Shown: positions 1 to 64,000 of the stretch, piece by piece | Position numbering within the stretch: position 1 is the first letter of the stretch | Layout of the letters: each line of letters begins with the position of its first letter | The notes under the pieces: model-generated | The model's input: only the letters and a program-made list of their open reading frames with translations | Told to the model about the DNA's origin: nothing | The model's database searches: none | Assembly: GCA_964658305.1 (NCBI GenBank) | Contig: OZ210885.1 | Span: 13,888,001-13,952,000, forward strand | DNA length: 64,000 nt | From: Leptogorgia sarmentosa | Taxonomy: Eukaryota | Direction: 5' to 3' | Made by a program: the position numbers and the translations under genes

Positions 1-51
1 AATGGCCCTTTTCTTCTGACTGTTTAGTACAAGTCTTTTTGACAAATAAAT

Positions 52-430
52 ACAGTCGAACCTCTCCTTGCGGACACCTCTTGTAAGCGGACACCTCTCG
101 TAAGCGGACACCATTCTTAGGTCCCTGCCAAACCTCTATTAAATTACTATATTTACGACCTCTCTTAAGCGGACACCTCTCGTAAGCGGACGCGGACACC
201 AAAACCAAATCCAAAATGACATTATAACCTCTTGTAAGCGGTCAATTTGCATTCTGCTTCCATTGACATAATTTTTATCAGTTTATGACCGGCGGCTAAA
301 TATCAACATCTGTTTGGTGTTGATAACAATAACAAGAACATGTTGTATACTCTGGACATTAAAAATCGATAATCATCTGGTGAAAAATTCAAGTACGGTC
401 AACTCTCGCTTTGCGGACACCTCGCTATTG
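52..430. repeat. Tc1/mariner-like non-autonomous element remnant(s)
   Basis: TA|CAGTCGAACCTC end at ~51-65, several GCGGACACCTCT(C/T)GTAA subterminal repeats, and a second similar end (TACGGTCAACTCTCGC...GCGGACACCTC) at ~394-425; no matching right end located. Confidence 0.45.
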
Positions 431-614
431 GCAACACTTTGTTTTTTTGGTAAAAATATAACCAATATTTAATTGGTCATATATGTTTAACCAATTGTGA
501 ATTGGTTTAAATCACCAATTAAAATTGGTTGCAACCTAAAAAATTAGTCATTTTAACCAATATTTATATTCTAAATCCTTGTATTTATGTGTGCGTATTT
601 TTTTTGTCACAAAG

Positions 615-7606
<6,992 letters not shown>

Positions 7607-10600
7607 AATTAGAGGAATATAATGGTGGATTCCTTACACCAGTTACGTATAAACAAATAAAACAGTTGTTAGTGTATCATAATTCTTTAGTGACTGCGAA
7701 TTGATTATTGAATGACAAAATTTGTTTTGGCAATATTTTTTTCCCAATTGTCATGTGTAGGTAAGAGTTTGAAAATTTATAAATTTTTGTAGGAAATTTT
7801 ATGTAAATTGTGAAAATAAAAGGAGTTGTGAAAGAATTATGTGGAAGTTATCGTTATGTGCAAAAAAATGCAGGCCTGGTTCTATTTGTTTGTTATTTGA
7901 CATGCATGTAAAGAATATATAGTGTCGATTTATTGTCGGCAGTTTTAAAACATAGTTTTTCCATTCAAAACTTGTATATCTCAAGGTTTTAAGACTTGCA
8001 TGCCTTTTCTGTCCTGACACTATTCATGCATTCATTTGGTATAACTTCGGCATAACAAATTTGAATTAATGCATACAAATGCCCTGCTATATATATAACA
8101 GAACGTCTTACGCAAAACATGATGGAGCGAATTTGAAGCCTTGATGAAATTTGAACATGCGACACGAAGCTTGAATTGAAATATAAGTCTTATTTTTGGT
8201 ATATGGTGTGCCTAAAAAGTAACCTCTATAACATACATACGGAAAGGAAGGGAAATTTTTATGAATATTTCTGCCTTGCAAATACCATTCAATTTAATTC
8301 AATACCATTCCCAAAGGTATAACTACGCACGCTCAAACGGACAGCATAGAACAATGCGTGGGTATGAATTTCTGTATGCAAAATAGTTTCCTCGTGCTTT
8401 AACATGCTTCGCATTACACGAGGAAGAACGTTGAGACTATAGTGGGAAGGTTTTTGAAAAGCGAAGGTTAAAGAAGTTGCTTGGAACGTTAAACCGTTTC
8501 AGTGGACTATGATGCTGGCAACACTATATGTAAAGGTGTCGAAGTGACCTAAATAAGGTATGTAGTTATATAAGACTGACTACATGCTAAAAGAGTTGCT
8601 GTAGAATAGTGTATTTCAAAGCTATAGCTGTTATGGGCGGGTGAGCATGTCGGATAAGATGAACAAGAAGCATTTGCTTCTATACATACTCACAACATAA
8701 ATGTATAGGAAAGTATTGGACATTTGGACCAAAGATCGCCTTGCACATGGTACTGATTGCAGGCGAAGCGATCCTTTGCTATAGAAGCAAGCTTAGCTGC
8801 TTTTCCGTGTTACATGTTATTCGCTACCAACGGCCATTTTGTGTAGTACGTTGAATAGCTGCATGTATATTATATTGTATAGTCTCGCTCAGTTGATTTG
8901 CTTTCGTTCGTTTGCCTGGCCGTTCTAAATTTTGCCGTTATAATGTAGTTGTTATAAGGTATAACTAAAGATATAAGCTTGCCGATGTTCACAATGATGA
9001 AGCACATACGTATAATTGGAAATACCTTTTATAAGCTGGCTAAGTGTATGTGTTTTAAGTGTACAAATCTTATAATTCCGTGTAACATCAGCTATGCCTA
9101 TAGAATATCTGGATTCTGGCCATTTTGTGGACAACTGTGTCTTCATGAAAAAAGTTTGTTCCAACACGGCAAATAGTATACATTTCGTTTTCGGTAGAAT
9201 ATTTAGTGAAGCAATTTTTCTAGTATTTGCATTTGAACTGAAGTAAAACTTTAGGCAAATAGTTTTGTATTTCACTCAAGCAAAATTAAATTAATTTGGT
9301 ATTATATGAAGTTGCTTTTAGTTAAGGAAATAGGCTAGTTCGAATACTTTTTGCTGAGCACTCGCAAGGCGATCAAATTTTAAAGAAGGAATTTTCTGTA
9401 TCACTGATCTTGAATGCGAGTGAATGGATTATGAAACGTCCCATGGCGTTTGAATTTTCTGGTTGCTGCTGACTTTGTTATACGTCCATTACTTCATGTT
9501 AGGTTCGAATAAACTTGGTGTGTATACTTATTGTGTAACTATTGTGTATTGCATTGTAAGCACGTGTTTATATGGGTGTTCATATTTGATGTATTATAAG
9601 TGTTGTTAATACGGCGTTCGAGGCATGCCCCCCCCCCCCCCCCCACAGACATTTAGCACCAGGGGGCTAACCGTAAAAATAGCAGGTGATGCGTTGTTCG
9701 TATTTCAGCCAATCAGCTCTCATAAAACGGTGTCCGAATAGAAAACCATTTTGCCATGCATATTTACTCGATTATATCTTTCAATTATTCTGAATGAGGT
9801 TAGTTAAAAAATTGTAATTATGTTTGGTTATGATATGAGAACTATAGCTGTTAAAAAAAATATGGAATCGAAATAAGGTATATTATGCATGGAGGTATTC
9901 AGCTGTTTCAATCGAGAAATTGATTTATTTCTATTTGATAGCTAGTCCCAGTCCTCTCTGATCTCACCTGGTCATTAAAAAACAATGAATATAACCTATA
10001 TGTTGTGAGTACTGTTGTAATTATACAAAAATGTGATATGCATTGCCAAAAAAATATACGTATATATAGGAGTGTACAGCTTTCGAGACGAAATCTTTAT
10101 CACAAGTTGCTTTTGATGCATAACGTTTATAGTTTGTAGCAAATAATGAATAGTACAAAGTATACAAATATAAGATTTTGTATATGGGAATATGCAATCA
10201 ATATAAAGGGGTTGTTTATGTTTAATAGTACACTTTGGCAGCGAAGGAATATATTTACACAACAACAATTATAAAACTAGATCGAAAAGTTTTTTACAAC
10301 ATGGAATCATTGAAACAAAATTAAATTAGATTAATAGCTGAAACAGCGGCGCAATAGAAACCGACATTTGCATTTACTAACATGTTTTAAATTGCATTAT
10401 TCCTTAGACAGTTTGACTTTGGAATCGTTTTAGTTTAGCGGTATACGTAGACTGTACTGTATAATACTTGCACTGGGTTAAAATGTTGTTCTGATCTCGT
10501 GAAGAAGCCCTGAATGGGATGTCCCATGCAATTACCGTCGATTAATACGTCCGTGATTGTCCGCAACATATTATTTAAAATTTGGTACATTCGTACTTTG

Positions 10601-11301
10601 TATGAGGAGTAATTAAAACAAATATTATTTGCATGACCAATATGTATGAATAATCCATCAATATAGTACTTCCATTATTAATTTGCATAAATAACTTTGG
10701 GAATATATTTTATAAAGCGCGCTAAGTTAATTAGTATACTTTGTAAGTAAACAGTAATATAATTGATTGCCAAGGAATATATATGTAACTAACAGTTAAT
10801 ATTTGAAAATAGCACATGATAAAATGCATGCGTTTTATTGGTCAATATTGACTTGTTGACGTTTAAAAGATATTGCAAATTTTTAAACAGTCGCTAGAGC
10901 GGATAGCCTTCGTACTAAGTAGTGTATAATGCTATGGCGTACGAATGCTATAAAATAAAGACTTGTTCAACCAGTTGAGGGAGTACATCATTAAGTACCA
11001 CGATCTCGTCCTGTTTGCACAAAGAATCGTGCGAATAAAAGCCACTTTCCATCAGTAATAAGAAAATAATCGCTATACGCGGGTATGGCGATATCGGAAA
11101 GTGGTCGGAGCAGGTTGGGCAAGTCTGTGTAGAGGCAAGACAAAAAATTTTAAATCAAAACTAGTTGGATATTTTGAAGATACATAGGATAGTGTACCGC
11201 TCTAGCACGGTTAGGTTTTCCAGTTCTTCCTTGCCTCTACACTTATTATATTTCTTTTTTTTGGCGGGGGGCTATGTCGCACGCCGAAAATCTCAACGGC
11301 T

Positions 11302-11320
11302 ATCCCATAATGCATTTCGG
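11302..11320 (+). promoter_or_regulatory. Staf/ZNF143-like site
   Basis: TCCCATAATGCATTTCGG closely resembles the recalled Staf consensus ACCCATAATGCATYGCGG; ~90 bp upstream of the first U2 fragment. Confidence 0.4.
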
Positions 11321-11411
11321 CACGAATGAAACTGCACAGTCAGCGTAATTTCACTAGCATTACTCTTTTAATAATATTGACTGAATAGCGAATAGTCACA
11401 ATGCGAAGGCC

Positions 11412-11582
11412 TGGCTAAGATCAAGTGTAGTATCTGTTCTTATCAGCTTAATATCTGATATGTTAGGCAATGTCCTAACTCATATATTAAACTGATTTTT
11501 GGACCTCGGCCATGGGATTGAAGCTTGCTTCGCCCTGGCCACGGGTTGTCTCGGTATTGCACTACCTCCGAGTACGGCCCAC
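11412..11582 (+). pseudogene. RNU2: 5'-truncated U2 snRNA (nt 18-188) at array boundary
   Basis: Begins TGGCTAAGATCAAGTGTAG; U2 nt 1-17 and the unit promoter are replaced by unique sequence. Confidence 0.9.
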
Positions 11583-12008
11583 TTCCCCCAATTTCATTAT
11601 TGGGGGAAGATTTCTCACTCATTATCAGTTCAAAAAAATTCTAACAAATTATTCTTCACTTTACAGATAGCTAGATCCTCGCCGCCGCGAACCGGCATTT
11701 GGCAAGAGATACGTATATAATGACATCATTATTCAGTGCCGATGACCGACGACGAACGAATTATGGTAAGCAGCCTAACACATTCATGTTATAATAGTCT
11801 TGGGTAGCTACTCGTTGGCCAACAAAGCTTAAGCAGCATCGCTGTTCATGAGATGAGATTAACATACTTTGATTTTTTTCTTAATTCCTATTGAACATGC
11901 GGGTCGAGAATTGTCGGAACGTGCAAACACGGTGCAGTCCGAGAGATCGATCGATCCATCTATCGACCGACAGAGAAACTCATTCCCATGCATTCGTTCC
12001 ACAAGCAT

Positions 12009-12035
12009 TCCTCGCCGTTGCAGCGTATAAAAGGT
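12009..12035 (+). promoter_or_regulatory. Candidate PSE/TATA-like promoter of U1 (repeated in every unit; U2 counterpart ~12862-12896)
   Basis: U1 and U2 upstream regions share GCATT..TC(A/G)CC and TAAAAG ending 23-24 nt before +1. Confidence 0.45.
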
Positions 12036-12056
12036 AATCGTATGCGCCATGAAGTC

Positions 12057-12220
12057 ATACTTACCTGACGCGAGAGGCACCTTGATCAACTAGGAGGTCC
12101 TCTCAGGATGAGGCCCTTTCATTGCACTTCGACTGGGTTGACTCCTGCGATTACCCCTAATGTGGGTAACTCGAGCGTATAATTTCTGGTAGTGGGGACC
12201 TGCGTTCGCGCTCGTCCCCT
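12057..12220 (+). ncRNA. RNU1: U1 snRNA
   Basis: 5' ATACTTACCTG, loop II ATTGCACTTC, Sm site AATTTCTGG, terminal stem-loop with TTCG loop. Confidence 0.98.
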
Positions 12221-12920
12221 TTATCCCCATCTTATTATTCTCATTTCCAATACTCAAAACTCACATTACAAATGTCGTCGAGCATGTGTCAGTATATTGA
12301 CGAGACAACAATTCCATGTATTCCTCACACTGGCGGCCGCCGCGTGTTTCACGAACACGTGTAACTCGATACTACATCGCGGTCATTCGAAACTAATACA
12401 CAACCATGCAATCAATATTGGATTACTCACACCTTGTTGTAGGCACGTCACGTGGAATGAACGAGTGAGTCAATCCATACACGCGCTGCCAACCGATCAT
12501 GCATTTTATACTAGACTTATGTTAAACAACCATTTCCAATTCAAATGCACTCGTCATTTCTCCAACCGAAGCGCAACCGGACACGCTTCGCTCAACTCAA
12601 TGCATGTCGCTCATTTGCCATTCGCGAATCGGTCGCGAAGCCAGCGAATGGGAAAAAGCGCCACGTGCGCCCGCCAAAAAATCGCCAGAAATTCGTGGAG
12701 AACACACGTGCGTCGCGAGCAGTTTCGCGCGTGCAGCCGAATTAATTAGCAGCGCACAAACGATCGATTGTACGCGTCATCATGCCGCGTGCCACAACGT
12801 TTGCGGCTCGTTTCGCTTGCGATTTCGCGGCCGGGGCTGCTAATGGCGGCGCGAAGGAGGACCGCATTTTTTCACCTTGTCTTTCTCGCTTAAAAGATGG
12901 CGTGGAACGGCGAAGAAGGC

Positions 12921-13108
12921 ATCGCTTCTCGGCCTTTTGGCTAAGATCAAGTGTAGTATCTGTTCTTATCAGCTTAATATCTGATATGTTAGGCAATGTC
13001 CTAACTCATATATTAAACTGATTTTTGGACCTCGGCCATGGGATTGAAGCTTGCTTCGCCCTGGCCACGGGTTGTCTCGGTATTGCACTACCTCCGAGTA
13101 CGGCCCAC
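12921..13108 (+). ncRNA. RNU2: U2 snRNA
   Basis: 5' ATCGCTTCTCGGCCTTTTGGCTAAGATCAAGTGTAGTATCTGTTC, Sm site GATTTTTGG, stem-loop IV TATTGCACTACC. Confidence 0.98.
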
Positions 13109-13582
13109 TTCCCCCAATTTCATTATTGGGGGAAGATTTCTCACTCATTATCAGTTCAAAAAAATTCTAACAAATTATTCTTCACTTTACAGATAGCTAG
13201 ATCCTCGCCGCCGCGAACCGGCATTTGGCAAGAGATACGTATATAATGACATCATTATTCAGTGCCGATGACCGACGACGAACGAATTATGGTAAGCAGC
13301 CTAACACATTCATGTTATAATAGTCTTGGGTAGCTACTCGTTGGCCAACAAAGCTTAAGCAGCATCGCTGTTCATGAGATGAGATTAACATACTTTGATT
13401 TTTTTCTTAATTCCTATTGAACATGCGGGTCGAGAATTGTCGGAACGTGCAAACACGGTGCAGTCCGAGAGATCGATCGATCCATCTATCGACCGACAGA
13501 GAAACTCATTCCCATGCATTCGTTCCACAAGCATTCCTCGCCGTTGCAGCGTATAAAAGGTAATCGTATGCGCCATGAAGTC

Positions 13583-13746
13583 ATACTTACCTGACGCGAG
13601 AGGCACCTTGATCAACTAGGAGGTCCTCTCAGGATGAGGCCCTTTCATTGCACTTCGACTGGGTTGACTCCTGCGATTACCCCTAATGTGGGTAACTCGA
13701 GCGTATAATTTCTGGTAGTGGGGACCTGCGTTCGCGCTCGTCCCCT
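13583..13746 (+). ncRNA. RNU1: U1 snRNA
   Basis: Copy of 12057-12220. Confidence 0.98.
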
Positions 13747-14446
13747 TTATCCCCATCTTATTATTCTCATTTCCAATACTCAAAACTCACATTACAAATG
13801 TCGTCGAGCATGTGTCAGTATATTGACGAGACAACAATTCCATGTATTCCTCACACTGGCGGCCGCCGCGTGTTTCACGAACACGTGTAACTCGATACTA
13901 CATCGCGGTCATTCGAAACTAATACACAACCATGCAATCAATATTGGATTACTCACACCTTGTTGTAGGCACGTCACGTGGAATGAACGAGTGAGTCAAT
14001 CCATACACGCGCTGCCAACCGATCATGCATTTTATACTAGACTTATGTTAAACAACCATTTCCAATTCAAATGCACTCGTCATTTCTCCAACCGAAGCGC
14101 AACCGGACACGCTTCGCTCAACTCAATGCATGTCGCTCATTTGCCATTCGCGAATCGGTCGCGAAGCCAGCGAATGGGAAAAAGCGCCACGTGCGCCCGC
14201 CAAAAAATCGCCAGAAATTCGTGGAGAACACACGTGCGTCGCGAGCAGTTTCGCGCGTGCAGCCGAATTAATTAGCAGCGCACAAACGATCGATTGTACG
14301 CGTCATCATGCCGCGTGCCACAACGTTTGCGGCTCGTTTCGCTTGCGATTTCGCGGCCGGGGCTGCTAATGGCGGCGCGAAGGAGGACCGCATTTTTTCA
14401 CCTTGTCTTTCTCGCTTAAAAGATGGCGTGGAACGGCGAAGAAGGC

Positions 14447-14634
14447 ATCGCTTCTCGGCCTTTTGGCTAAGATCAAGTGTAGTATCTGTTCTTATCAGCT
14501 TAATATCTGATATGTTAGGCAATGTCCTAACTCATATATTAAACTGATTTTTGGACCTCGGCCATGGGATTGAAGCTTGCTTCGCCCTGGCCACGGGTTG
14601 TCTCGGTATTGCACTACCTCCGAGTACGGCCCAC
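14447..14634 (+). ncRNA. RNU2: U2 snRNA
   Basis: Copy of 12921-13108. Confidence 0.98.
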
Positions 14635-15108
14635 TTCCCCCAATTTCATTATTGGGGGAAGATTTCTCACTCATTATCAGTTCAAAAAAATTCTAACAAA
14701 TTATTCTTCACTTTACAGATAGCTAGATCCTCGCCGCCGCGAACCGGCATTTGGCAAGAGATACGTATATAATGACATCATTATTCAGTGCCGATGACCG
14801 ACGACGAACGAATTATGGTAAGCAGCCTAACACATTCATGTTATAATAGTCTTGGGTAGCTACTCGTTGGCCAACAAAGCTTAAGCAGCATCGCTGTTCA
14901 TGAGATGAGATTAACATACTTTGATTTTTTTCTTAATTCCTATTGAACATGCGGGTCGAGAATTGTCGGAACGTGCAAACACGGTGCAGTCCGAGAGATC
15001 GATCGATCCATCTATCGACCGACAGAGAAACTCATTCCCATGCATTCGTTCCACAAGCATTCCTCGCCGTTGCAGCGTATAAAAGGTAATCGTATGCGCC
15101 ATGAAGTC

Positions 15109-15272
15109 ATACTTACCTGACGCGAGAGGCACCTTGATCAACTAGGAGGTCCTCTCAGGATGAGGCCCTTTCATTGCACTTCGACTGGGTTGACTCCTGC
15201 GATTACCCCTAATGTGGGTAACTCGAGCGTATAATTTCTGGTAGTGGGGACCTGCGTTCGCGCTCGTCCCCT
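15109..15272 (+). ncRNA. RNU1: U1 snRNA
   Basis: Array copy. Confidence 0.98.
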
Positions 15273-15972
15273 TTATCCCCATCTTATTATTCTCATTTCC
15301 AATACTCAAAACTCACATTACAAATGTCGTCGAGCATGTGTCAGTATATTGACGAGACAACAATTCCATGTATTCCTCACACTGGCGGCCGCCGCGTGTT
15401 TCACGAACACGTGTAACTCGATACTACATCGCGGTCATTCGAAACTAATACACAACCATGCAATCAATATTGGATTACTCACACCTTGTTGTAGGCACGT
15501 CACGTGGAATGAACGAGTGAGTCAATCCATACACGCGCTGCCAACCGATCATGCATTTTATACTAGACTTATGTTAAACAACCATTTCCAATTCAAATGC
15601 ACTCGTCATTTCTCCAACCGAAGCGCAACCGGACACGCTTCGCTCAACTCAATGCATGTCGCTCATTTGCCATTCGCGAATCGGTCGCGAAGCCAGCGAA
15701 TGGGAAAAAGCGCCACGTGCGCCCGCCAAAAAATCGCCAGAAATTCGTGGAGAACACACGTGCGTCGCGAGCAGTTTCGCGCGTGCAGCCGAATTAATTA
15801 GCAGCGCACAAACGATCGATTGTACGCGTCATCATGCCGCGTGCCACAACGTTTGCGGCTCGTTTCGCTTGCGATTTCGCGGCCGGGGCTGCTAATGGCG
15901 GCGCGAAGGAGGACCGCATTTTTTCACCTTGTCTTTCTCGCTTAAAAGATGGCGTGGAACGGCGAAGAAGGC

Positions 15973-16160
15973 ATCGCTTCTCGGCCTTTTGGCTAAGATC
16001 AAGTGTAGTATCTGTTCTTATCAGCTTAATATCTGATATGTTAGGCAATGTCCTAACTCATATATTAAACTGATTTTTGGACCTCGGCCATGGGATTGAA
16101 GCTTGCTTCGCCCTGGCCACGGGTTGTCTCGGTATTGCACTACCTCCGAGTACGGCCCAC
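15973..16160 (+). ncRNA. RNU2: U2 snRNA
   Basis: Array copy. Confidence 0.98.
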
Positions 16161-16634
16161 TTCCCCCAATTTCATTATTGGGGGAAGATTTCTCACTCAT
16201 TATCAGTTCAAAAAAATTCTAACAAATTATTCTTCACTTTACAGATAGCTAGATCCTCGCCGCCGCGAACCGGCATTTGGCAAGAGATACGTATATAATG
16301 ACATCATTATTCAGTGCCGATGACCGACGACGAACGAATTATGGTAAGCAGCCTAACACATTCATGTTATAATAGTCTTGGGTAGCTACTCGTTGGCCAA
16401 CAAAGCTTAAGCAGCATCGCTGTTCATGAGATGAGATTAACATACTTTGATTTTTTTCTTAATTCCTATTGAACATGCGGGTCGAGAATTGTCGGAACGT
16501 GCAAACACGGTGCAGTCCGAGAGATCGATCGATCCATCTATCGACCGACAGAGAAACTCATTCCCATGCATTCGTTCCACAAGCATTCCTCGCCGTTGCA
16601 GCGTATAAAAGGTAATCGTATGCGCCATGAAGTC

Positions 16635-16798
16635 ATACTTACCTGACGCGAGAGGCACCTTGATCAACTAGGAGGTCCTCTCAGGATGAGGCCCTTTCAT
16701 TGCACTTCGACTGGGTTGACTCCTGCGATTACCCCTAATGTGGGTAACTCGAGCGTATAATTTCTGGTAGTGGGGACCTGCGTTCGCGCTCGTCCCCT
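16635..16798 (+). ncRNA. RNU1: U1 snRNA
   Basis: Array copy. Confidence 0.98.
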
Positions 16799-17498
16799 TT
16801 ATCCCCATCTTATTATTCTCATTTCCAATACTCAAAACTCACATTACAAATGTCGTCGAGCATGTGTCAGTATATTGACGAGACAACAATTCCATGTATT
16901 CCTCACACTGGCGGCCGCCGCGTGTTTCACGAACACGTGTAACTCGATACTACATCGCGGTCATTCGAAACTAATACACAACCATGCAATCAATATTGGA
17001 TTACTCACACCTTGTTGTAGGCACGTCACGTGGAATGAACGAGTGAGTCAATCCATACACGCGCTGCCAACCGATCATGCATTTTATACTAGACTTATGT
17101 TAAACAACCATTTCCAATTCAAATGCACTCGTCATTTCTCCAACCGAAGCGCAACCGGACACGCTTCGCTCAACTCAATGCATGTCGCTCATTTGCCATT
17201 CGCGAATCGGTCGCGAAGCCAGCGAATGGGAAAAAGCGCCACGTGCGCCCGCCAAAAAATCGCCAGAAATTCGTGGAGAACACACGTGCGTCGCGAGCAG
17301 TTTCGCGCGTGCAGCCGAATTAATTAGCAGCGCACAAACGATCGATTGTACGCGTCATCATGCCGCGTGCCACAACGTTTGCGGCTCGTTTCGCTTGCGA
17401 TTTCGCGGCCGGGGCTGCTAATGGCGGCGCGAAGGAGGACCGCATTTTTTCACCTTGTCTTTCTCGCTTAAAAGATGGCGTGGAACGGCGAAGAAGGC

Positions 17499-17686
17499 AT
17501 CGCTTCTCGGCCTTTTGGCTAAGATCAAGTGTAGTATCTGTTCTTATCAGCTTAATATCTGATATGTTAGGCAATGTCCTAACTCATATATTAAACTGAT
17601 TTTTGGACCTCGGCCATGGGATTGAAGCTTGCTTCGCCCTGGCCACGGGTTGTCTCGGTATTGCACTACCTCCGAGTACGGCCCAC
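17499..17686 (+). ncRNA. RNU2: U2 snRNA
   Basis: Array copy. Confidence 0.98.
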
Positions 17687-18160
17687 TTCCCCCAATTTCA
17701 TTATTGGGGGAAGATTTCTCACTCATTATCAGTTCAAAAAAATTCTAACAAATTATTCTTCACTTTACAGATAGCTAGATCCTCGCCGCCGCGAACCGGC
17801 ATTTGGCAAGAGATACGTATATAATGACATCATTATTCAGTGCCGATGACCGACGACGAACGAATTATGGTAAGCAGCCTAACACATTCATGTTATAATA
17901 GTCTTGGGTAGCTACTCGTTGGCCAACAAAGCTTAAGCAGCATCGCTGTTCATGAGATGAGATTAACATACTTTGATTTTTTTCTTAATTCCTATTGAAC
18001 ATGCGGGTCGAGAATTGTCGGAACGTGCAAACACGGTGCAGTCCGAGAGATCGATCGATCCATCTATCGACCGACAGAGAAACTCATTCCCATGCATTCG
18101 TTCCACAAGCATTCCTCGCCGTTGCAGCGTATAAAAGGTAATCGTATGCGCCATGAAGTC

Positions 18161-18324
18161 ATACTTACCTGACGCGAGAGGCACCTTGATCAACTAGGAG
18201 GTCCTCTCAGGATGAGGCCCTTTCATTGCACTTCGACTGGGTTGACTCCTGCGATTACCCCTAATGTGGGTAACTCGAGCGTATAATTTCTGGTAGTGGG
18301 GACCTGCGTTCGCGCTCGTCCCCT
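18161..18324 (+). ncRNA. RNU1: U1 snRNA
   Basis: Array copy. Confidence 0.98.
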
Positions 18325-19024
18325 TTATCCCCATCTTATTATTCTCATTTCCAATACTCAAAACTCACATTACAAATGTCGTCGAGCATGTGTCAGTATA
18401 TTGACGAGACAACAATTCCATGTATTCCTCACACTGGCGGCCGCCGCGTGTTTCACGAACACGTGTAACTCGATACTACATCGCGGTCATTCGAAACTAA
18501 TACACAACCATGCAATCAATATTGGATTACTCACACCTTGTTGTAGGCACGTCACGTGGAATGAACGAGTGAGTCAATCCATACACGCGCTGCCAACCGA
18601 TCATGCATTTTATACTAGACTTATGTTAAACAACCATTTCCAATTCAAATGCACTCGTCATTTCTCCAACCGAAGCGCAACCGGACACGCTTCGCTCAAC
18701 TCAATGCATGTCGCTCATTTGCCATTCGCGAATCGGTCGCGAAGCCAGCGAATGGGAAAAAGCGCCACGTGCGCCCGCCAAAAAATCGCCAGAAATTCGT
18801 GGAGAACACACGTGCGTCGCGAGCAGTTTCGCGCGTGCAGCCGAATTAATTAGCAGCGCACAAACGATCGATTGTACGCGTCATCATGCCGCGTGCCACA
18901 ACGTTTGCGGCTCGTTTCGCTTGCGATTTCGCGGCCGGGGCTGCTAATGGCGGCGCGAAGGAGGACCGCATTTTTTCACCTTGTCTTTCTCGCTTAAAAG
19001 ATGGCGTGGAACGGCGAAGAAGGC

Positions 19025-19212
19025 ATCGCTTCTCGGCCTTTTGGCTAAGATCAAGTGTAGTATCTGTTCTTATCAGCTTAATATCTGATATGTTAGGCAA
19101 TGTCCTAACTCATATATTAAACTGATTTTTGGACCTCGGCCATGGGATTGAAGCTTGCTTCGCCCTGGCCACGGGTTGTCTCGGTATTGCACTACCTCCG
19201 AGTACGGCCCAC
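19025..19212 (+). ncRNA. RNU2: U2 snRNA
   Basis: Array copy. Confidence 0.98.
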
Positions 19213-19686
19213 TTCCCCCAATTTCATTATTGGGGGAAGATTTCTCACTCATTATCAGTTCAAAAAAATTCTAACAAATTATTCTTCACTTTACAGATAG
19301 CTAGATCCTCGCCGCCGCGAACCGGCATTTGGCAAGAGATACGTATATAATGACATCATTATTCAGTGCCGATGACCGACGACGAACGAATTATGGTAAG
19401 CAGCCTAACACATTCATGTTATAATAGTCTTGGGTAGCTACTCGTTGGCCAACAAAGCTTAAGCAGCATCGCTGTTCATGAGATGAGATTAACATACTTT
19501 GATTTTTTTCTTAATTCCTATTGAACATGCGGGTCGAGAATTGTCGGAACGTGCAAACACGGTGCAGTCCGAGAGATCGATCGATCCATCTATCGACCGA
19601 CAGAGAAACTCATTCCCATGCATTCGTTCCACAAGCATTCCTCGCCGTTGCAGCGTATAAAAGGTAATCGTATGCGCCATGAAGTC

Positions 19687-19850
19687 ATACTTACCTGACG
19701 CGAGAGGCACCTTGATCAACTAGGAGGTCCTCTCAGGATGAGGCCCTTTCATTGCACTTCGACTGGGTTGACTCCTGCGATTACCCCTAATGTGGGTAAC
19801 TCGAGCGTATAATTTCTGGTAGTGGGGACCTGCGTTCGCGCTCGTCCCCT
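19687..19850 (+). ncRNA. RNU1: U1 snRNA
   Basis: Array copy. Confidence 0.98.
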
Positions 19851-20550
19851 TTATCCCCATCTTATTATTCTCATTTCCAATACTCAAAACTCACATTACA
19901 AATGTCGTCGAGCATGTGTCAGTATATTGACGAGACAACAATTCCATGTATTCCTCACACTGGCGGCCGCCGCGTGTTTCACGAACACGTGTAACTCGAT
20001 ACTACATCGCGGTCATTCGAAACTAATACACAACCATGCAATCAATATTGGATTACTCACACCTTGTTGTAGGCACGTCACGTGGAATGAACGAGTGAGT
20101 CAATCCATACACGCGCTGCCAACCGATCATGCATTTTATACTAGACTTATGTTAAACAACCATTTCCAATTCAAATGCACTCGTCATTTCTCCAACCGAA
20201 GCGCAACCGGACACGCTTCGCTCAACTCAATGCATGTCGCTCATTTGCCATTCGCGAATCGGTCGCGAAGCCAGCGAATGGGAAAAAGCGCCACGTGCGC
20301 CCGCCAAAAAATCGCCAGAAATTCGTGGAGAACACACGTGCGTCGCGAGCAGTTTCGCGCGTGCAGCCGAATTAATTAGCAGCGCACAAACGATCGATTG
20401 TACGCGTCATCATGCCGCGTGCCACAACGTTTGCGGCTCGTTTCGCTTGCGATTTCGCGGCCGGGGCTGCTAATGGCGGCGCGAAGGAGGACCGCATTTT
20501 TTCACCTTGTCTTTCTCGCTTAAAAGATGGCGTGGAACGGCGAAGAAGGC

Positions 20551-20738
20551 ATCGCTTCTCGGCCTTTTGGCTAAGATCAAGTGTAGTATCTGTTCTTATC
20601 AGCTTAATATCTGATATGTTAGGCAATGTCCTAACTCATATATTAAACTGATTTTTGGACCTCGGCCATGGGATTGAAGCTTGCTTCGCCCTGGCCACGG
20701 GTTGTCTCGGTATTGCACTACCTCCGAGTACGGCCCAC
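20551..20738 (+). ncRNA. RNU2: U2 snRNA
   Basis: Array copy. Confidence 0.98.
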
Positions 20739-21212
20739 TTCCCCCAATTTCATTATTGGGGGAAGATTTCTCACTCATTATCAGTTCAAAAAAATTCTAA
20801 CAAATTATTCTTCACTTTACAGATAGCTAGATCCTCGCCGCCGCGAACCGGCATTTGGCAAGAGATACGTATATAATGACATCATTATTCAGTGCCGATG
20901 ACCGACGACGAACGAATTATGGTAAGCAGCCTAACACATTCATGTTATAATAGTCTTGGGTAGCTACTCGTTGGCCAACAAAGCTTAAGCAGCATCGCTG
21001 TTCATGAGATGAGATTAACATACTTTGATTTTTTTCTTAATTCCTATTGAACATGCGGGTCGAGAATTGTCGGAACGTGCAAACACGGTGCAGTCCGAGA
21101 GATCGATCGATCCATCTATCGACCGACAGAGAAACTCATTCCCATGCATTCGTTCCACAAGCATTCCTCGCCGTTGCAGCGTATAAAAGGTAATCGTATG
21201 CGCCATGAAGTC

Positions 21213-21376
21213 ATACTTACCTGACGCGAGAGGCACCTTGATCAACTAGGAGGTCCTCTCAGGATGAGGCCCTTTCATTGCACTTCGACTGGGTTGACTC
21301 CTGCGATTACCCCTAATGTGGGTAACTCGAGCGTATAATTTCTGGTAGTGGGGACCTGCGTTCGCGCTCGTCCCCT
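21213..21376 (+). ncRNA. RNU1: U1 snRNA
   Basis: Array copy. Confidence 0.98.
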
Positions 21377-22076
21377 TTATCCCCATCTTATTATTCTCAT
21401 TTCCAATACTCAAAACTCACATTACAAATGTCGTCGAGCATGTGTCAGTATATTGACGAGACAACAATTCCATGTATTCCTCACACTGGCGGCCGCCGCG
21501 TGTTTCACGAACACGTGTAACTCGATACTACATCGCGGTCATTCGAAACTAATACACAACCATGCAATCAATATTGGATTACTCACACCTTGTTGTAGGC
21601 ACGTCACGTGGAATGAACGAGTGAGTCAATCCATACACGCGCTGCCAACCGATCATGCATTTTATACTAGACTTATGTTAAACAACCATTTCCAATTCAA
21701 ATGCACTCGTCATTTCTCCAACCGAAGCGCAACCGGACACGCTTCGCTCAACTCAATGCATGTCGCTCATTTGCCATTCGCGAATCGGTCGCGAAGCCAG
21801 CGAATGGGAAAAAGCGCCACGTGCGCCCGCCAAAAAATCGCCAGAAATTCGTGGAGAACACACGTGCGTCGCGAGCAGTTTCGCGCGTGCAGCCGAATTA
21901 ATTAGCAGCGCACAAACGATCGATTGTACGCGTCATCATGCCGCGTGCCACAACGTTTGCGGCTCGTTTCGCTTGCGATTTCGCGGCCGGGGCTGCTAAT
22001 GGCGGCGCGAAGGAGGACCGCATTTTTTCACCTTGTCTTTCTCGCTTAAAAGATGGCGTGGAACGGCGAAGAAGGC

Positions 22077-22264
22077 ATCGCTTCTCGGCCTTTTGGCTAA
22101 GATCAAGTGTAGTATCTGTTCTTATCAGCTTAATATCTGATATGTTAGGCAATGTCCTAACTCATATATTAAACTGATTTTTGGACCTCGGCCATGGGAT
22201 TGAAGCTTGCTTCGCCCTGGCCACGGGTTGTCTCGGTATTGCACTACCTCCGAGTACGGCCCAC
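22077..22264 (+). ncRNA. RNU2: U2 snRNA
   Basis: Array copy. Confidence 0.98.
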
Positions 22265-22738
22265 TTCCCCCAATTTCATTATTGGGGGAAGATTTCTCAC
22301 TCATTATCAGTTCAAAAAAATTCTAACAAATTATTCTTCACTTTACAGATAGCTAGATCCTCGCCGCCGCGAACCGGCATTTGGCAAGAGATACGTATAT
22401 AATGACATCATTATTCAGTGCCGATGACCGACGACGAACGAATTATGGTAAGCAGCCTAACACATTCATGTTATAATAGTCTTGGGTAGCTACTCGTTGG
22501 CCAACAAAGCTTAAGCAGCATCGCTGTTCATGAGATGAGATTAACATACTTTGATTTTTTTCTTAATTCCTATTGAACATGCGGGTCGAGAATTGTCGGA
22601 ACGTGCAAACACGGTGCAGTCCGAGAGATCGATCGATCCATCTATCGACCGACAGAGAAACTCATTCCCATGCATTCGTTCCACAAGCATTCCTCGCCGT
22701 TGCAGCGTATAAAAGGTAATCGTATGCGCCATGAAGTC

Positions 22739-22902
22739 ATACTTACCTGACGCGAGAGGCACCTTGATCAACTAGGAGGTCCTCTCAGGATGAGGCCCTT
22801 TCATTGCACTTCGACTGGGTTGACTCCTGCGATTACCCCTAATGTGGGTAACTCGAGCGTATAATTTCTGGTAGTGGGGACCTGCGTTCGCGCTCGTCCC
22901 CT
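22739..22902 (+). ncRNA. RNU1: U1 snRNA
   Basis: Array copy. Confidence 0.98.
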
Positions 22903-23602
22903 TTATCCCCATCTTATTATTCTCATTTCCAATACTCAAAACTCACATTACAAATGTCGTCGAGCATGTGTCAGTATATTGACGAGACAACAATTCCATG
23001 TATTCCTCACACTGGCGGCCGCCGCGTGTTTCACGAACACGTGTAACTCGATACTACATCGCGGTCATTCGAAACTAATACACAACCATGCAATCAATAT
23101 TGGATTACTCACACCTTGTTGTAGGCACGTCACGTGGAATGAACGAGTGAGTCAATCCATACACGCGCTGCCAACCGATCATGCATTTTATACTAGACTT
23201 ATGTTAAACAACCATTTCCAATTCAAATGCACTCGTCATTTCTCCAACCGAAGCGCAACCGGACACGCTTCGCTCAACTCAATGCATGTCGCTCATTTGC
23301 CATTCGCGAATCGGTCGCGAAGCCAGCGAATGGGAAAAAGCGCCACGTGCGCCCGCCAAAAAATCGCCAGAAATTCGTGGAGAACACACGTGCGTCGCGA
23401 GCAGTTTCGCGCGTGCAGCCGAATTAATTAGCAGCGCACAAACGATCGATTGTACGCGTCATCATGCCGCGTGCCACAACGTTTGCGGCTCGTTTCGCTT
23501 GCGATTTCGCGGCCGGGGCTGCTAATGGCGGCGCGAAGGAGGACCGCATTTTTTCACCTTGTCTTTCTCGCTTAAAAGATGGCGTGGAACGGCGAAGAAG
23601 GC

Positions 23603-23790
23603 ATCGCTTCTCGGCCTTTTGGCTAAGATCAAGTGTAGTATCTGTTCTTATCAGCTTAATATCTGATATGTTAGGCAATGTCCTAACTCATATATTAAAC
23701 TGATTTTTGGACCTCGGCCATGGGATTGAAGCTTGCTTCGCCCTGGCCACGGGTTGTCTCGGTATTGCACTACCTCCGAGTACGGCCCAC
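23603..23790 (+). ncRNA. RNU2: U2 snRNA
   Basis: Array copy. Confidence 0.98.
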
Positions 23791-24264
23791 TTCCCCCAAT
23801 TTCATTATTGGGGGAAGATTTCTCACTCATTATCAGTTCAAAAAAATTCTAACAAATTATTCTTCACTTTACAGATAGCTAGATCCTCGCCGCCGCGAAC
23901 CGGCATTTGGCAAGAGATACGTATATAATGACATCATTATTCAGTGCCGATGACCGACGACGAACGAATTATGGTAAGCAGCCTAACACATTCATGTTAT
24001 AATAGTCTTGGGTAGCTACTCGTTGGCCAACAAAGCTTAAGCAGCATCGCTGTTCATGAGATGAGATTAACATACTTTGATTTTTTTCTTAATTCCTATT
24101 GAACATGCGGGTCGAGAATTGTCGGAACGTGCAAACACGGTGCAGTCCGAGAGATCGATCGATCCATCTATCGACCGACAGAGAAACTCATTCCCATGCA
24201 TTCGTTCCACAAGCATTCCTCGCCGTTGCAGCGTATAAAAGGTAATCGTATGCGCCATGAAGTC

Positions 24265-24428
24265 ATACTTACCTGACGCGAGAGGCACCTTGATCAACTA
24301 GGAGGTCCTCTCAGGATGAGGCCCTTTCATTGCACTTCGACTGGGTTGACTCCTGCGATTACCCCTAATGTGGGTAACTCGAGCGTATAATTTCTGGTAG
24401 TGGGGACCTGCGTTCGCGCTCGTCCCCT
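24265..24428 (+). ncRNA. RNU1: U1 snRNA
   Basis: Array copy. Confidence 0.98.
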
Positions 24429-25128
24429 TTATCCCCATCTTATTATTCTCATTTCCAATACTCAAAACTCACATTACAAATGTCGTCGAGCATGTGTCAG
24501 TATATTGACGAGACAACAATTCCATGTATTCCTCACACTGGCGGCCGCCGCGTGTTTCACGAACACGTGTAACTCGATACTACATCGCGGTCATTCGAAA
24601 CTAATACACAACCATGCAATCAATATTGGATTACTCACACCTTGTTGTAGGCACGTCACGTGGAATGAACGAGTGAGTCAATCCATACACGCGCTGCCAA
24701 CCGATCATGCATTTTATACTAGACTTATGTTAAACAACCATTTCCAATTCAAATGCACTCGTCATTTCTCCAACCGAAGCGCAACCGGACACGCTTCGCT
24801 CAACTCAATGCATGTCGCTCATTTGCCATTCGCGAATCGGTCGCGAAGCCAGCGAATGGGAAAAAGCGCCACGTGCGCCCGCCAAAAAATCGCCAGAAAT
24901 TCGTGGAGAACACACGTGCGTCGCGAGCAGTTTCGCGCGTGCAGCCGAATTAATTAGCAGCGCACAAACGATCGATTGTACGCGTCATCATGCCGCGTGC
25001 CACAACGTTTGCGGCTCGTTTCGCTTGCGATTTCGCGGCCGGGGCTGCTAATGGCGGCGCGAAGGAGGACCGCATTTTTTCACCTTGTCTTTCTCGCTTA
25101 AAAGATGGCGTGGAACGGCGAAGAAGGC

Positions 25129-25316
25129 ATCGCTTCTCGGCCTTTTGGCTAAGATCAAGTGTAGTATCTGTTCTTATCAGCTTAATATCTGATATGTTAG
25201 GCAATGTCCTAACTCATATATTAAACTGATTTTTGGACCTCGGCCATGGGATTGAAGCTTGCTTCGCCCTGGCCACGGGTTGTCTCGGTATTGCACTACC
25301 TCCGAGTACGGCCCAC
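25129..25316 (+). ncRNA. RNU2: U2 snRNA
   Basis: Array copy. Confidence 0.98.
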
Positions 25317-25790
25317 TTCCCCCAATTTCATTATTGGGGGAAGATTTCTCACTCATTATCAGTTCAAAAAAATTCTAACAAATTATTCTTCACTTTACAG
25401 ATAGCTAGATCCTCGCCGCCGCGAACCGGCATTTGGCAAGAGATACGTATATAATGACATCATTATTCAGTGCCGATGACCGACGACGAACGAATTATGG
25501 TAAGCAGCCTAACACATTCATGTTATAATAGTCTTGGGTAGCTACTCGTTGGCCAACAAAGCTTAAGCAGCATCGCTGTTCATGAGATGAGATTAACATA
25601 CTTTGATTTTTTTCTTAATTCCTATTGAACATGCGGGTCGAGAATTGTCGGAACGTGCAAACACGGTGCAGTCCGAGAGATCGATCGATCCATCTATCGA
25701 CCGACAGAGAAACTCATTCCCATGCATTCGTTCCACAAGCATTCCTCGCCGTTGCAGCGTATAAAAGGTAATCGTATGCGCCATGAAGTC

Positions 25791-25954
25791 ATACTTACCT
25801 GACGCGAGAGGCACCTTGATCAACTAGGAGGTCCTCTCAGGATGAGGCCCTTTCATTGCACTTCGACTGGGTTGACTCCTGCGATTACCCCTAATGTGGG
25901 TAACTCGAGCGTATAATTTCTGGTAGTGGGGACCTGCGTTCGCGCTCGTCCCCT
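25791..25954 (+). ncRNA. RNU1: U1 snRNA
   Basis: Array copy. Confidence 0.98.
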
Positions 25955-26654
25955 TTATCCCCATCTTATTATTCTCATTTCCAATACTCAAAACTCACAT
26001 TACAAATGTCGTCGAGCATGTGTCAGTATATTGACGAGACAACAATTCCATGTATTCCTCACACTGGCGGCCGCCGCGTGTTTCACGAACACGTGTAACT
26101 CGATACTACATCGCGGTCATTCGAAACTAATACACAACCATGCAATCAATATTGGATTACTCACACCTTGTTGTAGGCACGTCACGTGGAATGAACGAGT
26201 GAGTCAATCCATACACGCGCTGCCAACCGATCATGCATTTTATACTAGACTTATGTTAAACAACCATTTCCAATTCAAATGCACTCGTCATTTCTCCAAC
26301 CGAAGCGCAACCGGACACGCTTCGCTCAACTCAATGCATGTCGCTCATTTGCCATTCGCGAATCGGTCGCGAAGCCAGCGAATGGGAAAAAGCGCCACGT
26401 GCGCCCGCCAAAAAATCGCCAGAAATTCGTGGAGAACACACGTGCGTCGCGAGCAGTTTCGCGCGTGCAGCCGAATTAATTAGCAGCGCACAAACGATCG
26501 ATTGTACGCGTCATCATGCCGCGTGCCACAACGTTTGCGGCTCGTTTCGCTTGCGATTTCGCGGCCGGGGCTGCTAATGGCGGCGCGAAGGAGGACCGCA
26601 TTTTTTCACCTTGTCTTTCTCGCTTAAAAGATGGCGTGGAACGGCGAAGAAGGC

Positions 26655-26842
26655 ATCGCTTCTCGGCCTTTTGGCTAAGATCAAGTGTAGTATCTGTTCT
26701 TATCAGCTTAATATCTGATATGTTAGGCAATGTCCTAACTCATATATTAAACTGATTTTTGGACCTCGGCCATGGGATTGAAGCTTGCTTCGCCCTGGCC
26801 ACGGGTTGTCTCGGTATTGCACTACCTCCGAGTACGGCCCAC
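26655..26842 (+). ncRNA. RNU2: U2 snRNA
   Basis: Array copy. Confidence 0.98.
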
Positions 26843-27316
26843 TTCCCCCAATTTCATTATTGGGGGAAGATTTCTCACTCATTATCAGTTCAAAAAAATT
26901 CTAACAAATTATTCTTCACTTTACAGATAGCTAGATCCTCGCCGCCGCGAACCGGCATTTGGCAAGAGATACGTATATAATGACATCATTATTCAGTGCC
27001 GATGACCGACGACGAACGAATTATGGTAAGCAGCCTAACACATTCATGTTATAATAGTCTTGGGTAGCTACTCGTTGGCCAACAAAGCTTAAGCAGCATC
27101 GCTGTTCATGAGATGAGATTAACATACTTTGATTTTTTTCTTAATTCCTATTGAACATGCGGGTCGAGAATTGTCGGAACGTGCAAACACGGTGCAGTCC
27201 GAGAGATCGATCGATCCATCTATCGACCGACAGAGAAACTCATTCCCATGCATTCGTTCCACAAGCATTCCTCGCCGTTGCAGCGTATAAAAGGTAATCG
27301 TATGCGCCATGAAGTC

Positions 27317-27480
27317 ATACTTACCTGACGCGAGAGGCACCTTGATCAACTAGGAGGTCCTCTCAGGATGAGGCCCTTTCATTGCACTTCGACTGGGTTG
27401 ACTCCTGCGATTACCCCTAATGTGGGTAACTCGAGCGTATAATTTCTGGTAGTGGGGACCTGCGTTCGCGCTCGTCCCCT
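27317..27480 (+). ncRNA. RNU1: U1 snRNA
   Basis: Array copy. Confidence 0.98.
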
Positions 27481-28180
27481 TTATCCCCATCTTATTATTC
27501 TCATTTCCAATACTCAAAACTCACATTACAAATGTCGTCGAGCATGTGTCAGTATATTGACGAGACAACAATTCCATGTATTCCTCACACTGGCGGCCGC
27601 CGCGTGTTTCACGAACACGTGTAACTCGATACTACATCGCGGTCATTCGAAACTAATACACAACCATGCAATCAATATTGGATTACTCACACCTTGTTGT
27701 AGGCACGTCACGTGGAATGAACGAGTGAGTCAATCCATACACGCGCTGCCAACCGATCATGCATTTTATACTAGACTTATGTTAAACAACCATTTCCAAT
27801 TCAAATGCACTCGTCATTTCTCCAACCGAAGCGCAACCGGACACGCTTCGCTCAACTCAATGCATGTCGCTCATTTGCCATTCGCGAATCGGTCGCGAAG
27901 CCAGCGAATGGGAAAAAGCGCCACGTGCGCCCGCCAAAAAATCGCCAGAAATTCGTGGAGAACACACGTGCGTCGCGAGCAGTTTCGCGCGTGCAGCCGA
28001 ATTAATTAGCAGCGCACAAACGATCGATTGTACGCGTCATCATGCCGCGTGCCACAACGTTTGCGGCTCGTTTCGCTTGCGATTTCGCGGCCGGGGCTGC
28101 TAATGGCGGCGCGAAGGAGGACCGCATTTTTTCACCTTGTCTTTCTCGCTTAAAAGATGGCGTGGAACGGCGAAGAAGGC

Positions 28181-28368
28181 ATCGCTTCTCGGCCTTTTGG
28201 CTAAGATCAAGTGTAGTATCTGTTCTTATCAGCTTAATATCTGATATGTTAGGCAATGTCCTAACTCATATATTAAACTGATTTTTGGACCTCGGCCATG
28301 GGATTGAAGCTTGCTTCGCCCTGGCCACGGGTTGTCTCGGTATTGCACTACCTCCGAGTACGGCCCAC
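28181..28368 (+). ncRNA. RNU2: U2 snRNA
   Basis: Array copy. Confidence 0.98.
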
Positions 28369-28841
28369 TTCCCCAATTTCATTATTGGGGGAAGATTTCT
28401 CACTCATTATCAGTTCAAAAAAATTCTAACAAATTATTCTTCACTTTACAGATAGCTAGATCCTCGCCGCCGCGAACCGGCATTTGGCAAGAGATACGTA
28501 TATAATGACATCATTATTCAGTGCCGATGACCGACGACGAACGAATTATGGTAAGCAGCCTAACACATTCATGTTATAATAGTCTTGGGTAGCTACTCGT
28601 TGGCCAACAAAGCTTAAGCAGCATCGCTGTTCATGAGATGAGATTAACATACTTTGATTTTTTTCTTAATTCCTATTGAACATGCGGGTCGAGAATTGTC
28701 GGAACGTGCAAACACGGTGCAGTCCGAGAGATCGATCGATCCATCTATCGACCGACAGAGAAACTCATTCCCATGCATTCGTTCCACAAGCATTCCTCGC
28801 CGTTGCAGCGTATAAAAGGTAATCGTATGCGCCATGAAGTC

Positions 28842-29005
28842 ATACTTACCTGACGCGAGAGGCACCTTGATCAACTAGGAGGTCCTCTCAGGATGAGGCC
28901 CTTTCATTGCACTTCGACTGGGTTGACTCCTGCGATTACCCCTAATGTGGGTAACTCGAGCGTATAATTTCTGGTAGTGGGGACCTGCGTTCGCGCTCGT
29001 CCCCT
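28842..29005 (+). ncRNA. RNU1: U1 snRNA
   Basis: Array copy. Confidence 0.98.
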
Positions 29006-29705
29006 TTATCCCCATCTTATTATTCTCATTTCCAATACTCAAAACTCACATTACAAATGTCGTCGAGCATGTGTCAGTATATTGACGAGACAACAATTCC
29101 ATGTATTCCTCACACTGGCGGCCGCCGCGTGTTTCACGAACACGTGTAACTCGATACTACATCGCGGTCATTCGAAACTAATACACAACCATGCAATCAA
29201 TATTGGATTACTCACACCTTGTTGTAGGCACGTCACGTGGAATGAACGAGTGAGTCAATCCATACACGCGCTGCCAACCGATCATGCATTTTATACTAGA
29301 CTTATGTTAAACAACCATTTCCAATTCAAATGCACTCGTCATTTCTCCAACCGAAGCGCAACCGGACACGCTTCGCTCAACTCAATGCATGTCGCTCATT
29401 TGCCATTCGCGAATCGGTCGCGAAGCCAGCGAATGGGAAAAAGCGCCACGTGCGCCCGCCAAAAAATCGCCAGAAATTCGTGGAGAACACACGTGCGTCG
29501 CGAGCAGTTTCGCGCGTGCAGCCGAATTAATTAGCAGCGCACAAACGATCGATTGTACGCGTCATCATGCCGCGTGCCACAACGTTTGCGGCTCGTTTCG
29601 CTTGCGATTTCGCGGCCGGGGCTGCTAATGGCGGCGCGAAGGAGGACCGCATTTTTTCACCTTGTCTTTCTCGCTTAAAAGATGGCGTGGAACGGCGAAG
29701 AAGGC

Positions 29706-29893
29706 ATCGCTTCTCGGCCTTTTGGCTAAGATCAAGTGTAGTATCTGTTCTTATCAGCTTAATATCTGATATGTTAGGCAATGTCCTAACTCATATATTA
29801 AACTGATTTTTGGACCTCGGCCATGGGATTGAAGCTTGCTTCGCCCTGGCCACGGGTTGTCTCGGTATTGCACTACCTCCGAGTACGGCCCAC
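29706..29893 (+). ncRNA. RNU2: U2 snRNA
   Basis: Array copy. Confidence 0.98.
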
Positions 29894-30369
29894 TTCCCCC
29901 AATTTCATTATTGGGGGAAGATTTCTCACTCATTATCAGTTCAAAAAAATTCTAACAAATTATTCTTCACTTTACAGATAGCTAGATCCTCGCCGCCGCG
30001 AAACCGGCATTTGGCAAGAGATACGTATATAATGACATCATTATTCAGTGCCGATGACCGACGACGAACGAATTATGGTAAGCAGCCTAACACATTCATG
30101 TTATAATAGTCTTGGGTAGCTACTCGTTGGCCAACAAAGCTTAAGCAGCATCGCTGTTCATGAGATGAGATTAACATACTTTGATTTTTTTCTTAATTCC
30201 TATTGAACATGCGGGTCGAGAATTGTCGGAACGTGCAAACACGGTGCAGTCCGAGAGATCGATCGATCCATCTATCGACCGACAGAGAAACTCATTCCCA
30301 TGCATTCGTTTCCACAAGCATTCCTCGCCGTTGCAGCGTATAAAAGGTAATCGTATGCGCCATGAAGTC

Positions 30370-30533
30370 ATACTTACCTGACGCGAGAGGCACCTTGATC
30401 AACTAGGAGGTCCTCTCAGGATGAGGCCCTTTCATTGCACTTCGACTGGGTTGACTCCTGCGATTACCCCTAATGTGGGTAACTCGAGCGTATAATTTCT
30501 GGTAGTGGGGACCTGCGTTCGCGCTCGTCCCCT
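30370..30533 (+). ncRNA. RNU1: U1 snRNA
   Basis: Array copy. Confidence 0.98.
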
Positions 30534-30912
30534 TTATCCCCATCTTATTATTCTCATTTCCAATACTCAAAACTCACATTACAAATGTCGTCGAGCATGT
30601 GTCAGTATATTGACGAGACAACAATTCCATGTATTCCTCACACTGGCGGCCGCCGCGTGTTTTCACGAACACGTGTAACTCGATACTACATCGCGGTCAT
30701 TCGAAACTAATACACAACCATGCAATCAATATTGGATTACTCACACCTTGTTGTAGGCACGTCACGTGGAATGAACGAGTGAGTCAATCCATACACGCGC
30801 TGCCAACCGATCATGCATTTTATACTAGACTTATGTTAAACAACCATTTCCAATTCAAATGCACTCGTCATTTCTCCAACCGAAGCGCAACCGGACACGC
30901 TTCGCTCAACTC

Positions 30913-31012
30913 NNNNNNNNNNNNNNNNNNNNNNNNNNNNNNNNNNNNNNNNNNNNNNNNNNNNNNNNNNNNNNNNNNNNNNNNNNNNNNNNNNNNNNNN
31001 NNNNNNNNNNNN
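30913..31012. other. Assembly gap (100 N)
   Basis: Run of N; true size unknown. Confidence 1.
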
Positions 31013-32304
31013 TCGACTCTGGATATCACTCGCGATCAGACGGATATAATTCGAATAAAACTAACTCGAACATGAAATATACAAATCGATCGCGTTATGT
31101 TGATCAGCCGAATAACGTAAATATCCCTTCATCTCCCATGCCTCGCAAGAATCTATTTAACACTTTCAGTAAACCCGTCCACAGACAAGATATATATCGA
31201 CCAGCACCCGTTCATGAAAAAGAGGTCACTAACAATCAAACAGCTAACAAGTCGGACGAACCAACTCAGGAAGTAACGACTGAATCTCCAGCCACTCCAA
31301 ACCCTCCTCAATCCCTATCTCCCCCCAACACACCAAATCCCTCAACCCCTCCTCCCACATCACCCAATACCCTTACATCCCTCTCAAATTCCGATGATCC
31401 CCCTAAACCCTTAACAACCAACCCTTCCTCCCAATTATCCCATACCGAACTCCCACCCACCAAATCCTTACCTGCAAACTCAAAACCTCCTTCCTCTTCT
31501 TCAGCCTCCTCGTCTAAATCTAAAAAGAAAAAGAAAAACAAGAAAGTTAGTATTGACACCTCCCCTCCTAAATCAGTGGTGGACAATCCTGATGATCTGC
31601 TTGCTTCCTCCGATCCCGTCACAATCATTCCCTCTCCTCCTGTATTTGTCGTTTCTAAAGATTCTATAGATGGTGATATCAAAACAGAAATAGATCCAAC
31701 CTCACCAGAATATGATCCTCAAAATGACTCCTTTACTTCCCAACCTGATCCTCTTCCCATCGATTCCTTTGGACGACTTGCTCATACCATCAGAGCCGAA
31801 AGAATGGACATCCAAGGCACATGTCGCCTATGTCACGCTGAAGTCAAATCCCATCAAGCTGACTCGCATCTTCTGGATTGCAGAGGAATTAACCAAACTG
31901 ACACGGATGACTTTGCCTATGAATATGTGAACATTACAAATAACACTTATCAGAACGTTATATCGCTTATTTTAGATTATAGTGAATGCATAATGCATGA
32001 TGACGAACTTACGGCTATATTCAGTAATTTGTCTACTTCGCGCCAATTCTTCTCCGATCTTGAATCTTTGCTTGACCGCAAAGCTATTAAAATTTATAAA
32101 CAATTAGGTATACACGGTCAACAAAAACGATTTAACATTCTTCGATATGATTAATATCTCCATCTCTGTCCATAAATATTTTAGTGCGTAAAAGTCACTA
32201 ACTTATATTAATTGTCTTGATACACTATGTACATTAGTCTACTTACTAGCAACTATCTATCACCTGTAATCTTTTCACCTTGTTTTTGAATAAATTTGTT
32301 ACAA
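31013..32304 (+). mobile_element. U2-inserted protein-coding element A (5' part lost in gap), no RT in the visible part, Utopia-type 3' end
   Basis: Ends TTTTGAATAAATTTGTTACAA joined to U2 nt 39 (TCTGTTCTTATCAG), the same junction as the elements ending at 37416 and 56878. Confidence 0.88.
31015..32154 (+). CDS. Unknown protein, partial (>379 aa): DSGYHS motif, Pro/Ser/Thr-rich linker, Lys run, CX2CX11HX3C finger, helical C-terminal domain
   Basis: Open frame from the gap to the stop; C-terminal ~140 aa align by eye with the 35792-37270 protein. Confidence 0.85.
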   Translation, partial: DSGYHSRSDGYNSNKTNSNMKYTNRSRYVDQPNNVNIPSSPMPRKNLFNTFSKPVHRQDIYRPAPVHEKEVTNNQTANKSDEPTQEVTTESPATPNPPQSLSPPNTPNPSTPPPTSPNTLTSLSNSDDPPKPLTTNPSSQLSHTELPPTKSLPANSKPPSSSSASSSKSKKKKKNKKVSIDTSPPKSVVDNPDDLLASSDPVTIIPSPPVFVVSKDSIDGDIKTEIDPTSPEYDPQNDSFTSQPDPLPIDSFGRLAHTIRAERMDIQGTCRLCHAEVKSHQADSHLLDCRGINQTDTDDFAYEYVNITNNTYQNVISLILDYSECIMHDDELTAIFSNLSTSRQFFSDLESLLDRKAIKIYKQLGIHGQQKRFNILRYD

Positions 32305-32454
32305 TCTGTTCTTATCAGCTTAATATCTGATATGTTAGGCAATGTCCTAACTCATATATTAAACTGATTTTTGGACCTCGGCCATGGGATTGAAGCTTGC
32401 TTCGCCCTGGCCACGGGTTGTCTCGGTATTGCACTACCTCCGAGTACGGCCCAC
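32305..32454 (+). pseudogene. RNU2: U2 snRNA 3' part (nt 39-188), interrupted
   Basis: Follows the 3' end of element A. Confidence 0.95.
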
Positions 32455-32923
32455 TTCCCCCAATTTCATTATTGGGGGAAGATTTCTCACTCATTATCAG
32501 TTCAAAAAAATTCTAACAAATTATTCTTCACTTTACAGATAGCTAGATCCTCGCCGCCGCGAACCGGCATTTGGCAAGAGATACGTATATAATGACATCA
32601 TTATTCAGTGCCGATGACCGACGACGAACGAATTATGGTAAGCAGTCTAACACATTCATGTTATAATAGTCTTGGGTAGCTACTCGTTGGCCAACAAAGC
32701 TTAAGCAGCATCGCTGTTCATGAGATTAACATACTTTGATTTTTTTGTTAATTCCTACTGAACATGCGGGCCGAGAATTGTCGGAACGTGCAAACACGGT
32801 GCAGTCCGAGAGATCGATCGATCCATCTATCCACAGACAGACAAACTCATCCCCATGCATTCGTTCCACAAGCATTCCTCGCCGTTGCAGCGTATAAAAG
32901 GTAATCGTATGCGCCATGAAGTC

Positions 32924-33087
32924 ATACTTACCTGACGCGAGAGGCACCTTGATCAACTAGGAGGTCCTCTCAGGATGAGGCCCTTTCATTGCACTTCGAC
33001 TGGGTTGACTCCTGCGATTACCCCTAATGTGGGTAACTCGAGCGTATAATTTCTGGTAGTGGGGACCTGCGTTCGCGCTCGTCCCCT
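32924..33087 (+). ncRNA. RNU1: U1 snRNA
   Basis: Array copy. Confidence 0.98.
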
Positions 33088-33790
33088 TTATCCTCATCGA
33101 ATTATTCTCATTTCCAATACTCAAAACTCACATTACAAATGTCGTCGGCTCGGCATCCTAGTTTATTGAAGGCACAACAATCGTATGTGCTCCTCACACT
33201 GCAGCTAGGCCGCGTGTTTCACGAACACGTGTAACTCGATACTACATCGCGGTCATTCGAAACTAATACACAAACATGCAATCAACATTGGATTACTCAC
33301 ACCTTGTTATAGGCACGTCACGTGAAATGAACGAGTGAGTCAATCCATACACGCGTTGCCAACCGATCATGCATTTTATACTAGACTTATGTTAAACAAC
33401 CATTTCCAATTCAAATGCACTCGTCATTTCTCCAACCGAAGCGCAACCGGACACGCTTCGTTCAACTCAATGCATGTCGCTCATTTGCCATTCGCGAATC
33501 GGTCGCGAAGCCAGCGAATGGGAAAAAGCGCCACGTGCGCCCGCCAAAAAATCGCCAGAAATTCGTGGAGAACACACGTGCGTCGCGAGCAGTTTCGCGC
33601 GTGCAGCCGAATTAATTAGCAGCGCACAAACGATCGATTGTACGCGTCATCATGCCGCGTGCCACAACGTTTGCGGCTCGTTTCGCTTGCGATTTCGCGG
33701 CCGGGGCTGCTAATGGCGGCGCGAAGGAGGACCGCATTTTTTCACCTTGTCTTTCTCGCTTAAAAGATGGCGTGGAACGGCGAAGAAGGC

Positions 33791-33978
33791 ATCGCTTCTC
33801 GGCCTTTTGGCTAAGATCAAGTGTAGTATCTGTTCTTATCAGCTTAATATCTGATATGTTAGGCAATGTCCTAACTCATATATTAAACTGATTTTTGGAC
33901 CTCGGCCATGGGATTGAAGCTTGCTTCGCCCTGGCCACGGGTTGTCTCGGTATTGCACTACCTCCGAGTACGGCCCAC
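33791..33978 (+). ncRNA. RNU2: U2 snRNA (only intact copy right of the gap)
   Basis: Array copy. Confidence 0.98.
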
Positions 33979-34447
33979 TTCCCCCAATTTCATTATTGGG
34001 GGAAGATTTCTCACTCATTATCAGTTCAAAAAAATTCTAACAAATTATTCTTCACTTTACAGATAGCTAGATCCTCGCCGCCGCGAACCGGCATTTGGCA
34101 AGAGATACGTATATAATGACATCATTATTCAGTGCCGATGACCGACGACGAACGAATTATGGTAAGCAGTCTAACACATTCATGTTATAATAGTCTTGGG
34201 TAGCTACTCGTTGGCCAACAAAGCTTAAGCAGCATCGCTGTTCATGAGATTAACATACTTTGATTTTTTTGTTAATTCCTACTGAACATGCGGGCCGAGA
34301 ATTGTCGGAACGTGCAAACACGGTGCAGTCCGAGAGATCGATCGATCCATCTATCCACAGACAGACAAACTCATCCCCATGCATTCGTTCCACAAGCATT
34401 CCTCGCCGTTGCAGCGTATAAAAGGTAATCGTATGCGCCATGAAGTC

Positions 34448-34611
34448 ATACTTACCTGACGCGAGAGGCACCTTGATCAACTAGGAGGTCCTCTCAGGAT
34501 GAGGCCCTTTCATTGCACTTCGACTGGGTTGACTCCTGCGATTACCCCTAATGTGGGTAACTCGAGCGTATAATTTCTGGTAGTGGGGACCTGCGTTCGC
34601 GCTCGTCCCCT
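34448..34611 (+). ncRNA. RNU1: U1 snRNA
   Basis: Array copy. Confidence 0.98.
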
Positions 34612-35356
34612 TTATCCTCATCTAATTATTCTCATTTCCAATACTCAAAACTCACATTACAAATGTCGTCGAGCATGTGTCAGTATATTGACGAGACAAC
34701 AATTCCATGTATTCCTCACACTGGCGGCCGCCGCGTGTTTCACGAACACGTGTAACTCGATACTACATCGCGGTCATTCGAAACTAATACACAACCATGC
34801 AATCAATATTGGATTACTCACACCTTGTTGTAGGCACGTCACGTGGAATGAACGAGTGAGTCAATCCATACACGCGCTGCCAACCGATCGATCATGCATT
34901 TTATACTAGACTTATGTTAAACAACCATTTCCAATTCAAATGCACTCGTCATTTCTCCAACCGAAGCGCAACCGGACACGCTTCGTTCAACTCAATGCAT
35001 GTCGCTCATTTGCCATTCGCGAATCGGTCGCGAAGCCAGCGAATGGGAAAAAGCGCCACGTGCGCCCGCCAAAAAATCGCCAGAAATTCGTGGAGAACAC
35101 ACGTGCGTCGCGAGCAGTTTCGCGCGTGCAGCCGAATTAATTAGCAGCGCACAAACGATCGATTGTACGCGTCATCGTGCCGCGTGCCACAACGTTTGCG
35201 GCTCGTTTCGCTTGCGATTTCGCGGCGGCCGGGGCTGCTAATGGCGGCGCGAAGGAGGACCGCATTTTTTCACCTTGTCTTTCTCGCTTAAAAGATGGCG
35301 TGGAACGGCGAAGAAGGCATCGCTTCTCGGCCTTTTGGCTAAGATCAAGTGTAGTA

Positions 35357-37416
35357 CGCGACATTTTTGTCGGCAATTTTCGGCTCCGTAGTTTTCTTCA
35401 AATTTCTCCGGTTTAACTTGGACTTTTCGCTCTACAAATATCATAGAAGTGTTCCTAACGTTCTCGTGGTCATTTTGGTGGTTATTTGGCAAAGTTTGGA
35501 CAAGTATTTGCGAAGATATTAACATTTATCTACATCGAGTTACCGATCGCGTATTTCGTACGAAATTACATATCGAAAGTGTTGCGATTTGATCTTATTT
35601 CTGGTTTATATTCGTCAAGTAAGACATTGTTTTGTTCGCGATTCCTCCCTCTACATTTTGGTACACTTTTCATCCTGATCGGACATAAACTTTCGAAGAA
35701 ATCGCCGTCTTTCTCTTTGGACATTGTTTACAGTGCGTTAATTATTATAATTTATTCCACATCCATATCCGCTTTATATTCGTCACGTATTATGGCTCAT
35801 ACAAATGGAATTTTACCTATTCCGAGATCACCCAGTATAAAGAATGGTGTTCCTGCTGATTACATCAAGCCGTCCTATTATCCTGTCCCTTATCAAGCCG
35901 TCATAGCCATTGAGAACTGCAACATTGATCAATTATTATCTTGGGACATCAATGTCGCTGTGAAATCCATCAAGATCAAAATGGAATGGTCTCTGGCAAA
36001 TACATCCAATAACACTCTGAACAACTTATTTCCCAAATCTGTCTGCAACTCCATCTCGTCATATAACCTTGGTTCTCCCTCCTGGTCCTCCTCATTCGCC
36101 AACGACAAGTTATCTCTAAAAGTTGAATGGAAGATCAATGAGAACAAACCTGTTCCTGTTTCCCCTATTCCACCTACAAAATACTTACCTGCTCAATCAT
36201 TTGTTACCCCTTTTAAATCCAACCTTATGAATGATTCAGGCTATGGTAGTCCATATCTCAACACATCCACTCCTGCCACTAGATTAACCTTCAACTCTCC
36301 TTCCCCTGTTAAACATCGTCACGATGTTTACAAATCCCCTACTAACAAACCTTCCAAAACTATTGGTGAAAATGTGTCATTTACTTCAACCACAACAAAT
36401 TCATCATCCTCTCCTTCCATCGTCGCCTGCTCCAGTTCCAGTAATACCTCCATCTCCACTTCTCAACCAAAACCTGTTGTTGAAGGAGTTACCTTATCTA
36501 AATCACCTTCACCCTCAACATCAGCTATTACATCCAATCTCACTTCCACATTACCTGATCCCCCAGTCAACGATTCCTTAAACGATGACGAAGCCAGTAT
36601 TCAATCCGTTGCTGATTCATCAACCCAAACCATAACCTCATCCCAATTGAACCCCCCGCCCCCTCCCTCATCCCCACTTACCTCTTCTGAAAACTCCAAG
36701 TCCGTTCCTGATCCTCATCCTGATGTCGATCTATCCAAAATTAAATCGTCTGAGAAACCAAAATACACCGTATCCGACAAGTCCACTGAGAAAAATATCA
36801 TCCTCCGTCGCGATCCTCAAGTCGATCCCATGAATAGCAAGTATGTTAAAAAACCTAAGAAGATGCAGAAATCTGGAAAAAATAAATTCCTTGATCAGAA
36901 GCTTGATGCTGGTCGTATGGATATCGTCGGAAATTGTCGTTTCTGTGGTGAATCACTGTCCTCCTGTTATGCAGATTTTCACATCCTTACCTGCAAGAAA
37001 TTCGATGAGATGATTACAACAGAATTTTATGAACATTTAGCTAGATTAATATCAAATGGTGATCATTATAATATTGAAGGCATTGTATATAACTACTGCT
37101 TATATGAACTACATACCGCAGAGTACGATGTAAACGAATTTTTTGATCTTGAGTCTTTTAAATTATTTATCATAGAAATCGAACAGTTTTTGGACAAAAG
37201 AGCCGCATGTATGCTGAAATCTATTGGTCTCAGTAACCCAAGACGTTTTAATATTCTCAAATATCCTTGATTCTTCTCAACTTTGAACTTTTGATGTTTG
37301 ACTTTTTAGTCACTCATGAACACACATTTCTTAATTGTCTATGCTATAGATTACTCTTTAAACACCTAACTAGTGTAAAAATCCTGTAATTCTTGTTTTG
37401 AATAAATTTGTTACAA
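35357..37416 (+). mobile_element. U2-inserted RT-less protein-coding element B, 2060 bp, both junctions present
   Basis: GTGTAGTA|CGCGACATT ... TTCTTGTTTTGAATAAATTTGTTACAA|TCTGTTC; single ORF, no RT or endonuclease motifs, no TIR or LTR. Confidence 0.92.
35792..37270 (+). CDS. Unknown 492-aa protein (frame open from 35486): duplicated SW-x8-[IL]x[IL]K[MV]EW motif, DSGYGS, Ser/Pro-rich linker, CX2CX11HX3C finger, C-terminal RFNIL
   Basis: Uninterrupted ORF, first ATG at 35792; homologous by eye to 31015-32154. Confidence 0.88.
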   Translation: MAHTNGILPIPRSPSIKNGVPADYIKPSYYPVPYQAVIAIENCNIDQLLSWDINVAVKSIKIKMEWSLANTSNNTLNNLFPKSVCNSISSYNLGSPSWSSSFANDKLSLKVEWKINENKPVPVSPIPPTKYLPAQSFVTPFKSNLMNDSGYGSPYLNTSTPATRLTFNSPSPVKHRHDVYKSPTNKPSKTIGENVSFTSTTTNSSSSPSIVACSSSSNTSISTSQPKPVVEGVTLSKSPSPSTSAITSNLTSTLPDPPVNDSLNDDEASIQSVADSSTQTITSSQLNPPPPPSSPLTSSENSKSVPDPHPDVDLSKIKSSEKPKYTVSDKSTEKNIILRRDPQVDPMNSKYVKKPKKMQKSGKNKFLDQKLDAGRMDIVGNCRFCGESLSSCYADFHILTCKKFDEMITTEFYEHLARLISNGDHYNIEGIVYNYCLYELHTAEYDVNEFFDLESFKLFIIEIEQFLDKRAACMLKSIGLSNPRRFNILKYP

Positions 37417-38032
37417 TCTGTTCTTATCAGCTTAATATCTGATATGTTAGGCAATGTCCTAACTCATATATTAAACTGATTTTTGGACCTCGGCCATGGG
37501 ATTGAAGCTTGCTTCGCCCTGGCCACGGGTTGTCTCGGTATTGCACTACTTCCGAGTACGGCCCACTTCCCCCAATTTCATTATTGGGGGAAGATTTCTC
37601 ACTCATTATCAGTTCAAAAAAATTCTAACAAATTATTCTTGACTTTACAGATAGCTAGATCCTCGCCGCGAACCGGCATTTGGCAAGAGATACGTATATA
37701 ATGACATCATTATTCAGTGCCGATGACCGACGACGAACGAATTATGGTAAGCAGTCTAACACATTCATGTTATAATAGTCTTGGGTAGCTACTCGTTGGC
37801 CAACAAAGCTTAAGCAGCATCGCTGTTCATGAGATTAACATACTTTGATTTTTTTGTTAATTCCTATTGAACATGCGGGTCGAGAATTGTCGGAACGTGC
37901 AAACACGGTGCAGTCCGAGAGATCGATCGATCCATCTATACACAGACAGACAAACTCATCCCCATGCATTCGTTCCACAAGCATTCCTCGCCGTTGCAGC
38001 GTATAAAAGGTAATCGTATGCGCCATGAAGTC

Positions 38033-38196
38033 ATACTTACCTGACGCGAGAGGCACCTTGATCAACTAGGAGGTCCTCTCAGGATGAGGCCCTTTCATTG
38101 CACTTCGACTGGGTTGACTCCTGCGATTACCCCTAATGTGGGTAACTCGAGCGTATAATTTCTGGTAGTGGGGACCTGCGTTCGCGCTCGTCCCCT
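38033..38196 (+). ncRNA. RNU1: U1 snRNA
   Basis: Array copy. Confidence 0.98.
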
Positions 38197-38903
38197 TTAT
38201 CCTCATCTAATTATTCTCATTTCCAATACTCAAAACTCACATTACAAATGTCGTCGAGCATGTGTCAGTATATTGACGAGACAACAATTCCATGTATTCC
38301 TCACACTGGCGGCCGCCGCGTGTTTCACGAACACGTGTAACTCGATACTACATCGCGGTCATTCGAAACTAATACACAACCATGCAATCAATATTGGATT
38401 ACTCACACCTTGTTGTAGGCACGTCACGTGGAATGAACGAGTGAGTCAATCCATACACGCGCTGCCAACCGATCGATCATGCATTTTATACTAGACTTAT
38501 GTTAAACAACCATTTCCAATTCAAATGCACTCGTCATTTCTCCAACCGAAGCGCAACCGGACACGCTTCGTTCAACTCAATGCATGTCGCTCATTTGCCA
38601 TTCGCGAATCGGTCGCGAAGCCAGCGAATGGGAAAAAGCGCCACGTGCGCCCGCCAAAAAATCGCCAGAAATTCGTGGAGAACACACGTGCGTCGCGAGC
38701 AGTTTCGCGCGTGCAGCCGAATTAATTAGCAGCGCACAAACGATCGATTGTACGCGTCATCGTGCCGCGTGCCACAACGTTTGCGGCTCGTTTCGCTTGC
38801 GATTTCGCGGCGGCCGGGGCTGCTAATGGCGGCGCGAAGGAGGACCGCATTTTTTCACCTTGTCTTTCTCGCTTAAAAGATGGCGTGGAACGGCGAAGAA
38901 GGC

Positions 38904-38929
38904 ATCGCTTCTCGGCCTTTTGGCTAAGA
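38904..38929 (+). pseudogene. RNU2: U2 nt 1-26 (first of three fragments; others 44952-44968 and 56879-57028)
   Basis: ATCGCTTCTCGGCCTTTTGGCTAAGA then foreign sequence. Confidence 0.95.
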
Positions 38930-39379
38930 ACTCTAACTGTTGGTCCGAATCCTCTTTGAAGTTCTCGTGGTGAAAGAAGATTTGTGCTCGAGGTTCGTGT
39001 TTCGTGGATCGTGGTGGTTTGGTGCTGTCCATCCATTTCCAGTCCTGTGAAGTCCTGTTCAGTGTTGTCAAAGTCTGTTCCTGTTTCCTGTGGCTGTTTG
39101 CTGTTTGTTCGTGAACCCTGGTCCTTGGTCTTGGTTTTGCGTTTCGTGTTTGTGCCCGTTTGCGGGGCCCTCTAGGGGGTAACGCTAAGGCGGTGGCCTT
39201 TTTTCCTTCTTTTTGTTGCGTCTGTGGTCAGGTCCGCCTGATCTCCTTGTTCGTTCTAATCTTTTCCAGGAGCAAGTGGTTTGTTCCTTGTGTGTGAAAA
39301 AAAAAAAAAAAAAAAATAGATAGGACTCAGTTGAAACAATTAGGCCCGATTTAGGTCTTACTGTTATTTGTAGTCAAAT

Positions 39380-40843
39380 ATGATACCCTATGTCAATAGG
39401 ACAGTGGATGTTATTTTGTCCACTCAATTGGAAGCGAGGGATGTCAATGTCCGTGAGGTCATTGACGAACTCAAATCACAATTTAATGGGTACGCAGACA
39501 TATTTGAAGCTGTAGTGCTTGTGTCTCCCGGTACTTACCGGATTACATGTAAAAGTTCCCGTAAGCTTGAGCTTTTTGAGGCTGCGGGATTTTTTGTTAG
39601 GGGTCTGCCTGTTGAGGTCAAGCCCATTAACTCGTTCAAGTGGGTTAACATCTCTAGGTTATCCTACGGGGTGCCAGAAGATGCTGTTCGTGCGGCGTTA
39701 GCCCCATATGGAGACATTCGTCTCTTCAAATTAGAAAAATATTCCAATATTTACACGGGTGTGCGCCATGTTTTGATGGAAATACGCACTGAGATCCCTA
39801 CCCGCATTAGGGTTGCCGGCCATCATTGTGTGGTCCATTATAAAGGGCAAAAGCGTCCCTGTTTTTCTTGTGGACTAGTTGGACACTATACTGATAAGTG
39901 TCCGACCAAATCGGCTCCAGGGGCTGTAACCTCTAAGGCTAGCACGTCAGCTGAAGGGGGGGCCACCGTAGAAGTCCACTCGGGGCACTCATATGCGTCT
40001 GTTGTTACCAGTACGGGGACTGCTGTTACTAGTACGGCGGCCGTTGTTACCAATACGGCGTCTGAGCCCGTTGTTACGTCCTCTCCCATTATTACATCTG
40101 TTTCACTGGAGAGGTCGGCACCTGTTAACGTTCCGACTGAGGTACCAGAGGTGCCTGACGTTGCAGGTGTGGTTAGTGAATTGCTAGCCTCGGTTGCCAG
40201 GGAGGGTTCGGCTCCTGCAGTCGACCCCTTGGCTCCCATGAATTTGGTTGTGGAGTCTTCGGCGCTTGGAGTAGAGCCGACGGTTGTCATTCAGGAGCCT
40301 GGAGCTCCAGTTGTTGAGCCTCCGGCTTCCGGTGTGGAGCATATGGAGGCATCCGTTTCTGCTCTGGGACCTGCGGAGGTGGCTTTAGCCGCCCGTACCC
40401 CATTACCAGGTGGTGATGAGGTTGATACGGACATACCTCCATCAGCGGAGAGTCCCTCATTCAAAGGGAACAAACGTTCCCGGCCACGATCTCTCACCAG
40501 GTCAAATTCGCGATCTCCCATGAGAAGGGATAGGCGTAGTTTGTCTGAGTCCTCTGGTGACTCGGCTCGCGATGATGACTCGGATGGTATAGGTGTACAG
40601 GGTAGGAGTCGGGGGCGGCAACGCCGTCCCGCGACCCTGTCAACGCCTCCTTTTTCTCCTAACATTATTCCCGCCTCATCGACTATTGATTCTAGGACGT
40701 CCTCTTTAACTCAGTTCACCCCGAACCTGCCTTGTGATACACAGGATAGGATTAACTTTGCCGGACCGGAGGTCTCCTCCGATGAATTTTCTTTTGGAGA
40801 TACAGGAATGTCTTCTGCATCTCTCGCGAATGATTTCGCTTAA
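39380..40843 (+). CDS. Tx1 ORF1p (RRM-like region plus CCHC zinc knuckle)
   Basis: CFSCGLVGHYTDKCP knuckle preceded by L..YG.I / TGVRHVLM..IP..I pattern; disordered C-terminal half. Confidence 0.9.
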   Translation: MIPYVNRTVDVILSTQLEARDVNVREVIDELKSQFNGYADIFEAVVLVSPGTYRITCKSSRKLELFEAAGFFVRGLPVEVKPINSFKWVNISRLSYGVPEDAVRAALAPYGDIRLFKLEKYSNIYTGVRHVLMEIRTEIPTRIRVAGHHCVVHYKGQKRPCFSCGLVGHYTDKCPTKSAPGAVTSKASTSAEGGATVEVHSGHSYASVVTSTGTAVTSTAAVVTNTASEPVVTSSPIITSVSLERSAPVNVPTEVPEVPDVAGVVSELLASVAREGSAPAVDPLAPMNLVVESSALGVEPTVVIQEPGAPVVEPPASGVEHMEASVSALGPAEVALAARTPLPGGDEVDTDIPPSAESPSFKGNKRSRPRSLTRSNSRSPMRRDRRSLSESSGDSARDDDSDGIGVQGRSRGRQRRPATLSTPPFSPNIIPASSTIDSRTSSLTQFTPNLPCDTQDRINFAGPEVSSDEFSFGDTGMSSASLANDFA

Positions 40844-40903
40844 CTTGTCTTGTTAGCTCTTTAGTTTATATTGAGTTTTCAGTATTGCCAATACATAATC
40901 TTG

Positions 40904-43900
40904 ATGGCTACCAATTACAGCGAATCATCGTGTTCTTTGTCTCTGATATCTTTAAATTGTCAAGGATTTCGAGATAGTTTTAAGCGTGCTGCATTTTTTT
41001 CTTGGTTAGCATGCGTGAAGGCAGACATCGTCTGTCTGCAAGAGACTCATGCCACCTCTTCAGAGGAGTTTTCATCTTGGGTTACATCCCAGTCCGACTC
41101 AGGTAATAATTCGCTAAGATATTCGGTGGTCTCTTCTCCTGGTACTGTTCGGAGTCGTGGTGTGGCGGTGTTGTATCGCCCATCATTGCGTGTGGTTCAG
41201 CAGTATGCCGATTCCGAAGGACGATTACAGGTCGTTCAGTTTTCCTGTGTGGCTAGTGAGTCGTCCTCATTTCAGGTTGTTAACTTATATGGCCCTAATC
41301 GTAAAGTCGAAGGGGAGGCCTTTTTCGAGGCGGCTGTCCCTCGCATTGAGGCGGCAATGTCTACCGTTGTTTGCGGTGATTTTAATACCGTGGTCAATCC
41401 TGATCTTGATCGCCGAGGTTGTAATTCTTCTTCCCCTTGGGCATATAATTGGCCAACATCTCTTTCTGTGCTTACGTCGCATTTTAATCTCGTCGATGTT
41501 TGGCGGGTCCGGCATCCAGATGCTCGAGAGTACACTTGGCATCGGGCGAATGGGTCACAAGCATCTCGTCTTGACATGTTTTGGGTGTCGTCTGATCTTG
41601 TGTCAGGGGTGAGGGACGTGGAGATTTATCCGTTTTTCCGTTCTGATCATTCATATGTGTTTTTGCATGTCAATCTCCCCAGCTTGCCTGATAGGGGTCC
41701 GGGGGTTTGGAAGTTCAATACTTCCCTTTTAGCAGATGCGGAATTTGTTGCTCAGGTGCGCACATTTTGGGCTAATTGGCAAGAGGAAAAGGCTGATTTT
41801 CCCAATCTCGCCGTTTGGTGGGATGCGGGCAAGAAAAGATTGAAGCGTTTGATGCGCCGTTATTCTCGCGAACGCGCTTCGGCTCGTCGGGCTCGTCTTA
41901 CGTCACTTGAGCGTACATTGTATCACCTTAATCGTCGTGAGGGTAACGGGGAGGATGTGAGTCAATTCATTGCTGACGCTAAGGCTTCGATTGAGGCGGA
42001 GTATTCACATCAAGCTCAGGGTGCTCGGTTGCGGGCCAAAGAGCAGTGGGCAGAAGAGGGTGAGACGTCCTCAGCATACTTTTTCCGTCTTGAAAAGACT
42101 CGGTCGCTTCGGCGGCTTTTTACTGGCATTCGTAATGCCCAAGGCGTAGTTGTGCGTTCCATCTCGGCCATCATCCGGGTCTGGTGTATTTTTTATGTCC
42201 AGTTGTTTACCGCTGCGGTTCTCTCCCCTAGTGACCAAGATTTCTTTCTGGAATCTTTGGACTCTACTCTGTCCGATCGTGAGGCTGCTCTCTGTGAAGG
42301 CGTTGTGACTAATGCAGAGTGCTTGACCGCTCTCAAAGGATTTGGCCGGAATAGGTCTCCTGGTATCGATGGGCTTCCCTATGAGTTTTATTTGTGCTTT
42401 TGGGATGTGCTCGGTGATGATTTAGTGGACGTCTACAATAATTGTATTACTCGCGGGTCCTTATCGTTTTCACAACGCACGGGTCTTATCACTTTGCTGT
42501 ATAAAAAGAATGATAAGTTGGATACTAAGAATTGGCGTCCTATCTCACTGTTGTGCACGGACTACAAGATTCTTGCGAAGGTTCTCACGAATCGTTTGAA
42601 GCCTGTTTTGTCCTCCGTTGTGTCACCTTCTCAGGTGTGCGGTGTACCAGGTCGGTTTTCTGGGGCACACGTGCGTCTGCTTCAGGATGTGGTTAATTTT
42701 GCCAATATGGATAACATCGGTGCGGGAATTGTCTCCCTAGATCAGGAAAAAGCGTTCGATCGCGTGGATTGGGCGTTCATGTTGAAGGTGCTGAAGCGGA
42801 TGAACTTCGGCTCGTCCTTTTGTGCCTGGGTACAATTATTGTATACCGATATTTTTTCCCGCGTGATGGTCAATGGGTATGTTAGTGAGGGTTTTAAGGT
42901 TACCCGTGGTGTCCGACAGGGATGTCCTTTGTCTCCGCTGTTGTATATTCTTGTGGCTGAAACCATTTCGGCTGCTATCAAGAAGGATCCCGCGATTGAC
43001 GGTTTCTCTTTGCCAGGTGGTGAGAAGGTGAAGATTTTCCAGTATGCAGACGATACCAGCATACTAGTCCAATCGGATCAGGCCTTGCAGGCCTTGTTTT
43101 CCTTGTTTGAACGGTATGAAGCAGCATCGGGTGCTAAGCTCAATGTTGCAAAGAGTCATGGTCTGTTGGTTGGCGCCTGGAAGCAGCGAGTGGACTTACC
43201 AGTTGACCTGAATTGGTCGAATGATTTTATCACTGTCCTCGGGTGCCGGATAAGTAATGCTAATCAGGTTGATTGGCACTCTTTGTTGGAACGGTTCAAT
43301 AGCCAATTGGTGTTATGGAAGCAGCGTCAGTTGTCATTTCGGGGCCGTGCATTAATTGCCAATGTATTAGGGTTGTCCATTTTTTGGTATCAAGCCACTA
43401 TTTTCGATGTACCTAAGACCGTAATTCATGCCATCAATAAGATCCTCTTTCCCTTTGTGTGGGGTAAGAAACGGGAATGGATGGCTCGTACCTCTGTCAC
43501 GCAACCTGTAGCCCAAGGTGGGTTGGGTGTGGTTGATGTGGCTCGTAAGATTTCGTCCTTGCGGGCGGTTTGGTTCCGGCGCTATCTCTCGCACTCGCCG
43601 CATCCTTGGTCGGTCTTTTTTAATTATCATGTGGAGGCAGTGTTTCATGTTCATCCGACTGCGGTTTTGAGTCGGGATTCCGTTCTCGCATATTTGATCA
43701 AGAGGCTTCCGGCCTTTTATGCCTCGCTTCTGCGGGTGTGGGCTGACCTGCATGGTAGGAAGGAGCAGGGTATCTGGGTGATCCCTCGTCCTTCTGGGGA
43801 TCCGTTACCTGTGGCTGAGTTAACAGCAGCCTTGGGATACTCGTTCCTCTCGAGACACCAGGTTGTTGAACATCGTTCTGTGGCTAAATTCCGCGATTGG

Positions 43901-44473
43901 GGAATTGGTGTTAGTTGGCCGTCTGTGTGGGCCAGTCTTCGTTTGTGGCGCTTTGTGCGTTCTGTTCAAGATACTGCGTGGCTGACATTCCATGGTATCC
44001 TTCCTACTTCTGATCGTCTGGTTAGGTTCGGCATGAATGTTAACCCCGATTGTTTTTGTGGCCTTCCTGAAGATCTGCTTCATCTCTTTGCTCGATGCCA
44101 GGTTGCTCGCGACGTTCTTGACTGGTTTGTGTTGCGGGTTCAAGCTTCATGTCCTTCTGTCACTTCTCTTTCTCTTTCCGACATTCTCTTTGGTTTCTCT
44201 TCTGCTTCTCCGGTTCCTGTAGTGTATAATGCTTTGCTTGGTATTCTACGTCATCAGATCTGGCTTAGTCGCAACAGGCAGCGGTTTGAGGGTATTGACC
44301 CGGATGTCGCGGTGTTGTTGCGTAAGGCAAAATCCACCTTTCGTTTCCTTGTTCGAATGCACAAGCGCCAGTGTCCACGCCAACGGTTTATTGAGGATTG
44401 GCTTGCCAACGGTAATGTTGGTCGACTTACGGATGAGGAGTGGATTCACTTTTCTCGTGATTTTGTTACTTGA
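40904..44473 (+). CDS. Tx1 ORF2p: AP endonuclease, reverse transcriptase, C-terminal Cys/His motif
   Basis: SLNCQG, LQETH, GDFN, RLD, SDH (APE); WRPISLL, LDQEKAFDRV, GVRQGCPLSP, QYADD (RT). Confidence 0.97.
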   Translation: MATNYSESSCSLSLISLNCQGFRDSFKRAAFFSWLACVKADIVCLQETHATSSEEFSSWVTSQSDSGNNSLRYSVVSSPGTVRSRGVAVLYRPSLRVVQQYADSEGRLQVVQFSCVASESSSFQVVNLYGPNRKVEGEAFFEAAVPRIEAAMSTVVCGDFNTVVNPDLDRRGCNSSSPWAYNWPTSLSVLTSHFNLVDVWRVRHPDAREYTWHRANGSQASRLDMFWVSSDLVSGVRDVEIYPFFRSDHSYVFLHVNLPSLPDRGPGVWKFNTSLLADAEFVAQVRTFWANWQEEKADFPNLAVWWDAGKKRLKRLMRRYSRERASARRARLTSLERTLYHLNRREGNGEDVSQFIADAKASIEAEYSHQAQGARLRAKEQWAEEGETSSAYFFRLEKTRSLRRLFTGIRNAQGVVVRSISAIIRVWCIFYVQLFTAAVLSPSDQDFFLESLDSTLSDREAALCEGVVTNAECLTALKGFGRNRSPGIDGLPYEFYLCFWDVLGDDLVDVYNNCITRGSLSFSQRTGLITLLYKKNDKLDTKNWRPISLLCTDYKILAKVLTNRLKPVLSSVVSPSQVCGVPGRFSGAHVRLLQDVVNFANMDNIGAGIVSLDQEKAFDRVDWAFMLKVLKRMNFGSSFCAWVQLLYTDIFSRVMVNGYVSEGFKVTRGVRQGCPLSPLLYILVAETISAAIKKDPAIDGFSLPGGEKVKIFQYADDTSILVQSDQALQALFSLFERYEAASGAKLNVAKSHGLLVGAWKQRVDLPVDLNWSNDFITVLGCRISNANQVDWHSLLERFNSQLVLWKQRQLSFRGRALIANVLGLSIFWYQATIFDVPKTVIHAINKILFPFVWGKKREWMARTSVTQPVAQGGLGVVDVARKISSLRAVWFRRYLSHSPHPWSVFFNYHVEAVFHVHPTAVLSRDSVLAYLIKRLPAFYASLLRVWADLHGRKEQGIWVIPRPSGDPLPVAELTAALGYSFLSRHQVVEHRSVAKFRDWGIGVSWPSVWASLRLWRFVRSVQDTAWLTFHGILPTSDRLVRFGMNVNPDCFCGLPEDLLHLFARCQVARDVLDWFVLRVQASCPSVTSLSLSDILFGFSSASPVPVVYNALLGILRHQIWLSRNRQRFEGIDPDVAVLLRKAKSTFRFLVRMHKRQCPRQRFIEDWLANGNVGRLTDEEWIHFSRDFVT

Positions 44474-44951
44474 TGTTGGTTGGTTGTTCTTTGGTGATGT
44501 TCGTTAGTGTTGTCCATGTTGATTGTTAGCCTGACGATGCGATGGTCGCCTTAGCTGGTTGTACTGTCGTTGTCTGACGGAGTCCTTTTTTGTCCTTGCA
44601 TCTTTAATTTTTGCCCTGTGGTTCACTTGGGTTCTGCTCGGGTGGGTTGCACAGGTTTTCCAATGTTTTCGATCTGGTTGAATCAGTGGGGTTGCTGCTC
44701 ATGTTGTCGCCATCTAGTTAACATCATCCTCTAACTGTGTCATCATCATAGGTTAGGGATCCCTGGGCGTGATGGTGGTTAGCATCGGATCGCTCAGGCC
44801 ATTCATGGTTGCATCATGGCACGGGGGAGGGGTTCATGACCCCTGAAGGTCCGCGTCACCTGTAGTGACCCCCCTGAATGCGGCGATTGCACCGGGTTCA
44901 GGCTCCATTGCACCGTCGGAGTCGAGAAGCTCGTCGTCGTACAATTCAAAA

Positions 44952-44968
44952 TAAGATCAAGTGTAGTA
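44952..44968 (+). pseudogene. RNU2: U2 nt 22-38 fragment between Tx1-a and Utopia
   Basis: TAAGATCAAGTGTAGTA. Confidence 0.92.
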
Positions 44969-45407
44969 CGCACGCACGCAGGTTCACGCGCGAGCGGGCT
45001 CTGCAAAATTCAATAAATTTTTGTATTAAATTATATCTAATCAATCATACCAACACATCAAACTACAACCTCGGTCCCAGGGTCTTGATCCTCGCTCGCT
45101 CCCGCTGAGGAGAGACCCTGGTTGCGGCTGGTCACGTGGCACCCAGATTTTGGGTGCTTAATTGGTTTGTACACTTAGGGAGGGGTGGTAGAGGAGAGTG
45201 TGTTTATTGTGTTTGAAATTTCCATAAATCAGGTTATAAATCATGAAATCATGAGTACATTGCGCTCATAAAATTTTTCGAAGAAATCGGATATAACACT
45301 ATTGCTATTCAATTACATAATTAAGTCATGACCTCGAACAAAGGAAGCATCAAATTACATTTTATATATGGGATTGGTCAAAAGGTTACTTATTCAGTTC
45401 TGGCTCG

Positions 45408-48400
45408 ATGGCCACTAGCGGAGGCACGCCGAAAAAATTCTACCAAAGTACATCTGTATCGACGGTAATCTCGCGTTGCAGACTGTGTTATTCTGTTGGG
45501 GATCCAAAGCATTGCAAAAATTTATTTGGGGCTGCGAATAGAGCAATTTTACGCAACGCTGAAAGTGTTTACGGGAGTGAGTTGCCTTCAAGTATCGAAC
45601 ATCCGCACTTGATTTGTCGGCCATGCGAAAGAAGGGTGAATACTGTCATTCAGTTTAAGCAAACAATTGGCGAAACGCAGAGAAAATTACGACAAGAAGT
45701 GCGTGCAAAACGTTGTGTCGACTTATCGCCATCCGTCGCTAAACCTGCCCCTAAAGTTCGAGCTACAGCTACTGAGAAATCACGTCGGCGCACTCTCGAT
45801 TTTGGTGGTGAATCGGAAAGTGCGAGGGAAATTGTAAGTCCTATATTATTGTCTTTCCCTTAGTATAAATATGTTTATTCAAACTTGTTAACCCAAGATT
45901 TTGAATTTTTCCTTGTGGAATATTGAGCGCTGTTAATGAGTGCATAGCCGCATATGAATAATTCATTCATATTCATGAATGAACCTTTGTGTAACAATGG
46001 TTTCATTCATGACTCAGTGTGTGACCGACTGTGTGTATTAAATTTCAAAGCCTTTTAATACTGACCCTAATATTCAATGTGGCCGTGTAGTCTGAAATTA
46101 TATCACACAGTTATAATACATTTCACTCACAAGACGTCTTTCATTTGAAGCGAGCTCCAATACATAATTATATATTCATGCCTAAAATTGATTTAAAGTA
46201 AAATGTTTATTTTTTTCATGTCTCATGACATATTAGTCACAATTGTAGAAAAAAACAATTGGTAGCTTGACCTTCAAATGTGCAACCATTAATGTCAAAT
46301 CTTAACAAATTAGTCAAAATTATCACATTACATATTCTATCAGTCAGGATCAAAGTCTGAAGGGAGACTCACCTCCCTCTGCCCTGTTCCCCATTTCCAT
46401 GCATCCCTGTCCATACCAATTAATAAACTGATACATGCACAAGGTGCAATGGGGCAACATGAAAATTACTTGTACTATACAACACCAAATTGAAAGAGCT
46501 ATGCTGATATATTTGCAGACATATCGGCACATAGTTACTATATGTGGAACTGTAAATCCAATTCTTGAGTCCAAGGATGCTTCAGGAGGAATAGTTTCTA
46601 TACTATAACATAGTTATATATTTTTATTTTAAAGAATGGTGAGGCATTGGTGAGGGCAAATAAAGAATTAATTGAGGTTGCCAGACGAAGTGAATCATCT
46701 GTTCTACGGAAACGATCATATGATGGTTTGTCAGCAGAGGGATGGATTTCAGAGGTTTTGGAAGAGCTAGCAACCAGATGTCCAATGGTAAACAAAATCC
46801 TGAGATCTCTGGTGGAAAGCAGCATTTACCCAGAGAAGAAAAATCCTGTTATCTGCTTAATTTATGGCATTGTAATGTTCTTGCGGTGTCATGAATTAAG
46901 TAGGATTCAAAGGATAAATTCTGTTCTGTTGATAGAAGGACATGCATCTGTGGATGTAAGTACCATAATTATTTGAATTTATAAGTGCTTCTCTCAAATA
47001 AACATTGAAGGGACAAATAAATACTGTCATTGTGTTCACATAATTTTTTTGTACTACTTTTAGTTGATTTCTCGTCTGAATAAGTTTGGTATATGCCTCG
47101 AGCCAACAAAGAAATATCCAATACTAGATGACATTGGCAAACATTTCATCGATCGTGCAGCTGAGTTGGTGAAGTCCGGACATAAATTTGTTTATGTTCT
47201 GGACAACATCGACTGGGAGGAGAAGGCACACGACATGAGGCAAAATATTCAAAACAGGAGTGTTCATGCTGTGGCAACAAGTATTGTATTCAACCGTGTT
47301 TCTGACCAAGGGTTGCCCGATTCTGGTCCTCAGCAAAGTCTGAAGGATTGCAATGTCCACCAGCTGGTAGATATCAGTCCTCTGGAGTTGGAGGCAATCC
47401 GAAGCCGGTATAGAATACTTGTTGCCAAGCTTTTGTTTGAACACTTTCCTGCGTTTGAAATGTTCATGCCTCATGTTGCTACGAGCACCAAGTCAATGAA
47501 TGACAAAGAAATGTCCACCAAGTCTGAAGTGTTGACCATGCCCATCATGATGAAGGACGAAAAAAAATATTCAGACTGTGTCGATGTTTTGGACCAACTC
47601 GAGACATGGACACATGAAATATACACAGCCGCTGGGTTATGTTCCAAACAGCCAGAATCAGCAAATGACACCCCACCCACAATCATGACGACATCCAGAC
47701 CCGACCAGCCTGCATCTCATATTCCACCTGTTGAGTCACAAAACGATCCCCTGCGAGGAGTCAAGATACCATGCTTTGGTGACCAGCTCACAAGGGTGCG
47801 ATTTGCTGGAGCAAAAGATCTGAGGGCAGGATGTCACTCAGCCAAGCAAAGATTGGATCACTTATACCCATTTTGCATTGTGGACTGGCATACGAAGAGA
47901 AGTTTCTTAAAGGTATGAAAAACATAAATAACTGCAATACAGTGTGTACACCAGTTTGGCAAATCTCCATGTCATAAATGTTCTTTTATTTTCTATTCAA
48001 TTGCTGTAGCATAAATATATTGAAAATGTTACAGTATTTCCTGTCTTTCTCATATATTTTGAGTAACAACACTGTAAAACTGGTGTAGATCCCAGCAATT
48101 GGTGATGCATATATAAAGCATATAACCCAACTATATTGGAAAGAGAAAAGTAATTCTCTTTCAGCTACAGTACCTTGGAAACAGGATGTTTGTAACATTA
48201 TGATTTATTTAATATGGTAATATGTTTCTTTTCTTCAGACTGTATACAAGAAACTATACAAAAATTCTGGAAGAGAGAAAGGTACCCTGCGATTCTTCAG
48301 AGAAAAACTCAATCGGAGGAATGTCACTGCTGATGTGAAGCACTATGAGGATTGTGAGCAGCTGTTTTTCAGTGTTGGGAAGTGTTTTGTCATTGAAGCC

Positions 48401-49264
48401 CTTTTGGAATTTTTCCAAATGGACAGCACAAAACACAAACCAACAGCGAACAATCCTCATAGTGTTGAAGTTCTAACAGAAGAGTACCGGAAACAATACA
48501 TTACCAGCATGCTGGATAAATTCATTGACGAATTTGTTTTCATTGGTGGAAATGGAGAGGTCGCAGACGGTGTTTGGAGCTATTCTGTCAATGTCATCAA
48601 ATGTTTTTTAATATTGGTTGACTTTAAGGATGCAGTCTCCACAGGCAATGGTGAGCACCTGCTCATCCTAAGGAAACAGTTGCTGCACCATTTCTTTGCC
48701 TCACCTGGCTTCAATGAATTTTCAATTGAGATGCTGATCAACATTCTGCAAAGCAAAGTGCTGCTATCAGAAGCAGAGGCACATCGCTGCAAATGGGCAG
48801 CTACAGTTAATTGGAAAGGCGGTGCCGGAAACAACATCGAGATTGACTTGTTCCAAGAGAACAGAAATTGTGAGATGAAGAAGCTGATCAAAGCAATGGG
48901 TGCAAACAAAACAGAGCAAGCTATTTCTAGAGCAAGCAAGGCATCTGGAGGTGTGACAAATATTGTTGATGCATTTGAGCATCAAGTAAACATCCACCAG
49001 AAATCTTCCAGACACTCACACAAGTCATCGGTCAGTGATGAAGCAATCATTAACAAAGATTTGAGAGACTTAAGGCCATTCAAGAAGGATGATGAACGAT
49101 CATTTGAATCCTTTAAAGGGATTTCCCATGACCCCACCCACACATTGAACAAGGAAAAGTTCAGAACCTGGATGTCACGGCACAAGAAAAACCTCTTGAT
49201 GCACTTTCCAGTGATTGGTGACACTGAAAATGAGCATGAAGAAGAGGTGTTTGATATGGATTAA
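45408..49264 (+). CDS. Academ-type transposase, spliced: 45408-45833, 46635-46955, 47064-47912, 48239-49264 (~873 aa; an extra small exon in intron 1 is possible)
   Basis: GT-AG phase-0 introns; N-terminal CRLC...CRPC zinc finger; VLDNIDW, FGDQLT, DWH and IDLFQENRN motifs. Confidence 0.82.
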
Positions 49265-50410
49265 GTGGAACAATAAGAGATGTATGCACTGTAATGTGTA
49301 AGTTAAAAAATATATTGCTACTTAAGGTTCCTGCCTTGCAGAAGGCAATTGCACTTATTGCTCTTGTTCCTACCACCAAGCCTTGCATTGATGCAATATG
49401 TTTTCAAAATGAAGGTTGTTGGTAAAAACAATAGCCTTATGAAACCTGAATAAGTGCTATTATTAAACAAGTAGGCTTTATATCAATTTATTACTAAACT
49501 AATCATGATGATTAATAGCATATGTTTTGTGCATTCTTCAAACATACTGCAGTCACAAAACTAGCTGCAAATTTTAAGGTGCATTTTAAGATGAATGTTG
49601 CATATATTGAATTTAGTCAAATGTATTTAAACTGTTTGGCAGTAACTATATGATAATATAACAGAAAGGATAATGATACCAATTGGTCAAACAATATTTT
49701 TTTAAAATTAAACTAGTTTCTATTGCACATAGTACATGCACTGTAAAAATTTTCATAATCACATTGATAGGTATGGACACAAAATGCACAATGGTATTAA
49801 AATGTAAAAATTGTATTGAAGTTATATCCATAAAATTACAAGTACTGTAAATGTTAAAATACAGTACACAAACTGAATGTTTAGTCAGTTGTTTATTATT
49901 CAAACACACATCCATCCCCTACACTTGAGTTGGCATGGCTGTCAAAATTATTGTAGAGCCCTTCTAAGAGAAACACTTGATAGCAGGTATTTATTATAGG
50001 CTACAGCATATTTGTTTTGGACACTCACTTTACATATATATCCGTACTCATGCATGTACTTGCATTATTATTATATGAAAGAATTTGTAGATTCTGATTG
50101 GCTAGCCCTCATGTTTCAAATCTATGGTCGCATCATATGAGCGTTTTCATTTATGTTATGACATCAACTCGTGATGAAGCAGGAATGTAAAACAACACAA
50201 ATGGCTTCCTCAAATATGTGCTACAACCTAAATTCTTCCATTGTTTCAAATAATAATAAAACTTAATATCAATTTTGACTTTCACAAGATATGAAGAATA
50301 AGCAAGCCTCAGTTTGTCATTCTCGACCTCATTATTATAATAATTGGATTACTGCATGTGGAAATGCCTTCAAAGTGTTTTTGCTACAACAGTATACAAC
50401 CTTACTAAAC

Positions 50411-51994
50411 TTACAAGTTCTCCATATCAAGTGATAAACACTCGAAGCACGTACAATCATTTTCACAAACATTACAACAAACATGCAATGGCTTTATCAA
50501 AATATCCTGTTCATAGTCCATTGACTTTAACATCAATTTTCTTAGGCATTGATTGTTACTTGAGCAGAAATGACGCATATCATCCTGCATGCCCACTCTA
50601 TTTTTTGCAATATCCCGGTTGTTATAGTACAAGCAAGCCCATGAAGGATTGCCATCTCTCCCAGCACGTCCAGTTTCTTGCATGTAAGCTTTTACTGTAG
50701 TTGGAGGTCCAATATGTACAATGTGGCGAATATTTGGTATGTCCACACCCATTCCTAAAGCAACTGTTGCAAAAATTACCCGAACAATGCTTCTTCCTGA
50801 ACAGAGTTGTTTTAGGATGTCATCCTTCATTTGGGATGTTTGCGGAGCATGAAATTGGGCAAACAGGCGATTTTCAGGAATTTTGTCAGAGCCAAGGGGA
50901 AAGTACTGCTCAGTACCAAGGACATACTCGAACAACTTGTACGCAAATCCACAAAATTTTAATGGGATATACACAATTGTTAATGGATAGTCGATTTTCT
51001 TCTGCAGAAGGCCCATAGCAATTGGTTCCAAGATTGATGGAATTGCATCAACATCTTGCCCATCACGAAAGACCTTTTTATAAAAAATATTCTTTCGATC
51101 AGGATTGGCAATGATGGATTTGCAATTTTTTAACCCCAACGAATTCTGGATACACCTGATATCTGCCTTATTAGCCGTGGCAGTCATTGCGAGAACCGGC
51201 ACGTCTGGAAAATATGCACAAAGCACTCCTAACTTCCCATAGTCTGTTCTAAAGTCATTTCCCCTGCAATAAGAAACATGTATTATGAACCTTCAGCAAC
51301 ATGCTAGCAAAATATATATGAATTGGTGACTACTGGTATATTTTCATACCTGCTTTTTCATATATAGATATATACCTAATTTACCTATGTTATAAGAATA
51401 TCAAATATTTTTTACTTACCAATCCAGTATACAATGAGCTTCGTCTATGACAATGGCAACAACATTTTCCTGGTAGTTTTTGTTCAATAACAACTCCCGT
51501 CCATATTTAGTGGAAATTAACGATTCTGGATGCGCAAAAACTAGATGGTAATGACCAGCACGTAGTTTAGCTTCTTCGCAAAGACGGAAATCAACATCGT
51601 GTTCAATATTTTCTTCCGAATCAACGTTGCTTTGGTGTTGTCTCGTGATAACATCTATAACCGACGCTCGAATACCACTCGCATATAAACGGGCAACTTG
51701 GTCACTTATTAAAGAGTTTAATGGGGACACAACCATAACAATCGACGAAACTGTCGTGGCAGCAATATCTTTTGACTTCCAACTACAAATTCTGCCTCTC
51801 ACAAACAACAACATTGGCAAAAGATGGAAAACCAATGATTTGCCATAGCCCGTTGGCAAAACACACATTACATCGTTTTGCAAATACATGCTCTCGAGGC
51901 AAACAACTTGCTTTGGTTTAAAAACAATCTCATCGTAGAAGCTATTTAAAACAGCAAACTCCAAGCACGATAAAAAGACAATGTAATCCAGCAT
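50411..51994 (-). CDS. RecQ-like SF2 helicase, exons 51994-51420 and 51263-50411
   Basis: LPTGYGKS, VSPLNSL, DEAHCILDW|GNDFR across the splice, MTAT, ATVALGMGVD, QETGRAGRDG, C-terminal Cys cluster. Confidence 0.93.
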
Positions 51995-52723
51995 GGCGAA
52001 CGCGATAAGAAAAGTACGCCAAGTGGAAACATGTAACATGACACTCTCCCATCACCCCCTAAGGCAGCTAATTATTCGCCAGTCACGTGACCAGCCGCAA
52101 CCAGGGTCTCTCCTCCCCTTGGGGTTATGAGGAGAGAGCCTGGGTACGAGGTTGATCAAACTACTCCTAAAGACGTGTAGAATCATCTACTGGTGTTTAT
52201 CTTGTATCAAGACATCGATCTCATCTTGTTTTTGGATTTATTGTTTTCCGCATTGTGTTTACATTTACATCTCGTACGCTACAAACGGGTTCAATTTAAA
52301 CTTTTGGTCATATCTTCTCTCTGGATAACTCAATCATCGTGGAAATTCCTATGTGATCTACAATTCTCTGTATTAAACGTCTGTAAAAGTTTCGCGTCGT
52401 CAAATCGTCCCTACGTAAAGTTATTTGGATCCCTTTCATTGTGACCGTTGGAAATTATTTGAATTTTTGAATATTAATTAAGTCCCATACTCGGCCCGTA
52501 TTCCGCTTATATCTCTGGTTCAACGCAAGATATCCACTCATAACTTGGCTATTATATTCCTATTCTGGTCTACAACACCTCTACCAAGTTGGACGCTGGA
52601 AACTTTATTATTTCCTGAGATATTTATTATCTACGTATCGTACTTTAATCCCGGTTTATTAATTATTGTATCCTGTCGTCGCCCGTCAAATGTGGGGATT
52701 TCCCTAATTCGTCTTATTGCGTA

Positions 52724-55700
52724 ATGCCTTCGTGGGAATGCTCAGATTGCGACTTCATTGGCAAATCAAGTCAAGGTCTCGGTGTCCATCGCTCCAAGAA
52801 GCACAATTGTAAAAACAGTTCATTCCCTAACGTGAAGTCCGTATCTGTTGTTCGTGAATACCCCGAGAACAGAAGTTTCTATTGTTGTTTATGTAACTCT
52901 ATCGTACTAAACTATAACCATCTAAGCCGTCACTTTAAAAACCTTCACCCGGCAATTAACCTATCATCATCTGCAAAATGCTCAATATGTGGTAAGCTCT
53001 TCTCTAGCGGTCAAGGCGCTGGTGTCCATATCAATAAATCTCAATGTGGGAAAACGAAGTCAGTAAAGATCAATGATGAACCCATCATGTCATACGCGAA
53101 ATATCACGATGAGGATTCCATTGTTACCACACCACAATCCACTACCAACAGCAATCCCATCATTACCTCAACCCAATCCCAACCCACACAAGCCCCCTTT
53201 TATCTCGAACCAGTGGTCGTCTTAGTTGATTGTACTGCTGTGAACAGACCTCCTTCCACAAACCTCACCACTCCTCCCCCTCCCTCCCCTTCGATCCGTG
53301 AAACTCCCGCACCCTCCATATGTGACCTCCCATCCGAGGACTATGATGACCCAGATATTTCCTTCGATATTCCCTCCCCTCTACATGCTTCCCAATTCCT
53401 TTCCCAACCATTTCCTTCCCACCCTAGCAGACCTTCCGTTTCCCCATCTCAACAAAATCCTCGCCCTACCTCCCAATCCTCTCCCCAATCCCCTTCCCCT
53501 ACACTCCCTCACACTCCCTCTCCTACCCCCCTCATCCACCCCTTTCCTGACCCATCCCTTCCATCAAGTTCTCATCCATCCTCTGACCCCTCCCACAATA
53601 TCCCTATGTCCCCTCCCGCTGATGCCTTACCATCTACACCTTCGACAGATCCCTCCTCAAGTGATACGCCTAACTCATTACCCCCGAACCATCCCAATAA
53701 CCCCTCAGATGTCCAATCCGAGTTCTCAAACAAATGGTTAGCTACATTCTCCACAAATTCCAACTGGGACGACTTCTCCAACCAATGCTATAACTTCGCA
53801 AGTGATGTCATCCTGGAGAGTGATAAGAACTTTGATCTTAGGAAGAAAGCTGCACCCCGACGTAACAACCGCCCATCTGCCAGACCTATCAATGCCAACC
53901 GTCGTCCGCTCAAATACAACCCTATCGAAGCCCGTAGAATCCAACGCTTATACCGCCTCTCTAAGAAGCGTGCCGCCAGACAAGTAATAAGCGATAATAA
54001 ACCATCCTACACTGGCTCGGTCGATGAAGCGAACCATTTCTTCCAACAGGTCTTTGGTGAAAAAACTGTCGACGCTGATGCAGTCCAACAAGGTCTTAAT
54101 GACAACGTTCCATCTGGCCCTAAAGATCACTCCCTCTATGATCCCATCACTCCTGATAAAATTGCCAAAAAACTCCGCTCCCTTTCTAACTCCGCTCCCG
54201 GTGCTGACCGAGTTGAATACAGACACCTGAAGTCCGTTGACTCCAAAGGCGAAGTACTCTGCGCCATCTACAACCGGTGCTTAATAGAAAATGATGTTCC
54301 TTTGAAATGGAAATCATCTCGGACAGTCCTGATCCATAAGAAAGGTGATGCCGCCGACATTTCCAACTTTCGTCCCATAGCCCTGATGAGTTGCATTTAT
54401 AAAATTTTCATGAGTATCCTGGCCGACCGTCTGGTCACCTATTCCATCGACAACAACTACCTGTCCAACTCCCAAAAAAGCGCTCGTCCCACCGAAGGAT
54501 GCTACGAACACACCTTCATCCTGCAATCACTTGTTCTTGATGCCAAAAGACACCAAAAGAATCTCTTTGTTGCTTGGCTCGATCTACGAAATGCCTTTGG
54601 TAGCGTTCCCCATGAAGTCATCTCCCTTACCCTATCCCACCTTGGCGTGCCTGATCCCATCGTAAACCTGGTTAAAAACATCTACACCAACGCCACAACC
54701 GAAATCAACACTCCTGCAGGAATAACTCCCGGCATTCCCATCCATGCTGGTGTCAAACAGGGCTGTCCGCTATCACCCATTCTGTTTAACCTATGTATTG
54801 AGATCATAATCCGGGCAATTGCCTCAAAGGGACATGACACCGGTCCTGTTAAACACTACAATGGTGAAATTTCTGTCTTGGCATATGCTGATGATTTGGT
54901 CCTCCTCGCTAAAACCAAGGACAAACTCCAACTCCTCCTTGATGCAGCATCCACCTCTGCCAACCTCATCGGTCTTGATTTCCGTCCTGACAAATGTGCC
55001 TCCCTAAGTATGACTTACAGCAATAGATGTGATGGCAACATACAAATTAACAACCTAAATGTTCAAGACAAAGCCATCCCTGCTCTAAAAGAACACGAAC
55101 ATTATCGGTACTTAGGAGTTCCCATCGGTATGATCCGCGACGTCGACAATCTAGACTCTCTGGTTGATGACCTCTGCAACGACCTCGACAGAATCAGTAA
55201 CTCTCTTCTCGCCCCCTGGCAAAAACTGGACGCCATTCGAACTTTTGTGCAGCCTTGCCTGACATTCGCTCTCCGTGCCGGCGAACCACAAAAAGCGTCC
55301 CTAACCAAGTACAGAAGGAAACTCATCGAAGTTGTTCGATCCATCTGCCACCTACCTCTCCGTGCCACAACCCATATCATCTTTGCCTCAACAAAAGCAG
55401 GTGGCCTAGGCTTTCAAGACCCATATGATGAAGTAGACGTCCAAACGGTGGTCCAAGCAATCAAAATGCTTTCCTCCAAAGACCCCTTTGTCTCTGCCGT
55501 GGCCATTGGTGAACTCAGACGAGCGGTCACCTTCGCAATACAATCAGATGCGTCCCCTGCTAACATCCGTGACTTTCTTTCCGGATCCACCCAAGGCAAA
55601 TTCCACCACTCACGCATGCGATACCGTACCCACTCCCTATGGACCCGAGCAAGACAAGCATCCCATCGCTTAGGCTTAACTTTCAACGTCCCTGACAACG

Positions 55701-56500
55701 ACGCCCCGTCTATCTCAACGACCTCAAAAGGCCCCTGCCCTGCTCGATCAGCATCCGCCTTCCTACATCGCGTAGTACAAGACCGAGCCTCAGAAAAGCT
55801 GATGGCCCTCCCGGATCAAGGAAAGGTTGCTCGGGCCCTTGTCAAAGATGCTTTTTGCAACGGTTCCTCTTGGCTTTTCTCGGGTCTCAACATGCGTTTC
55901 AAAGATTGGAGATTCATCCACCGTGCAAGATTGAACGTTGTTCCAACAAACCAGAATAAATCCCGTTGGTCCGACTGCTCTAATCTCTGCCGTGTTTGCT
56001 CCTCCCACCCAGAAACCTTGCCCCATGTCATTTGCCATTGTACATCAAATATGGTCCAAATTCGAGAACGCCACAACTCCATAGTGAATCGACTAGCGAA
56101 AGCCGTCCGATATGGTAACGTTCAACTTGACTGTCAAATTGATGGCATAGATGATGAGTGTCGCCCTGATATTGTAATACATGAGGATAACGAAGTCACA
56201 ATCATCGATGTAACCTGCCCCTTTGACAACGACGAAAACGCCCTCTCCACCGCGGACTTCAATAAAGTAATGAAATATAACCACCTGAAACATCATTTCA
56301 ACCAACTTGGACTTAACTGTCACGTCTTCGGTTTCGTTATTGGCGCTCTTGGAACATGGCACCCTAACAATGAAGCTGTCCTAAACCAACTCCGTATGGC
56401 TAAATCATATAAGTCGCTGTTTAGAAAGTTATGCTGCTCCGATGTCATCCGTGGCTCAGCAGAAATATACTACAACCACATGGCCCAGCTAGTGGACTAA
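52724..56500 (+). CDS. Utopia-like polyprotein: N-terminal zinc fingers, RT, CCHC, restriction-like endonuclease (1258 aa)
   Basis: CSDC..HRSKKH, CCLC..HFKNLH; FRPIAL, LDLRNAFGSV, GVKQGCPLSP, AYADD; CRVC..ETLPHVICHC, RHN, RPDIV..IIDV..K..KY. Confidence 0.97.
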   Translation: MPSWECSDCDFIGKSSQGLGVHRSKKHNCKNSSFPNVKSVSVVREYPENRSFYCCLCNSIVLNYNHLSRHFKNLHPAINLSSSAKCSICGKLFSSGQGAGVHINKSQCGKTKSVKINDEPIMSYAKYHDEDSIVTTPQSTTNSNPIITSTQSQPTQAPFYLEPVVVLVDCTAVNRPPSTNLTTPPPPSPSIRETPAPSICDLPSEDYDDPDISFDIPSPLHASQFLSQPFPSHPSRPSVSPSQQNPRPTSQSSPQSPSPTLPHTPSPTPLIHPFPDPSLPSSSHPSSDPSHNIPMSPPADALPSTPSTDPSSSDTPNSLPPNHPNNPSDVQSEFSNKWLATFSTNSNWDDFSNQCYNFASDVILESDKNFDLRKKAAPRRNNRPSARPINANRRPLKYNPIEARRIQRLYRLSKKRAARQVISDNKPSYTGSVDEANHFFQQVFGEKTVDADAVQQGLNDNVPSGPKDHSLYDPITPDKIAKKLRSLSNSAPGADRVEYRHLKSVDSKGEVLCAIYNRCLIENDVPLKWKSSRTVLIHKKGDAADISNFRPIALMSCIYKIFMSILADRLVTYSIDNNYLSNSQKSARPTEGCYEHTFILQSLVLDAKRHQKNLFVAWLDLRNAFGSVPHEVISLTLSHLGVPDPIVNLVKNIYTNATTEINTPAGITPGIPIHAGVKQGCPLSPILFNLCIEIIIRAIASKGHDTGPVKHYNGEISVLAYADDLVLLAKTKDKLQLLLDAASTSANLIGLDFRPDKCASLSMTYSNRCDGNIQINNLNVQDKAIPALKEHEHYRYLGVPIGMIRDVDNLDSLVDDLCNDLDRISNSLLAPWQKLDAIRTFVQPCLTFALRAGEPQKASLTKYRRKLIEVVRSICHLPLRATTHIIFASTKAGGLGFQDPYDEVDVQTVVQAIKMLSSKDPFVSAVAIGELRRAVTFAIQSDASPANIRDFLSGSTQGKFHHSRMRYRTHSLWTRARQASHRLGLTFNVPDNDAPSISTTSKGPCPARSASAFLHRVVQDRASEKLMALPDQGKVARALVKDAFCNGSSWLFSGLNMRFKDWRFIHRARLNVVPTNQNKSRWSDCSNLCRVCSSHPETLPHVICHCTSNMVQIRERHNSIVNRLAKAVRYGNVQLDCQIDGIDDECRPDIVIHEDNEVTIIDVTCPFDNDENALSTADFNKVMKYNHLKHHFNQLGLNCHVFGFVIGALGTWHPNNEAVLNQLRMAKSYKSLFRKLCCSDVIRGSAEIYYNHMAQLVD

Positions 56501-56878
56501 ACACTGAACAAACATTTACTCGTAATTCCATAGCCTAAATACTCCTCACTTGTAAAAAGTATAATCCCATTCTTTGTGTGCCTTCTGTATTCATATAACA
56601 TGAAACATTAGTATAACAAAATTAGTTCTTAGTCAGCCCACAATCAGTAGTAAAACAGCACATCCGTAAACATAGTACAGCAAACTAGTTCCCGAAAACA
56701 TTCGTCTCAGAATTCTTAAGTTAATTAGTACTCAGTTATCACGTACATTACGTCACATATAACATATATATATATATAGTCATTTAAGGTATTCTAATAA
56801 CTATGTCATTAGTATCTCATGAATAACTACGTCATCAATGTAAATAACTATTTCTTGTTTTGAATAAATTTGTTACAA

Positions 56879-57028
56879 TCTGTTCTTATCAGCTTAATAT
56901 CTGATATGTTAGGCAATGTCCTAACTCATATATTAAACTGATTTTTGGACCTCGGCCATGGGATTGAAGCTTGCTTCGCCCTGGCCACGGGTTGTCTCGG
57001 TATTGCACTACCTCCGAGTACGGCCCAC
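56879..57028 (+). pseudogene. RNU2: U2 snRNA 3' part (nt 39-188)
   Basis: Follows the Utopia 3' end. Confidence 0.95.
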
Positions 57029-57501
57029 TTCCCCCAATTTCATTATTGGGGGAAGATTTCTCACTCATTATCAGTTCAAAAAAATTCTAACAAATTATTC
57101 TTCACTTTACAGATAGCTAGATCCTCGCCGCCGCGAACCGGCATTTGGCAAGAGATACGTATATAATGACATCATTATTCAGTGCGGATGACCGACGACG
57201 AACGAATTATGGTAAGCAGCCTAACACATCCATGTTATAATAGTCTTGGGTAGCTACTCGTTGGCCAACAAAGCTTAAGCAGCATCGCTGTTCATGAGAT
57301 TTACATACTTTGATTTTTTTGTTAATTCCTATTGAACATGCGGGTCGAGAATTGTCGGAACGTGCAAACACGGTGCAGTCCGAGAGATCGATCGATCGAT
57401 CCATCTATCCACAGACAGACAAACTCATCCCCATGCATTCGTTCCACAAGCATTCCTCGCGGTTGCAGCGTATAAAAGGTAATCGTATGCGCCATGAAGT
57501 C

Positions 57502-57665
57502 ATACTTACCTGACGCGAGAGGCACCTTGATCAACTAGGAGGTCCTCTCAGGATGAGGCCCTTTCATTGCACTTCGACTGGGTTGACTCCTGCGATTACC
57601 CCTAATGTGGGTAACTCGAGCGTATAATTTCTGGTAGTGGGGACCTGCGTTCGCGCTCGTCCCCT
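57502..57665 (+). ncRNA. RNU1: U1 snRNA
   Basis: Array copy in a more diverged unit. Confidence 0.98.
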
Positions 57666-58368
57666 TTATCCTCATCTCATTATTCTCATTTCCAATACTC
57701 AAAACTGATATGACAAATGTCGTCGAGCATGTCAGTATATTGACGAGACAACAATTCCATGTATTCCTCACACTGGCGGCCGCCGCGTGTTTCACGAACA
57801 CGTGTAACTCGATACTACATCGCGGTCATTCGAAACTAATACACAACCATGCAATCAACATTGGATTACTCACACCTTGTTATAGGCACGTCACGTGGAA
57901 TGAACGAGTGAGTCAATCCATACACGCGCTGCCAACCGATCGATCATGCATTTTATACTAGACTTATGTTAAACAACCATTTCCAATTCAAATGCACTCG
58001 TCATTTCTCCAACCGAAGCGCAACCGGACACGCTTCGTTCAACTCAATGCATGTCCGTCATTTGCCATTCGCGAATCGGTCGCGGAGCCGGCGAATTGGA
58101 AAAAGCGCCACGTGCGCCTGCCAAAAAATCGCCAGAAATTCGCGGAGAACACGCGTGCGTCGCGAGCAGTTTCGCGCGTGCACCCGAATTAATTAGCAGC
58201 GCACAAACGATCGATTGTACGCGTCATCATCGCCGCGTGCCACAACGTTTGCGGCTCGTTTCGCTTGCGATTTCGCGGCCGGGGCTGCTAATGGCGGCGC
58301 GAAGGAGGACCGCATTTTTTCACCTTGCTTTTCTCGCTTAAAAGATGGCGTGGAACGGCGAAGAAGGC

Positions 58369-58395
58369 ATCGCTTCTCGGCCTTTTGGCTAAGAT
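58369..58395 (+). pseudogene. RNU2: U2 nt 1-27, interrupted by Tx1-b
   Basis: ATCGCTTCTCGGCCTTTTGGCTAAGAT then foreign sequence. Confidence 0.95.
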
Positions 58396-58428
58396 ATTCT
58401 GGCTGTTGGTGAAGAAGATCACGCTAAA

Positions 58429-58500
58429 AGAAGAAGAAGAAGAAGAAGAAGAAGAAGATAGAAGAAGAAGAAGACAGAAGAAGAAGACAAGAAGAACGAA
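58429..58500 (+). repeat. (GAA)n tract in Tx1-b 5' UTR
   Basis: Directly visible. Confidence 0.9.
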
Positions 58501-59266
58501 GATCAAGCCTGGTGAAGAAGATCGCTCCCTGCTGGTCTTGGTGTCCAGTCGTTGGTTTCCTGTAGTTGTGCCTGTTTGAGGAGCCCTCTAGGGGGTAACT
58601 CTAAGGCGGCGGACTTGTTTCCACCTTGCGTTGTTGCATCTGGACAGGTGGAAGTGCTTGACTGAAGCCTGTCACTCTCTGTTTCCTTTCTCTTTATCTG
58701 TCCACGGGGGTTGGAAACCCTCCGTTATCTCTCTCCACATTTTATTTTTGATTGAGAGGCATTTTGTCCTCTGTTAGGAATTAATTTTTTGTTTTTGTCC
58801 TCATTTAGAAATTAATTTTTGTTTTTGTTTTGAGGCTGTTGGTCCTCGTTTAGGGTTTTTTTCTTCGAGGCATCTAGTCCTCGATTAGGTATAGTATTTT
58901 TTGTTTCGAGGCTGTTGGTCCTCGGTTAGGGTTTTTTCTTTCGAGGCATCTGGTCCTCGAATAGGTATAATATTTTTTGTTTCGAGGCTGTTGGTCCTCG
59001 TTTTTGATTTATTATTACTAGGTTTTCCAAGTACGTTCACTCGAAGCTTTAGGTCTTCGTGGAACAATTTAGGCCATTTATTTTATTGCGAGGCTGTTAG
59101 TCCTCGTTTAGAAATAGTTGGTTTATTTTTTCTTCTTTAGAGTGTCAAATTAAGTTCCCTATATTACTAGTTACTCTAGGTGAGACAATGGTTCTCATCC
59201 TTTTTTTCTGTCTGTAGTGGCTTAACTAGTTAAGACACATTACAGCTTTTTCTTCCTTTCTAAAAT

Positions 59267-59297
<31 letters not shown>

Positions 59298-59315
59298 TTT
59301 ATAAAAAGTCTTAAA

Positions 59316-60674
59316 ATGCGAATACCATTCGCCAATCGTACGGCAGATGTAGATCTGCCCTTAGGAGAAGGCCAGGCCAAAATCACCATCAAGGCCATAG
59401 TTGATTCTTTCCGGGACCAAGTCCCAAGTAATTTTGAGGCTTTGTTTGAAGCCTTCGTGCTACTGTCGCCTAGGAAGGTGAGGGTAACATGCCGAACTGA
59501 ACGAGCCCTAGAAGAAGTGTCCCATTTAGGGCTCACTTTCCACAACACCCCGGTAAAGTTTAACCCATGCCGATCTGCCAAGTGGGTGACCATCACCCGA
59601 CTTAGTTATGGCATACCCAATGAAGCCATTGAAGAGGCTCTTAAGCCATATGGCAAAATAATTAATATAAAGGCGGACACATACAAAGGTGTGCATATAG
59701 GCATCAGGCATGCCTTAATTGAAATTAAAACGCCAATTCCGTCATCCATTCGGGTGGCAGATCATTGGTGTAACCTCTTTTACCCTGGGCAAATTCCCAC
59801 CTGCTTTAGGTGTAACAAAACGGGTCACACGCGGGCGCAATGCCCACAGGACACTCGTGGTCAGACAACCACCTCTGCTGAAAACACGGGAAAGGCAAGT
59901 GAGCAGCGACCTGAACGAAGAGAGGCTGTGCCTCCTCCTCGTCCTATTCCGACTTCGTTCGCTGAAGCGGTTCGGCAAGGGCTGCGGGGCCCTGGTGCTG
60001 ATGAAGGTAACACCCCAACTGCGGGTATTGTGCCGGCTTCTGATGTGACAGGTACGGCTACAGAGGCTAGCGAGCAACCGATGAATGAGCCAGTTGAAGT
60101 AATGGATGTCACCTTGGCAAATAAACAAGCCAAGCCTCCAGAGAGAGAGGATAAGGTTGAGGGAAAGACACCATCAAAAGCGTCTACCTCTTCTACCAAA
60201 AGACCCCGGTGTGAAGAGAGCAGCACCGACAGTTCCGACAGTTCGGACAGCTCAGAAGAGCAGGAAGGCAGGGAGGAAGTGGCAGGTAGTGTTAAGTCTA
60301 CTAGGCTTGACCCTTCCCAAGATCTCTTTAAAACTCCTGCTGAACTACTGCCTTTACCTCCAGAGGATGAAAATGAGGAGTCAAGCCAGCTTGACACCAA
60401 TGACAACCAAAAGGAAACGACTTTAGAAACCCCCCAGGATCCCGATAATAATGATGGAAAACATATGCAAACGTCCCAGGCTACTGATTCTATGGAATTC
60501 CCTTTGACCCAACGCACTCAGGTGAAGTTGCCTTCGGTAAAACAAGTCTCACCGACTTCCTCTGCTGATTTCAATTTGTTCTCATCAAAAAAGACACGGC
60601 CGAGACCAGTCTTTGGTTCCGGCCGCACATCTCGTTCTCGTAAACTTATGTTGAGGAGGGATTCCATTGCTTGA
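59316..60674 (+). CDS. Tx1 ORF1p
   Basis: M.IP..NRT.D, KWV.I.RLSYG.P shared with Tx1-a; CFRCNKTGHTRAQCP knuckle. Confidence 0.9.
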   Translation: MRIPFANRTADVDLPLGEGQAKITIKAIVDSFRDQVPSNFEALFEAFVLLSPRKVRVTCRTERALEEVSHLGLTFHNTPVKFNPCRSAKWVTITRLSYGIPNEAIEEALKPYGKIINIKADTYKGVHIGIRHALIEIKTPIPSSIRVADHWCNLFYPGQIPTCFRCNKTGHTRAQCPQDTRGQTTTSAENTGKASEQRPERREAVPPPRPIPTSFAEAVRQGLRGPGADEGNTPTAGIVPASDVTGTATEASEQPMNEPVEVMDVTLANKQAKPPEREDKVEGKTPSKASTSSTKRPRCEESSTDSSDSSDSSEEQEGREEVAGSVKSTRLDPSQDLFKTPAELLPLPPEDENEESSQLDTNDNQKETTLETPQDPDNNDGKHMQTSQATDSMEFPLTQRTQVKLPSVKQVSPTSSADFNLFSSKKTRPRPVFGSGRTSRSRKLMLRRDSIA

Positions 60675-60681
60675 TTTTTCA

Positions 60682-63600
60682 ATGGAAAGTGTTGAAATAA
60701 TTTCTTTAAATTGTCAGGGTTTACGTTCCGTAGACAATCGGGACACGTTATTTTCATGGTTAAATTGCTGCAAAGCAGATTTTTTGTGTCTCCAAGAAAC
60801 GCATGCAGTTTCGGAGGAAGAGATATCATCATGGCTACAATCAGCAAAGGATAACGGTATTCTCCGCCAGGGGTATGATTGTATTTCGTCCCCAGGAACA
60901 AATAGGAGTAGTGGGGTGGCCATCCTTTATCTGAGCAAGTACGACCTTTCTTCTTGTGCTCGTGATGACAGCGGACGGATGGTTTCTGCCAGATTTTCAA
61001 GTGGGATATTTGAATTCCAGCTATGCAATATATATGGGCCTAATAAAGCAAAGGAAGGTGACGTCTTTTTTGAAAATTTATATGCGGTTTTGCCCCCCGA
61101 CCTCCCTGTGATTTTATGTGGGGACTTCAACACTGTAGTAGATCCCAATAAAGACCGTAGGGGCTGTAACCCATTTTCGATCTGGGCATATAACTGGTCC
61201 CAAACATTATCGAACCTCATGTCCACATACGACTTACACGATGCTTGGCGAACTAAATATCCTGAGGCGGTGGAATTCACATGGCAACGTCCAAATAATC
61301 GTCAGGCCAGCCGCCTGGATATGTTTTGGGTATCTACCTTTTTTCTACAATTAATTTTAACGGTAGGAATTCTCCCCTTTTTTCGTTCCGACCATTCATA
61401 TATTCATATGAAATTTTCGGTGCCAACCACAGCAAATCGGGGCCCTGGCATCTGGAAATTTAATACTAGTCTTTTGAAAGACTTGAATTTTATTTTAATG
61501 GTTACCCAGTTCTGGGAATCATGGCAAAAGGAAAAAAATTCGTTCTTCTCCTTGTCTGCATGGTGGGATGCGGGGAAAGCGAGATTACGCAATAAAATCT
61601 GTACTTATTCCAGGAAGAAGGCTTCCACATTTCGAAAGCACATCAGAACGCTTGAAAATACACTCTTTTTCCTGAAGCGTAGAGCAGAAAAGGGGGAAGA
61701 GGTGAATGGCTTAATAGCAGACACTAAAGCCGAACTAGAAGAGGCTCATCGCCAGAAAGCTCGTGGAGCACGCATCAGAGCAAAGGTGCAGTGGGCTGAG
61801 GAGGGAGAGATATCCTCCGCATATTTTTTCCGGTTGGAAAAGAAAAGGGGGGAACAACGCCTCTTCACAGCCATTAAGGATGTGTCGGGTCGGGTAGTTC
61901 GGTCACTGGCAGCCATTGCCGCGGCATGGGTAACCTTTTACACCGCGCTATTCACGGCAATAATTCTAGATTCAAAGGAGCAGGACTTCTTTTTGAACCA
62001 AATAGTAGCCAAATTAACGTCAATTCAGGCACAGAGTTGCGAAGGGGAGCTCTCGTTAGAGGAATGTAAGAAGGCACTAGACGGTATGGCACCTTCAAAA
62101 TCGCCAGGAATTGATGGCTTTCCAGCTGAATTTTACCAGCGTTTTTGGCCACTCATTGGACACGACTACGTTCAGGTCATGAACGGCTGTTACCAGGCCG
62201 GCATGCTGTCTGCCTCTCAGAGACAAGGCGTAATCACTCTACTGTATAAACGTGGTGATAGACTGGAAATGAAAAATTGGCGCCCTATTACACTACTGTG
62301 TGTAGATTACAAAATCGCTGCAAAGGCAATTGCCAATCGTCTTTTGAGGGTATTAGACACGCTGGTCCACACAGATCAGACGTGCGGCATTCCAGGTCGG
62401 AGCCCGGTTGTCAACAATCGCCTGCTTTGTGACATTGTACAGGATGTCAACAAGAGGAAAGTAGGGGGGGCGATCCTCTCATTAGACCAAGAAAAAGCTT
62501 TCGACCGGGTCGAGTGGTCATATCTCCAGCGGGTGCTGGAAAGCATGCAGTTTGGCGTATCCTTTAGGGGTTGGATACAGCTCTTTTATAATCATATTTT
62601 CTCCTGTGTTCTGGTTAACGGAACACCATCTAACTTTTTTTCTGTGAGTCGAGGAGTGCGTCAAGGCTGTCCTCTGTCGCCTTTATTGTATGTTTTAATG
62701 GCAGAAACATTGGCATGTGCAATTCGAGCGCACCCATCGATAGACGGGATTCCCTTACCCCGAACTCGGAGAGCGAAGATCTGCCAGTATGCTGACGATA
62801 CGTCCATCATAGTGATGTCTGACGCTGCCTTAACGGCGGTATTTTCAGTGTTTGCACGATATGAAAAGGCCTCAGGGGCGAAATTGAATGTTGCAAAGTC
62901 ACACGGCTTGCTCATGGGAACATGGATTGACCGCACCAACTTACCTGTTGCCCTTGATTGGTCATCAACCAGTATCACCATCATGGGATCAACAATTTCG
63001 AACCAGTCGGAGGAGAAAGACTGGGAGGCGAGAGTTTGCAAACTCACAGAGCTGCTTGCCTCATGGCAGAATAGGCAACTTTCTTTTCATGGGAGGGCTC
63101 TCGTGGTCAATATGCTCGGGCTCAGCAAATTCTGGTACCATGCGTCGTTTTTGTGTTTGCCAGACCAAGTGGCGACTGACATAGAGAAGCTTGTGTTTCC
63201 CTACGTGTGGAGGAAGAAGAGAGAAGGGATAGTTAGATCTTCGGTGAAGCAACGTTTTGGGCAGGGGGGACTGGGATTGGTAGATGTAAGGAGAAAGGCC
63301 GCCTCACTGCATGCAATGTGGATCCGTAGGCTAGTTGAAAATCCAGAGGCTATGTGGAATTTCTTTTTCTTGTATCATTTGCGCATAGCATTTACTGGGC
63401 GAAAGTTGGAAGACATCCTTCTGATGTCTTCACCCCCTCCACTGGATACTCTCCCTCCTTTCTACCAGTCGGTCATGAAAGCGTGGTTCCGTCTGGATCG
63501 TGGAAAGGTAGATGACGTAATTGTCGTGAAAACTCGCGGAGGTAGCATTCTTCCATTGACAGACTTGACTGCCAGTTTTGTTTATAGGGCTCTCTCTAGT

Positions 63601-64000
63601 ATAGATCGGGAAGAGCACAAATGTGTAAAGAAATTTCAAACATGGGGACTAGAAGTAGAGTGGCGGACAGTTTGGGCCAACCTCCACCTCTGGCGATTTA
63701 TCAGACCAGTGCGCGACACGGCATGGTCAGTGACGCATGGCATCTTGCCAACAGCAGACCGCTTGACTCGGTTTGGCATGTCGGTGGATCCTCTGTGCCA
63801 TTGCGGACAAGTCGAAACATTGATTCACCTCTTTGTGGATTGTCCGGTGGCAAAACACATGCTGAGATGGTACGTCTCCCTGACACAAAGATCGGTACCT
63901 TGGGTTGGTATGCCTACACCATCACAGGTGATGGTAGGTTACAAACAAGTGGTCAAGATTCCACCAGTTTTTCCGTGCCTTCTCGGGATAATCAGGCACC
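60682..64000 (+). CDS. Tx1 ORF2p (APE-RT), 3'-partial; absent from the ORF track, apparently because no stop falls in the window
   Basis: MESVEIISLNCQG at 60682, ICQYADDT at ~62779 and LLGIIRH at the window end are all in the same frame (not every codon checked). Confidence 0.92.
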   Translation, partial: MESVEIISLNCQGLRSVDNRDTLFSWLNCCKADFLCLQETHAVSEEEISSWLQSAKDNGILRQGYDCISSPGTNRSSGVAILYLSKYDLSSCARDDSGRMVSARFSSGIFEFQLCNIYGPNKAKEGDVFFENLYAVLPPDLPVILCGDFNTVVDPNKDRRGCNPFSIWAYNWSQTLSNLMSTYDLHDAWRTKYPEAVEFTWQRPNNRQASRLDMFWVSTFFLQLILTVGILPFFRSDHSYIHMKFSVPTTANRGPGIWKFNTSLLKDLNFILMVTQFWESWQKEKNSFFSLSAWWDAGKARLRNKICTYSRKKASTFRKHIRTLENTLFFLKRRAEKGEEVNGLIADTKAELEEAHRQKARGARIRAKVQWAEEGEISSAYFFRLEKKRGEQRLFTAIKDVSGRVVRSLAAIAAAWVTFYTALFTAIILDSKEQDFFLNQIVAKLTSIQAQSCEGELSLEECKKALDGMAPSKSPGIDGFPAEFYQRFWPLIGHDYVQVMNGCYQAGMLSASQRQGVITLLYKRGDRLEMKNWRPITLLCVDYKIAAKAIANRLLRVLDTLVHTDQTCGIPGRSPVVNNRLLCDIVQDVNKRKVGGAILSLDQEKAFDRVEWSYLQRVLESMQFGVSFRGWIQLFYNHIFSCVLVNGTPSNFFSVSRGVRQGCPLSPLLYVLMAETLACAIRAHPSIDGIPLPRTRRAKICQYADDTSIIVMSDAALTAVFSVFARYEKASGAKLNVAKSHGLLMGTWIDRTNLPVALDWSSTSITIMGSTISNQSEEKDWEARVCKLTELLASWQNRQLSFHGRALVVNMLGLSKFWYHASFLCLPDQVATDIEKLVFPYVWRKKREGIVRSSVKQRFGQGGLGLVDVRRKAASLHAMWIRRLVENPEAMWNFFFLYHLRIAFTGRKLEDILLMSSPPPLDTLPPFYQSVMKAWFRLDRGKVDDVIVVKTRGGSILPLTDLTASFVYRALSSIDREEHKCVKKFQTWGLEVEWRTVWANLHLWRFIRPVRDTAWSVTHGILPTADRLTRFGMSVDPLCHCGQVETLIHLFVDCPVAKHMLRWYVSLTQRSVPWVGMPTPSQVMVGYKQVVKIPPVFPCLLGIIRH

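Follow-up and report, generated by a model that had tools for sequence, protein, structure and literature searches.

Element C, which interrupts a U2 snRNA gene in a 64,000-nt stretch of Leptogorgia sarmentosa DNA (the whole of that stretch is called the window below), is probably a non-autonomous retrotransposon of ~2 kb with a single conserved gene of its own, copied between U2 nt 38 and 39 by the RT of a Utopia element acting in trans. The direct observations behind this reading are the insertion site, the 21-nt end shared with other inserts, a complete RT-less sister (element B), selection on the C-terminal domain (C-domain) of the encoded protein, a two-domain protein family, and the swapping of its halves. 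Positions of the main features are collected in Table 1.

Table 1. Features of element C and its neighbours in the U1/U2 array; positions are those of the window.
Feature	Position	Strand	Remarks
Assembly gap, 100 N	30913..31012		hides the 5' junction and N-domain of C
Element C, visible 3' two-thirds	31013..32304	+	
ORF of C	31015..32154	+	open from gap edge to stop; 379 aa visible
DSGYHS of C	31015..31032	+	fits the beta-TrCP degron consensus DSG-Phi-x-S
HRQDIYR linker motif of C	31180..31200	+	
C-terminal domain of C, 175 aa	31627..32151	+	predicted fold, pLDDT 89; purifying selection; no structural match
Putative zinc finger of C, CxxC-x11-H-x3-C	31822..31881	+	
3' UTR of C, 150 nt	32155..32304	+	
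21-nt terminus of C	32284..32304	+	includes AATAAA; common, without mismatch, to C, B and the Utopia-type element
U2 snRNA gene, nt 39 onward	32305..32459	+	3' target flank of C
Element B, 2060 nt	35357..37416	+	complete sister of C, between U2 nt 38 and 39
ORF of B, 492 aa from Met	35792..37270	+	N-domain, linker, C-domain
Tx1-like element, complete	38930 to ~44951		ORF1 CCHC, APE-RT; U2 resumes at nt 22, a short duplication
Utopia-type autonomous element, likely helper	44969..56878	+	at U2 nt 38/39
Helper frame, intact, 1283 codons	52649..56500	+	first Met at 52724
Second Tx1-like element	58396-64000		ORF1 CCHC, APE-RT

Inserts at U2 nt 38/39 and their shared 3' end

A tandem U1/U2 snRNA array with a unit of 1526 bp begins ~11.4 kb into the window, and its left edge (11400-11432) is a 5'-truncated U2 copy fused to unique DNA. 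To the right of the assembly gap the U2 copies are broken by five inserts: C, B, a Tx1-like element, a Utopia-type RLE element and another Tx1-like element. On the left of the gap, array units differ from one another at 0-4 positions per ~1100 nt but from the right-hand units at 19-46, and the right-hand units differ among themselves at 8-45 positions over the same length. As the left units are nearly identical to each other and so distant from the right ones, the gap is probably a scaffold join, its size undefined rather than 100 bases. The twelve highly similar left-hand units (12921-30912) represent either recent homogenisation or a collapsed consensus.

The preliminary description had placed C at the U2 nt 39 junction with a 3' terminus identical to that of B, and both points hold. 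U2 resumes at 32305 directly after C, as it does after B at 37417 and after the RLE element at 56879, and the computed common suffix is 21 nt for C and B, 21 nt for C and the Utopia-type element and 27 nt for B and the Utopia-type element. With up to three mismatches allowed, the 21-mer occurs three times in the window, every time exactly and at the end of one of these three elements (0.02 occurrences in shuffles), and it is absent from the complete Tx1-like element. Six metagenome stretches also contained the 21-mer; none of the six (0/6) then ran into U2 or carried the cargo family (the proteins encoded by B and C), hence these were taken as chance occurrences. In C the sequence TGTAA at 32265, present in B and the Utopia-type element as well, can pair with the terminal TTACA to form a short terminal stem, a weak candidate for a recognition element; folding of the whole 3' UTRs of the three elements gave z-scores of 0.6, 0.0 and 1.3, none of them significant.

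Element B is flanked by U2 nt 1-38 on the left and nt 39 onward on the right, with no target duplication, a single ORF and no RT. According to the accessible text of PMC4640811, the 3' flank of Utopia starts at U2 nt 39, arthropod Utopia families lack a target duplication, and several families coexist in arrays. The nt-39 junction and the missing target duplication of B fit these published traits, in favour of mobilisation by Utopia. The frame of B is also open for 111 codons upstream of its conserved Met (35459-35791), with a similar hydrophobic extension in two homologs (P0009 and P0014), and this stretch may include an alternative start or else belong to a conserved 5' UTR. Compared with the 5' UTR of the helper, that of B gave no significant match (best E 0.44).

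The helper protein comprises N-terminal C2H2 fingers, RT, CCHC and an RLE-type RPDI motif, and its Utopia-type label is based on site and architecture. Its 5' UTR is split by a 7.1-kb DNA transposon (45066-52154), putatively AcademH-like, which has imperfect terminal inverted repeats and a 9-bp target duplication and encodes zf-AD, DUF6589 and, convergently, a DEAD/Helicase_C gene. The helper and the complete Tx1-like element occupy one U2 copy (44952-44969), the former lying 17 nt downstream of the latter's 3' junction. The two Tx1-like elements join U2 at nt 26 and 27, unlike the nt-39 flank published for Keno (PMC4640811).

Lack of an RT had originally been claimed for the visible part of C alone. 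Support for the lack now reaches further, though indirectly, through Logan contigs from four of the 23 runs listed, none of which was RNA (X1, X4, X5 and X10; one run may be the source of the window), that were compared with 31013-32304. Contigs of X1, X4 and X5, from three studies, extend 688, 720 and 720 nt to the left past the gap edge, and those of X10 do not reach this end of C. By eye, the 30 letters shown beyond the edge for X5 are in frame and free of stops. The visible frame of C starts at the DSGY motif, which lies 132-160 aa from the start of the N-domain in 45 family proteins, and the missing N-domain needs 400-480 nt of the ~700 nt upstream. The rest would be a leader of 220-300 nt, giving a whole element of ~2.0 kb, like B. 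For comparison, the helper's RT domain alone takes 795 nt and the portion from RT to the end of its ORF 2166 nt. An RT ORF upstream of C is therefore not indicated, as 688-720 nt leave room for an N-domain but not for an RT too; this contig-end argument is strong but indirect, since unitigs end at any branch. A ZF-RT-ZF-RLE ORF is absent from the complete B and from the visible part of C, and no cargo-family homolog among 63 profile matches (see below) contains YADD/FADD or exceeds 690 aa. Longer fused forms of the cargo protein numbered 0 of 238 candidates, which is weak evidence in the same direction.

A two-domain protein family with exchangeable halves

The proteins of C and B had been described as alike in blocks only. 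All five peptide blocks are indeed present, but they belong to one continuous alignment of 174 aa with 30% identity. The pairwise match (E 9e-22) stays significant after SEG masking, at 84 bits and E 5.5e-22 versus at most 24.3 bits in 500 shuffles. Searches with B as query returned 25 homologs, to which an alignment search added two, and a C-domain profile run against 1.84 billion representatives gave 63 matches (clusters at 50% identity) of 54-690 aa. Among the 32 matches of at least 400 aa, 29 have the same N-domain; two of the other three look like members without a start, and the third (P0117) is a repeat-finger protein. Homologs with a species name came only from the octocoral Paramuricea clavata (three proteins, CAB3990389.1, CAB4040446.1 and CAB4044704.1), and family profiles run within the window matched B and C only. 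Altogether 143 proteins were collected, of which 70 have both domains, leaving 35 non-redundant members at <70% identity.

The family layout is an N-domain, a P/S linker and a C-domain with a C2HC finger. CxxC-x11-H-x3-C is present in all 35 non-redundant members, DSGxxS in 33/35 linkers (shuffles: mean 0.2, max 2) and an HDVY-like motif, [HQN]D[VIT][YF], in 32/35 members (shuffles: mean 0.6, max 3). A cyclin-docking motif was rejected, as the pattern was found in 0/35. DSG-Phi-x-S is the consensus of the SCF(beta-TrCP) degron, as given in the part of PMC4324316 consulted. AlphaFold models show a two-fold alpha-beta-beta N-domain with moderate confidence, a linker that is disordered (pLDDT <50 along most of its length) and a confidently predicted C-domain (pTM 0.85). 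The repeat-finger protein P0117 (641 aa) has eight tandem G-x-C-R-x-C...H-x3-C fingers and matches the C-domain profile with E 1e-12, making it a possible lead to the origin of the C-domain finger. This finger may be UBZ- or BED-like, leads supported only by P0117, which otherwise looks unrelated.

Comparisons with known families and folds were largely negative. Neither B nor C matched a Pfam family at E 0.1, and 22 members gave only single-member matches (E at least 0.018). A PDB sequence search with the cargo proteins found no match, and ESM Atlas offered no usable match for the N-domain and at best 0.78 for the C-domain. Foldseek found nothing at E 0.001 for the full model in PDB and BFVD (best, ACT-like domains, E 0.014) or for the C-domain model in PDB, and VIA fold comparison gave best Z scores of 4.4 (N region), 3.1 (C-domain) and 4.8 (C-domain vs 48,161 chains), with no match. 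The C-domain of C is thus a confidently modelled domain without a structural match in the searches run. The cargo family matched neither the local Tx1 ORF1s nor, at detectable level, the helper protein, and descent of the cargo finger from the helper's N-terminal fingers was rejected (hhalign probability 0.7%). Judged by length and motif, neither B nor any of the 63 profile matches has an APE + RT ORF2 or a CCHC ORF1.

One member of 619 aa, P0063, has an N-domain and resembles both the visible start of C and its C-domain. P0063 and P0096 share one longest-contig figure (347,980), as do P0013 and P0018 (303,065), which suggests that clusters of diverged members sit on one contig. Pattern searches for related loci gave nine matches in viral contigs and 98 in metagenome contigs, none of which was confirmed.

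The earlier inference of an old family under purifying selection, rather than a one-off retrocopy, is borne out by saturated synonymous sites between B and C, a low pN/pS in the C-domain and the 63 clusters. Over 153 codons, B and C have a pS of 0.78 (saturated) and a dN of 0.81. Among near-identical variants of C from the four runs, the C-domain carries 6 nonsynonymous and 10 synonymous differences (pN/pS 0.165, binomial p 4.8e-4) and the linker, which served as internal control, 15 and 4 (pN/pS 1.2). Hence the C-domain ratio, 0.17 vs 1.2 in the linker, is not near 1; the estimates use 35 distinct coding differences among those listed, ignore transition bias, and draw 14 of the 16 C-domain changes from one X1 contig.

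N and C halves have different histories. P0002 and P0015 share 95% of their residues in N and 32% in C, and the opposite imbalance is seen in B and P0002 (50% in N, 74% in C) and in P0011 and P0022 (56% in N, 76% in C); median identity in a redundant set of 34 is 54% for N and 27% for C. When trees of the two domains were compared over the 35 members, each domain alignment rejected the other's tree (AU p 3e-4 and 6e-61, from short domains and 2000 replicates, which is below the program's advice). The same is visible at the nucleotide level. Contigs of X4 and X5 (1084 and 1090 letters) match C at 31445-31538, diverge, and rejoin it for the last 22 nt, hence this species label includes yet another 3' half, the third, that ends in the shared terminus, and contigs of X1, X4 and X5 join C at 31391 with a different 5' side. 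Exchange between cargo members lies in the linker.

Probable mobilisation of C and possible roles of its protein

In R2 SIDEs the 3' end is enough for site-specific mobilisation in trans, and the R2 RT jumps between templates in vivo (PMC3414825, from the part consulted). For C, transcription could start at the upstream U2 promoter and give a U2(1-38)-element chimera that is polyadenylated at the AATAAA inside the 21-nt terminus. The Utopia protein would then bind this terminus, nick U2 and reverse-transcribe the cargo RNA (TPRT). The U2 leader would guide the 5' side to a clean junction, and the N and C halves may be shuffled when the template is switched within the P/S linker.

What the cargo protein does can be proposed only tentatively. 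The favoured role is an accessory one that helps its own element to spread: it might be an adaptor or an anti-silencing factor analogous to the anti-silencing proteins of transposons, in which case the finger domain would set specificity and DSG-Phi-x-S would tie the protein to SCF(beta-TrCP), with degron-timed turnover. A broader and more speculative view is that C and B belong to an old class of gene-carrying satellite retroelements, resident in the snRNA arrays of an animal lineage and using a 21-nt terminus to hijack an RLE retrotransposon that is site-specific. The unnamed two-domain protein, with its beta-TrCP degron and an exchangeable zinc-finger domain whose fold has no match, would there be a reprogrammable effector (anti-silencing or ubiquitin-ligase recruitment) directed against host defence or rival elements. 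If this satellite class is real, it would be natural proof that Utopia can deliver an unrelated coding cargo of ~2 kb to a precise position in U2.

Selection on the protein need not serve the element. C and B may be moved by Utopia and yet keep their gene because it benefits the host or the array, perhaps through restraint of Utopia or Tx1 invasion of U2 genes, and a trans-acting protein of a helper-dependent element would otherwise be hard to maintain by selection. Three kinds of retroelement crowd the array, and a swappable, fast-diverging C-domain (27% median identity vs 54% for N) fits an arms race in either direction. Such a benefit is nevertheless unlikely, as a U2 gene is lost with every copy, many diverged lineages are found together and recombine in the manner of selfish families, and no host-type locus was seen. 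The ORF might instead come from a host gene family, B and C being retrocopies captured independently onto the Utopia 3' end by template jumps of the kind made by the R2 RT in vivo (PMC3414825, from the part consulted), and many homologs do lie on long contigs. We regard independent capture as quite improbable, given the purifying selection among C's own variants, the domain mosaicism, and a terminus common to three or more distinct 3' halves, those of B, C and the X4/X5 contigs. Moreover, 17 short contigs picked from match lists exceed the ORF by just 229-1218 nt, which fits small inter-repeat units, although transcripts would look similar.

Two further alternatives concern the source of the RT. 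C could represent the 3' portion of a larger autonomous element with its RT inside the gap, whose size is undefined, and the contig ends could be internal branches; this is very improbable, however, with the sister B complete without an RT, three runs ending ~700 nt upstream where an N-domain plus UTR would fit, and no long fusion found. That the helper was a Keno/Tx1 (APE) element instead of Utopia is hardly credible. Keno has the same U2 3' flank (PMC4640811) and is reported in cnidarians (PMC4494074), both according to the accessible parts of these papers, and two Tx1-like elements are present in the array, but these join U2 at nt 26/27, the complete one resumes at nt 22 and lacks the 21-mer, and the cargo is unlike Tx1 ORF1s. 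Mobilisation by Utopia in trans thus stays our preferred reading, and C would work like a trans-mobilised non-autonomous LINE.

Comparison with known retroelements

C and B resemble Utopia in their insertion at U2 nt 38/39, in the lack of a target duplication in B, in the presence of several families per array and in a 3' terminus common with the local Utopia-type element. They differ in having no RT, RLE or C2H2 array and a single ORF with no match to the helper ORF, hence C appears not to be a Utopia member. The term "non-autonomous" (or "nonautonomous") does not occur in the accessible text of PMC4640811, nor does its Table 1 list a cnidarian; the Utopia-type element described here, with an intact 1283-codon frame, comes from a probable cnidarian host. 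An R2 survey (PMC13188248) mentions Utopia without using "non-autonomous" in its accessible part, and a coding partner of Utopia without RT did not turn up in our literature search, though Repbase or paper supplements may hold one. Keno (Tx1 clade) shares the published U2 3' flank, but is autonomous with an APE endonuclease, and the local Tx1-like elements lie at nt 22-27. Like SINEU, C and B would be trans-mobilised elements bearing U2 sequence at the 5' side, but SINEU is non-coding, dispersed and mobilised by Tx1-Mar, and its 5' sequence is U2-derived, whereas for C and B U2 is the target on both sides (PMC4494074, from the part consulted).

R2 SIDEs, as described in the consulted part of PMC3414825, are likewise non-autonomous and site-specific with a stringent 3' end, and C and B too have a 3' end in common with an autonomous element inserted at their target. 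However, R2 SIDEs are short internal deletions that join a ribozyme to a 3' end and are non-coding, whereas C and B carry a selected gene family of 490-690 aa, share just 21-27 nt with the helper and, in the case of B, have no Rfam ribozyme match. They make testable how little RNA (perhaps 21-40 nt) the Utopia enzyme needs to insert foreign cargo at a site conserved in eukaryotes, a point relevant to gene insertion with retrotransposons, and also how a helper-dependent element maintains a gene of its own.

HeT-A, HAL1 and Ag-Sponge are similar to C and B in having one protein, no RT and, as proposed for C and B, mobilisation in trans; they derive from the Jockey, L1 and CR1 clades and encode an ORF1p-type protein (PMC5786205, from the part consulted). 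Utopia, with its single ORF, lacks an ORF1, and the cargo protein matches neither its helper nor Tx1 ORF1, so membership of C in the ORF1-type group is not supported by matches. C and B thus appear to fit neither of two known kinds, the ORF1-type coding LINEs (PMC5786205, in the part consulted) and the R2 SIDEs composed of joined element ends.

Follow-up and report, generated by a model that had tools for sequence, protein, structure and literature searches.

How was a 2-kb insert that encodes a protein and no reverse transcriptase (RT) placed into a U2 snRNA gene, at the very site used by an RT-encoding element in the same gene array? The best reading, to which we give a probability of roughly 70%, is that this insert (element A) belongs to an old, multicopy, RT-less family at U2 nt 38/39 that is copied in trans by Utopia and carries its own conserved protein. 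The sequence-only reading of the locus had also proposed an RT-less, gene-carrying partner of Utopia. Insertion site, tail, a second family member (element B) and codon bias support that proposal, and we infer mobilisation in trans.

Array setting and structure of element A

The 64-kb window (the whole stretch of Leptogorgia sarmentosa DNA analysed here) holds a tandem U1-U2 snRNA array with a period of 1526 bp, at which it is near-identical. There are 17 U1 and 18 U2 matches, 13 of the latter at full score, and several interrupted U2 copies lie toward the right end of the array. The U2 units flanking A match an empty unit at 97% identity, which indicates that the array is undergoing homogenisation. 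Non-U2 DNA lies directly before U2 nt 39 at three positions in the window (32305, 37417 and 56879), and the three different inserts found there (B, A and Utopia) carry the same tail. The leftmost U2 copy (11400–11587) is missing its normal 5′ end and forms the array boundary; a (TAAC)n microsatellite of ∼220 bp is found at 2070–2290.

Element A is complete, spans 2060 bp on the forward strand (35357–37416) and is inserted without a target duplication. Its flanks are U2 nt 1–38 (35319–35356) and U2 nt 39–193 (37417–37571), both on the forward strand. Excising 35357–37416 in silico leaves a U2 gene of 193 nt that differs from an intact array copy by a single mismatch, so the earlier claim that A splits U2 precisely at nt 38/39 holds. 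The target duplication is 0 nt for Utopia as well as for A.

The element begins with a 435-nt leader on the forward strand (35357–35791) that contains no ATG, against 6.9 expected (5 of 5000 shuffles); ATGs are also missing from the leaders of the autonomous elements. The ORF that follows (35792–37270, forward strand) encodes 492 aa without an RT or endonuclease. It had been described as a single intact frame lacking RT, endonuclease and transposase motifs, and a Pfam search with the A and B proteins agrees, returning no match at E 0.1. After the ORF comes a 146-nt trailer, which closes with a 30-nt tail (37387–37416, forward strand) that contains AATAAA and is identical to the end of Utopia at 29 of 30 positions. 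There is no poly(A) at the end of A, and no Rfam ribozyme family matched the element.

The reading frame of the ORF also stays open for 111 codons upstream of its ATG (35459–35791; 7 of 5000 shuffles). N-terminal extensions are called in 14 of 72 homologues, and the listed variants in this upstream stretch comprise nine silent and 11 non-silent changes and no stops. A non-AUG-initiated, extended form of the protein is possible.

The resident Utopia and its neighbours

The likely helper family is represented by a Utopia-type RT-RLE element at U2 nt 38/39 (44969–56878, forward strand). Its single intact ORF (52724–56500, forward strand) encodes 1258 aa with three N-terminal zinc-finger patterns, an RT (Pfam RVT_1, E 1e-33), a CCHC finger and the RPD..D motif of the RLE. 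This Utopia layout of zinc fingers, RT and RLE is absent from A. By tblastn the helper is 34–37% identical to RT-RLE elements at U2 nt 39 in three loci from our wider searches (L023, L055 and L061). Its putative assignment to Utopia follows from this layout and from a 3′ flank like that described in PMC4640811. The sequence-only reading was right that a Utopia element occupies these coordinates, but most of the 11.9-kb span is a nested 7.1-kb DNA transposon (45066–52154, no strand assigned), which sits in the helper's 5′ leader and is no part of the satellite. The transposon has terminal inverted repeats, a 9-bp duplication, and ORFs for zf-AD, DUF6589 and a helicase. It is present in the only helper copy seen.

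The U2 gene that houses the helper is interrupted by a Tx1 element as well, at nt 26 and flanked by a 5-bp duplication. Two different two-ORF Tx1-type elements follow U2 nt 26 in the window (38930–44951 and 58395–64000), whereas Keno is reported at nt 38/39. The first of them, whose two ends both lie in the window, has a 5-bp duplication and a different tail.

According to the available text of the Utopia paper (PMC4640811), Utopia is placed in the NeSL clade of RLE elements, has U2 nt 39 as its 3′ flank, makes no target duplication in its arthropod families and can be present as several families per array; Keno uses the same U2 site and has an identical 3′ flank. A and B have in common with Utopia the flank at nt 39, and A also the lack of a duplication; neither A nor B encodes an RT or RLE. 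The words ‘autonomous’ and ‘coral’ do not occur in that available text, and its host table lists no cnidarian.

A second, deeply diverged member

Element B (31013–32304, forward strand), which the sequence-only reading overlooked, is a second member of the family. A 100-N assembly gap at 30913–31012 has taken its 5′ part and 5′ junction. The remaining open frame (31015–32154) carries the DSGYHS motif, the finger and the C-domain described below. The A and B proteins are 29.9% identical over 174 aa (E 9e-20), and their DNA has little in common beyond the tail. B's tail differs from that of A and Utopia by a one-base indel, matches Utopia at 25 of 26 positions and leads directly into U2 nt 39. 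Two deeply diverged ORFs thus carry the helper's present-day tail at the helper's site. This U2 context is seen for two copies, both in the window, and for B at its 3′ side only. A segment of B's trailer (32213–32238) is 77% complementary over 26 nt to the Utopia leader (52189–52214), which may be chance.

Sequence and codon bias in common with Utopia

The exact common suffix of A and Utopia is 27 nt, as originally noted; 29 of the last 30 positions match, and 31 of the last 40 (blastn E 1e-7). The common CGC start that had been cited alongside is present, but at 3 nt it carries no weight. Beyond these ends the two elements had been said to have no visible similarity. Comparison by tblastx largely agrees, giving weak hits only (best E 0.05) that are mostly low-complexity or tail, although weak similarity may reach beyond the 27 nt. 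B and Utopia have a further 17-of-19 match ∼60–80 nt from the end, a score reached by 40 of 2000 shuffles. Upstream of the tail, 17 and 40 of 2000 shuffles reach the B–Utopia similarity and 47 and 186 reach that of A and B; for A and Utopia the counts are 1120 and 1680 of 2000. The leaders of A and Utopia (with the nested transposon removed) form a weak, colinear alignment that is significant with permissive gaps only: under five scoring schemes, 1, 216, 37, 196 and 9 of 1000 dinucleotide shuffles do as well. We take this 5′ similarity as a hint. Given the 17-of-19 match and the weak leader alignment, the very small (27-nt) cis signal proposed earlier is doubtful, and the RNA signal that is recognised may exceed 27 nt. 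Inspected by eye, and without a shuffle control, the terminal 150 nt at the 3′ ends of the three elements have no obvious fold in common.

The three elements also resemble each other in codon usage. G occupies 11 of 230 fourfold-degenerate sites in A (4.8%), 18 of 186 in B (9.7%) and 54 of 626 in Utopia (8.6%); the corresponding values are 21–25% for four neighbouring Tx1 ORFs and 18% for the DNA transposon. Neither A nor B differs significantly from Utopia (p 0.06 and 0.66, respectively), and both differ from the three other elements tested (p ≤ 0.007); the pattern persists when Pro, Ser and Thr codons are left out. In 11 U2 RT elements from other organisms (seven Utopia-like and four Keno-like ORFs), fourfold-site G is 16–40%. 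Because the Utopia-like ORFs of other organisms are not G-poor, we read the bias as specific to this Utopia lineage. The simplest reading of the G-poor codons is a replication bias common to A, B and Utopia.

A conserved two-domain protein family

The protein encoded by A consists of an N-domain, a DSGxxS motif, a Pro/Ser linker and a helical C-domain with a C2HC zinc finger. The N-domain (aa 1–122; 35792–36157, forward strand) is conserved, with two alpha-beta-beta units predicted at low confidence (pLDDT 60). The sequence DSGYGS (aa 148–153; 36233–36250, forward strand) fits the DSGxxS consensus of beta-TrCP degrons (PMC2287288). The C-domain (aa 319–492; 36746–37267, forward strand), likewise conserved, ends at the stop codon and has a C-x2-C-x11-H-x3-C finger at aa 382–401, followed by predicted helices.

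An exhaustive HMMER profile search of 1.84 billion representatives gave 58 hits, the longest of 690 aa, so that no relative is big enough to contain an RT. Searches with the C-domain returned four and 11 clusters, and the N-domain search 36 clusters of 252–649 aa without a Pfam domain. Both domains are present in 72 proteins of 417–690 aa, and in 68 of these no more than 10 residues separate the end of the C-domain from the stop; the family therefore does not represent the N-terminal part of an RT protein. All named members are hypothetical proteins of the octocoral Paramuricea clavata.

Across the family, conservation holds for the two domains but not for the linker. A DSGxx[ST] sequence follows the N-domain in 83 of 89 proteins, compared with 1% in shuffled linkers, and 115 of 119 have the C2HC finger; these counts include near-duplicates, so the proteins are not independent. 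The family alignment contains a second short conserved linker motif after DSGxxS, around D178–Y180 (HDVY-like), and 13 of 72 linkers have a basic patch.

Pfam searches with 50 homologues gave no match at the cut-off. Among PDB sequences the best E was 1.5, with the LYAR finger at E 2. Foldseek returned nothing at E 0.001, the ESM Atlas had no match at 0.9, and a wide fold search peaked at Z scores of 4.2 and 5.5, on models with pLDDT 60 and 70. Such blank family and fold searches do not establish a new fold.

The pattern of variation shows A's ORF to be under selection. None of the three indels listed for other samples falls within it, and 40 of the 142 difference rows yield 18 differences within it, of which 10 are silent and six of the other eight fall in the linker.

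Copies, subfamilies and module exchange

The family is present as multiple copies and subfamilies. Besides A and B in the window, there is an ∼83%-identical subfamily in two public sequencing runs (X2 and X7) that differs from A at 113 of ∼670 bases. A or part of it is contained in 13 of 17 rows from such runs, spanning four studies and two organism labels; none of the listed runs that contain it is an RNA run. In a comparison of four, contigs from three runs and two studies (X2, X7 and X10) continue from the ORF through the last base of the tail. X2 and X7 also contain another element with the same 30-nt tail. Three loose ends of A (35530, 37030 and 37158) continue into non-U2 letters absent from the window; these may be 5′-truncated copies or sister subfamilies, and some copies may lie outside U2.

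Homologues elsewhere are single ORFs on genomic contigs. Many are broken, and some occur several to contigs of the same size: 15 long-contig sizes recur among family proteins, one of them, 14,975 bp, with three proteins of 538 aa. Here a common contig is deduced from equal size alone, and some pairs may represent the two halves of a single broken gene. Thirty contigs shorter than 10 kb contain both domains; 24 of them are at most 2.8 kb, 229–1218 nt longer than the ORF, and five have at least 3 kb beside it. The short contigs fit a free-standing unit bounded by repeats, with the caveat that no contig can be shorter than the ORF it carries. Metagenome, viral and prokaryote contigs, scanned at the protein level, gave no relative. 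The tail-plus-U2 pattern was found zero times in the genome contigs searched, and a relaxed AATAAA-plus-U2 pattern gave 112 loci (43 of 64 parts for the metagenome), 49 with true U2 downstream and none with either domain.

Trees of the N- and C-domains from 25 proteins disagree at well-supported branches. P0002 and P0024 are 95% identical in the N-domain and 33% in the C-domain, P0020 and P0041 82% and 31%, and P0023 and P0036 50% and 87%. Four AU tests on 19 of the 25 tree rows gave p values of 6e-6, 8e-10, 0.04 and 8e-48, for pairs picked after the trees had been seen. N and C modules have been swapped between lineages. That exchange in the linker is frequent fits well with template switching, or with conversion between copies that lie in clusters.

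Origin and mobilisation

A is not an internal deletion of the Utopia ORF, as the sequence-only reading had argued: no relative is RT-sized, the divergent second member has the same tail and site, and the codon bias is common to A, B and Utopia. Nor does A fit the build of an R2 SIDE, with helper ends and no ORF, since its ORF is intact and its 5′ similarity to the helper is weak and dependent on scoring.

The strongest competitor, in our estimation still improbable, is that A and B are HAL1-like, ORF1-only derivatives. Their protein would be the ORF1 of an unseen two-ORF autonomous element, A and B having lost ORF2; mobilisation would still be in trans, but with a protein that belongs to the helper lineage. 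This is how the known protein-coding non-autonomous LINEs arose (PMC5786205), and in five of the 30 short contigs another ORF could be accommodated. However, 24 of the 30 end near the ORF, the resident Utopia has one ORF, and the profiles of both domains are blank in Utopia and in two Tx1 elements (best E 6). The colinearity of the A and Utopia leaders, which suits such a derivative with permissive gaps (1 of 1000 shuffles), is gone under strict gaps (216 of 1000). A separate insert, L009:727–3443, may be an independent ORF1-only element at the site; its open frame of 650 codons has three CCHC knuckle-like motifs and no RT match, and is followed by a 770-nt trailer ending at U2 nt 39.

Less probable again are one-off chimeras, in which the Utopia RT jumped from its own 3′ end to mRNAs of a host family and array turnover spread the products. 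The R2 RT does jump between templates in vivo (PMC3414825), homologues are known without flanks, and the 97% identity of the units around A to an empty unit would fit such turnover. Yet two jumps would be needed, at nearly the same point and onto paralogues 30% identical, and the scenario sits poorly with single-ORF homologues, many of them broken, with swapped modules and with a Utopia-like codon bias.

We regard a Keno-type Tx1 element as an unlikely helper in place of Utopia. Its reported 3′ flank is identical to that of Utopia (PMC4640811). Five loci (L041, L049, L062, L013 and L037) hold Keno-like Tx1 elements at U2 nt 39, and in L041, L049 and L062 the tails resemble the Utopia tail of the window, AATAAA included, plus an A run. 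Since Keno uses the same site and these Keno-like tails are similar, part of the tail match reflects polyadenylation constraint. Those Keno-like ends nonetheless carry A runs, whereas A has neither poly(A) nor a duplication and matches the resident Utopia at 29 of 30 tail positions; its codon G fits Utopia rather than Tx1 or Keno-like ORFs (17–26%), and the window has no Keno at nt 38.

Very improbable is an ancient insertion spread by U2-array DNA recombination only, its tail kept by conversion from Utopia junctions: the near-identity of the array and the module swaps, which could be conversion, would allow it, but the codon bias in common with Utopia argues for one and the same enzyme having copied them repeatedly, and the internal loose ends fit 5′-truncated copies, though unproven.

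Proposed mechanism

We return to a family copied in trans by Utopia. In the sequence of events that we consider probable, A would be transcribed by Pol II into a polyadenylated RNA, likely and plausibly from the upstream U2 promoter. Pol II promoters lie upstream of U2 genes, and R2 is a known case of an element transcribed together with its target (PMC4494074). The AUG-free leader would permit translation of the ORF. The Utopia RT-endonuclease would then bind the Utopia-like 3′ end, nick U2 at nt 38/39 and copy the RNA of A in trans by target-primed reverse transcription. Template switching or conversion among array copies would swap the N and C modules.

The role of the protein is a more tentative matter. 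At rather less than even odds, it is a short-lived accessory factor that would engage SCF-beta-TrCP via DSGxxS, either under the control of that ligase or acting upon it. The C2HC finger would serve as an interaction module, and the protein would favour expression or copying of its own RNA. Alternatively, it may be an ORF1-like RNA chaperone. Satellite viruses carry their own accessory gene, and we draw the parallel for A. It is conceivable, if rather less than an even bet, that A represents a new satellite class, helper-dependent and site-specific, which parasitises an RLE retrotransposon by way of a short 3′ signal, has kept its own non-retroelement gene across dozens of recombining lineages and engages SCF-beta-TrCP as a counter-defence or timing device.

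Relation to known systems and significance

The sequence-only reading held that non-autonomous partners are usually non-coding; protein-coding cases are in fact known. HeT-A, HAL1 and Ag-Sponge lack an RT, encode one protein and need an autonomous partner, and their protein is described as the ORF1p of a Jockey, L1 or CR1 parent (PMC5786205). The helper of A, in contrast, is a single-ORF RLE element, and the protein of A is unmatched in the helper, Pfam, PDB and solved folds. What appears to be new, on these comparisons, is an encoded protein that is not the helper's. R2 SIDEs are also non-autonomous partners of a site-specific RLE element, at their helper's site in a multicopy RNA gene, and are described as a 5′ ribozyme joined to a 3′ end (PMC3414825). 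A differs in being 2 kb long with a conserved ORF, in matching no ribozyme family and in having clear helper identity over only ∼30 nt. The crocodilian SINEU is, like A, non-autonomous and linked to snRNA genes, with transcription from flanking sequence proposed; it has U1/U2 sequence as its head and is linked to Tx1 (PMC4494074), whereas A inserts into U2 and encodes a protein. Mainly open-access literature, judged from listings and with Repbase and Dfam outside its scope, gave no RT-less coding partner of Utopia.

Inserts of ∼1.1 kb in the U2 of another organism (L003:113–1193 and L070:86–1187) have neither an RT match nor a long ORF and carry a 14-nt target duplication. Their last ∼90 nt are ∼77–81% like the RT-RLE elements L055 and L073, and they are apparently non-coding Utopia satellites.

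If the trans-copied reading is true, A would be a natural case of RLE delivery of a 2-kb coding cargo to an exact site in a multicopy gene with little common sequence, and would bear on the template rules for R2-like insertion tools. It would also add a family of unannotated proteins, long kept under selection in a parasite that itself exploits a parasite, and it raises the question of why a non-autonomous element retains a gene that its helper lacks.
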